Of a stretch of 64,000 bases of DNA, positions 1 to 64,000 are shown piece by piece (within the stretch, counting starts at the first letter, position 1; each line of letters starts with the position of its first letter). Below the pieces are notes generated by a model that searched no databases, was not told where the DNA came from, and saw nothing but the letters and a program-made list of their open reading frames with translations. The position numbers and the translations under genes are program-made. This stretch comes from Octopus sinensis (lineage: Eukaryota). Where the stretch lies: assembly GCF_006345805.1 (NCBI RefSeq), contig NC_042997.1:161572001-161636000 (forward strand), written 5' to 3'.

Positions 1-3000
1 GAAATGTAGAGTAGCATATTTTAAGATTGTACAATGGCTCAAGCAAAAAGTTGGTGGGCAGCATTCAGGAAGTCATATTTGTATGATTTTTTTTTTTTTC
101 AGTTCTAAACAAATTCAGTTCTTCACCAATAAAAATCCAGTTGGTAATATCATATAGCACAAATTCTTATATTCAAAGGATAAAATACTGGAATTTATTG
201 TTTACCAAACTTTTTTAAAATAGCAAATAAAATTAATAGAAAATAACAATAATGAACATTAACTGTATCTATTGTTACTTATCAAAAAGTAATTTAAATA
301 TTTAAATACATTTTGTAAACGAAATCATTCGCATGTAAATATTTTGAATAGAAATATGTGTTAAATATGCATCATTTTATTGTTGCATCATTAAAATCAC
401 TGGCTTTTTGTCTGTAAAATATCTAAAGTCCCAGACTTTTCCCTATAATCAAGCACCTAAATCTCTTCTGCTTAAGTGCTTATATAAAACTTAATTTTAA
501 ACCAAAATATCAATTCCATTAGAAAATTAAAATGCATGAGAATAATATAGTTCTGGAGTCACATGCAAGTTATACACTCTAATACTAATTTATAAAAATA
601 ATCATGCTCTGCTAAATATCTATAAAGCCAGGTTAACATTTATCTAGTACTCAAAAGGACATTTGTTTTCATATCTATCTGAAATTGCAACATTTAAATA
701 ATATATTAAACTTTAGTGTTAAGTAATTAATTTTAAAAAGGTAGTGTATGTATGTGTGTGTATATATATATATTCACACACATACATATATTGTGATTAC
801 AGAAGTATGGAATTTTGTTATTATTTACCTCTCTGGTTATTTAACCTAATTTAACTATTAATATGCATGATTATGATAACAAAATTCCACACTGTCTACC
901 ATGTTGATTTAATAAAAGTATGCTGATTTTTCAGTGTTTGATAATGCAATTCCCAAATGCAGTTTCATAAATAAATTACCAGCTTAGGCTTGCATCATCA
1001 AATAAGTTTAAAGCATATCACATCATTATACAACATGGTGAAGCTTTAATTTGTAATTAGAATTTTTTTTTGTCAGTAATATGCAGTTTACTTTTTGATA
1101 CTGCACCTAAAATAAAAATAGAAAAGGAGGAAATCAGAAATGCTACATATAAACAATATTCAAGGAGAAGTTTTTTAAGTCATCCTCAATAAAATAGTTA
1201 ATTTACATACAGTTATGTTTACCTGAAAGTAATTATAATTGAAATTTTAACTAAATATGTTGTAATGTATTACTTGTTTCTGTAAAACCTAATTAAAAAC
1301 ATTCTATATGATTGATAAAGCTCTTAAATTCATTCATTTCAGTGCTTACTTCAGAAAATGAATTAATAATTAATTATAAAGCGTACAAAATCGTTATGAT
1401 TATCTTGGAAATATTTGAAAGAATAAATTTTACAACTTCTCCTTGAAAAATTATCTACTAATTTGAAATGCTTACCAAAATGGATAAGTAAAGAAAAAAT
1501 CACAACATTTAAATTTTTGTTAACATGCACCAACATATGCATTACAAGCACCAATAGCATTAATATATGCAGATGTATTTAATAAGCGAAAAAAGCTTGC
1601 AAATTTCAGCAGCATAAAAAAATTTCAAAAATGAATACACTGATTGGTTGTCATGAATGGAAACTTCAATATTAGTCAGAGTTTTTAATGTTGCGCTGAA
1701 ATATTTTCATTAAACCTTTGCAATTTTTTTGTTAAATATTTCTTTTTTCTTCTAGGTAGAACCAATGCTTAATCTTCTTAACACCACACTAACACTTTTT
1801 TTATGCATTAATGGGTTATCAGACTAACAAAAGAAATTTGTTTATAATTTATGACAGCAGTTCATATCCTTTAAACATGATCACTCCAATTCTCTTTTAG
1901 GGCTGAAACATTATCATGCTACATCAAAGGAATCTTTTATTTAGGCTGTATGACCAGCTATTTCTTCAAAATGCTATCATCAAAAAGTAAGCCTAGTTTA
2001 AATATGATATATAAACTACAGATAAAACTGTATTTAGAAAATTTTTAATTATTGAAAATCCAGTCATTCCCATATGAATAATTTATTCTTGTTTTTTTTT
2101 ATAAAATTCTCTGGAACCCCCTCCTATGTTTTGTAAGATTGTACAAGATAAATAAGGTAACACTTAATATTTATATATATTATGAATTATACAATACAAT
2201 TAATCATAGCTTAAAAACATTTCTAAAAGTGTTGGACATTTAAAATGGGGCTGTTCTCTTTTAACATTGGTTTCTAATGTCACTACTCTGCTACACTTGG
2301 AGAAAGTTTATAACAAATATAGCATCCCCAATATTTGACTGGCACTTCCTATTATCAATTCTGGAAGGATGAAAGGCAAAATATGCTCAGGTAACATTAA
2401 CTTCATAATTGCTGTTTTAACACCACCTTCAAGTACCGGAGATATACTAACAAATTACCAAAATAGTGCTATTTTAAATATCAGCATAAAATAAATGATA
2501 ATATATGAATGTTTAGAAACCTTGAAGATATTTAAATATTATACTAAAGCAGATATAATGAACAATAAATAATAATTATCATGCAATATTACATATAAAG
2601 AAGCAAAGCAGTGAATAATGAGTATATACATATAAAACAATAGACATGTACATATATAATACTCATATGTTACAGCCAAGTAATTATTAAAATTATCAAA
2701 AGAAGCATATATATTCAATAACAAATTCTGAAAACTGAAATGAATTTTCAACAAAACAACTTGATTAATAGTGCATTAGCAAACATAAAAATGTAAATAA
2801 TAACAAAAAATAATCTTCCAAACAATGTACTCTTAAACAGCATGATTGCAAAATGTATTCTAAAAAAATATACTGTCCTTAAAAAGAATTTATTTAATTC
2901 ACTAATTGATGAAAAATCTTTTTTTGTTCATTACTATTTTACTTATTCAAGTAAGTATTACAAAGTTCTACATAATCGTTGCTTACTTTCCTAACTATTT

Positions 3001-4857
3001 GTTAACTTTGTTTCATAGTTTTCATTATTTTTCTTTCCGTCCCCATTTATATCAACTCACAATGTTTATTTATACCATTCATTGTACTTCCATTTCTTTG
3101 TTATTTACATTTTAACATCCTTTTAAATTTGATATCAATCCTTTGTATTAAGCTTTAAATGAAAAATTGAAGTATCATACTTTAAAGGATGATTAACTTT
3201 ATCATACTTCAGAGGATTTTAAACTTATATCAAAGTTTATTTATTGCTTTCTTACTTCATAAGGTAAAAGACTAGAAATTTTGATTAAACTAATAAAATA
3301 AATTCTATAATACTAATAATTTACAAACATAATTCAAATAACAATGTCAGTTTTGTAAGCAATTAATAAGGCACAAATGCAAGCATTAGATTTAACATTT
3401 TAAAACCAGGGTAAAATAAAAGAATCATTCATTTCTATTCTACTAAGGATAAATATTTATCAGTAAATTGCATGAAATACAATTTTATTCTCAACTCAGT
3501 TTTACACAAAACTTTGTCTTGTGTGCGTTCAAAAGTAACCACAACACATGTAACTACTGAACTACATAGTCTAATATTAATTTGATATTCTAATAAGGTA
3601 AGGAAAATGTTCTTTATTTTGGAAACAAAATTTTACCTAGTATTTTCTATATTCTATATAACTTCTACGATATACATGCTGTCAAATTATTCATAAAAGT
3701 GAAACCGAGCTGATATTAACTTCTACTTACCTGCTATTCATGGAGCTTATGAAACTTAGCAAACAGCCACAAACATACCGATTATCAACTAATATTTTGC
3801 TATTTCATATTACACATGCTCATAGAAAATTCACTGAAATCTTAAAATTACAAAATTGGAGTTGAAGAACTCCCATATGTTTTCTTGAAACATATAAATG
3901 TTGCGATTATTTAGTCAAATATTTGCATAGTTAAACATTTCATAACCAAATAACTTAAACTAAAAATATAAAGAATAGTAGAATACATGTAAAGACTAGT
4001 ATAATACATGTAAAACTCACATGTAATAAAAATTGATATACTCTATTTAATCAACAGGTAATAATTTAAATTTAACGCTATATAATTTCAAATATATGAA
4101 CACACATGTGTGTGCATGCACACACATACACACAAATATGTACTGCTGTTTTATCTAGGTCCACAAAGATGCAGCCATCAATTTTCAATAAACTAAAGTA
4201 GCAATTGTAGATCTAGCATTCCAATAGTTTTATACCATGTATGTGCATGCACGTGCACAGGTGTATGCATACATGTGTGTGTTTGTGTGCATGTTTGTGT
4301 AACCTGTATATTATAGATCTCTAAGTAAACATGAAACAGTCATGATAATCTGACTACAATCTCAATTCCATATGCACAAGCCTACTGATAATATTAAATA
4401 TCTACTTTAATAATTTGTTAACCTATATATGGATTTAATGCACTAGTTGTAGCATAATATACTTTCTCTTTGCTTTCTTCATAAGTTTGTATTAAAAATG
4501 ATTTTACAGGTCAAATCACAAATATATCATATATATATATAATATATTAGCTATATAATGCATGTATATATATTAAAAAAAAAACATACATATGTAATAC
4601 AAATACATGAATACACACTTCAAATGTTCAATCCAAGCAGAAAAGATAGTTTTGGCAAAATATGGCAAAAGTCCTTCAATCCCAAACAGTAAAGCCAATA
4701 TAGGTGTGTGGTGTATTTTTATGATCAAGCTTATAATATATCAAACTCAGTTGTTCATTATCATGCAAAGTCAAAAGTATTTAATTTGGATGGGTGATTG
4801 GTGTATATTAGTAGTCTTCAATAATATATCTCACGAACTCAAGCACTAGTATCTCAC

Positions 4858-5160
4858 CTTTTGTCTGGTAATATAGAACTGGTGATGAAGGTATTGTATG
4901 ACCTAGTGGATGTTCTCCACGGACGCGAAACATATAGTCTTTCGATTTAGAAAGACCTGTTACTTTGTATTTTGTGTCAGTTACACCACTTGCAACTGTT
5001 GACCAGTCATATTTAGGTGGCTCCTGTTTTTCAATCATAAATGTCAGTTGTCTGTCTCCTCCCACAATAGCAGGTATTTCAACACGAGCCCATCTTAAAG
5101 CAAGTGAGTCATGGTCAACATCTGTTATCTCTGGCCGCTGAGCTGGAGCACGTGGTATAA
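4858..5160 (-). CDS. Exon: FN3 #12
   Basis: PRAPAQRPEITDVDHDSLALRW...FMIEKQEPPKYDW...GLSKSKDYMFRVRGE; 303 nt; ends in a |gtgaga donor, so the gene continues. Confidence 0.93.
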
Positions 5161-6054
5161 CTGTAAAAAATAGTGATAATGGAAGTATGTAGATAACATA
5201 AATATTTTACAAATTAACACATTCAAAAAATTTATTATAATTTTTGTCTTCAGAAATCATGTAATCAACAATTTGAGAAAATAATGAATGTATAATTATT
5301 TTTTTTATTTGCATTGGAGAACTCTAATGATTTTCACAAATGTGAAGATATATATAATGATGTGTGTGCATGTGTGTTTCCAGATGATGAAACTCAGAGA
5401 AAAATTAGTAATATACATGCAATGTTAAATACTTAATTTTAACTGGATTTTAACTTTCACCTGATGTTTTTCATTAACAAATTTCCCAGCCCAACTTCAG
5501 AAGACAAAATTAAAGGGAAACAACTATCCTACCCTGCTATCAGGAGGAAAACAAAGGAAAAGAAAACTAGATACTAAGTAGATGATACAACACTAAATCA
5601 ATATACAACTATACATGTAAAAAATACAATTTGAATTTTAAAACATATCTGCTAAATTAAAAATAGTTAAAAGGCTATCAAGATTTTGCTTAAATTTTTT
5701 TTTATCTATTAGCAGTATCCATAGAAATTCTACTCCTTAAAATTCTCCCCACTTGGGAATATATCATGTCATTTCCGGCATAATCCATTGATTACTTTCT
5801 GGGTTTTTTTGCCTATAGTAGAAAGAGTTATTATGTGTGTGAGTGTGTGTATGTGCTAGTAGCATTTATTTGAATCTCACTTGTTTTATCACTGACATAC
5901 ATTTACCATTCAGTTTCTAAAGTATAACATTTTATACCACAGGATTCAATAATTAGCACTTAAATATAAGATATTTAAATAACATATGCCAAAACTAGTT
6001 ATAATATCTAAATATAAAAATGTTATATTTAAAGTATAACAAATAAGTTCAAAC

Positions 6055-6357
6055 CTGCAGATCTATAAAGAGCTACTGGATGTGAAGCCTCTAGACTTTC
6101 TCCAGACATTGTTTCAGGCCTGATTCGAAAATGATAATCACAGTTAGGTTTCAAGCCTGTGATTCTGTAGAAATTTTCAGTGACTCTTGTTGCATAACTT
6201 CTCCATTGATGACTTGGATATTCCCGAATTTCAATTGTATATCGCAACTGAATATTTGTATTATAAGATGAAATATAAAGCCGGCGCCATGATATCCAGA
6301 CAGCTTGTGGTTCAATACCATACAATTGAGGTTTTTCAATGGGGCATTGTGGAACAA
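6055..6357 (-). CDS. Exon: FN3 #11
   Basis: AVWISW...YTIEIREYPSHQW...GLKPNCDYHFRIRPE; 303 nt. Confidence 0.92.
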
Positions 6358-6537
6358 CTAAAACATAAAATGTAAAAGACATGTTACTTAAGCAAATAAT
6401 ATTACAACTTGATTAAAATTTTGTTATTTTTTTTTAAATCAGATAAAAATTATGCTCTGAATATTTTTGTCAGGAATGATATACTTAGAATCTTTTTCTC
6501 TTCTTTGAATAAAGAAATGATAGGAGGGTAATAACTG

Positions 6538-6993
6538 GTATAGTTATCATAATTAGAACTACTTAAATAATGTCATAATGAAGTAGTTAATTGTTAAACA
6601 GGTGCTTACAAAAATAAATTCATGATTTAGGCAAAGTTAAATATTTCCAGAAACACTAACATAAAAATATAAAAGAAAATGTTTAAAACTCCAATGCATA
6701 TATCTGTATATGTGTATACATAAATATATGTATGTGTGTGTGTGTGTGTGTATGTGTGTGTGTGTGTGCGTGTGCGTGCGTGCGTGTGTGTGTATGTATG
6801 TGTGTGTGTATGTATACACATATATAGATATATGTATTGGAGTTTTAAACCTTTTCTTTTGTATTTTTATGTTTGTGTATCTGGAAATATTTAACTTTGC
6901 CTAATTCATGAATTGATTTTTGTAAGCAGCTGTTTAACAATTAACTATTTCATTGTGACATTATTTAAGTAGTTCTAATTATGATAACTATAC
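6538..6993. repeat. Long inverted repeat, arms about 185 bp, with a (TG)n loop
   Basis: 6538 to about 6722 is the reverse complement of about 6809 to 6993, with about 11 mismatches and no indels seen. Confidence 0.95.
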
Positions 6994-7091
6994 TAAATAT
7001 GCTAAAATATTTGTTGCACCATTCTAAGTCAAGGCTCTAATCACTCGATCATCACTCTGTCTCCATTATTAGAATCTTGTGAGATACTTAC

Positions 7092-7385
7092 CTCTACTTC
7101 GACTGTATGACACAGGAATTGATGGTTCAATAGCAGAACTAGAACCTGTCTCAGCTCGAACTCGAAATAAGTAGTTACGTTTCGGTTTTAAGTCTGTTAA
7201 TTTGTAAGTAGTACTCCTCACACCGCCAACCACACGCTTCCATTCTCTTGAAGGAAGTTCTTGTGATTCAATAGCATATGTGTAATCTTTTCCAACAGAA
7301 GGTGCTCTTGTTGGTCTCCAAGACAGCTGAAAGCCTTTAGATTGGATATCAACTATCTCAGGGGTTTCAATAGGTCGTTTGTATT
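7092..7385 (-). CDS. Exon: FN3 #10
   Basis: GFQLSW...YAIESQELPSREW...DLKPKRNYLFRVRAE; 294 nt. Confidence 0.93.
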
Positions 7386-7940
7386 CTGAAACAAATTCAA
7401 TGTTATAATAATATAACTTGTGTAGCAAATGAACTGAACTTTAGTTTAAATCAGAATAATAGAATTAATTTATACTTGATGAACACAATGAAGTAAATTA
7501 ATGTTTCTTTTTCATATATTTTGTAAAAAGTGTAACAAAGAGCTCCATTCCCATATAATGTTGAAAATGATTTTAAAAGGCTTAGTTTAATCGTATTTAA
7601 GAGAAGCAGAAATTTCACAGGTCCTGTTCAAATTAGTTTATGTAAAAACCTTTACATGCTATTTGGTTGTTTATTAAAAAACATGAAAGTTCATACCAAC
7701 TACAGGCACTTAGAGATATGCTCTGATGAAAACATTCCTATTTATAATCAATTCTTAATAAAAACCTAAATGTAATTTTAAGAAAATTTTCATTTGCAGA
7801 AGTAGTGGGTTGATTTTCCCAGTTTAGTTAGTATTTTCCAATTTAACAAATAACAATATTGTTTAACACAAGTTGTGTGATTTCCATTATATTTAATTTA
7901 TGGAAGCACTTTAAAAATACAAAGGATGTGTTTTCCTTAC

Positions 7941-8243
7941 GGGAGATGGCAGGAACCCTTATTGCCATCGATGGTTCACTGACAGCAAATGACGTCTCAG
8001 CTTGAATTCGAAAGGTGTAATCTTTGTCAGTGCGTAATCCTGTTAAGTAGTATGACGTGTGTGGGATTTTAGTAACAAGTGGCCTCCATTTGGATGATGG
8101 AGAATCTTGAACATAAATACTATAAGTTATGGATATCTTGTCTCTTAAATATGATGGCAGGACTGCAACACGCCATGATAGACGAAGGGATCCAGGCTGA
8201 ACATCAGATATGACTGGTTCTTCATGAGGCATACAAGGTGGAA
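7941..8243 (-). CDS. Exon: FN3 #9
   Basis: PGSLRLSW...ITYSIYVQDSPSSKW...GLRTDKDYTFRIQAE...SEP; 303 nt. Confidence 0.93.
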
Positions 8244-8554
8244 CTAAAATAGAAGATCAATATAGCATTATTATAATTCATATATATATATATATATATA
8301 TATATAAACAGGAATAGGCATTCAAAGAATCAATCAGAGGAGCTCACAGTAAGCTGGTGTGCAGCTCTCAAGAAAACAGTGGCTGTGGCTAAGGTCTAAC
8401 TTCACTGACATTCTCATAAACCAAGAATCACAATGGTGAAGAGTATATAGCAATTAACAAGATAAGAAAAATGAGAGGAGAGATTCTATTTGTTGATAGC
8501 AATTAACAAACAGCTCTTCTCTCTCTGCTCTTATTTTGTTAATCATATATATAT

Positions 8555-9236
8555 CTACCCCTTGCAGATTTGACTGAAGAAAATCAGATGCCTTTGGCGC
8601 TAAATTTTAAATCATGATATCAAATTAACTGCCATTCCTCCTGCATACTTGGCAGATGTAAGATGCTACTCTTGTCCACTAAAATTTTTCTTATCACACC
8701 TGTATTAATTTAGTGATTTTTCTGTGGCTTAGAAGTATTTTGACTTCAATTTTTAGTGAAGCATGTGCTTATGTAGTACACTAGGAAATATAAATATATT
8801 TATATATCTTATATATCATTAATTTTGCCAAAACAGCTTCTATGGTCACTAATGTTATTATCTTTAGGAATAATATCGTTCATTTATATTTATAAATAAT
8901 TTCATATGGTTCATTTGTTTCAATGGTGTTCAGCCACTCAAACGAATTTACAGGCATGGTATTAGTGAATTCTAGTAGCTATCCCTTGCAGATCTGACTG
9001 AAGAGAATCAGGTGCCTTTGGTGCTAAATTCGAAATCATGATATCAAATTAACTGACATTCCTCCTGCATCCTTGGCAGAGGTAAGACGCTACTCTTGTT
9101 CACTAAAATTTTTCCTAACATACCTGTATTAATTTAGTGGCTTTTCTGTGGCTTAGAAGTATTTTGACTTCTATTTTTAGCAAAGCAGGTGCTTATGTAG
9201 TACCCTAGTGTATATAAATATATTTATGTCTTATAT
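8555..9236. repeat. Direct duplication of about 260 bp (8555-8815 and 8979-9236)
   Basis: CCCTTGCAGAT(T/C)TGACTGAAGA(A/G)AATCAG... through ...TCTTATATA present twice, roughly 85-90% identical by eye. Confidence 0.92.
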
Positions 9237-9429
9237 AGTATATATATATGGCAAATGTTTTTACTTTTCATTCCCTTCAAGATTTTATCCCTAATAGTGG
9301 TTTGGACTTTAGCTGTTCCTTCTAGCGTGAAAGGAATCCTGTGATGGATACCTCTTATGTGTTTAAATGTACACTGTATATATATATATATATATATGCA
9401 TACATACACACAAGTAAATTAAAATATTC

Positions 9430-10508
9430 ATATAAGTATTTCATGGATCTTATTGTCATGTATTATTAATATCAAAACAAGGTATTAGAAAAAAAATGTT
9501 TCTTTGACTCTATAGTTGTAAATATGAATTATTTTCATAATTTAAAATTTTACATCTATAATGAATTTCTATTTATATTAACTTTATCCAAACAGATTAA
9601 GAGATTCTCAAATTTCTTTTGATGTGACCCTATAAGAACAACTGTTGAGATAGAATGTTTCATTATTAAAAAAAGGAATAAAAATAATGCTAGATTATTA
9701 TTATAATAAGATCTTTTAAAAATTTTAATATTTCATGCAGTATAAATTTTAGATTAGAAAATAAAATAAAAACTATGTTATATGACCAGATTGTCTCAAT
9801 TTTGGAATTTTAATAAATTAAAATAAATCAGTATTTGATATCATACCTGCTCTTTTTCTAAGGATTAATGCACCAGTTGGTTCACTGATACCAAATTCAT
9901 TTTCAGCTCTAATACGGATAGCATATTCTTTATTTGGATGTAGATTATCCAACTTGAAAGCTGTTGTTGGTATACCTTTAGCAACAGTAACCCAGTGGCC
10001 AAAAGGTATTTCTTGTAACTCAATCCTGTAGGAAACTGGTGAATAATCAACAATTCTAGAGGGTATTTCAGCTGATCTCCAAGCTAAAGACACTGAATCA
10101 GAGGTTATATCAACAACATAGGGTATGTCTTTAGTCATCCGTGGAGGTCCTGTAAAACATGGAAGATATTAAAGAATCTTTATATGTCTCATTGCATCTT
10201 GGAAGATATTTGTAACTGTTACTATAAATAGATACATTTGTGTGTGTGTGAGAGAGAGAGATAAACATTTGATATCAATTTACAAGTTTAGGACAATATA
10301 ATCCTATTAACAAAATTCCCAAATTTAATGTTAAATAGGCATATATATTTTCCTTTCTGATGATGTCATATGAGCTACATATTGTTTACAAAAATACTTA
10401 ATTCGTTTTTGTCATATAAAGTTGCATCCATATTTTTCCAACTAATTTGCAATATAAGTATTTCATGGATCTTATTGTCATGTATTATTAATATCAAAAC
10501 AAGGTATT
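9430..10508. repeat. Exact 57-bp direct repeat (9430-9486 and 10452-10508)
   Basis: ATATAAGTATTTCATGGATCTTATTGTCATGTATTATTAATATCAAAACAAGGTATT occurs twice. Confidence 0.95.
9847..10149 (-). CDS. Exon: FN3 #8
   Basis: DSVSLAW...SYRIELQEIPFGHW...NLHPNKEYAIRIRAENEFGISEP; 303 nt. Confidence 0.93.
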
Positions 10509-11141
10509 TCTAGAAGAATGCACTGCATGAGCAAAACAGTTGTTGTAGATTATTTATAAAGGGTCAGTAGCTGTTCAAAGTTAAAATAGGCTGGCTTTTG
10601 AAAGGCAAACTCAGTTCTAGTAATGTGTGGTTTCCATAAAAAATTTAATTTTTTTACTGTTCATTTTTAAGATATTTCTTAATTATAATTTGTTCTTCAG
10701 TGAAAAAGTAGAAGCTTTGCTGTTGCAAAAGTAGTTCCTAAGTTCCTACTTCATATCCTCATTCAAGGTAAAGATGTACATTCAACAGGAATTGTTGAGG
10801 TTGCATGCAGTTTCAGTCAATGTGAGAGAAAGGAGAAAAGGGTGTGTATGTGAATGTTTGAGCATATGTGAGTGTGTGTGTGTGTGTGTGTGTTTAAGAG
10901 TGTGAGTGTGTGTTTGTGTAGTTGTAGACAGTAAAGTCATATAGAAAACATAATTATCATGTGGACTAATAAAAAAGTGGTATGCAAGAAAGCATAATCC
11001 ATGAAATTTAATTAAGTGTGCAATTAATAATGCTAAAATTGATAGTGGTGAGAAATAACAGCAGAAACGGAATAGAAATATGTGATTATTTCATTAAATT
11101 TCAATAACCTGTAACAATTAGTGAAATTAGTTTGAACCTAC

Positions 11142-11444
11142 CTGCACGTCTAGCCAAATACACAGGAAGTGTTGGCTCACTCAGATCTGATCCTATGTAA
11201 GCTCTAATGCGGAACAAATAGTCTCGATCTGGTAAAAGATTTGATACCTGGTAACTTAGAGTACTTATATCCCGAGCCAGAGGGTGCCATAATTCAGAAG
11301 GAGGTTCTTGAATTTCAATGAGGTACAGTAATTGACTGAGGCTCTTTGAATAACCACGGGGTAATCTGCCCTCTTTCCAGGACAGTTTTATAGATGTTGG
11401 GTGAATGTCAGACATATGTGGTTCATACAATGCCATTTGAGGAA
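11142..11444 (-). CDS. Exon: FN3 #7
   Basis: PTSIKLSW...YLIEIQEPPSELW...NLLPDRDYLFRIRAY...SEP; 303 nt. Confidence 0.93.
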
Positions 11445-13355
11445 CTGAAAACAGAAAATATATTACATCCTAGAGAATCTTCATTAAGTTGACTTTAAAC
11501 AGTTACCTTATTTATCAGATTTAATAATACTGCATTTTTATCTTTATTTACAGTTAATTTCGATGAAGCTGTTTCTTAGTGAGAAGAATGATTTGCAATG
11601 TATTAATTTAGCACTAACTGTTAGTAGCCTTTGGTTACTTGGGCAACAAGCTTTCCAAAGTTTATATAATTAGTTTTTCACCTACTTATTCTTATCATAT
11701 AACTCTTTTCCAATATAATGAATGAAACACATTTGAAATTGTTTGATCAGAATGTATTATAAACAATCAATGACTAATGTTTGTAAGCATTAAATTTTAC
11801 ATTATATTACAATATAATTTGATCCACAAAAATTCATTCATTTTTTGTTTTTACTTGTCAAAAAATGTAATTAATTCAGTACTTATATTCTTCAATAAAA
11901 ACATTCTTTTAGTCTACATACTATTTAAAGGCAACATTCAATTCTGCACTTACAAAATTAAGAACTTCAAAAACAAAAGTTTGATATTTCTAATGAAATC
12001 ATTATTCTGCTTTATACAGGAAAATTCAATGAATTTTGAGAAAATTACAAATTATGGACATAGAATATTACTTTCATTGTTTCTTAGTTAATAGTATTAA
12101 TATCTACTGCAACAAACTTGTTTGTAACATGTTGAATAATTTCCAGCATAAACTATATTAACTAACATATTAAAAAACATGGGAAGATCAATGTTTGAAC
12201 ATATGACAAGTGAATAAATGGATAGGAAAAAATACAAAGTGTCTTAAAAGTAAAAAGATACAAGGTTAACTATGAAAAACGACTAGAAGTTGAATTTTTA
12301 ACAAAGTGATAAGTAGAATTTAATAAAAAAAAATCTCTCTAGTTTATAGTTGTAGATATTTAATCTCTCTAGTTTATATTTGTAGCATCAAAACTTATTT
12401 TAACCATACAGGAAAAGTGATAATATATATTATTTATACAAACTTAACTTATTTAAAATTATTATATCAAATTGAAAACAACATTAATATAATATCTATA
12501 AATAGTGTAAACTTCCCAAAATATTACTTCCCTAATATTTCCAGAGATATAAGTCATTAGTTACTATATGCAGCTATGATTAACAAATGATTCAAATAAA
12601 ACAAATTATACTCATAACAATGAGTTTAAACACTTTTACAAATATTGTAGATGAACTATGCAAAATTACTCTACTAACTTTAGTGTCTGGACATCATTAG
12701 ATCCCAAATGGACTCTAATGAAGTAAAAGTCTGTTTGAGAGAAAATGATTGCTCCAGAACACTAATGTCAAGAGGCATGATAAAAAACAATATGACATGT
12801 AAATGAATTAGCATTTTAAAAACCTATGATAAAAATATAAGCAGTTTAAGCATTTAGAAATTTTGCACTAACTTAAGAACTTACAAAGATCAAAGGTGAC
12901 ACTTTATTTTTATAATATTTATAAAACATAATTTGCAATAGAAATGTTTATGATGGAGATACATAAGTAATTTTCATTTCCAAAATATTTTGAAGAATAT
13001 CGGCTAAATTTGTAAGCCATATTCTGCTACATAATTAAGAATTAAAGTATTTTGAATCAATTTTTTATATACAGTAGCTAAAAATATAAGAATATGACTA
13101 AGTGAAAATAGGAGTAAATACTTGACTAAAAGCTGTATCTCTGCTGAAAGCTTTTAGTGCAATTTTCATAAAATTAGTCTTCAAATAGTTTTGATAGAAT
13201 GTGTTTAAAAACTTTAATTTTCATATCTTAATTATTATAAGTTTATCTTTTCTGTATGAAAAGATAAGCTTATAATAATTGTATATACTTCAGAAAATCC
13301 TAACTATACGCTGAGTTGTAATGTTAACTGAAAATCATATTTAAAATTGTCTTAC

Positions 13356-13658
13356 CAGGTCTTCTTTGTAAAAGGACAGGGAATGTAGGTTCACTGATAC
13401 CACTGTCAGTTTGAGCTTGAATCCTGAATCGATAATCTCGGTCAGGCTTTAAGCCAATCACTCTATAGTTGAGCTGAGTTATTCTATTTGCCACTGGCAT
13501 CCATTCCATACTTGGATATTCTTGCATAAATATGCTATATGTAATTGGAGAACGGAGGTGTTGATAGGCTGGAACCTCAGCTTGCTTCCAAGATAGGTTA
13601 ACAGAATCATTCCCAAATGGTGAAAGGATAACATCTGTTCGGGAAAGTTTTGGTGGCA
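13356..13658 (-). CDS. Exon: FN3 #6
   Basis: DSVNLSW...ITYSIFMQEYPSMEW...GLKPDRDYRFRIQAQ...SEP; 303 nt. Confidence 0.93.
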
Positions 13659-14041
13659 CTGCAAAGCAATTGGAGCATGAATTAATTGTAAAGCACATAT
13701 ACTTATAATCTTATCAAATATTTTTAAAGTTGAACAAGAACAAAAAATTACCTGGAATCTAATATATCTATATATCTCATATTTTACTTACATATATCCA
13801 TTTTATTTGTTATTGAGTTGTCATACAAGTGGAGCATAAGAATATTTTGTTTGAAAGGCTGACTTCGGTACTGCCTGATTCTGATTTTAATTCAATGTTT
13901 ATTCATTTAAGCATAAGTAATATATTTGAATAAAGGATACAGTTGAAATGGATATATCTTAACGAAAGTTACTTTCCTCAAGACTTACTCTGATGAAAAC
14001 TACAAATATATAAGTTATAAATAAAAACCATAATTACTTAC

Positions 14042-14341
14042 CTGGTGTTCTATATAAGCCAATAGGTGGGGTTGGATCACTCAAACCTCCTTTTGTATTT
14101 GCACGTATCCTGAAAAAGTAATCATGATTTGGTGACAAATTTTTGATTCTGTAACTTGTTCCAGTTACTCCTCTGGCTATCTCATGCCAATGATATCCTG
14201 GTATGTCTTGTTGTTCAATAATATAATCAATCACTGGATACTCCACTTCATGTACTGGCCTTTTAATTAGATACCATCTTAACAATATATCAGGACGTTC
14301 TTCAAAGATTTCTAAATTATGGATTGGTGGCTGGATAGGAG
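14042..14341 (-). CDS. Exon: FN3 #5
   Basis: DILLRW...DYIIEQQDIPGYHW...NLSPNHDYFFRIRANTKGGLSDP; 300 nt. Confidence 0.93.
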
Positions 14342-14744
14342 CTAAAGTAAGAATAAATAAAAAATTAAATGTTTTGCAAAAAAGAAGTGGTAACAATTCA
14401 GTATATGTTAAAAAAAATTAATGGAGTTATATAATGTATTGAACTTTATTTTCAAGTCATAGAAAATGACAATTTGTCTAAGGCCAACAATAAAAAAAGA
14501 TTTCAAACTCAGTCCATACAAAATCTATTGAACTTAATAATTCCATAGACTATTAGGTTTCATTTCAGGATTGAGTGAGTTCAATAAAAACTTAATTTAC
14601 ATTGTATTTCAAACATTATCTTGTTAATGATAATTTTATCTAAATTTATGACTGTGTATAACCTGCAGTAATATGAATTCAAACTCTGCTACAAGCACTA
14701 TTTTATGCTCTTATGAAATATATATTTGTCTATCTGCTTAGCTA

Positions 14745-15570
14745 AAATTGAGTGTAAGCATTAAAGAATTATCCATTTATGTCTTCTTAAGTTCTAAATT
14801 CAGGTCCAGGTAGAGGTGATAACATGAGAACAGATCAAATTCTAGAGTTGGTCCTATCAACTTACCAACAAAGTCTTGGCTTTGTATCAGTGTAAGAGAT
14901 GATTATGAATTAAAGAAATAGGAGTGTTGAGTTGGCAAAATTATTAGAGCATCATACAAAATGCCTTATAGTATTTAGTTATAACATTTACATTTTAGTT
15001 TCAAATCCTACCAAGGTCAACCTCTGGAATTGATGAAATTAAAGTATCAGTTAAATGCTGATGTTGATTTAATCAATGTATTTCCTCCCAACAAATTGCC
15101 AGCTTTGTGTTTAATTTAGAAGCAACCAAATAAATGATACATGAAAAAAATAAAGAAGTTATTAAAAAAAAGTTTTAGTTGTAGTAGTTGTGGTATTAGG
15201 ATAGTAGATTAGCAGAATGATTAGGTGATCAGTAATAATCCTTTCTACTATAGGCACAAGGCCTGAATTTTTGGGAAGAAGCTAGTTGATTACACTGACC
15301 CTTATGCTCAAATGGTGCTTAATTGATTGAACCCTGAAAAGATGAAAGACAAAGTCAATCTCCGCAGCATTTGAATGCAGAATATAAAAGCAGATAAAAT
15401 ACTGCTAAGCATTCCATCTGACATGCATATGATTCTGTCAACTCATAGTCTTAATGTTTATGATAATGCATTAGTAATAATGGTTTCAAATTTTGGTGCA
15501 GGGCTAGCAGTTTTTGAGGAGAGGGGGACATTAATTATATCGACTCCAGTACTTGACTGATACTTATTTT
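14745..15570. mobile_element. Cluster of decayed tRNA-type SINE copies in both orientations (relatives near 2270-2450, 31110-31310, 49240-49420, 51150-51270, 53290-53490, 54300-54430, 57745-57900)
   Basis: Recurring motif GATGAAAGGCAAAGT(C/T)GACCT...GGAATTTGAACTCAGAA and its reverse complement. Confidence 0.7.
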
Positions 15571-15996
15571 AAAATTCAACAAATCATTACTTCTAAAGAT
15601 TACAATCACTTTTGCTTTTAAAATCTATTAAATTTTTTTAATTGGTGTTATGATGAATAGGTTTGCACATTTAAGACATTTGGATGAATTATTTTATTCA
15701 CTTTTCATGTTAGTTTATTAAACTTATCATTATTTTGTAGTCCTGCCAATAATGTTAACATTGTTTCTTGGAGATATTCATTTGGTTTGGATATGCTAAT
15801 CATAAAATTACCTATATTCTAGAGACTTTTCAATAAAAGTGAGCAAGCTTATTTTATCCATAAATTGGGGGGAAATAAATGTCAAATGGAGATCAATGAC
15901 GGAGAAAACAACAATTTTGATAAAAATATATTTAGGCACCAAATAAATTGGGAAAATTGTTAAACTTTAAAGGTAATTTTAATTTAGACTACTTAC

Positions 15997-16299
15997 ATGC
16001 AAACCTACGTAAAGCAACTGTTCTTGAAGGAGGGCTCAATCCATATTCACTTAAAGCTCTAACTCGGAAGTTGTAATCTCGAGCAGGAGTAATATCACCT
16101 AAATGGTAACTTGTTGTTGGTACACCACTGACGACTGGATGCCAGTCTGGATGAGGAGGCTGTTGTGATTCAATCATAAATAAAAGTGATCCATCACCAT
16201 CACCATAGCTAGGTATATCTGTTCTGCTCCATCTGAGATTTACAGTGCTTGGTTCATATTGTTCTATATCCAGATGATCAAGGGGGCTTTTACCTTTTG
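15997..16299 (-). CDS. Exon: FN3 #4
   Basis: PSTVNLRW...FMIESQQPPHPDW...ITPARDYNFRVRALSEYG; 303 nt. Confidence 0.93.
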
Positions 16300-16759
16300 C
16301 TGAAAATAAGTGCAATCCATACAAACAGTATTATATATGTATATAATTCTATTGTTTACCATCAAAATTGAAAATCCTGTTATCAATAATTGTTAAAATT
16401 ATGAAAAGTAATCATTGTGATGGCAATAAAATATACAATTGTGTAACGAATCTTAAAGGTAAAAAATTTAATTATTTTTGCTTGATCATCAATTTTGCAA
16501 AAAAATCATCGATATTAGTATTATTGATATCAATATAATATGAAAGTCACAAATTATATTTGATAAAACCTATTATACATTCATTCTCATGAACATTCTA
16601 CCAATTATTAGACAAGATGTATTTGTTGGTAAAAGTAGGTCTTTACATGTTATTCTGAATACCAAGTAAAAAGAAAATAACAAATAAATAAGCAAAAAAA
16701 GAATATATCAACTAAAAAGAGCACAAGAGCATTTTGCCTTCTGCTGGATGAAAATTTAC

Positions 16760-17062
16760 CCATAGTTCTGTACATATTTACAGGTGGTGATGGTTCAGTA
16801 ACTCCCAATGGAGAATATGCTCTCACTCGGAATCTATAATCTTTATTTGGCTCCAGCCCTTTGATAACGTAAGATGTGTCTGGTATTTTGGATGCATATT
16901 CACGCCATTTATGTTCAGGAGGTTGTTGTATTTCAATAATATATGTTAGCTCATCATCTGTGGCTCTGAAACTTGGTATGTGTAACCGATTCCATCGAAG
17001 ACGAATTGATGTTGGGTCAAGGTTTTCAATGTAAGGACGATCAACTGGTATACCAGGATATA
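16760..17062 (-). CDS. Exon: FN3 #3 (missed by the ORF track)
   Basis: YPGIPVDRPYIENLDPTSIRLRWNRLHIPSF...YIIEIQQPPEHKW...GLEPNKDYRFRVRAYSPLGVTEPS; 303 nt. Confidence 0.93.
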
Positions 17063-17649
17063 CTAAAATAGTAATTATAATGCAGAGAGAAACTCAATGA
17101 ACATAATATAAATAGAAATAGAAATAGAAAAAGAGTTTTAATGATAAATACAAATAAATCAGAATATATAATTTTGTAGTTGCAAACTATTACCTTAGAG
17201 GTAAATCTAAATTGATATATTTCACATTTTTATTACCAATTATTTGTTTACTTTTGTATTTCTCATGTTTGTGTTCATGACTGATTAAAAAGCTTTAGTA
17301 AATGTTATATAGTAATAACATTTTTGAAATTTTCAGAAAATCCATTTTCATATCAAAAGAAATAAAAAAAATAGTCAATTTTCTATGATACTGATCAAGG
17401 ATAAGGAATTTTAAAATTCTGCAGATATTATTTTATAACTGTAGTAATGGAAGAAAAACTGCCATAATTGAAAGAATGTTGAATATGTATTAAATTTAAA
17501 AGAAGGAGAAGAAGTGAAGAGACAAACCACTAGAGACATAGTGCATGCAAGGCAGATGACTACTTGAAATATACAAAAATGGAAAAAAACATATAAGAGG
17601 AAAGAATGAAGTAAGCTGGTGCTACAGAAAAAAGCACTTAGTACGTTCT

Positions 17650-17800
17650 GTAAAGTAGTTGATATTAGGAAGGGCATCCAACTGTAGAAACCATGCCAAA
17701 ACTAAGATGCAGGGGCAAAACTTGATACTCCAATAAGTTCAATCCTGTTAAACTGTCCATCCCATACCAGGATGGAAAGTGGTTATTAAAATGGTGGTGG
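17650..17800 (+). mobile_element. Older degenerate RTE 3' end, tail-to-tail with the 17832 copy
   Basis: gttgatattaggaagggcatccaactgtagaaaccatgccaaa...atggaaagtggttattaaa. Confidence 0.7.
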
Positions 17801-17831
17801 TGGAGGAAAGGAAAAAATAATATTTAGAACT

Positions 17832-19177
17832 CATCATCATCATCATCATCGTCGTTTAACGTCCGTTCTCCATGCTAGCATGGGTTGGACGGTTCGACCG
17901 GGGTTCTGGGAAGCCAGAAGGCTGCACCAGGCTCCAGTCTAATCTGGCAATGTTTCTACAGCTGGATGCCCTTCCTAACGCCAACCACTCCGTGAGTGTA
18001 GTGGGTGCTTTTTACGTGCCACCTGCACAGGTGCCAGGCGGGGCTGGCAACGGCCACGGTCAGATTGGTGTATTTTATGTGCCACCGGCACGGAAGCCAG
18101 TCGGCCACGAGTCGGATAGTGCTTTTTACGTACCACCAGACCAGGGATCCTGGCTGGTTCAATTCGATTTCGATTTCGCTTGCCCCAACATGTCTTCACA
18201 AGCAAAGGGGGTTGGCATGGGTGCCTGTCGTACGGTCGCATTGGAGTATTTTACGTGCCACGGCCACGAGTCGGATAGTGCTTTTTACGTACACCAGACC
18301 AGGGATCCTGGCTGGTTCAATTCGATTTCGATTTCGCTTGCCCCAACATGTCTTCACAAGCAAAGGGGGTTGGCATGGGTGCCTGTCGTACGGTCGCATT
18401 GGAGTATTTTACGTGCCACGGCCACGAGTCGGATAGTGCTTTTTACGTACCACCAGGCCAGGGATCCTGGCTGGTTCAATTCGGTTTCGATTTCGATTTC
18501 GCTTGCCCCAACATGTCTTCGCAAGCATGGGGGGTTGGCATGGGTGTCTGTCGTCGGATGAGGTTCTATATCGACTTCGCTTGCCTCAACCGGTCTTTGT
18601 GTCCAAGGGAGGAAAGGCATTCTCTCCTACCACATCACGATTCTCTCTCACACACTGTCTTGCAACACGAAATACCTCAAGTCTTTCATCCTCACGGCGC
18701 AGGACATTGGCAAATTTTCTCTTATCTGCTTCCCCTCTGGCTAGATAGACCTGTCTCCTAGCTTCCCTTCTGGCAGTCTGATACCCTTCCCTGCTACCAC
18801 CGTTCTTCCAGGCCTTCCAAGCCTGTTTCTTTTGTCTAATAGCCCTGTCAATAATATTGTTCCACCACCACGTTATTTTGGGTCTTAAGGGGACTTTGCA
18901 CCAGCCACAGATCTGGTCAGCGGCTTTCAGCAGGTTGTCCCTCAGAAACGTCCAGTTGTCTTCTACCCCATGTGTAGCTATACCCCCTTCCACTTCGTCA
19001 AAGGCTTCAAGTAACATATCTCTAAATCTCTGTCCATTCGCAGGGGCTTTAAGCTTCCAGACCCTTCTTCTCCATGTTGGTCGTCTTCTAGTCGCCCTCT
19101 TAGTCCTGATCCTAAAGTCACTAACTACCAGTCTATGTTGTGGGGTGCATTCTTCGCCTGGGAAGGTTTTGGCATTT
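17832..19177 (-). mobile_element. RTE-clade LINE, 5'-truncated and internally deleted, with (GAT)n tail
   Basis: ORF segment FPGEECTPQHRLVVSDF...TWWWN... (end of the AP endonuclease plus linker) joined directly to the 3' UTR; (CAT)n at 17832 on the plus strand. Confidence 0.9.
18103..18555. repeat. About 158-159-bp tandem repeat x about 2.8 within the RTE 3' UTR
   Basis: GGCCACGAGTCGGATAGTGCTTTTTACGTAC... starts at about 18103, 18262 and 18420; copies are nearly identical. Confidence 0.92.
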
Positions 19178-19845
19178 GCAATAAAATTCTTAAATAATAC
19201 AGTTCTCCTGCCTTTGGTGTGACAACATAAACACAATCAGGTATTTCTTCATTGAAAATGTTCAAATGGCCTTCAACTTCTTTTCTTCACTTTCTTCTTT
19301 GCCATTCTTTGTTACTATTGTTCAAGTACATGGGTGCTTCAACATAAAATAATGTTGTTGCAAAATCATCATTGATGCACGATGAAAAGAATTCTGTCAG
19401 TGTTATTCTTGTAAGTCATTCATTGACAGCCATATATATCCTCATTATTTCTGAGCAATATTCTTTGTTCATCTAGTAGATGAATTTGTAGTTTCACTAT
19501 TGCTGGTGCTCTTTCATGAATTGAAAATCCTAAGATGGATGTGACTGCTTTGGATGGTCCAATATACCTACCCATTAGTTATTGACTAATTTCATTATCA
19601 TTGTTTATTTGAACAGCAGCTTGATCATTTCCTTTCAGCTTGTACTTGATGACATACATAATTGACCTCACTGAGGCAATGATTTCAACATTTCAGTGGC
19701 ATTTGAATGCTCTTAAAAGAGTTTCATTATAAGGTACAACCCATTTGTTGCTTATTTTTCCATTCTTATGCGATTCAACTCCTCCAATTGCAACTAATCT
19801 TCATCTATAAAGAGATAATCTCTCTGACTGTTTCTCTGCCTTTTG
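19178..19845 (-). mobile_element. Decayed Helitron RepHel fragment
   Basis: Minus strand reads NKWVVPYNETLLRAFKCH*NVEIIASVRSIMYVIKYKLKGNDQA...GRYIGPSKA...GFSIHERAPAIVKLQIHL...GELYYLRILL, which are classic Helitron Rep-region motifs with stops. Confidence 0.88.
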
Positions 19846-20734
19846 AACAAGATGATAAAGATTAATATTCTATTTTAAATAAAATAGTAATTTTCCCCTT
19901 TAAGAAAAAAATCACGTACCCATGATTTAAAACATATCTCAATATAGGGAGAATTTCTCTTTCAGTTTATGGTGCTCAAAAGTTGTATAAATGATTAAAG
20001 GGAGAAAAAAAGAAAGTAAGAAAAAAGGATGGCCGAACGGTGGTAGCTACTTGATTTTTTTTTAAAGGGGGAAATGACAATTTTATTTGTAATCTTTATC
20101 ATCTTAATCAAATAACAGAAAAAAAAAACTTTTAGTTTTAGTATAATACAGATAGGAATAAATCCATCATTTATTCATCCCATAAGGACAAACTTGAAGG
20201 CAGACAGACAAACAACGGGGGAGATGTATATTGTATATATGTGTGTATATGTTTATTGTGTGCATGTGTATGCTTGTTGTCCATATGTACTTTTGTTCTT
20301 ATTTTGCCCAGCTTTAACTGTAATGGAGCTTATGATAAAAATTATTCCAGTTGTGTATCTCCTGCCCTTTGTATATGTGCAGAGAACACAGGACTACATT
20401 AGCCAACATGTCCTGTTTCAAGACAGAAGCTTATGAATTGAGAGAGATTTGGCTGCTACTTTTATGAGGTCTGGCTAAACTGTAAAAGCCATACAGACAG
20501 TAGAGTGCAATTTTTAAATTGATATAACTTCTACTTCTGATATGTTGAATGACTACAGAGGGATTCCATGGCAAAACAACTATTACAACAACAGCAACAA
20601 CATTATATTATTTAGTTATGAACTTTTAATTTTCTTTTGTATTTCATTTTACACATTGCTTAATCTACAGGTTTTAGTTTATTTCATTTGATTTGAATAA
20701 ATGTTTGCATGATAATGCATGTGCTTATATATAT

Positions 20735-20755
20735 CTGTATGTATGTGTGTGTGTG

Positions 20756-20787
<32 letters not shown>

Positions 20788-21300
20788 TGTATGTATTTAT
20801 TATTTCAAGTTTCTCCAGTCCACTCAGCTGGCAAAAATGAGTTGTACCTATGATTCAAAGGACCAACCCCATCACATTCTGTCATATTTCATATTGTCAT
20901 TCTGTCAATTTCGCTAAGAACTACATTGAGGGTATACATACCTGTGGAATACTCAGCCACCTACATATAAATTTCACAAGTAGGCTGTTTCATTGATCTG
21001 ATCAACTGGAATGTTTATCATTGTAACTGACCGAGTGCCAGTTTTGTGTGTGTGTGTGTGTGTGTGTACGCATGTGCATGTGTGCTCGCGCATGTGTGTA
21101 TGTCATTGTTCAGTTTTATTTCAAGATTTCTTGCCAATAAAGAAAGCCAGTTTCTAACCTAGATTCAAGGTCCTTCATTGGAATTTCAACATTAACAGCA
21201 GGGTATGTATGTATGTATGTATGTATGTATGTATGTATGTATGTATGTATGTATGTATGCATGCATGTATGTATGGATGCATGCATGCATGCATATATGT
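20735..21300. repeat. Cluster of (TATG)n, (TG)n and (TGCA)n microsatellites
   Basis: Runs at 20735-20795, 21045-21100 and 21203-21300. Confidence 0.9.
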
Positions 21301-22891
21301 ATATCATGCAAATTATAATGTTAATCAGAAGGACTGAAATGAATTTGAATATTTGAAAGAGTAGCTGTGAGAGAATTATAAGAGAAAGAATTCTCTGGAG
21401 GGACCAAATTAATTTTTTGTTACTGCTCCTCAGGGAAAGCATACCTAGTTTCCTTCCCCAATCAAGCATGGAATATTTATCTAATTTATTAAGTAGTTAT
21501 AAATTATGTTGTCACAATGGTGAAAAGTATAATTGGCATATTTATGTTTTTGACAACTCATCTTTTAATTAAATGATATATTTATTTTATGTGCAGCATA
21601 AATGTATACAGCATAAATATGTACAGCATAAATGTACAGCATAAATGTAAGGAACAAATTGAGGGTGTCTGGAGTGTTGGACAAGAGAAATTTTGCAAAT
21701 TGAAATAATTGTGAATATTAACTTCAGAGTGAGGTGAGACAGATCACTTCATTGAAGGACAAAAGATAATCAAACAGCTATACTTGTTTGGTGGTGTTCA
21801 CTAACTCATTAAGACAACCCATGAATTCGTAAGATGGAGTAAGAGACACTTTGAACAAAACAATTGGATATTTCAGTTACTAATAACTAAGTGAAAGAAG
21901 GGAAGGATGAGGAGAATATATTTTATGGATGACACAGACACCACTTTTGAGAATGAAGTTGGAATATGGAATGTCAGCTATTAAGGAAAATCAATGACAC
22001 ACTTCATTAACAAATGCATCAAACTCAACCATTACACATTGTCTTTAAAACAATGATTAAAGCAGATCTGAAACTTTGAAAAGGTTATCCATGTAAGTTA
22101 GAAATAAAAATAAAACAAGGAAAACATATACAAAAGAAAGCAAAAAATAGAGTGAATAATTTCAGAATAAAAAAGAAAAAGGAAAGCATACACAGCAATT
22201 ATTTTCAAAAATACATGACAAAATCTAAATAAAATATATTTTTGCTTTCTGTGAAATTTATAAACTAAGTCTTTTCTGTTCTATTGCAAAGACTGTTTTC
22301 AAAAGAGTTCTACTTATATTCGAAATTATTTTGGTCTCCTTACTAGGGAATAAATCAGCTAACATTGATAGACAGATCAGCTTTTGCTTCCCTTTTACTT
22401 CCTTTATTTCCTCTTGTATTTCCTACTTGAGGCAGATGTTAAGTCTCTATTGCTGAATGGCGAAATAACTTAAAGCAATTCATAGAAACATATGTGCTTG
22501 TACAAATGCATGTGTGTTTGTAAACAAAATGTCAATAGCAACATAAAAGTATGTCAGACAGGAGACTCGTGCACACACACACACTCACACACACACACTC
22601 ACACACACACACACACACACACATGAATACACCATCATCTTCAGTAGCAGCAGCATCAGTGTCATTGTCTTTTTAATGTCTAATTTTGCTTAAGTCAGAG
22701 ATTCTTTCTATGATTGGATTCAACCTTCATCTGTTTCCAAGCAAGGCAATAGTTGCCCTGAATGATTGTAAATAAATAATACCAATTATATGAACAGTGG
22801 TTCATTTATGTTACTGCTATGAACTATCCTGCAGGACTTGATTAACTATCTGAGAGGTAATCATGTATCTTTCCTCACCAGATATTCTGAG

Positions 22892-22927
<36 letters not shown>

Positions 22928-24398
22928 CATATATATATATACACATATCATTGTACTATGCTGTACTTCATTTGTATTCTTGTGTTTGCTCTTACTCTTA
23001 TTCTATTTGAAAGGAGAAACACAACTTAGCTATTCGTAACTGACTTTTATATGTATTAGCCCCACCAACCACTTAGACCCTCTGAAGAAGCCTAGGGGCA
23101 CATCTACTATCCAAGCCTTGTCTGCCCACCCCTGCATAACACTGAAGAGGTGGAGATAACCTGGAAGATTTCATTGCCTCTTGGCAGAAATAGTCATAAG
23201 GACCTAGCACCTGCACACCCATTTAGTTTTTTGCCAATTTGCTCATTTGCTCAATTGCTCATTTGTTTCTATATGCTTATATGTATTCACACCCTTGTTT
23301 ATGCAGTTACTAGCTTTTTCCACTCACTAATCTGTACCACTTATACATGTGTGTGTAGTCATCCAATACATTTGAATAAATAGACATACTGGAATGTTTA
23401 CCGGTTGATGTCTGTCAATTTTATATCCTCTCCGTTTTCTTATTTGCTATATATATATATATATATATACATACATTTCTAGATATGTATGTTCTCTCTT
23501 GTTTTAGTATATTAGTTATGCTATTGATGAGAGGGGTTTCATATACACAGGCAACTTAGAATTTTCATAATTACCTGCTCAAATTTTTTTACATATATTT
23601 GCAAAGTGCATGACTATAGACACACATAGATCCCTAGATTCACATATACATATCTTGCAGTATGTAATGCTAATTAAAATATTTTTATATTACCAACAAA
23701 ATTATTTTGAAGCCATTTGCATCCACATATATCTAAAGCTGCTTTATGTGTACATAAAGCAGCTTTAAATATAAATACACTATAAATATATTCAAAATAT
23801 TTTTGTATAAAATCACTCAGGCATGCCACATGCTTAAAATGATATTTAATCATTTTGATTATATTACCTGGATATTTCTCCCACTCAATGGATATTCCTG
23901 AAGACATAGAATATATCAACAAATAACAAGTGAAAAAATTCACCCTTTCTTAATAATAATATATAACATTATAAAAATGTTTCTCATCTGAAACAATGAT
24001 TTCTTACATCATTTTGTATCTTATTTGAACTAATTATATTGTAATTTTTTAAAATTAAACTTTAATTACCAATGTTTATGTTCCAAATTTTTAATTTGTT
24101 GCACTATTCATTTTAAACTGATAGTATTCTTGCCCTTAGGGGATAATGTTGAAAATATAAAGTTCACAAGTAAGTCTTGTATAAAACAAAATAGAACAAA
24201 ATACTTTTAGAGATATGTGAAAAGGATACATAGAATATTTAGCTATCTAAAGATTACTTAGACATTTAAAATGGTCATGAGACAACCAAAAGTTTATTTA
24301 TGAATAGCCAAGCAATGAAATTAAATCTAGTAAAGGATAACTGTTCTAAGAATGCTCAATAAAAGAAAATTGTTTCAATTTAAAAACTGAATTTTTAC

Positions 24399-24710
24399 CT
24401 TTAGCTCTTCTTAAAGTAATTGGATATGTAGGTTCACTTAGAACACCATGATCAATTTCTGCTCTGACTCGAATCATGTAGTCTTTTTCTGGATTTAAAC
24501 CATGAATATAATGACTAGTATCAGGTATACCACTTGCCAAAGGTATCCAGTCATTACTTGGAAGCTCAGAAATTTCCAACCTATAGGTATGTGGTGTATG
24601 CCTTCTTTTGCTACTTTCAGGAGTAAGTTGCATGGGTCTCCAAGCTAATCTCGTGGATTCTTCACCGAAATCTGGGAGTAGTGGTTTTGTCAAAGGAAAC
24701 GATGGCATAG
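24399..24710 (-). CDS. Exon: FN3 #2
   Basis: STRLAW...YRLE...W...GLNPEKDYMIRVRAE...SEP; 312 nt. Confidence 0.93.
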
Positions 24711-25426
24711 CTGAAAAGATTTAATATTTTAATTCCATAACTATTTAAGACCTCAAAGTCACAATTTAAATAACCTGAATTTATCAGCAAACATTATGAT
24801 CTTAAATTATGCACATGGAAAATGTGGAAATTTTTATAAAATATAAAATAACTTTTTGTTTAATATTAAAGATATTTTTCAAACATAAAGTCATACATTT
24901 AAGCATTTTAAATAATCATCTTTATATTTAAATTTTTAATTCAATTTCGAATTAATTGTGTATTCAACTTCTCTTTGTCATAATCAGAGATGGAGATGGG
25001 TTTACAAACTAGGGGTATACAAAGGTCTGTGAGGCTGAAGTTGAGAAGGAAGTGAGGTTAGATACTAAGAGGCTTCCTTACACATACACACACCCGTGAG
25101 TTTATTAATAGGAATACTGCAACCAGTGGATCCTCCCCATTTTCCTCACTAGTCATAATAATAATCATATACATTACTAACAGAAAAAATTGAAGTCAAA
25201 CAAATGCTTTGCAGTAGTTATTTTGTACTTTTGTAATCTAAGTTTAAATTCTGCTTCAGTCACTTCTTTTTTACTTATGATGAACCAATAATGTAATGTT
25301 GTCTGTTCAATGAAGAGCAGCCCTTGTTTCATAGAAATTAATCTTATGTCTAAAAAGGAAAATTATAATTGAAACAAGTTATGAAAATGTGTTTGTACCT
25401 CAAATATGATTTCTACTTTGACTTAC

Positions 25427-25726
25427 CAGTTCTTCTTGGCAGCATCACAGGTGCTGTTGGTTCTGAGGTAAAATTCTTATTTTCAGCTTTAATACGGAAC
25501 ATATATTCAGTATCAGGGTTCAGATTATCAAGATAGTGATCATTTCCCTTTATTCCAGATGCAAATGGCTTCCATGATCTGTGGGGTAATTCTCTACTCT
25601 CAATGCTATATGTAATTGGACCGACTTTAGAAGGAATATCAGCAGACACAGCTGGAACCCAAGAAAGCCTTGCAGAAGTTGGTTTGATATCAGACATAGA
25701 TGGACGACCTGCATAGCATCCAGAAA
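25427..25726 (-). CDS. Exon: FN3 #1
   Basis: PTSARLSW...ITYSIE...W...LDNLNPDTEYMFRIKAEN...SEP; 300 nt, phase 1/1. Confidence 0.9.
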
Positions 25727-26154
25727 CTTTAAAAAAAGAATTAAAAGGTTATACAATATTACAATGTCACCAGATTTTATAATATAAAATTCAATTTCAT
25801 ATAAATTTGTTAAAGACAAAAAACATAAACTGAAATATTAAAACTGATACCTTAAACTCCACCTGTTTATATAATTCTTTAATCAATAACAGAGGAATTC
25901 TTGACTGGCTGACTTGGAGGACTCATATATAATAAACAGCTGAGTTCACAGCTGAATTTGTCAAATAAGTGGAAGTAGTTTTCCAAGTGTGAGAGCAGAA
26001 TCAATGGACCAAAGAGTTATATAAGCAGAAATTTTAGGCTGAGTATCCAATGCAAACTATGGGTATACACAAGAAATACATACAGGTTGACAAAAAAGGT
26101 CTTCATATGTAGTAGATGAACAGGAGTGGTTAGTAGTAACTGCACCTATTAAAG

Positions 26155-26712
26155 CAGGGGTTGGAGAAATTTTTTAACCAATTACTCCAAAATTTATGCT
26201 GACATTACCTCCTTGATTTGAAAGGAAGAAAATCATAGATTCTTTGAATTCAAAAGGTTTATTGAATTTATTTATATAGAGAATACAATTATAAATATAA
26301 AATGTATAAAACAAATGCAATAAAATAAATTAATATCCTCATTGTGAAACAAAAGGATTTTTCTTGAAACTTTTTCACTTTAGGCTTAGGAGCAATGATG
26401 TCTCAATTTTGTTACAATTTCATTAAAATTGGGGCATTTTGATGCCAGAGCAATTTGGATAGTCTTCAGGATCTAATCAATTTCTCTGTTTTTGCTTTTA
26501 TGTTCATTAGAGTGGAAAATCCTTATTTGCAAAGGTAGGTTGTTGCAAAAGGCAGCAACTTTTTGACTGCCTCCTTATGTCAGAAAAATTTTTGTTGTAA
26601 CAAAGAACATGTTTTTTTCATATAATATTAATTGTCTAATGAGTTCTCATTACCCCCAAGAATATTACTTTTACCCTGCTTGAGGTAATCTACCTTGGTT
26701 TGCTGACCCTTG
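26155..26712 (-). mobile_element. Internally deleted hAT (Buster/Charlie-type) element
   Basis: Ends CAGGGGTTGG... and ...TTTGCTGACCCTTG; flanks tatTAaag / catTAtag resemble an 8-bp nnnTAnnn TSD; minus strand reads AVKKLLPFATTYLCK*GFSTLMNIK (hAT dimerization motif). Confidence 0.85.
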
Positions 26713-27300
26713 CATTATAGAGATTCTTTCAAAAACTTAAAGGTTCTCTGTAGTAGTCAACAATTCCTATTATCCAGGTGACCTAATTAGCAGTGAAAAT
26801 AGGTGTTCCAAAACAATAGTACTCAGAGTAAGAATGTGTGGAAAAAGTTCAGGATGCTATTGCCTCCACAGACAACAAAAGGAATCTATCTCTCCCTCTT
26901 TCCCACTGAGTAGAGGATAGATTTTATGAAAGGCTTGTCAGTAGTAAGTTGAGCATGATTCTCTGGATGTGTTTTGTAAGTATGAATGATGGAAAACAAA
27001 TGGGCTGAGAGAAAAACTGAGTATAAGAACAATTAGGTGTAGTGTGCAAGAGAGAAGCCTATGCTATGAACATGTTGCATAAGAAGTCAACTACTCACCA
27101 ATGTCTTAACTATAGCCAGATTTGTTGGTTATAGTTAATGCATAATTTATGGGAAAGAAAATGGGAAATTATGGTGGTAATGCTTATAAAATTAAAAACT
27201 TCCAATCACATATCTCAGCTTGAGCTCAGACTTATCTGACAAGGAAAATATTTGCCATTTACAGAATTCTTTTATAACCAATAAATAATCACATACTTAC

Positions 27301-27396
27301 TATCAGGGTAATCATCATATCTTTTATCTACAGGTATATCTGGTATAATGGTGGGTTTTGCATCAAATTTCTTTCTAGCAGGCATTTCATCTGGAA
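27301..27396 (-). CDS. Exon: Pro/Asp-rich linker between the Ig block and the FN3 array
   Basis: (I)PDEMPARKKFDAKPTIIPDIPVDKRYDDYPD; ttatag|...|gtaagt; 96 nt, phase 1/1. Confidence 0.8.
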
Positions 27397-28229
27397 CTAT
27401 AAAACGATAAATGATATCTTTTATTTCATCTTTTCCTTAATTTACATATGCTCTTATCTTTTCCATAATTTACATTGTATATTAATTTATACATAAATGT
27501 ATGCATTAAGTACAAATATATAAATATATGATGTGATGTGTGTGTGTGTGTGTGTGTGTTTTGATGCATGAGCATGGACAAGAATGTAAGTATGAATGCA
27601 TGAATCCACCTGGAGAAGTAAGAAGATATCTTCAAACAATTATCTACATCCTTCACTTATCCTGCTCCTTTGACAATGATATCACCAACCAATTATGAGA
27701 AGCTTACAGAAAACTTGAAATCTTACCACACCATGACTTTCATAAGCATAAACATATCCAGAAGCTCAAAACTAAAAAATCATGGTGTGTCAATCTGTTA
27801 TAATCTTTACACTATTCTATGATTGTGAAACATCGGTAGCATATCAACATCAAATACACCCACTTGAGAGGTTTCATAAGGAAACTTGAGACTTAATTTG
27901 AACTATGATCAATGGATGAAGTACTGGCAAAAATAAAAACCATAAGACTTAAACCATTAACTCCAATAGTTGAGATATGCAAAAAGGATGCTAGACATGA
28001 AAATACCCACACAGATCCTTTACTTTGAGCCTCTTGACAGTCATCATCCAAGATGTGCATCAGAGAAATGCATCTGTGATTCAATCAAGAAAACCATGCC
28101 ATTTCAATAACTGTGCATAGTTTACTATTGACATTTCAACTATTACACATTTCAAGTACTGTGCACCTTCTTTTATATATCCCAGATCATTATATTTAGA
28201 CCGTTTTGTTTATATTTTATGAAAATCTT

Positions 28230-28430
28230 AACAAAAGTATCCTTTCATAATGTGTGTGATTATGTCTTCCACATCACAGTAGCTTCTAATATTTGCCTCC
28301 TCAGGATTAATCTCCTTATGGATTTTGTTGTATAATATTCTAGCTATGATATCACATCTCATCGCCAGGTAATGCCATGATAACATTTTTGGACAACTTC
28401 TTAAAATGCTAGTAACATCCACTGTTGGTT
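28230..28430 (-). mobile_element. Highly decayed R4/Dong-like non-LTR fragment
   Basis: DVTSILRSCPKMLSWHYLAMRCDIIARILY resembles the HI.S.CPKLA..EY..RHD.VA motif. Confidence 0.5.
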
Positions 28431-28634
28431 GGTCCATCTGTCTGTTTGTGTATGCTTGCATGTGCACATGTATAAATCGATGCAGGTGTGGATATCATTG
28501 CATATGTGAGCCTGTATGCATTAACCTCTGTATGTGACACAAACATATATTTATTAAATGCTAAACTTATTTTCAAAATGTAATTGTTTAATCAATAAAT
28601 GTTACGTTTATGATTTACTGAATAAAAAGCTTAC

Positions 28635-28807
28635 TTTCAAAATTCAAACTTCCAGATGTAATAGCTCTTCCTGCTCTGTTGGTAATAACACATGCATACA
28701 TTCCAAGATCAGTAGGTTGGACATTCTCTATGCCCAAATAGCAGTTGCCTTCAAATTCAGTTAACTTAAAGCGTGGATCTGGTTGAAGAGGATATCCATC
28801 TTTTGTC
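28635..28807 (-). CDS. Exon: C-half of Ig5
   Basis: (W)TKDGYPLQPDPRFKL...CYLGIENVQPTDLGMYACVITNRAGRA. Confidence 0.92.
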
Positions 28808-28946
28808 CTGTGAAATATATCAAATATTTTTTTTTTAATTGCAATATATTTATTTTTTTATCCTGAAAACAATGCCTGTTACCAGGTTTATTAGTAAAGA
28901 ATTATCATTCATTCATTCATACATACATACATACATACATACATAC

Positions 28947-28990
<44 letters not shown>

Positions 28991-29351
28991 ATACAGGTTA
29001 CTGCAAGTGCAACCATAACTTGATGTTTGTATTTTCTCAGACAAGCTCACATAGATAAAAGTTGATTTCAATGATATAGAATTATCTCTTGAATAGGCTA
29101 TTTATTATGAAGATATGCCAATAATATATAAAGTAAAAGTGCTTTTATTACCTATGTTATAATTTTTTTTATTTTGTTAATCTGTTCACATATGTCTGTG
29201 GTTATCACACATAAGCTGAGATTAACTTACTTATAAAATCACTTAAAATTCAAAGTTTTATTTTTAGAATGGTGGTATAAGATGACCCCAAATTTTTAGT
29301 GTAAATTTTAGAATTTAAAGGTCATCTTATAAGTGTAAATATATAGTGTAT

Positions 29352-29407
<56 letters not shown>

Positions 29408-29409
<2 letters not shown>

Positions 29410-29735
29410 AGTAAAGACCCTCTTCAGTCGTGAAGGATCATGGGATTGCACCTAGAAAGTTCCCATTCAAGGAACAAGTCCGGGCAAATTGTTTATGGAA
29501 GATCAGTAGTCACTCATGCATACCAGCTGCCCCTCTCCATGCCAGCAATGTTAACCAAGGAAAAAAGCGAAGACTGATACAGCTTTGGCACTAGTGACAT
29601 AGCAACTCATTTCTAAAGCTGAGTCAACTGAAACAATGTGAAATAAAGTGTCTTGCTCAAGAACATAGCACACAGCCCAGTCTGGGAATTAAACTCACTA
29701 CCTCATGACTTTGAGCTTGATATCATGCAACTTCA
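29408..29735 (-). mobile_element. tRNA-derived SINE of a second family
   Basis: Minus strand has GAGTTTAATTCCCAGACTGGGC-TGTGTGCTATGTTCTTGAGCAAGACACTTTA (B-box-like motif followed by a SINE core-like motif); flanked by (TA)n. Confidence 0.6.
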
Positions 29736-29774
29736 TATATATATATATATATTATATATATATATATATATATC

Positions 29775-30192
29775 CCGCTGTTCTTGAGGAGACCTATTGA
29801 GCCAAGTGCGTTAACACCAACATCAAAATGAAAATCAAATGGAAATTGTAGTTAAGATACCCGTGCTGGTGACACATTAAAAGCACCGTCTGAACATGGC
29901 AGATGCTAGCGCCTCCTGACTGGCGTCCGTGTTGGTGACACGTAAAAGCACCAACCGATCATGGCCATTTGCCAGCCACCTCTGGTCCATGTGCCGGTGG
30001 CACGTAAAAAGCACCCACTACACTCACGGAGTGGTTGGCGTTAGGAAGGGCATCCAGCTGTAGAAACACTGCCAGATCAGACTGGAGCCTAGTGCAGCCT
30101 CCTGGCTTCCCAGACCCTGGTCAAACCGTCCAACCTATGCTAGCATGGAAAACGGACGTTAAACGATGATGATGATGATGATGATGATGATG

Positions 30193-30194
<2 letters not shown>
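29775..30194 (+). mobile_element. RTE LINE 3' end
   Basis: Same tail sequence (GTGGTTGGCGTTAGGAAGGGCATCCAGC...AACGGACGTTAAACGATGATGAT). Confidence 0.88.
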
Positions 30195-30223
<29 letters not shown>

Positions 30224-30693
30224 TTATAATACTTTTAAAGAAAAAGTTATTTTTTTGATCTTCAGATTTCATTTTATAGTGAAGACTGTTATCTTGAATT
30301 GTGTTTAACTGTGCGTTGAAATAGGCTCCTGCATGGTTTCCTTTGGTGTACTAAAACTTTGCGTAGTGAATTATTACATAATTGTTATTGGACAACACCA
30401 CTTCTCAGCGTTTAAGTTCACTTAGAGTAAGATTGGATCAAATACTTAAAAGCAACTTCTTTATAATCTAACTTTTAATTACATATCCCAATACATTACC
30501 AGTTATTTTCTATTTTGATATTGATAAATACCAAGGAAATATCTTTGTCACAGTTCTTCCTTTGAAATTTGTATCTAATGTTTTAGTAAAATGCAAATAG
30601 TAAATTAAAAATGTGCATTAATCAGAAAAAAAACCTTTCAAATATGTTATTAAACATTGTAGCATATCAAGATAAAGCAAAAGTATAGTTTAC

Positions 30694-30825
30694 CAGAATA
30701 CTTCAACATCGGGTATACCAATAGCTCTGCATTCAAACCTAACAGAAGAACCTTCTTTAACAAACAGATTTGGAAGACGTTTTGAAAATGATGGTGGTAA
30801 ATCATAGATGGATTTTTTGGTCTCT
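30694..30825 (-). CDS. Exon: N-half of Ig5
   Basis: PPSFSKRLPNLFVKEGSSVRFECRAIGIPDVEVF(W); phase 2/2. Confidence 0.92.
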
Positions 30826-32067
30826 CTGAAACAAAAAAAAAAAAAAAAATTAAGAGTATTATTCACTGATTTCCTTCAGTTATTTATAAACATTAATTCA
30901 TTTTACTGTTCACTTTGTAATATAGAAAACGATAGCAAGAAGTTTAAATAAGAAAGGTTGTCATAAACATAAATATCTTGTTACATTACTCTGAAAGCAT
31001 AACCTGTAAACAAATTATTTTAATTTAAGATATTTAAGAATATCATCAAAATCAGTAATATGAAATCTAGTTAATATATCACAATTACATATTTAATAAA
31101 TACAATAATAATAGTTTCAAATTTTGGCACAGAGCAGTTTTTGATGGAAGTTGTCAAGATTGACTCCAGTACTTGGCTAGAACTTATTTCATTGATCTCA
31201 AGAAGATGAAAGGCAAAGTTGACCTTGATGGAATTTGAACTCAGAATGTAGAGATGGTCAAAATGAACAACACACGTAGAAAAAGACGATGCAACCAATT
31301 CTGTCTTTTAATTTTCCTGCAGTTATTACTCTTGAACTGTATATGCAACTATGTATTTTTTTTTTTTTGCTCAGGAGCTCGGGTGAAGGGTAGAGTTAGA
31401 GACAGGGGCTCCAGGTCTGAGGGGGTTAACATCCATAATATCTATATGAAAAAGGGGAACAAATTTTTGTGCTCTAACATGGAATAGCATTCTGTACATT
31501 GCCAGGAAAATGCTGGCCAAATATATACTCCGAAACCTTTTCTAATCAATATCCTAAAATGTCCCACCAGAGTCACAGTATAGCTTCCTTAAGGATTAAA
31601 GCAGTCAGCATGGTATTCATTGTAAAGTGGCTTCAGAATAACTGCAGGGATCACCATCAGAACCTGTTCATTGCATTTTGACTCTATCAGCAAGGTATTT
31701 ATGTGGGATATTCCCCAAAAGTTTGGTTGCTTTCCTAAAATTTTTATTCTTCTCTGCTAGTTCCACATAGGGATGGTGACTTGAGTTGTTGTTGGATAGT
31801 AGAAATCCAGCCTGTCAGTCGAATAACAAGAGTTAGACAAAGCAGTATGTTTGCCCCTGCACTGTTTAATGTGTGAGCATACTGATATGCAGACAGATTG
31901 AAAGAGAAGCAAGATACTATCAACTTCAAATTCAACAGAACCTTTACAATGTCAGAATTCTGCAGGCTGCTACCAACAGTTTTTGATATGTGAGTGTAAG
32001 TGTGTGTGTGTATGTAGTGAGCTGGGAGGTTTGTGTATTGGTTCAACTTATAAAGAATTTCACTTAC

Positions 32068-32234
32068 TTAGGTGGGGATACATCATCTTTTACTGTTAGT
32101 TTGGCTGAGGTTGTTAATTCTCCTTTCGGATTTGAAGCTTTACATGTATATTCTCCTTCATCATCAGGGTGAACATCATAGACAAATAGGGAATGTTTCT
32201 TGCCATCTGATTCAATTTTGTAATGATCAGAACT
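32068..32234 (-). CDS. Exon: C-half of Ig4
   Basis: SSDHYKIESDGKKHSLFVYDVHPDDEGEYTCKASNPKGELTTSAKLTV; not in the ORF track. Confidence 0.92.
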
Positions 32235-32489
32235 CTAAAAAATTATATAAATTTTGATATTAATTTTTAATGTAGACATAAGGCTGTACAATTCTGAGGA
32301 GAGAGTTTTAGTTATCATTGAAATCAGAACATAATGGGACTTAACGTATAGTTTTGATATAAAGGGAAAAAAAATGCATAACAAATTGCTATGCTTTATT
32401 CATTATTTGCTTTGATTTATTTTATTTATTTGTTTATATATTTATTTTGAGGAAAATATTTATGTAAATACTAAATATTTTGTTCTAAC

Positions 32490-32959
32490 CTTAATCTCTT
32501 TTCCCTTGAAGTACCATTTAATTTCTGGCTGTGGATCTCCGAGAGTTGTGCATTCAAAACAGACATTACGTCCTTTATGTACTCTAGTGTCATCCAGTTT
32601 GCGAATGAATTTTGGTTCTCTCTCATAGATATCATGAGGTTTCTCAGATTTTACAGTTATTCTTGCACTGCATATTGCCTCTCCAAGGGGATTACTAATG
32701 CGGCAGGTATATACACCAGTATCTGCTAGGGACAGTTTTTTCAATTTTAAGGAACACATGTCTCCATCTCTAGTAACAACAAAATCTTCTGTTGGACCAA
32801 TTTCATAGTCATTAACTAGCCACATTACAAATGGATCAGGATATCCTGAAATTTTGCACTTTAGTTCGGTCATTGTTCCTTCCATTATAGATTTGTCATC
32901 AAATCTTTCAATGAATCTTGGAGCTTTTTGTTCTTTGGTACGATCAACTGTTTCAACAG
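32490..32959 (-). CDS. Exon: Ig3 and N-half of Ig4
   Basis: APRFIERFDDKSIMEGTMTELKCKISGYPDPFVMW...DTGVYTCRISNPLG...PKFIRKLDD...CFECTTLGDPQPEIKWY. Confidence 0.93.
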
Positions 32960-33299
32960 CTAAAATAAGAAAATATCCAGGTTATACATGTAATAGGGAA
33001 ATTTCATTCAAAATGTCACAAGAAAATATAATTAAGATTTATGACTTTTTCTAAAACTTCTGCATCAAACAATATACATAAAATTTATCTCTTAAAAAAT
33101 ATACATGCAGCAACACATATCTAAATATTTGGTTCTCCTTGTTTTAAAATGGTGTTTTGACTGCATTAAGCTGATAGATATTAAAAGCTTTTGAGTAAAT
33201 TAATAATATTATATTTAATTTAAGTTAAATTAAATATAACAGAAAATCCCATTAAGTAAATTTTGTATTCCATGTTTTTTTCTTTTTCGTTTTTCTTGT

Positions 33300-33690
33300 T
33301 TCAGCTCAGAGCTGAGGCCATGCTGATGCAACACCGTTTTGTGCTACACTGTTATTACTAAGAGCCTCCTCTAATATGTGGCACTTGGTGAAGAATGGAG
33401 TTTGATATAGCTACCCTCATTTGCACCTCTTGCCGTGAGGTAGGTTCATCTGGGACTCTTGACAGGAAGATGTCCAGCTTTGATTTAAAAACCGCTACAT
33501 CTACTTTGTACAAGTTCCTCAGACTCTTTGGGAGAATATTAAAAAGCTGTGGGCCCCTGAAACCCAGGCTGTTGCAGTAGCTGGTCCTGAAGTGTGATGG
33601 CATTGCTGGGATCTTTGGCACTATGTAGTGTCATCCCGTTCTAGCATTGGTGTAGCTTACAATGCCAAAATTTGGCACAATTCCTTCCAT
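33300..33690 (-). mobile_element. 3' end of a CR1-group LINE ORF2
   Basis: NSLGFRGPQLFNILPKSLRN...FKSKLDIFLSRVPDEP matches the LINE C-terminal WN.LP...FK..LD.FL pattern. Confidence 0.75.
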
Positions 33691-34369
33691 TGAATTTATA
33701 AATTTAGACAACCTAAATATTTCAAATTAAAACTTCTTACACCATATGAAATAATTCCAATTTGGAAATGATTTCTATATGTAAATTTCTCTTTACATCA
33801 GAATGTAGAGTGCATTAGTTTTCTCCCTAATACAAAAAACATATATCTGTTTATGACACCAAATAGTACAGACTAGTGCTGTTCCTATTGCTTCTTCAGG
33901 CCTATAAATCAGTGTAAGCTTTCCAAACACTTTGTGATTATATAATGGTGAGATTTACTTGTACATGGTACTTATTTATAGATAAATGATCTGAATCAGT
34001 TATTGTTACATCTGTCAATATTGCTGGTAAGCAATATAAACTCCAAGCATTAAAGTCAGCAGTTAACTCCAACACTGACCTACCGTTCCAAACACACGCA
34101 TGCCGACACCATCACACACTGATTTGATGTGATATATATTAATAAATTACTTTTACAAGGAAAAGTTTTGACAGTTACTTCAGCTTCCATCAGACTGTCA
34201 AATGAAGGCTACATAGCCAAAACTTTGAAGTAACTCTTGAACTCTTTCTTTAAAAATAAAATTGATATGAAAAGTATTGAGTGATCTTTCAATTAAATAA
34301 TACAATGACTGACTTTTTATGTATAATTATACATAAAAGTAAGCATTTTATATGTATGTATGTATGTAT

Positions 34370-34580
34370 GACATGAGGTACAACTACGATTTCCTCAGTT
34401 CAACAGATCTTCAGAAGTGTGGCATATCATCCAACAGTTGAAGGGTGCTTTTAAACGGGCCAGTTATGTGACACCGGCATTGGCCATGACTACGATCTCA
34501 CTTAGCTTGCTGGGTTTTCTGAAGCACAGCATATTCTCCAGGGTCTCATTCGCTTGTCATTGTCTCTATGAAGCTCATAC
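34370..34580 (-). mobile_element. RTE 3' UTR repeat fragment
   Basis: Reverse-complement similarity to the 42710-43100 repeats. Confidence 0.6.
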
Positions 34581-35538
34581 GTGCACACACATACACACAC
34601 ATATATATATATGATAAATGAAAATGACCTAACAGAAATAACTGAAAGTGCTCAGTGCCATATATTTGAACAGCAAAGATGAATAGAGGTATTTTAAATA
34701 CCATACAAGATGAATTCTCGATCACCACTTTCAGAGAAGATAAAACAATCACTTGGTTATAATTAGGAACAGCTCTAAAAGAGCAGAAGGAATAATCCTA
34801 CAAATCAAGAATTCTCCAAAATTAATATTCCATTAAAGAAAAGAGAGTCTAATTGTCTAGAGATAAGATAACAGCTGTGGACATGTTACCGCTTCAGCAA
34901 GCATCACCAACATTGTAGTTACTCAACCTTTTTCAGAAGAATGTGACAGACATATACAAAAAAAGAGTAGAATACATTTATGGCGTAGCTAAAAGATGTA
35001 ACTCAGAGTCACCTGTAACAAGCATTTATCTGCACTCTAAAAGTAGCAAATGAATTTGCAACCAATTTGTCTGGCAAGGTAAAATTAAAGAAAACTAAAC
35101 AGAAACAATGACGTATTTAAGGGGACATAATTCCCATTTTTTTTTATTAGCTGAGTTAACTCCCTTGTATTTCTTGTTCTCACGTGAAAGCGTTTCAAAT
35201 ATATATAAAATGTTCTTCATTGGACAAATACTGAATTTTTGTCAGTTGCAATGTGGTGTCCGATAAGAAGTTCAAGTTAATTGTATAAGGAGTTCTTTAC
35301 AAGTTATAAGTTTGTGATTGTGTGTATATATAGGAAATGGGTAAATTTTTATAGTCATATATTGTATATGAAAGAATGTCATAAAATGTTACATTTATGA
35401 TGACATACCTAACTAGGATCTGATAGTGCCAAATTTGATCAAATAAGCATTATTAACATCATTTGAAGATGTGTAATTTGTGTGACCATGTAACATCAGA
35501 ATAACTGTTAGTCTGTGACGGGTGGAATTTTTCTGTAT

Positions 35539-35807
35539 GACTGGCTTCCGTGCCGGTGGCACGTTAAAAGCACCAACCAATCGTGGCCGATGCCAGACTC
35601 CCCTGGCACCTGTGCCGGTTGCACGTAAAAAGCACCCACTACACTTGCAGAGTGGTTGGCGTTAGGAAGGGCATCCAGCTGTAGAAATATTGCCAGATCA
35701 GACTGGAGCCTGGTGCAGCCCCTGGCTTCCCAGACCCCGGTTGAACCGTCCAACCCGTGCTAGCGCGGAAAATGGACGTTAAACGATGATGATGATGATG
35801 ATGATGA
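35539..35807 (+). mobile_element. RTE LINE 3' end
   Basis: Same tail plus (GAT)n. Confidence 0.88.
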
Positions 35808-36949
35808 AGCATCTATTAAAGAAGTCGCTTCAGTTATAGCTCCACAACCTTATACAGTAGTGGCATTTTCATATCTCAGTATACGTATATTCTGGATCTT
35901 TTGAGAGTTCTTCACCTGATGCTCTCCTAAATGAGCAGCATGTGTATTCTCATCATTTCTCAAAGCCACTTGATTCACCTTTTTCTCCTCATATCTGACG
36001 TGTCTCATCAGTCAAATCTCTATACAAAATGATTTCAAAAACCATAATTTCCAGAACTAAAGTCCACTAGAACTACCTCCAAACTTTAGTCTGGTCTATT
36101 GATTTCAACCTACAGAAATTTCTGCTAAACATCAGTATATCAACCTCCTTATTCTAATGTCCACCTCAAAAAATATAAATGAGTAACATCCAACAACGAA
36201 AAATAATATAATTCCACTACCACTGCTTTAATTATGAATAATTTATCACTAAAGCTCTTATGATCCTTTTTCATATTAGGAATAACTGTTTGAACTACTA
36301 AATCTCTAGTATACTGAAAATTGCATCATATGGATTAGGTTTTCATTTCAAAATAAGTCTTTTAGCATATGGGTGGTTAGTGCATTAAAATATAAGGAGT
36401 AGCACACTTATTCACTAACATATTAAACAATATTCAGGAAAATTCCATCAAGCTGATAGTTTTTTCTTTTTCTTTTTCTTTTTTATCATCATTACATTAG
36501 CTTACATCACAATCAATGCATCAGCAACACCAACATCATGTATTAGTTATAGCATGTAGTACTTTTTGAACCTCACACAAAACACTTTTTCTAGAATTAC
36601 ATCCCTACCCACATTTATTTCATTATATATTATCACAGTTAAAACTAAACACCAATTACATAACATTCTGAATGATTTTGAAATAGAGATGAATATATTT
36701 TTTTAAATAAACATTAATTGTTCTTATATTGCACAAACAAATCTCCCATTTTGTTTTTACATTTATAAACAATGCTTTTCTGGTTTTGGATTAACAAAAG
36801 ATATATGCCACCCCCAACAAAAAAATGGAATCATAACTAAAAGCATCTGCATAAATTATTTTCAATTCTCTACTCATAGGAGAAAGTGTATAATACTCCC
36901 TAATCAATAAATAATTCTAAAATTTTAAAGATTCTAATTTATAACTTAC

Positions 36950-37125
36950 GGATCACATTTAAATATGCTTCAGTGTAAGCTTCTCCAAATTCATTTTTAG
37001 CCCAGCATATATATCGTCCTTTGTCTTCAAGCTTTACAACAGGTATTATCAAAGAATAAATATTATCATTTATATTTTGTAACTGGATTCGCTCATCTGC
37101 TTCAATGACTTTTCCTTCTTTCATC
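36950..37125 (-). CDS. Exon: C-half of Ig2
   Basis: (W)MKEGKVI...YSLIIPVVKLEDKGRYICWAKNEFGEA. Confidence 0.92.
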
Positions 37126-37980
37126 CTGAAAAGTAAAAAAACCGAATTATTTAGATGGAAGACAAATATTTATGCATTTAAATAAATGAGTATAGTTATA
37201 AATAATATTAAACATTTAGCTTAACTTATGAAAAATACTTCTAGATTATAGTTTAAACAGAAAAAAATAAATTTTTTGTTATAGTTGCATACACTTTTTT
37301 GGTGACATTGTATTTACTGTCTTGTCATTACCATCATCATTGTAATTATCATCAATTTCATCATTGTTTCAATGTTTAATTTTTCTGATTGCCACAATCT
37401 GAATATCTATATCACTTCTTTGTGTCTTTTGACCTCAAATCTAAGACCTGACCTTAATACTTGATCCTGTTTCCTTCTTTCCCATAAGCACCTTCAACTG
37501 TCAGTATACAGCACTTTTCCATTCAATATCCATCAGTCACTTGCATCACATAACAGCATAAGTGCAGTCAGTTCTCCTGCATTTATCAGCTGATATTTTT
37601 GATACTAAATTACTCCTTAGCATAAATGGGCACTGACCACCATGTACATTACCATTAAGATAACCATGAAATATTCACTGAATTTACCTCATTTCTGCCC
37701 AGTTTTCACTGTATTCCACATTCAATACCCAACTTTCAATACCATACAGTGTAACACTTTTTGCACATTTCTATGAATGGCACTTTAATTATTATCCATC
37801 CCTTTAATCTAGTTATAATATTATCACTACTAATAGTTTAAACATTAATTAGAACAGGTAAGTAACATAAATATCAATTACTTCTAGTGAGCTAGCTGAG
37901 CAATTCACAGGTATAACTAAAAGAGTCTATGTCACACATTAATGTTATAATGATAGGTAAGGGAAAATATTAATACAAAC

Positions 37981-38920
37981 CATGTAACTATTGGATCTGG
38001 TGTAGCCACAACACGGCATTCAAACTTGGCTACTTTACCCTCTTCAACCAAACAATCATCCATCTTCAGAATATACTGAGGTTGTTCTCCTTGTACTATA
38101 ATGCCTTCATCTTCAGATGGTACTGCTACTTCTGGTACTTTTTCCTCTGGTTTCTTAATCTCAGCAGCAACTTCTGGTACTGCTACTTCTGGTTTCTTAA
38201 TCTCAGCAGCGACCTCTGGTACTGCTACTTCTGGCTTCTTAATCTCAGCAGCGACCTCTGGTACTGCTACTTCTGGTTTCTTAATCTCAGCAGCAACTTC
38301 TGGTACTGCTACTTCTGGTTTCTTAATCTCAGCAGCGACCTCTGGTACTGCTACTTCTGGTTTCTTAATCTCAACAGCGACTTCTGGTACTGCTACTTCT
38401 GGTTTCTTTATCTCAGCAGCGACCTCTGGTACTGCTACTTCTGGCTTTTTGATCACAGCAGCGACCTCTGGTACAGCTACTTCTGGCTTTTTAATCTCAG
38501 CAGCGACCTCTGGTACTGCCACTTCTGGCTTTTTAATCTCAACAGCGACCTCTGGTACTGCAACTTCTGGCTTTTTAATCACAGCAGCGACCTCTGCTAC
38601 TGCTACTTCTGGTTTCTTTATCTCAGCAGCGACCTCTGGTACTGCTACTTCTGGCTTTTTAATCTCAGCAGCGACCTCTGGTACTGCAACTTCTGGCTTC
38701 TTTATCTCAGCAGCGACCTCTGGTACTGCTACCTCTGGCTTTTTAATCTCAGCAGCGACCTCTGGTACTGCAACTTCTGGTTTCTTAATCTCAGCAGTAA
38801 CCTCTGGTACTGCTACTTCTGGCTTTTTAATCTCAACAGCAACCTCTGGTACTGCAACTTCTGGTATTTTACTATCAGTAGTATCTTCTGGCTTAGGTGA
38901 TACTTTCTCTTCTGGGATTC
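37981..38920 (-). CDS. Exon (940 nt): PEVK-like tandem repeat plus N-half of Ig2
   Basis: (R)IPEEKVSPKPED...(KKPEVAVPEVAAEI)n...VEEGKVAKFECRVVATPDPIVTW; cttag| acceptor, |gtttgt donor, phase 1 to 2. Confidence 0.92.
38119..38866 (-). repeat. Coding minisatellite, 42-bp unit x about 17-18, encoding KKPEVAVPEVAAEI
   Basis: The unit TTAATCTCAGCAGCGACCTCTGGTACTGCTACTTCTGGTTTC recurs every 42 bp on the plus strand. Confidence 0.97.
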
Positions 38921-39457
38921 CTAAGAAAAGTGATATTTTATATTTAATTTTTAATTATATAAAAAAAATTGAAATAAGAAGAACATACAATTTATTATTT
39001 TTTAAATCATTATTTACACCATCTACAGCAAGATCTGAAATGAATATTTGCATATTTATTCTTAACACATATAGGCAGATTTAGACACAAAATATGTTGG
39101 GCACCATAGTATATGTCTGTATGTCATTGGAGAATAACTTCTCACTTCTGTGAGAACTATGTATTCAATACACTTGTCTCAATAGAATTCTGGTACAGTC
39201 TATACAATTTATTTTGCTGTGCTTCAAGCATTTGTTTAGTAATTTATAACTAAATAGTAATGAAGTTACTACATGTTTTACTATATATAGTTGAGTAGCA
39301 ATCTTAATATAATCAAACTTAATCAAGCAAAGTCTTTTTTGCTATTAAATGTAGTAAGGAATGAGTTCCCCAAAATGTTAGTGCAGACAACAAATGCTGT
39401 CTACAACATTAAAGTAAGTTATTTCTATCTTAACCCTATTTGTCAACTCCTTTTCAA

Positions 39458-39498
<41 letters not shown>

Positions 39499-39525
39499 TA
39501 ATAATATCATATTAAATGTTCTTAC

Positions 39526-39762
39526 TTTCTAAGATAGTAACTTCAGCAGTGCATTCAATAGAGCCATGTGCATTTGTTGCTTTTACTGTGTACATTCCAG
39601 CAACTAATTTTGATGTATCCTTGATTGAGAGTGTGTGAATTTCACCATTGTCAATAAGTTTAACATTATCTGACTCTTTGATGATGTTATCTTCTTTAAA
39701 CCATGTTACAGCTGGAGCAGGCATGCCAGTGACAACACAATCCAAAGTAACTGGAGATCCTT
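39526..39762 (-). CDS. Exon: I-set Ig domain 1
   Basis: EGSPVTLDCVVTGMPAPAVTWFKE...GMYTVKATNAHGSIECTAEVTI. Confidence 0.93.
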
Positions 39763-40460
39763 CTGTAAACGACAAAATTCCATCCATGTAAAAGAAATAT
39801 TCCATGAAATTATTGAAATTAATATAGTAATACATACAAGTAAATTTTATAAAATTTCATTCATGATAACTTAAGTCATAGCTTACTGAGTTCTTCAGAA
39901 GTAAGCAAATTTTGGAAGTTAAAAATAATCAATACAAATTTTATAATGCTTAAATGAAATCATGGGAAAATTAATAAGTGGGTAATAAAACATATATCTG
40001 TTTCATGTTTTTCAAAAGTGCTAGTATGTATAAGTAATTGAATAAAAAAATGAAAGTGATTGGAATAAATTCCATATGCAAGTAATGTTTCATACCAATA
40101 TAAAATACTTCAAATTTCAGTTAGAGGCCATATATATTATAAAATGCTTCACAACAGGGATTCCAGATACCATAAAAGTAGCTCTTAGAATCCATTTTTC
40201 AAAACTAACATGGCTATTTTCATGTTTTTTCAGAAACTTTCTGATGTATTTTATAACAAGTAGACTCTGAGCCTTATATAAATTAGATCATACATTACAC
40301 TTCTTAGGTACGGAACACATTGTAATGTTTCCAAAAATCGAAATATATCCCAGCTGTGTGTGTGTGTGAGAGAGAGAGAGAGGGGGGGCTGAAGAGTGTG
40401 GGATGTGTTTGAAAGTCACTGATGGTGATGACTTCAGAGAGGTGAAGTGAGTTAGATGTC

Positions 40461-40624
40461 TTAACCCTTTGGCATTTAAACCAACCATATCCAGCCAAAA
40501 TATTCTGCCTGATTTATGTTCAAACCAACCAGATTTGGCCTCCACATAAACCCTACAGTGTCATTCTAAAAGTAAATAAGCACATCATTGAAATCTTAAA
40601 GCTATAAGATAATGTAAGGGTTAA
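40461..40624. mobile_element. piggyBac-like MITE, shorter copy of the same family
   Basis: TTAA-CCCTTTGGCA ... AAGGG-TTAA; internal similarity to the 61156 copy. Confidence 0.78.
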
Positions 40625-40941
40625 ATGCAAGAAGAAATATGGTCTAAGTGTTTCTGATAGTGGTTGAATGATTTCGAAGAGTTGTAGAAGAAGCAGATCT
40701 ATTTGGAGGAATGAGTGAGAGAGTCTTGGAGTTTAAGTAATTAGACACCTTCTTGTTGATATTCAGGAGGGAGATAATGATGGTGCTAAACCGCACTGAA
40801 AATAATTAATAATTTGGTTATTCTTAATAAAAATTAATATAGCTTAGCCTTATTTTTGTAACTGTTATTTAGGTTCTGGATTAGAGAAGATAGTCTTTAA
40901 GATAAATATTTAAAACAAGAGTTAAAACATTTAAACTTTAC

Positions 40942-41061
40942 CTTCAGCAACTGTTTTGCATATCTTCTTTTTAAAAGCTGGTTTTGCAGTTCCATCATCA
41001 AATTCAGTAGCTGTATGATAACTTAAAGTATCACTTTCATATGAATCCAATGAATAATAAT
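40942..41061 (-). CDS. Exon: linker and first strand of Ig1
   Basis: (D)YYSLDSYESDTLSYHTATEFDDGTAKPAFKKKICKTVAE; cag|...|gtaaag; 120 nt. Confidence 0.85.
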
Positions 41062-41686
41062 CTGTAAACAAAAGCAAAACAAAATAAATATTGATTTCAT
41101 TAAAGAATTTAAATTTAAATTAATTTTTTAAATGCTTATATTTTAAAGAAACTATTTTCTGTAACAAGAAAAATAATGTAAGAAGTAAGAGTAACAGAGA
41201 GTCCTCTATAATTCAATAATAAAAAATAACTTTGCACTGTAAATGTGATAGAGCATCATTATTGTGGTCATTGCTGTCATCACCATTGTGGTCTTTATGA
41301 CATCCTTCTTATCATCATCCTCACCACTATCAACTTCAATACCATTACTACTATCAAAAGCACTTAGATTCATTATCAAAACTACTTTCATAAAACTGAA
41401 ACAAATAAATACACTTTGTGAAACAAATAAATTTCCAGTTAATAATCAAATGGGCAAGGAAGAGCACATATTGTTATGATAAAAAGTAGATCCCCATAAC
41501 AAAATGATTATTCAAGTTTTAAATGAAAAACAGTAAGATTTTTTTCCAGCAAAGAAATTTCTGATTTGTTTCACATTCATAATATACAAGCACAAGGCTG
41601 TTAGTTGCATTGTCATTTAAATTATTAAAATAAGTGCTTATTATAAGCATATTTAAAAAAAATATTTAAATCAATTAAGTTAATAC

Positions 41687-41860
41687 CTGTAGCATCAGTT
41701 TTCCTGTCAGAATCAGATTCAGGTTGAGCTTCAGTTGGTTTTGGAAGTTCTGGGGAAGGTTGCTTTTTCTTCGCAGCTTCTTCAAGAGCTTCAGCAAGTT
41801 TCTTCTTGTGTCTCAAGATTTCTTCTTGTTGTTCAAGAGTAATATCAGTTTCCTCAATGC
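41687..41860 (-). CDS. Exon: charged, proline-rich linker
   Basis: (G)IEETDITLEQQEEILRHKKKLAEALEEAAKKKQPSPELPKP...; tag|...|gtatta; phase 1/1. Confidence 0.85.
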
Positions 41861-42059
41861 CTACAATTATTGAATATATTTCAATTAAACAATAATTGTT
41901 AATCAATTCATATTTATAGAACTAAAACAATAAATTAATTCAAATATGATATTTATCACATTTTCCCTAAGTGATTATTTTCTACACATTGATTTAACAG
42001 TAAAAGAATTTAGTGGAGGTGGCAAGGTAAGAGAAAGTTCAGAAGTTACAGTATTGGGA

Positions 42060-43299
42060 AAGATGTAAGCTATGGATACATAGGAGGTGCAGCAATATCA
42101 AGGGTAGGTGAAGAAGGAAAATAGTTTTTGTGTGTGGAAAGTGCACAGGTACACTTAACACTAAAAATGTACAAAAAATAGACTCCAGCAAATACCAGGA
42201 GAAAAAACTAGAAGTAGCTGATAGCTTCTATTACCTAGGTGATCAAGTTAGTAGTGGAGGTGGATGCTCCAAGAGTGTATAGCTGCTAGAGTAAGAACAG
42301 GCTGAGCAAAGTTCAGAGAGCTCCTACCTCTGTTGGTAACACAGGGCCTCTCTTTCAGAATGAAAAGCAAATCATATGATGCTTGTGTGTGGACAGCCAT
42401 GCTACACAGCAGTGAAATATGGGCTGTGACCACTGAAGACTTGTGTAGGCTTGAAAGAAATGAAGCTAGTATGCTTTGCTGGATGTGTAATGTCAGTACA
42501 ACAAAGTGTAAGCATCTTGAGAGAAAAGTTGGGCATAAGAGGCATCAGATGTGATGTGCAAGAGAGACAAATGCACTGGTATGGTCATGTGATGCATATG
42601 GACCAAGACAGCTGTGTAAAGAAGTGCTGGTCTCTACCTGTGGAGGGAACCTGTGGAAGAGGTAGACCCAGGAAGACATGAGATGAAGTGATGAATCATG
42701 ATATTCAAACGTTGAGCCTCTTGGAGGCAATGGCAAGTAACCAAGACCTTTGGTGATATGCCATTCTTGAGAAGACCTGTCAAGCCAAGTGAAATCACAA
42801 TCATGGCTGGTGCTAGTGTCATGTAACAGGCACTTGTACCAGTGACATGTAAAAAGCACCCTTCGAACATTGGACAATATGCTGTGTTTGAGAAGACCTG
42901 TCAAACCAAGTGAAATGATAGTTGCGGCTAATGCCAGGGTGACATATCTGGCACCTGCGCAAGCGGCACATGGAAAACACATTTTGAACTTTGGGCCTCA
43001 TAGAAGTAGTGACAAGTGACCAAGACCTTTGGCAATATACTGTAATTGAGAAGACCTGTCGAGCCAAATGAGATCATAGTTGTAGCCGATACTGGTGTTT
43101 TGTAACTGGTACCCATGCCAGTGGCATGTAAAAAGCACCCACTATATTCTTGGAATGGTTAGTGTTAGGAAGGGTGTCCAGATGTAGAAACTATGCCAGA
43201 TCACACTAAAACCTGGTGCAGTTCCCCAGCTTACCAGTTTTCAGTCAAATTATCCAACCCATACCAGCTTTGAAAATGGACGTTAAATGATGATGATGA
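42060..43299 (+). mobile_element. Decayed RTE LINE 3' part (RT C-terminus, repetitive UTR, (GAT)n tail)
   Basis: LEVADSFYYLGDQ...KFRELLPLL...WYGHVMHM...GRGRPRKT with frameshifts; tail gacgttaaatgatgatgatg. Confidence 0.9.
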
Positions 43300-43602
43300 G
43301 AGTACTAGATATAAAAACAGAAAATGTCAGGAATATGAGTGCTTAGAACATGTCATTAAAATATACAGATATTTATAAATAAGTAACTTTTAAAAAACCT
43401 TATATGACAATGATTTTGTATGCATATTTCATTTACCTATGACTTCTATATAGTAATATGGCTACAATTATTAGTTTCTGCACAAAAATGTTTATTACTT
43501 TCACTATATATGTGAGCTAATAATTAAAATAGTTCACTCATTTGTACATAATCAGCTGTTTTCTTTCCTGAATGTATTTGATGTTAGTGTTCTCTCAGGC
43601 TT

Positions 43603-43683
43603 TATATATATATATATCTATATATATATATACACACACACACACATATATATATATATTATATATATATATATTTATGCATG

Positions 43684-43721
<38 letters not shown>

Positions 43722-43739
43722 TATATATATTTATGTATG

Positions 43740-43790
<51 letters not shown>
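43603..43790. repeat. (TA)n/(CA)n compound microsatellite
   Basis: Directly visible. Confidence 0.95.
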
Positions 43791-43794
<4 letters not shown>

Positions 43795-44025
43795 TCATCA
43801 TCGTTTAGCATCCGCTTTCCATGCTGGCATGGGTTAGATGGTGCAACTGGGGTCTGGGAAGCCAGAAGGCTGCACCAGGCCCAGTCTGATCTGGCAATGT
43901 TTCTACGGCTGGATGCCCTTCCTAACGCCAACCACTCCATGAGTGTAGTGGGTGCTTTTTATGTGCCAGACGAGGCTGGCAAGCAGCCACGATCGGATGG
44001 TGCTTTTTACATGCCACCGGCATGG
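43791..44025 (-). mobile_element. RTE LINE 3' end
   Basis: (CAT)n followed by GGATGCCCTTCCTAACGCCAACCACTCC on the plus strand. Confidence 0.88.
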
Positions 44026-44030
44026 AATAC

Positions 44031-44061
<31 letters not shown>

Positions 44062-44164
44062 CTTTATTTAAAAGCATCAGAAATTCAACAAAACCTGTTA
44101 CTCGGAGTTTCACGTTCCCGTTCGTCGGACAGTTTTTGTTAAAAAAAGAAAATATATATATATG

Positions 44165-44600
44165 TGTGTATATCATTTGTAAGATGTGGAAAATATACCG
44201 CCAACTATGCCCAAACGACCTAAACATTAGCTTCAAGGTTCATCCAAGACTTGGACCATGGGCTATACGTCCCCTGCCCAATTCAAGATCACAACATACA
44301 TGTACACTGCAACATAATTTCTTTTCCTCAACAGGCCCTGCCCTATTTAACATTGTCCCGAGAGAGATCAAAGAGGAAAAGGATCCCATCAACTTTAAAC
44401 AGAGTCTGGATAGATTCCTTCAAAGAATACCAGATAAGCCACCCATAATTGGATACAACTCACCCAACAAGAACTCACTACTTGAACAAAACTTGACTTA
44501 AACAAAACTTGACTTAAACAGGATTCGAATAATCCTATCAGGTGGTGCTATTAAGTTAGACATGGCCTGGACCAATCTTTGGTCGAAACATATCTAAGTT
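44165..44600 (+). mobile_element. 3' end of a CR1-group LINE followed by (TA)n
   Basis: YIICKMWKI...NFFSSTGPALFNIVPREIK...FKQSLDRFLQRIPDKP; terminal stem-loop gaccaatctttggtc. Confidence 0.75.
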
Positions 44601-44770
<170 letters not shown>

Positions 44771-44822
44771 AGCAAGAAAGACTAAATCAAATTGTAATAA
44801 AATAAAATAAGTTATAGTATAC

Positions 44823-44979
44823 CCATTTGTTTCAGAGCAGCTCTTATGTCTTTGATCCATCCTTGTTTTGCATAATTATTTTTAGCTTGAACAGTTAATT
44901 TCTCAGATGTTGCTTCAGCAAACCATAGTTCAAAACGTCTTTCATCTTCTAAAAGCTCACTGATTTGTATATTTTGGAG
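44823..44979 (-). CDS. Exon: PH domain C-half
   Basis: [20 protein letters not shown]...[22 protein letters not shown] (PH C-terminal helix with its Trp); not in the ORF track. Confidence 0.9.
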
Positions 44980-47392
44980 CTGAAAAGTAAATTAAAATGT
45001 TATTAAAATTATGGATACATTTTATTAAATCAGCACTCTATTATTTTGGAGAAATAGCTATAATTTCAGCATCTAGTAATATTGTAAAATGTTTTCATTT
45101 TGTCTACCATTATAAAGAAATATAAACTGTTGCTGGTTTGCTATTGTCTAATATAAGCAGTAGTTGGAAAAGGAGTATTTGTACTAGCTAAGATTGAGAA
45201 ATAATAAAAGCAAGAGAATGCTCAGCTACAACTTACAAAAAATATACTTGAACAGTCGTTTTAGAAATATATATGTGCACACATACATATGTACAGACAA
45301 ACCAATAGATAGGTAAATAGACAACTGTTATGTAGCTGTACATACATCAGTGTGTATGTGCATGTGTGCATGTATGAGTATTCATGTGATATTTAATATA
45401 CAATAATCTAATTTTTCTGAGTAATAAAAATTTATTTTAAAAATTTTGTACCTTTCGTACATATGTTACATTGGATAAAAGTAGAAACGAGTCATTTCAG
45501 TGAATTTTAGGTAATTCTATTCAGTGAATAGAATACTTTTTTTAGTTTTGCAGTCTAAATAATATTTAGATAAATAAACATGTTGAAAATAAATCTGAAA
45601 CAAGCATAAATGAAAATAAATTGAAAATGAGCTGAAATGTGCTCATATAACTAAGTTTATATATTATTTCGAATACATTATTTAATTCTTCTTTATGTAT
45701 AAAAATACAATCATATGCATTTATATAATCATAGTTTGTGCATATGTTGAAATATATTATGTACAGTTCTAAAAATACTTAAATATTACATTTTTTTAAC
45801 AAGTTATTAATGCCATGCTATAAAATCTATTTTCTAAGACAAATATAGAAAAAAAATAGTTCTTACAAAACTTCATAAACAAAATGAAAGTACCAGTTAA
45901 TTCAGTCAAATAGTTCATTTATAACTGTATGACGTCCACAACCAGTTTGTTTCAGTAGATACAAATGATCAAAAATCCAGAGCCAAACATCTATTTTAAG
46001 AATTTCTGTAACTTAAATATACCCACCCACCTAATGTTACATAGAAGGGGTTTAACTATCTCATCTCTTTTCATTCAGATTAGTATATCAAAGGAAGTAG
46101 CAAAACCAGACATCACCACTAAAGAAGCACAACATCACTGATATATAGTTATATCTATAAAAATGCAACAACAATTTTTAAAATCTTTCAGTATGTCTTA
46201 AATTTTCTAGAAGTAATATAAATATTTTACACGTTCAATGTTTGTAGTTTAGCTTTTACTCATAAAAATCTATTGCTTCATTAAATTAATTTTAGCATTT
46301 TCCAATGACTATATTAATTTAAAATTATAACTACATTGATCATCTATTTATTTATCATTATAATTATTTATTTACTTTCACAAATTATACCACTATTAAC
46401 ACAGACACTTTTATCACTATCACCGACAATACAACTAACAATGCAATATTCACTTCCAAATTCCTACTTATAATATTCATCATTATTACTACTTCATGTA
46501 ACATGAATATCAAATTATTCAAATTATCTCATGCTAGAAAAGAGACTTCATTCTTAATAAAATTATCTTTAAAGCTGACATAGTTAGCTCTAAAATCTAA
46601 CTGATAAAAGAAAATTTGATAACAGAACTACATTTAGTGCTTTGGAATTTAGTTAGATACTGTATTAGCTGCTAGATATCTTAATAATTAATGGCTGATG
46701 GAATTTGGTACTGGCATGTGCTGTCTCTGGACAACAACTTAGCTCTGCTTTGGAATCAAACTGATACATAGCATTTTGTATTACCTTTTACTAGATAAAT
46801 GGATAAAAATAGAATGGTAAATGGAGATCAAATTTATTCTTAGTTTCTAAAACTTTAAAATTAGTAATAAAATTACATTTGTATTTGAAAAGTTATAAAT
46901 ACATAAAAAAAACAGTATATGATACAAAATCTGTGATATTAAAAAGCTAAACTTCTGGATATACAGTTTTGTAAATGTTTGGCATATATACATATATTAA
47001 TATACATTGTATGCTGAGAATGAAGGTTTATCATTGTCAACAAAGACATTCCCTAAAGTTTCTATTTTCATTGTAACCAATACATTAGGATTTCTTGCAT
47101 GAGCTATTATAATAGAACATATAATACATTAATACAACACCATAGTAGTCCTCCAACCTTAGGTCCATTTGATAATTCTATTTCTCAGACCTTATCTTAT
47201 AATTATGATGGAATAGAAAGATGCATCTTTAATCTAATAAAAAATGTGTTGGCACCAGATTAAACGGGTTTGTATATTTTTTATGCAATTTCATATTGAA
47301 AATTTATAAAAGCAGACTTCGTATAAGTAGAAATTAATTACAAGCAAAAATACAATAAACAAATATATAAAATAGTGAATAAAAATACTTAC

Positions 47393-47545
47393 ATCTATCA
47401 ATGACTTAAAAGCAAATGTTGGGGCATCTGTTAAAGATTCTGGCTTTTTCTTTTTTGTTATCAATATTTTATCAGGAAACAAAAACATATGTCTGTCTTT
47501 TCCTTTGGTTTTAGAAACTTCTTTGTCCCATATTTGAACATCATC
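47393..47545 (-). CDS. Exon: PH domain N-half
   Basis: DDVQIWDKEVSKTKGKDRHMFLFPDKILITKKK is a typical DH-associated PH sequence; 153 nt. Confidence 0.9.
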
Positions 47546-47699
47546 CTGAATTCATAATGATATTTTTTTCATAAGCATCTCACAGATGGAAAAAATAGGA
47601 ATAGTAAAATCAGGGAAAAAGTAGCAATAATAAGATAGCAAATATAGTTTCCTTTAGAACTTCATATCATTCAATTCTCTCATTCATTACCAAAATTTA

Positions 47700-47990
47700 T
47701 ATCATCATTCAACATCCACTTTACATGCTGGCATGGGTTAGACAGTTTGACTGGAACTGGTAAGCATGTTTTCTATGGCTGGATGCCCTTCCAAGATTGT
47801 AATGGGTGCTTTTATGTGCCACTGGCATGGGTGCCATTTACATGACATGGGCAATGGTTACAACTACGATTTCACAAGTGCCATTTATATGACACAGGCA
47901 GGACACCATTTACATGACATTGGCAACACCCATGACTAAGATTTCATAGGTGCCATTTACATGACACTGGCAACAGCCATGACTCAGCAA
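47700..47990 (-). mobile_element. Degenerate RTE 3' end immediately downstream of the last DH exon
   Basis: catcattcaacatccactttacatgctggcatgggttaga...ggctggatgcccttcc matches the other copies. Confidence 0.7.
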
Positions 47991-48023
47991 CATAATGTTA
48001 ATTAAACATTTTGAAATTCTTAC

Positions 48024-48188
48024 ATGTCTTAGTACTTCTCCAAGGCTATATATATCTCCTGGAAATTCTTCAACCTTTTCCAGCAAACGAAGATGCTCAA
48101 CTCTTTTAATTATTTTCATAAGCATTTCAATAGCCTTTTCAAGATCTTTCACACCATCTCCAGCAGTTACAGTGTAACGTAAGCAATC
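48024..48188 (-). CDS. Exon: DH end and DH-PH junction
   Basis: DCLRYTVTAGDGVKDLEKAIEML...FPGDIYSLGEVLRH; 165 nt, phase 0/0. Confidence 0.9.
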
Positions 48189-49672
48189 CTAAATGAAAGA
48201 GACAGTTGAAAATTTTTATAATATCAAAATGATAAAGCATTTTCAAATTTATAACATATTTATGAAATGATTGAGCATAGTATTTATGAAATGATTGAGA
48301 ATAGTTGTACATGATATGCTTAAAAATCACAAATAAAATGATATCAAACTGTAAATCATTAAATGCATTGCCAAAGCTCTTATACTTTTGTTCTAAAGAA
48401 GTATTAGTACTTTAGAGCGTCAAAGATGTAAAACATTTGTGATACTCATAAATGTCTACTATTTATTACTTGTTCTATGTTTAAGGCTCTAATATCAAAA
48501 GAGAATGCTTAAAGCCAAAACAGTAGAATTTCAAGTGCTATTTTTAATCCCAAAGTTATAAGATGATAATTTACAATCCATTTTATACGTTTCCCCCATT
48601 GTAAAGCTTTTGATTTTAAGAGTATACAATCATCACTGGTATAATATATACTCATATTAATATCATCCCACTGAAGATAGTTCTTAAAGAGACTTTATTC
48701 AAATAAATTGTTTGAGGGTTAAGTATTCAATTTGACAAAGACTAGTAGTATAATAATTAACAGAGAAGCCAAACTACAGCTTTGATTATTTTTCACTAGT
48801 CTAAATTATTACCAGGATTTGCTGCAATATTTAGTGCAGTTTTGTATGCTTTGGGAGTTTGCAGTGCTTTGTTTTGGCCTTGTGCATCTAAAATATCCTC
48901 TGTGATGTGTGTTAAACATATTGTAGTGCCATATTCTGTATGTTGTGTAATTTCTGAATCCTGAGGTTTTAATTGTTTTTATCTGCATCTTTTTAATTAT
49001 CTTTTTAATCAAGACTCCCTGTTATAAGGACTGTTTCTAGTTTCAATGGGATTGTTGTTGGTTCCTAAGGGGTTGTTTCTGTTTTTGAGTTGTTTTTCTT
49101 TCCTGATTGCTATTTATCATCATGAGCTCAACAGTTGTATACATGTTTATACAGTTTTATACCATCATGTGCATAGTCTTCTACAGTTTCCTTTAAAAAA
49201 TATCAGGCCCTGTGACTGTGCAAGAATTCATTGAAGAGGCAGAATTGGTAGGGCATCAAAGTATTTTGCAGAATCTAATCACATTCCTTTGCTATTAGGA
49301 TAGATTTTGCCTTTAATTCAGCTTCCATAAAATAAGTACTATTAATATACAGGCTGATTTTATTAATTGTTTCTCCCCCACCCCCCGAAATTCCTAGTTT
49401 GGTACCAATCTAAGAAATGAAGTCCTCAATAATATCACAATAACAAAACAAAACATTATGTTTATACATCATTATTCTTATATTAGTATCAAATGAACTG
49501 AATTATATAAGTTTTCTTTTGAGTTATTGTCGATATTGTAATTAAAAATGATTTTGGTTAAACATAGGGAAAATAATTCTGATTTAATTATTAATGTTAA
49601 AGCTTTCAGTAATTACTATTGATTTTATACTTAATATGAATGTTTTTCAAAGAAATGATAAAATCAACTTAC

Positions 49673-49756
49673 CTTAAGTATTTGTTCATAAATACTTAAT
49701 CTTTTGAGTGGACAAGCCAAATATTCAACAAGGGATTTATCAGAAATTGGACATGT
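49673..49756 (-). CDS. Exon: DH part 4 (CR3)
   Basis: TCPISDKSLVEYLACPLKRLSIYEQILK resembles DH CR3 (LIKPVQRITKYQLLLK); |gtaagt. Confidence 0.88.
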
Positions 49757-51942
49757 CTATAAGCAAAATAAAGAAATACACATTTTTATAATTTACATAT
49801 TACCCAGACTTTTATTAAAACAGAATTATAGTATTAAGAATATCAGATTCTATATTTTAAACATACAAGAAAAATAGTTAGATGTCTTAGAATTATTTAA
49901 TAGTTGTAATCTATAAGGAGTCAAAAGTAAGGAAGGTTATATTATTTAGCAAATGTATGTTTCATAGCAGTAAACAAAGGAATGAAAATTAAGAATTTTA
50001 TAAATAATTTTGAAATAAATGTTAAAGAATGCACTTTGTATTAATAACAAAAATATATGTATACTGTTATACATATATTTCATATTAAAGTAAAATCATT
50101 CATGAACTTATACATTTTGATACAACCACTATTTGAGCAAATTTTCTGTTTACCCCTCTCAGGCAAGTGTTCAGCTCTATTGAGAGTTTCTTATTAATGA
50201 ATTTGAAAAAAATAAGAACGACGATCATGTTATGTAGTAGAAGCATTATTTCTAATCCCTAACTGCAAATATATAGTACCAAGATTTTCTATACAATCAT
50301 CAATCATAGTTTCATAGCTATTTATGATTTTAAAAGCTACAATTGTAACTAATTTTCAACACTGTGAGTAGTCTTAGTTATTTTTCACTTCAAAATTCAA
50401 CTTGTCCTCAACGTTTATAAGTTGTTTCACATGCCCTCAATGTTTACAAGTTGTGTTTCTACCATACCGGTAACACTGCATATATAACATGATAGAAATT
50501 ACATCAGCAATTGATCTATGCAGATCATCTGATGAGAAAAATTTCTTTGTACAATACACAATTTTAAAACTTTTAAAATATCTCAGCAGTTGTACATTTT
50601 GGTCCTTTATTAAAAATATCTCTTCCAGTTTTCCTCCATACTTCTGTCAAAAATTCTCTACTCCTGCAGATAAAGCTTTCACACCACTGACCCATTTTGT
50701 TAGAACTCAGTCTATATATGCACATCAAATACTCTCTAACAACTTTAAAGTGGGACTGTTAATAGTAAACAACTAAACTTAATATCACTTTGAACCTTCA
50801 CAAACTCCTTCATTATATAGCAATGGTAAGCTGCTTTTAAAAATTCAGTAAAAATAATGTTGGTCTTTTCATGAAGACTAAGGGAATCTACTACTTTCTT
50901 TTATTACTTAGGAAGAAAGACTGGTGAATGGGGAGTGGAGTATTATCCTAAAACCAGAGATCTGTCTCAAATGTTTGCAACAAAGTGAACTCCTCTAAAA
51001 GTATTTGAGGATATGTTGATGGTGCTAAAGCAGGTAATGGATTATACTTACTACCCAAGTAGGCTACATCAAGATTTAAACTTAGTATGCAAAGAGATGG
51101 AATAAATACTACAAGGTACCCCATCCAATGCTGCCATTCTAACACTTTAGACTGGTAGCATTGAAAAGAAGAATGAAAAGCAAATTGATCTCAATAGGAT
51201 TTGAGCTTAGAATGCAGACAACTAGAATAGATACAAGGTACTTCATCTAATGCAAAAAATGCTTACTACCTAAAAATTGAATTATACACCTCAGCCATTC
51301 ACAATTCCCAAAATTACTGCACAATCTTCAATAATCTATCATAGTGATAACATGTATCTAACATAACTGCATTACAATACTTGTTTTCTACATGCTAAAA
51401 GATATTTTAACCTTAAAATGTGATAATCCTTTTTAAAAAGTTCTAATATGCTTTTTACTGTTTCCAGATCTCTGAAATTACACTTTGCTTTATATATAGA
51501 TGTACAAACATTATAAATTACATCTAAGAAAAATCTCTGCAAAGGAAATACAATTATATTCTCCACTGCTAATACCACAAGCTCACTGCTGAGTTATGTA
51601 ATTTCTGAGAAATATCTGCTCTGAACTTGATTGTATTATTTCCCAAGTTAAATCTATTCAAAGTCTCTTCTACATTTTCCCTTCATCCCTGCAATTTCCT
51701 TCCTTATATTCCATAATGACCCTCATTAAATATTTCAGTATATTTTTCTTTCTCATAACAACATTCTTCTAGAACTGTCTTTCCACCAAGATCTTGGCTG
51801 TAACAATTAATATAAGCATTATTTACTGTCATGCAGTTATTCCTACGTTCAATCCTTGGAAGACATAAACAGATTTAAAGCACTAGGTATTAGCTCCAGA
51901 TTACAAATTGAAAAAAAAAAGATATAAAAACAATGGAGATAC

Positions 51943-52035
51943 CTTCAAATATTCTTTTGCTTCTTCTGTAGCTAAGAGAATTTCAGCCTCTGGCCGATGA
52001 TATAAAAATGGAATATACATTTGGAATTTCTCAGC
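51943..52035 (-). CDS. Exon: DH part 3
   Basis: AEKFQMYIPFLYHRPEAEILLATEEAKEYLK; tag|...|gtatct; 93 nt. Confidence 0.88.
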
Positions 52036-52477
52036 CTATAAAGCATAAAAATTGAATAATGTATTAGATAATCTTGAAGTGCTGTAGTATTTAATACATA
52101 ATATAATACCAAAATTTTGTTGGAATGTATTTTAAATAACACTGGACATAAATTGTAAATTTGGAAATTATGTAATCTAAATAACTAAAATTTTTACAAA
52201 TTTGTTATTTTAACAATTGATTGTATAAATTTATTGAAATTAAAAATTATTAACAAATATAATTAAAAAATGATTTATTTTGTATTAAATTAAGCAAAAA
52301 TAGTAAGCATATGAACAATTTGTTACTAATGTATGCAGATTATTGTAGGAAGAAAATTACAAAACATTGTTAAGCTATAGTATAAAAAGAGGGAATAGTT
52401 TTATTTTTGCATTTTCAACTATTTTATAAGAGGTACACTTTTCAAAAACATGAAAAGAAAGAAAGAAAGAAACTCAC

Positions 52478-52547
52478 CATTTTAAGAAAAGATCCACCAA
52501 TTTTAGATGGGAAGCAGGCACATTCACAAAGTTCATTCATAAAGATA
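52478..52547 (-). CDS. Exon: DH part 2
   Basis: (N)IFMNELCECACFPSKIGGSFLKM; ttttcag|...|gtgagt; phase 2 to 0. Confidence 0.88.
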
Positions 52548-52975
52548 CTGAAAAATATATCATCATTCCATAATATTAGATAATGTGAACTCTAACCAAT
52601 TTTCAAAACATCTAAATCACTCATCAAAAATTGTGAAATCAATATGGAAACAATAAAATATCAAAGCAACTAAGAAGCAATTTCTTAACTATACATGACC
52701 AGGTCATTTCCTGTTGCTATGCTGCCAGTAAAATATTTGTTAATCATGCTCATACCTTCACCAAATTGCTTACTATTCTTTTTTAAAGTATGTTGCCTTG
52801 TCTATATGTTGAAAGACACAGAAACACACACACAACCCCCATCCTCAAAATAACTATATATATCATATGTATATATACTTATAGTCTTTGTTTGAAGTGT
52901 GTTGCATTGTATTGATAGACTTGCACTTACAATTTCTGCAGTTTAAATCAAAACTTGTTAGTTAATATGGTGATA

Positions 52976-53100
52976 ACCAACCAACCAACCAACCAACCAA
53001 CCTACCTACCAACCTACCTACCTACCTACCTACCTACCTACCTACCTACCTACCTATCTACCTACCTATCTACCTGCCCACCTACATATCTATCTATTTA
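52976..53100. repeat. (CCAA)n-(CCTA)n-(TCTA)n compound tetranucleotide microsatellite
   Basis: Directly visible gradient of unit variants. Confidence 0.95.
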
Positions 53101-53613
53101 TCTATTCTTCACACACATTCTCACACATTCTCTCTCTCTTTCTCCTTTAAAAACAACTTTTTCTCCTCCATTTCTTGTAAAAATATGTTGTGACGTAAAT
53201 TTTGATTCCTTCCCTTTTGACGGATAGACAGAGGAAGATCTACTCTTTTATAATATAAGATGTAAGTACATTGAATACAAAACTATCCCTTACATTAGCA
53301 CTAGATCAGAAATTCAGAAGGAAGAGATATAGCTAAATCAATTAGCCCCAATATATGGCTGTAACTTATTTTATTAACTCTACTAGAATGGAAAAATCAA
53401 AGTTCATTTCAGCATGATTTGAACTCAGAGTATAAATGAACAAAACTAAATCCTATAAGACATCTTTGGCATTATAATTTCAGCCATTCTCCTACATTTC
53501 TTATGGGAGATGATTTTAGTAGATGAAGTAAAAGAATTTGAAGACAAGCATGCAAAGAGTTCTCTGTCATCTGATTTTATAAGTTTATCTTCCTCAGTTT
53601 ATTAAATATACTG

Positions 53614-53623
53614 TTCTCTCTCT

Positions 53624-53679
<56 letters not shown>

Positions 53680-53691
53680 GCACACACACAC
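53614..53691. repeat. (CT)n(CA)n microsatellite
   Basis: Directly visible. Confidence 0.93.
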
Positions 53692-54523
53692 TGTGTAATT
53701 GGATAAGCTGGAGCTATAGTTTTAGAGAAGCTTGCTTTGTATTTGACTCTTTCAAATCTTTACCTTACTGACAAACTACTTCAGTCCAAGATTTTAATAC
53801 TTTCAGAATTCTCTTTTACTGCACTAATGATCCTCAGTTTTGATCTGCTATCCATTCGCAAAGCCTTTATTTTCATTTCATGTAAATTACAATCATTTTC
53901 ACAGATTAAATCAGATATCTTTTATCAGTTTTAGTAACATTAACCTTGTCTCGAAGGATAATGATTCCATATACATTATTTTATTTCATTTACTAGGATG
54001 CATATATCAATATAATCATCATTTTCATTATTAATTTAACATGTTAGAGTCTTTATTATCATCATCATCATTGTTGTTGTCTTTGCAGTTATTGTATTAG
54101 AATATGAAGTTGGATATAAATAGCATGTCTTTTTATGCGGGATGCAAAAAAGAGGAAAAAATACAAGATGATAATCAATCAAATAGCTTATAATGCAAAT
54201 ATGGCTTATATACCACACCTGTCTTCTTCACAATTTAGCACCTTGTCAATTAGCCACACCCATCTTCAGCAGAAGAAAGCATGTTGTGTCAGTAAGCCAC
54301 ACCCAGGATTAATGTGGTGAATTCAAATTACATTGGGGTCAGTTTTAATTTTCATCAATCAAGGATCAATAAAATAAGAACTATTACTATACAGGGGCTG
54401 ATTTACTTCACTATATCCATCTTTCTCACAAATCATAAACTTCTACAACTGTGAAAAATCATTATTTAAAGATATAACTACATTACAATAGCTTCCAAAA
54501 TCTATAGCTTTCATAATACTTAC

Positions 54524-54694
54524 TTTTTATGGAAATCATAAATATCTTTGATGTTACCAAATAGTATGTCTTTATTATCTTTGAGACATGCAGGTACATC
54601 TGGTTTATCCATTTGATTATAAAATGTATCCATCAGTGTTTCTAAGTCATGGAGATACTCTCGTTCTGTTTCCAGGATGTCAGTCAGAGCATAT
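54524..54694 (-). CDS. Exon: DH (RhoGEF) domain part 1
   Basis: YALTDILETEREYLHDL...ILFGNIKDIYDFHK matches DH CR1/CR2; cag|...|gtaagt. Confidence 0.93.
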
Positions 54695-56034
54695 CTGTTA
54701 ATCATTAAAAACAAAAATTATAAAATGATTTTCAAGATAACAATAATGCTATGAAAAAAAAAAATTGAAAACAAAACTAATCAGTGTTAAAACAAATTAA
54801 TTCACATTCCAAAAGGCAACAGAAAATAAATATAAAGCTAATTAAAAAAGGAAATAAAATGAATATACACATATATTATAAATTTAGCACCAGTTGTTCA
54901 ATTATTAGCAGCTTTCAACTGAAGTGAGTTTTCATTACATCTAGCAAGAAAAGGAGACAATAAGTAACATAAGCTTCTATTATAACTATGAATACCATGA
55001 GGAGAAATATAGTTTAATAGGATACCCATTTATATATAAAAACTAAAATACAACTTCCTTCAATTTGTCAATTATTTGATTAATACAGAATTTTTATTAT
55101 AACATTTGTACAGATTTCAAATCTAAAAATTAATTTTGCATGCTTTCTATGTGACAGAAACAAAAATATAAAGACAGATACAATTACAGATTTCAGGCTT
55201 TTTATTTGCAAAACATATATAAACACAACTTGAATTTAATTGTAAGAGTGCATTATCAAAGCATGCTAAAGTATACTGTCAATTTTCACTTATCAAACAA
55301 ATTCCTTAAACTGGAATTCAGTTAATAGTTTTCTAATTTGATGGAAAAATATAGTATAATAAATAAGGGAATTATAGAATTTTTGAATTTAAGAAATAAA
55401 TATTTCAGAAAAATCATTAAAAAATTTACTATCTTTCAGGGTACCATGCAAAAGTTAATTTTCATGTCTATTTCAGCTTTGTAAATGAATTCTAAAGTAG
55501 TACAAATTATATTTTCAATAGCAAGTCATGTTTAAAAAACTTTACTCCTAAAATATTTTAGTCAGAATATTTACAATATGCATCAAGTTTCATTTTCCTT
55601 CCTTTTTAATAAATTTCTAGACTTAGTAATGTTATATCATTGAAAAAAATAAAATACATTAAAAAGCCACTGCACAACCAATACCATTTGCTTCAGTTAA
55701 ATGCTAATAAAGAGAAAATATATTTTTAAAAAACACAGACAGACAGACTGACAGACAAATGAGGAAGACAATGCAATTTATTTGAGTTGTTCAAACATTT
55801 AACTCTTCAACAGCAACCACCGACTGAAATTGCAAATGCAATAAGAAAAATAATCAGTTTCTTTTATAAGATAAATCTGATAAAATTAATATGATGAAAT
55901 ATTAAAGAATTTGAAATATTTAAGGTACAAAATCCTTTGGAGGAATCCATTTATTGGAAATATGTTTCTGGGTAGAAATTAAAAGGATGTACAAAAGAAA
56001 CATCACTGACCATAAATAATAAGTCAGTGCTGAG

Positions 56035-56065
<31 letters not shown>

Positions 56066-56152
56066 TATAGATATACATACATATACATACATATATATAC
56101 ATATATATATATATACACACAGATATGTATGTATATATATATATATACACAC

Positions 56153-56208
<56 letters not shown>

Positions 56209-56218
56209 ATATATGTAT
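56035..56218. repeat. (TA)n/(TACA)n microsatellite
   Basis: Directly visible. Confidence 0.93.
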
Positions 56219-56635
56219 AATATTTATTTATTCAGTATCATTCTCTCATTCCATTTAATTTGAAGGAAGTTGAAATTTATTATTCTATGATAAAAATATC
56301 AAGTATGACTCCTTAGAAATTAATTCCTAGATATTCTTGTAGTTTCAAAAGTTTTGAAGTAAACATTACAGATGAGACAACAATTTGAAAAGTATATACT
56401 AAATATTTTTTGCAAAACACATTACAAGTAATTTAGGTTTTGTTACATATATTTTGTTATAATATAAACTAAAGTGAAAGTATGGTATTCACACATAAAA
56501 AAAAAAATTAGTCTCCTTTAAAAGAAAATGCAAAAGCTTTTAAGTCAGAGCAGCTCATGAAATTTTCCCTAATTTCTACACACTGCCATGCAGTATCTGC
56601 TGGTATTTCTGCTCTGGAATCAAAGTTTTACTCAC

Positions 56636-56692
56636 GCCATCAGTTGGGGTCCAACTGTCAGAGACTGAGTTCTATCTAACTCGGTGAAAGGG
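56636..56692 (-). CDS. Candidate 57-nt cassette exon (phase 2/2), (S)PFTELDRTQSLTVGPQLM(A)
   Basis: tttcttgtag| acceptor, |gtgagt donor, length a multiple of 3, open in the required frame, GC-richer than its flanks. Confidence 0.6.
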
Positions 56693-57697
56693 CTACAAGA
56701 AATCAATAATACAGCCAGTTGGATCAGAAACAAAACACATAATTAGTCCTTAAAGTGGCCAATAAGAGAAATATTTTGGAAAATGTTTATTTTCAATGTT
56801 ATTAGTTTTCATTTTCTTAAAATGTATTTTTGTAACAGAAATTCTTTAAAAAAGACGATTAAAAACATTTAAATTCGCCAATAAACCTGGAAGAAAATAA
56901 AGTATTATGGAAAATTTTGAAAGAGAATATAATAATTCATATATATATATTAACCAGTTCAGTGCCATGTAGCATTTCAAAAATACTGTTTCAGTATTGT
57001 TATTAGCAATATAAAAACTTAACTGTAAATACAGTCAAAAATTCAAAAATTAGTATAAATACACATAGCAATATATGAACTATATTTCAACATTGTTTTA
57101 TCCCCTGTGTAACATTAATTTCTGTCAAAAAAGAAGGGAATTTAAGCTTGATATATTTCTTTAAAATGACAGTGAACTGGTTAGAACTCATTGATAAATG
57201 CAAAAACAAATTTCAAAACTGAAAACAAATTAATTGAAAGTACTACTAATAATACTATGTACAAAATTTTGAAAATTTCAGTTTCTTTTTCTTTCAGATT
57301 TTACGATAATCTGTCAAGAAATACAATATAAACAGTTAAATGCAGTATATTAAACAGAATTTTCTAGATTAAAATTGATTTCACTACTTTTAAAATTGAA
57401 TTTTTTAAAAATATTTATTTAAAAAAAAAATCAAGTTTATTGGCTATAAACAGAAATAAAATCAATGAAAGTTATGGATATCTCCAGTAAAAAAAAATAA
57501 TTCTTATGTAATGCATAGCAAAAATTAATTTCAAAATTGTATATCTGTTCTAGACAGTAACTTTTAACTCTTCATGCCAATCCATGTCACAGAGAATTCT
57601 TTTCCAATGCCTTCCTTAGATAACAAAAAAATAGATAAACTATTTACTAGCCCAAAGACATCCAGCTAAGAATAGATCATCTATGACCAATTAAAAA

Positions 57698-57738
<41 letters not shown>

Positions 57739-60700
57739 TTATATTGGCAGAATCATTAGAGTATCAGAAAATATGCCTTGTATTTGTTCCTGTTCTTTAC
57801 ATTCTGAGTTCAAATCTTACTGTTGTCAACTTTACCCTTCAGCACCCACTCAAGTACTAGGTTCAGCAGTATCAACTGTTAACTAATTCTAATCTCCTTA
57901 AAAATACTGGTACTTAATCAAAAGCTGCTGTTGTAGCACTACCAAGGTACCACCTTTTCATTGTGCAAAGGTGGTATCATAGCCAACAAGGTAAATCCAA
58001 AACATAGTTATTGCTACTTGAAATTATTATTATTATTGATATATGCAGATGTGCTTTTTCTCAGTCTGTGAGTTTTGAATATTTTACCAAATATATATAT
58101 TTAGATAATTTCCAACAGTAATCCTGCTACAACATGTCAAATGTCTACACACAGACTGGGGAGACGTTAGGTCAATCATATTTAGTTCTAGATATATTTT
58201 CTTGTTTTTGTTTACATCCAACTCAAGATGGTTACATGTCAAAGAAATTCCTCTTAAAAATGTAAAAAATGTAAAAATGAACTTAACTACATGGAAAATA
58301 GAGGAAAAAAGAAATGGACCACAAACTTAATTTCATTGTAAGATTCACACATTGTGCAGGTAAAATTACTTTTTAAAATTAAAAAATCGATTTGAACTAT
58401 TTAAAGAATACTATTAACAAAAACAATACACATTTTGTTAAACCAAGAAAGTGTTGTCTTTTAGAGTGATGAGTGGTAGCACCAATGAATGTAACTGTAG
58501 AAACCAGAGCCAACAGATTACATGTAAAGTACTACATGTGATTATTACATCAGTAACAGCAGAAGGAAAAGGAAAGAAACAAAAGAAAGAAATAAAAGAA
58601 TTAAAAATTTTCAGTAAAACCTTTGCTATATCCAAGACACTTGGTTTCACCTAAGAGTTGCTGTTTGGTTCAAGTCAGTCCTGACAGAGCTGACTAATGA
58701 GAAAAGACATTCCAGAAGTGATCATTCTAAATTTTCTTATGTGGAGGGAATCTAGGACCATATAATCTAATACATTTTTTCTCTGATGGTAAGGTGTAAA
58801 ATGAAGGAGATTTGGATGCTATTTCTTGTAGGTCAAATGACTACTTTGAGGTTCTCACATTTTTTGTGGTATAATTCAGTACTGAAAGTAGCTGCTTTGT
58901 AAAAGTGATGTGCTGACTTACAAACCCAGTTCAATTTTTCCAACAGGTATATCTAAATATACTATCATTATAAAATTTCAATGCTTGAAATATATGACTA
59001 AAAATTTGAATATATCTACATCTGATGACACTCTTAATTAAAGTCAGCTGAGAACAGTTCAAGTTAAAAATTATTGGCTTAGAATATCAGTGACTTATGA
59101 TGGTTGTTGTATTGGGTGAGCTGCAAACCCAATGTCACCAAATTTCAAGCAGGGGTATAACAAAAGTTTTCCATTAAGATTCACAATTAAATTAATGAGA
59201 AAGGTTAATATTTATAATGAATTTGCCATTTTCAATGGGTGTGCAGTGCACATCTAGCACACCTGAAATGTACACCCATGTAGAATATGATCCAAAAAAT
59301 TTTAAATAAAATTATTCATCTTTTGTAATGTTATACTTAAACTTTTCAAATAATGTGAGCTATAGTAGAAGTATTCTTACTATGGACCCTTTTCACTAAT
59401 TTTCGACATGGACACATCTAATTATTAAATTGGTATAGTTACTGAGATACTAAAGCATTCAGAAATATAATGCATGCAACAATATAGAATTAAATATCCA
59501 TTAAATAATTTTATAACAGAATTTTTCTAATATATATTCTACCATGTAGATATATTTTAAAATGAATGATGAAAACTTCAAAATATTTTTTATATAATTA
59601 CAAAAGCAGAAGCAAAAAATATTTTAAAATAAGAAGTATGGGAAAAAAATCAATTAAAAGCAAATTAAAAACATTTTATAAGCTTAGATACAAAAACTAG
59701 TAAGTAAAAACATAAAAGTTTCTAAATTTGAATAACAAAATGTACATTATGTAATGTAATCAGTCACAAATTAATATTCATAGGGAGAATATTCACACTA
59801 AAAATAAACAGCATAAATTATTAGAGGAGGCATATTTAAATATTACACAAAATCCTTTTGTATGAAAAATCTTAGTAATATATTATCATCATCATTGCTT
59901 TAACATCTGCTTTTCCATGCTTTCATGAGTAGGACAAAATTTATTAGGGAAGATTTCTATGATCCTTCCTATAGTTAGCCCTAACCTGCTTCCAAGCAAG
60001 GCAATATTTCTCCATTGCCAGATATGTGGTGTCAAGACAAGGAGACACAAGCATACAGACACACATTCACTAGCAATGAGAATTTGAAATCAAATAAAAA
60101 ATTTAACATTATTTATATGAAAGAATTAGAGTTGGATAAACTTTGCTTTCACCCCCTCACTCCACCCAAATAAGAATAACTTAAGTATGTATTTATAACT
60201 TTCAAGTTAAAAGCCATTGAAGTAGGAAAAGGAAAAAACATAACTTGGAAAAAGAAACTCAAAGATGTCTCATTAACACTCATTTTCTACAGAAGGAAAT
60301 TATTAAAAACTTCAAATAAAAGAAAGAACACATTGGACAGCTTTGCATTCCTAAAGGATGGCATACTATGAAATGCTGTCATAGGTACAGAAGTCCACAT
60401 GGTCAATGAGCATCAAAGAGTAAATAGTGTGGTAGTTAAAACTTTGACACTTTCGGAGCTTGCCTGGTAAGCAGGAACAAAACTAGTTATAGTAGGCTAT
60501 ATCCAAATGTTTGGCAGAATTTTGAATAATAGGTATAATTAGCCAACAACAAAACATATACTGGTAGCCAGTGTTCATGCTGCATACATGAATAGCATAA
60601 ATCATTTTTAATCATGAAATGACATTATTGAGAAGTTAAGTAATAGGGTCAATGTAATCAACTAGTATTCCTCCCCAGCTTACTGGCCTTATGCCAAAAT

Positions 60701-61155
60701 TTAAAACCAATGTAACAAATAAGATTTAATAAATTTTAAAAATAACTCAGTGGTACACTGACTGAAAAAGTGTATATGCAGAGAATATATCTTCATTGAG
60801 AGAGTCCATGAATTCAGTGTTTCTCTACAGAAATGAAGCCAACCAGACTCCATGAATAATGTTAATCCCCTCCTTTATCACCTTCTAACTCAATTCACTC
60901 TGTCTCCTCCATCATCATTGTCTCTCTCTCTCTCTTCCTTCACCCTCTTATCTTGGTTCTTCTGTCACCACTCTCTATTTTTTATTTACCTCCTCCTTTA
61001 TTTATTCACTTTAATGAATAAAGTCATTGTTCACCTTTAGTGTTGTGGGATATAAGGCAATCTCACTAGTGCCAGTACTACAATAAATGCACCCTGTTAC
61101 ACACTGTGAAATGGCCAGAGGATGATCAAAGACAAATACAGAGTTGAAAGACTCT

Positions 61156-61376
61156 TTAACCCTTTAGCACTTAACCAGCTATATCAGGCCCAAAAGTTGT
61201 TTTATACTCAAACCAGCTTGATCAGGCCTTTCAGACTTACCCTACTATGTCATTGTAAAAATAAACAATCACATCACTGAAATCTCAAAGCTACAGGATA
61301 TAGTGTGAGTAACACAAAACAATGTGAATAAATAAGCACTGCATTTGACAAAATAATCTCAATGCTAAAGGATTAA
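61156..61376. mobile_element. piggyBac-like MITE
   Basis: TTAA-CCCTTTAGCA ... TGCTAAAGGA-TTAA. Confidence 0.8.
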
Positions 61377-62002
61377 TCTTGCCAGAACAATGACAATTTT
61401 TCTATTGTGCATGCTAAGCTAAAATGCACTTAGTACACGCAGTTCAGGTGTTGGTGTTATGAAGAGTATCCTACTGTAAAAACCTTGTTAAAAATGAAGT
61501 GTACTAGAGAGACATGGTCTTTTGACCACTCTAGGAGGGGAATAATTCAAAATAAGAACTGACTTGAACCAAGACAATCCAACCAACCCATACAAACATG
61601 GAAATAGATGTAAAATGACAACGTATACATAAAAAAAAAATGAGCTAGGGGAAATAACTCAGAGTGGCCACTGTGAAGAACAAAGATGAATAACAGTATA
61701 TTAAATAACAAATAGGATAAATTCTTGATTTACTGAAATTATCTCCACTTCCAGAGAGAGAGAGAGTAGATTCCCTCCTTAGTGTCAGTTGGTACCAACT
61801 GCAAATGAGAAGAGATAATTCCAAGAGTCAAGAAGTCCCCAACATTTAAATTTATATCTATTAGTGTATACAGCTATGAAATACAGCTCTGAAAAATGAC
61901 GGAAATATATCAAACATAGAGCTGAGTTAAATTGTTATTAAAAAAATATGTGTAACTCCTACCAAATGTTGAGTATAACTTTTATGATTTATCCACTCAC
62001 TC

Positions 62003-62086
62003 ATATATATATAGCATGTATAAATATACATATATATACATGCATATATAATTTCATATGTATTCATATATATGTATATACATATG

Positions 62087-62131
<45 letters not shown>

Positions 62132-62190
62132 ATATATAGACATACATATACACACACACACACACATATATATATGTATGTATATATTAT
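62003..62190. repeat. (TA)n/(CA)n microsatellite
   Basis: Directly visible. Confidence 0.9.
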
Positions 62191-62356
62191 ATAAACATGT
62201 ATACAGACATGGCCAGATATATTCATATATACATGTGCCATATGTATGTCAATGTATAAATACACACACTCATAAACATAATTATATTGTATATCACATA
62301 ATGTCTAATGTATCAGAAAATATTTGAAAATTCAAGAATTTTAAAGATATACTTAC

Positions 62357-62652
62357 CTTCTCTTTAAACTAGCTTCTTGTTGTTTATTACTGATCTGAAT
62401 AATTTCTTCCCGGAAAGCTTCTCTAGTGCTTTTCTTCACAAGAGATTTTATAGCAGGTTTTATTTCCAAATATCCTGGTGGTACCCATCCTTGTTTAGCA
62501 GGGGTACTTTTTGTTGGTTTTGTGCGAACAAGCCATTGTGAAGAATTTTCCATGTCCAAAACTTCTACAAACTGACCTTCACTGAGTCGAATGCTGTCAG
62601 TACAATCTTCATCTGGCTTGTAATCCGCAAGGACAACATAGATAGGAAATCC
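62357..62652 (-). CDS. Exon: SH3 domain and lead-in to DH
   Basis: [14 protein letters not shown]...[11 protein letters not shown]...QWLVR...QGWVPPGYL matches the SH3 consensus; aag| acceptor, |gtaagt donor, ends phase 2. Confidence 0.93.
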
Positions 62653-62764
62653 CTTTAAATTGCAATGAAGAAAATTCATCAACTAAATATCATTGAAAAC
62701 AAGTAGGCAAATATGGATTTAATATAATATAGAGTATCAACCAAAACTCATTCACATTATTACA

Positions 62765-63958
62765 TTGGGTCATCCCATAAATAATGCAGTTTTTTTATAC
62801 TATCTAGTAGACTTGCAAAGATTCTCTTCTAAAATTCACTTGTGCGTAATGAAAAATACTCCTCCTGTTCTGACCTAGTCTACAGAATTCCTATTTTTTC
62901 CGTCCAAAAGATTTTGAAGACTGCAGAATAAATGATAATCAGATGGGACAATGTCCAGTGAATATGGTGGGCGGGGCATCGTTTCCCATTCAAACTGCTC
63001 TAGTCTTTGGAATGTCATCCTTGCTGTATGTGGCTGAGCATTATCCTGGTGGAAGGACAACTTTCATCTTAAAAACAAAGATGGTTGTTTTTCTTCTAGC
63101 ACTGACGTAAGCTGCTCAAGCTGCTCACAGTAGATCTAGTTTGTCCTCATTTGGTTTGTGTTTAAAAGTTTAAAGTGGACTAAACCTTTCATATCCCACC
63201 AAACAGATAACAGCACCTTACATGGATGAAGACCTTCTTTAGCCTGGGGTGCCAGTGTTTTTCCTTTTCCTACCCACTGTCTTTGGCACTTGACATTTTT
63301 AAAGAGAACCCATTTCTCATCACCAGTCACTATTTGGTCCAAAAAGGTTCAATCATGAGATGTGGCAGTAAAGAAGAGCACATATTCACTCTCTGTGCAT
63401 GATTAAACTCAGAAAGTTTGTGAGGAACCCATTGATCCATTTTGCTGACTTTTCCGATGACACACAGCTGTCGATGAATGGTTGAAAGACCAAATCCAAG
63501 TATATCTGCTAGTTGCTTAACAGTTACAATGGGATTTTGTTCCACCACGGTTTGTAGGACGTCTTCGTTGAGTTCTACAGATCTTCCAGGATGAGGCTTG
63601 TCTTCTTGGCTGTAGTTTCCAGCTCAGAATTTCTGGAAGCACCATTGACACTGGTTTACATTTATTGTCCAATCTCCATATATTGCATTAATATTCCTTG
63701 CACTTTCTGTTGCATTGTTGTCTTTACTGAACTCATAATGCAAAATATGCAGAATATGCTCCTCTGTCACTTCCATTATAGCTTTGAAAAATAACTGTTA
63801 AAATCGAACAACACTCTTCAAAACTTGCATGAAGAATAAGCACAAGGTAAAATTACAACCTGCTTTTATAGAAAGTTGATGCAGGTAGTTTATCCTGTCC
63901 CCCTCCAACTTTTACTTCATGCAATTGAAAAAACCGCATTATTTATGGGATGACCCAA
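62765..63958 (-). mobile_element. Decayed mariner (DD34D-type) element, near full length
   Basis: About 30-bp TIRs TTGGGTCATCCCATAAATAATGC(A/G)GTTTTT at both ends; TA at the right flank, CA at the left. Transposase pseudogene from ATG 63776 with WVPHKL, IVTGDEKW, HQDNAQPH and PPYSLDIVPSDYHLF, broken by stops and frameshifts. Confidence 0.95.
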
Positions 63959-64000
63959 TACTTAAATTTCAAATATAGTAACAGCAAAATTCATTTGGAG

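What the first reader, a model, noticed from the sequence alone, without database searches (positions are those of the whole stretch)
4858..25726. Uninterrupted array of at least 12 one-exon-per-domain FN3 modules in an obscurin/UNC-89-like protein
Seen: 12 consecutive FN3 exons of 294-312 bp (eight exactly 303 bp), all phase 1 at both ends, with no Ig in between. They share an idiosyncratic signature: P..P.I...P.S..L.W, a long loop often containing IP(S/A), then Y.IE.QE.P...W, (G/N)L.P..DY.FR(I/V)RA and SEP..P(V/I). Known: C. elegans UNC-89, Drosophila Obscurin and vertebrate obscurin are Ig-dominated with only a few FN3 domains, while titin/twitchin FN3 domains sit in Ig-FN3 super-repeats and contact myosin. 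Inference: lineage-specific exon duplication built a long FN3 rod into this RhoGEF scaffold, possibly a thick-filament-binding segment suited to molluscan muscle. Symmetric phases mean any subset of exons could be skipped in frame, so rod length could be tuned by splicing.
Basis: partly seen in the sequence, partly recalled or inferred. Interest (0 to 1): 0.75.

Follow-up and report, generated by a model that had tools for sequence, protein, structure and literature searches.

The report
Obscurin with a long fibronectin rod
This octopus muscle-scaffold gene (obscurin/UNC-89) carries a long run of fibronectin-type domains where flies, worms and horseshoe crabs have just one; snails, clams, a ribbon worm and a lamp shell share the run, which likely acts as a fixed-length spacer and marks a third, apparently undescribed, obscurin design.

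Summary
Confirmed: 12 phase-1 FN3 exons on the minus strand (294-312 bp, eight of 303). They are the first 12 of a 16-domain run in the octopus obscurin/UNC-89 gene. The run is neither octopus- nor mollusc-specific: 16 in Argonauta and gastropods, 17 in most bivalves, 39 in a nemertean, at least 7 in a brachiopod, and largely matched position by position across molluscs. It groups with the single FN3 before kinase 1 of chelicerate and nematode UNC-89 (100/95), not with twitchin or projectin (AU test does not reject that rival, p=0.089), and lacks titin's PxxDGG motif. Spliced contigs from four runs show consecutive joins and no skipping in the five exons tested. So splice-tuned length is not supported; an old rod of nearly fixed length replacing the ecdysozoan Ig rod fits better. 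Function is untested. The architecture sits in public gene models under names such as titin-like; nine literature searches found no description of it.

The parts
62357..62676 (-). SH3 exon and start of DH (first modelled exon in the window; gene continues upstream)
44823..54694 (-). RhoGEF (DH) and PH exons (model exons 2-8)
39526..39762 (-). First Ig after PH (main exon)
37981..38920 (-). Exon with a 13-residue P/E/V/A/K tandem repeat, then start of Ig 2
28635..37125 (-). Exons of Ig 2-5 (model exons 13-17)
27301..27396 (-). 96-bp linker exon between last Ig and FN3-1
25427..25726 (-). FN3-1 exon, 300 bp, phase 1/1
24399..24710 (-). FN3-2 exon, 312 bp
23868..23897 (-).
   Evidence: in O. bimaculoides and Argonauta models; RNA loose ends in 2 of 4 runs among the rows shown
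16760..17062 (-). FN3-3 exon, 303 bp
15997..16299 (-). FN3-4 exon, 303 bp
14042..14341 (-). FN3-5 exon, 300 bp
13356..13658 (-). FN3-6 exon, 303 bp
11142..11444 (-). FN3-7 exon, 303 bp
9847..10149 (-). FN3-8 exon, 303 bp
   Evidence: joined to FN3-7 by loose ends in 4 of 4 runs
7941..8243 (-). FN3-9 exon, 303 bp
7092..7385 (-). FN3-10 exon, 294 bp
6055..6357 (-). FN3-11 exon, 303 bp
4858..5160 (-). FN3-12 exon, 303 bp; branch point between the short and the kinase-bearing form
1057..1106 (-). Alternative terminal coding exon (16 residues and stop) giving a kinase-less form
   Evidence: 16 of 16 residues identical to the O. bimaculoides model end

Best explanation
The 12 exons are the first part of a 16-domain FN3 run in the octopus obscurin/UNC-89 gene, shared with other molluscs, a nemertean and a brachiopod; it likely arose by tandem duplication of the single FN3 exon before kinase 1 and likely serves as a semi-rigid spacer of nearly fixed length between the SH3-RhoGEF-PH module and the kinase pair. 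Shown: exons, reading frame, splicing of FN3-3 to FN3-8, domain strings in relatives, position-by-position matches. Inferred: origin from the pre-kinase FN3 early in lophotrochozoan history; the run takes the place of the Ig rod of ecdysozoan UNC-89; the SH3 end would anchor on the thick filament (by analogy with worm UNC-89 and paramyosin); the main splice choice is at the end of FN3-12 (stop, or go on to FN3-13 to 16 and the kinases), not skipping inside the run.
For: All 8 lophotrochozoan non-kalirin hits found by SH3-DH-PH alone (6 species) carry the run. All 20 lophotrochozoan models examined do (16 in Argonauta and 5 gastropods, 16 partly broken hits in Batillaria, 17 in 6 bivalves, 15 in Mya, 39 in Lineus, 7 in a gappy Lingula model, 12/13/4 in models that end early). 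9 of 9 vertebrate obscurins examined have 1-3 FN3, none in tandem; Tachypleus has 23 Ig + 1 FN3 and Trichinella 55 Ig + 1 FN3 there. Ig 6, 7, 8 of the lophotrochozoan proteins mostly match the Tachypleus Igs flanking kinase 1, fixing the position. Tree: run + ecdysozoan pre-kinase FN3 versus twitchin, projectin, interkinase and other FN3, 100/95 (78 rows); 99-100 SH-aLRT in two quick trees. Same-position triplets octopus/snail/oyster for FN3-1, 2, 3, 4, 6, 7, 8, 9, 10, 12 (support 87-99). Spacing about 97-107 residues through FN3-13, then 20-35 residue linkers, in nearly all molluscs checked. Domains from PH to kinase 1: 22-24 in 8 molluscs, 26 in Tachypleus. Consecutive CT..AC joints in 4 of 4 runs and no skip joint; one 5072-nt contig fits exon 12 to FN3-12 exactly by length. 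Oyster unc-89 marks adductor muscle nuclei (bioRxiv 10.64898/2026.05.15.723513, passage).
Against: No functional or localisation data for any member. Rod length is not universal (48 domains in Lineus, over 55 in Trichinella), and Lineus expanded on its own with a two-domain repeat. Each position has kept its own identity for a very long time, which a mere spacer would not need and which suggests binding partners. AU test does not reject grouping with twitchin/projectin (p 0.089); alignments are only about 106 columns. FN3-5, 11, 13-16 do not resolve cleanly by position. 12 of the 20 models were found by searching with the run itself. No RNA was laid on FN3-12 or beyond, so the joins to the terminal exon and to FN3-13 rest on gene models of relatives. 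Annelids and flatworms are untested (the Owenia model stops two Ig after PH).
Confidence: 0.6

Rival explanations
1. The run is a thick-filament binding strip: the FN3 domains lie along paramyosin or myosin rods, as titin's A-band FN3 do, possibly spanning about one 72.5-nm paramyosin repeat.
For: Count fixed at 16-17 and position-specific identity in molluscs; tight packing; paramyosin filaments have a 72.5-nm period (PMC12040844 passage); worm UNC-89 SH3 binds paramyosin (PMC4865318 abstract and passages); obscurin's myosin-binding domain is called unidentified (PMC12812942 section 5).
Against: PxxDGG motif of titin A-band FN3 (PMC10665226 passage) in 0 of 12 window domains and 0 of 160 run domains, against 40 of 44 twitchin/projectin domains. 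At titin's 43 nm per 11 domains, 16-17 domains give about 63-66 nm, so the match needs the linkers; Lineus has 39; no shared charge pattern.
Confidence: 0.2
2. The run multiplies a docking site: the ancestral FN3 before kinase 1 helps bind a phosphatase and a LIM protein in worms, and 16 copies would form a signalling platform.
For: In C. elegans binding of SCPL-1 needs Fn-Ig-PK1 (PMC13242403 passage); the run descends from that FN3; exposed loops such as the long BC loop and the C-strand E-x-x-E-x-P stretch are kept.
Against: The worm interaction needs FN3, Ig and kinase together; only the last copy has those neighbours; loop sequences differ by position; the short form has no kinase.
Confidence: 0.1
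3. One reading: symmetric exons let splicing tune rod length between tissues.
For: All exons are phase 1/1 and multiples of three; vertebrate obscurin Ig exons are alternatively spliced (PMC12812942 passage).
Against: No skip joint in 4 of 4 runs over FN3-3 to FN3-7, while an unspliced intron contig at depth 8.8 against 531 was kept; five octopus models and Argonauta carry all 12; one domain per exon is also the rule in vertebrate OBSCN. Contigs drop rare variants and tissues are unknown, so minor skipping is not excluded.
Confidence: 0.06
4. The run came from twitchin/titin-type FN3 exons inserted into obscurin, not from obscurin's own FN3.
For: Best PDB sequence matches are titin A-band domains (27-41 bits each); AU p 0.089.
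Against: Best trees place it with the ecdysozoan pre-kinase FN3; Tachypleus FN3 scores 179 against the run, twitchin at most 137, projectin at most 152; motif absent; no invertebrate obscurin pre-kinase FN3 was seen among the 60 PDB rows shown.
Confidence: 0.04

Closest known systems
Ecdysozoan obscurin/UNC-89 (C. elegans UNC-89-B; Drosophila Obscurin; Tachypleus and Trichinella models)
   Same: SH3-DH-PH, then a long domain rod, FN3-Ig-Ig-kinase 1, spacer, Ig-FN3-kinase 2; kinase-bearing and kinase-less forms (worm UNC-89-A/E lack kinases, PMC4865318 passage).
   Different: Rod is 5 Ig + 16-17 FN3 (7 Ig + 39 FN3 in Lineus) instead of 23-55 Ig + 1 FN3; UNC-89-B has 53 Ig and 2 Fn3. Many Ig and often a second SH3 lie before the RhoGEF. 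By motif kinase 1 looks intact and kinase 2 lacks the catalytic Asp, the reverse of fly and worm.
Vertebrate obscurin A/B
   Same: SH3-DH-PH, Ig repeats before it, optional kinase pair, mostly one domain per exon.
   Different: 1-3 FN3 in total, none in tandem; only 2-3 Ig between PH and kinase 1.
Titin A-band, twitchin, projectin
   Same: FN3-rich intracellular muscle giants; same fold; database names of many orthologues are titin-like or twitchin-like.
   Different: They use Ig-FN3 super-repeats with the PxxDGG loop and one kinase, without RhoGEF; this run has no Ig inside and a longer BC loop (15-16 against 13 residues).

Membership tests
Obscurin/UNC-89 | SH3-DH-PH triplet | tested here: met
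   Pfam SH3_2, RhoGEF, PH on P0003, exons in the window; best non-lophotrochozoan giant hits are obscurins
Obscurin/UNC-89 | Tandem I-set Ig domains | tested here: met
Obscurin/UNC-89 | Two C-terminal kinases with Ig-FN3 between them, in the same gene | tested here: met
   Colinear exons 162-200 kb downstream match the Argonauta model, which holds RhoGEF, run and both kinases in one chain. The join was not seen in RNA from this genome.
Obscurin/UNC-89 | Location at the thick-filament centre (M-line) | not testable with these tools
   Only muscle-cell expression of oyster unc-89 in a preprint passage
Ecdysozoan-type obscurin (PMC12812942) | Many Ig domains between RhoGEF and kinases | tested here: not met
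   7 Ig and 16 FN3
Ecdysozoan-type obscurin | Kinase 1 a pseudokinase, kinase 2 canonical | tested here: not met
   By motif only: kinase 1 keeps H-x-D-x-K-x-x-N and DFG, kinase 2 has Asn for Asp, in this genome and 5 of 5 relatives; activity not tested
Chordate-type obscurin | Ig array before the RhoGEF, short link to the kinases | tested here: inconclusive
   Octopus models have 16-23 Ig before SH3, other molluscs 1-3; the link to the kinases is long
Titin A-band / twitchin / projectin | Ig-FN3 super-repeats | tested here: not met
   No Ig inside the run
Titin A-band / twitchin / projectin | PxxDGG BC-loop motif | tested here: not met
   0 of 12 and 0 of 160 against 40 of 44
Titin A-band / twitchin / projectin | Binds myosin filaments | not testable with these tools
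   no binding data

The most novel reading that the evidence does not exclude
Lophotrochozoans built a titin-like thick-filament ruler a second time, from obscurin's own pre-kinase FN3: a 16-17 domain rod, unchanged in length since snails, clams and cephalopods split, that lies along paramyosin-cored filaments for about one 72.5-nm repeat and positions an active kinase 1, with a kinase-less 12-domain form made by an alternative last exon.
Probability: 0.15. Interest if true: 0.8.

Novelty: new variant of a known kind. Interest (0 to 1): 0.5.

Why it matters
A 2026 review recognises two bilaterian obscurin types, ecdysozoan and chordate (PMC12812942 section 5). This is a third design across at least three lophotrochozoan phyla, hidden under titin-like and twitchin-like names. 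It shows a whole Ig rod being exchanged for an FN3 rod grown from one domain, gives a candidate scaffold for paramyosin-rich molluscan muscle (catch and obliquely striated types), and offers a natural test of obscurin's unidentified thick-filament binding site. It is an architectural variant of a known gene, and its function is unproven.

Tried and rejected
Octopus- or mollusc-specific expansion: rejected. Separate gene for the FN3 exons: rejected by the open 32-exon frame and contig lengths. Hidden FN3 in the 7.3-kb FN2-FN3 gap: none; it holds the microexon and repeats. A loose end at 13549 in 3 of 4 runs is an 18-base exact match between FN3-1 and FN3-6, not a joint. Contigs of X1 and X3 end 3 bases past FN3-12; those bases are shared by the intron and both next exons, so this does not show which exon follows. 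The X6 contig length would end at a microsatellite behind the terminal exon: a hint only. No RNA holder was on record as RNA; the spliced joints are the evidence. A frog FN3 fell inside the run on a long branch and was dropped, with 17 oyster and 3 Lingula rows, from the careful tree. Hemichordate, echinoderm and amphioxus SH3-DH-PH proteins without the run were not counted as obscurins, because the amphioxus kinase reads like the Bf_MYLK2 row in a supplement. ESM Atlas gave only generic FN3 clusters. Ig 1-5 could not be matched to particular ecdysozoan Igs. Earlier scan findings: none. Steinmetz 2012 could not be opened.
Full report
OBSERVATION. The window is G000:C1:161572001-161636000 of a 2.7-Gb genome. 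They are 24-46% identical as protein and 46-60% as DNA. Exon 3 folds as an FN3 sandwich (pLDDT 89). A 32-exon model of the window (SH3, DH, PH, Ig, repeat, 4 Ig, linker, 12 FN3, terminal exon) gives 2535 residues without internal stop, 2522 of 2532 identical to an O. vulgaris model, so the animal is a close relative of O. vulgaris. The same 12 domains are in public O. bimaculoides models named titin-like and obscurin-like.

A 30-bp microexon at 23897-23868 separates FN3-2 and FN3-3, and a terminal exon at 1106-1057 ends the octopus models after FN3-12. In 200 kb fetched downstream the Argonauta model maps colinearly: FN3-13 (L006:2411-2719), a linker exon, FN3-14 (L014), FN3-15 (L015), FN3-16 (L016), two Ig, kinase 1, spacer, Ig, FN3 and the start of kinase 2, all FN3 exons again phase 1/1. 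The gene therefore has a 12-FN3 kinase-less form and a 16-FN3 kinase-bearing form by gene models; worm UNC-89 has the same two classes (PMC4865318, abstract and passages seen).

TRANSCRIPTS. Contigs of 4 of 24 listed runs (four studies, two organism labels) were laid on 11000-17200, which holds 5 of the 12 exons. All four show the four consecutive joints FN3-3 to FN3-7 at depth about 330-920 and loose ends into FN3-8; two show the microexon among the rows displayed. No exon-skipping joint is listed. One 5072-nt contig (X3) equals 195 nt of the repeat exon plus exons 13-31 plus 3 nt; a contig of X1 has the same 2051 nt upstream of FN3-3 (arithmetic). This ties the run to the Ig exons. Limits: contigs drop rare variants, tissues are unknown, and FN3-1, 2, 8-12 are covered by length or loose ends only.

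DISTRIBUTION. A search with SH3-DH-PH alone (120 of 262 hits listed) gave 8 lophotrochozoan non-kalirin proteins of 6 species; all 8 carry the run. A search with the Littorina run and kinase (27 hits) added 12 molluscan models. Of 20 lophotrochozoan models examined: 16 FN3 before Ig-Ig-kinase in Argonauta, Littorina, Babylonia, Nucella, Physella, Bulinus and (partly broken hits) Batillaria; 17 in Saccostrea, C. virginica, Argopecten, Mizuhopecten, Mytilus, Tegillarca; 15 in Mya; 39 in the nemertean Lineus; 7 in a gappy Lingula model; 12, 12, 13 and 4 in models that end early. Nine of nine vertebrate obscurins examined have 1-3 FN3. Tachypleus has 23 Ig and one FN3, Trichinella 55 Ig and one FN3 at this place. 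Owenia is partial and annelids and flatworms remain open. Domain strings come from my own profiles built on these proteins, cross-checked with Pfam for three.

AGE AND ORIGIN. Octopus, snail and oyster domains group by position for FN3-1, 2, 3, 4, 6, 7, 8, 9, 10 and 12; the bivalve extra domain is a doubling near position 5; positions 5, 11 and 13-16 are not cleanly resolved. The molluscan run thus predates the split of the three classes (over 500 million years, recalled). Lineus domains do not match by position and show an alternating two-domain repeat. The alternative grouping with twitchin/projectin is 17 log-likelihood units worse but not rejected (AU p 0.089). The titin PxxDGG loop motif (PMC10665226, passages seen) is in 0 of 160 run domains and 40 of 44 twitchin/projectin domains.

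HOW IT LIKELY WORKS. Shown: tight spacing of about 100 residues through FN3-13 and longer linkers around the last three; 22-24 domains from PH to kinase 1 in 8 molluscs against 26 in Tachypleus, but 48 in Lineus. Inferred: a semi-rigid rod of nearly fixed length that replaces the Ig rod and holds the kinases away from the SH3-RhoGEF end, which in worms binds paramyosin. Oyster unc-89 is an adductor muscle marker (bioRxiv 10.64898/2026.05.15.723513, one passage). I give 0.6 to this reading overall (about 0.9 for identity and origin, about 0.6 for spacer as main role). Rivals: a filament-binding strip or ruler (0.2; the 72.5-nm paramyosin period from PMC12040844, passages is only loosely matched: 16-17 domains at titin's 3.9 nm give 63-66 nm); a multiplied docking site (0.1; worm Fn-Ig-PK1 binds SCPL-1, PMC13242403 passages); splice-tuned length (0.06); origin from twitchin (0.04).

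WHAT IS IN PRINT. Nine full-text searches (seven aimed at this architecture, two at background) listed no paper describing an FN3 run in molluscan or lophotrochozoan obscurin; I saw listings and abstract starts for most. The 2026 review PMC12812942 (section 5 and passages; 'mollus' 0 times; figure not visible) names two bilaterian types. PMC12198301 (section 14, passages, supplement 1 legends, supplement search) uses oyster OBSCN kinases in a tree but its text and legends give no domain string for it. PMC10129394 (passages) states kinase 1 is a pseudokinase in invertebrates. PMC8945602 mentions UNC-89 only in a reference. Subscription journals are largely not covered, so prior description cannot be excluded.

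VERDICT. Real, transcribed and old. A new variant of a known gene family: a lophotrochozoan obscurin type with an FN3 rod. Interest 0.5.

Noticed in passing
L018-L020 (kinase exons, about 171-200 kb downstream of the window): Kinase 1 keeps canonical catalytic motifs while kinase 2 has Asn in place of the catalytic Asp, in this genome and in Argonauta, Littorina, Saccostrea, Argopecten and Lineus; fly and worm are described the other way round. Tachypleus looks degenerate in both.
   Followed up: partly
L014:6808-7122 and L014:8008-8322: The FN3-14 exon is present twice, 1200 bp apart, with an exact 733-bp match; Argonauta has one copy. Likely an assembly artefact or a very recent duplication.
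   Followed up: partly
window 37981-38920 (-): One exon encodes about 20 copies of a 13-residue Pro/Glu/Val/Ala/Lys repeat, PEVK-like in make-up (label recalled); the gap at this place differs among models (325, 283 and 212 residues in three cephalopods, up to 1317 in a snail).
   Followed up: no
window 23868-23897 (-): The extra linker lies between FN3-2 and FN3-3 in cephalopods but between FN3-1 and FN3-2 in gastropods and bivalves.
   Followed up: partly
window 1-4857 and downstream loci L001-L013: Introns inside FN3-1 to 12 are 0.4-2 kb apart from the FN2-FN3 gap, but the introns after FN3-12 and FN3-13 are about 62 and 68 kb; the size jump coincides with the alternative last exon.
   Followed up: no
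L005:8399-9448 (-): An open 350-residue frame in the intron after FN3-12 that resembles a Tc1/mariner transposase (name from recall, not scanned).
   Followed up: no
window 18589-19236 (-): A LINE-like reverse-transcriptase-associated fragment in the FN2-FN3 intron (name from recall, not scanned).
   Followed up: no
proteins P0157, P0207: Hemichordate and amphioxus proteins with SH3-DH-PH-Ig-Ig-kinase; the amphioxus kinase reads like the Bf_MYLK2 row in a supplement of PMC12198301, suggesting a myosin light chain kinase gene with an obscurin-like RhoGEF module.
   Followed up: no
protein P0012 (Lineus): The 39-FN3 run has an alternating two-domain repeat in its middle, an independent expansion.
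   Followed up: partly
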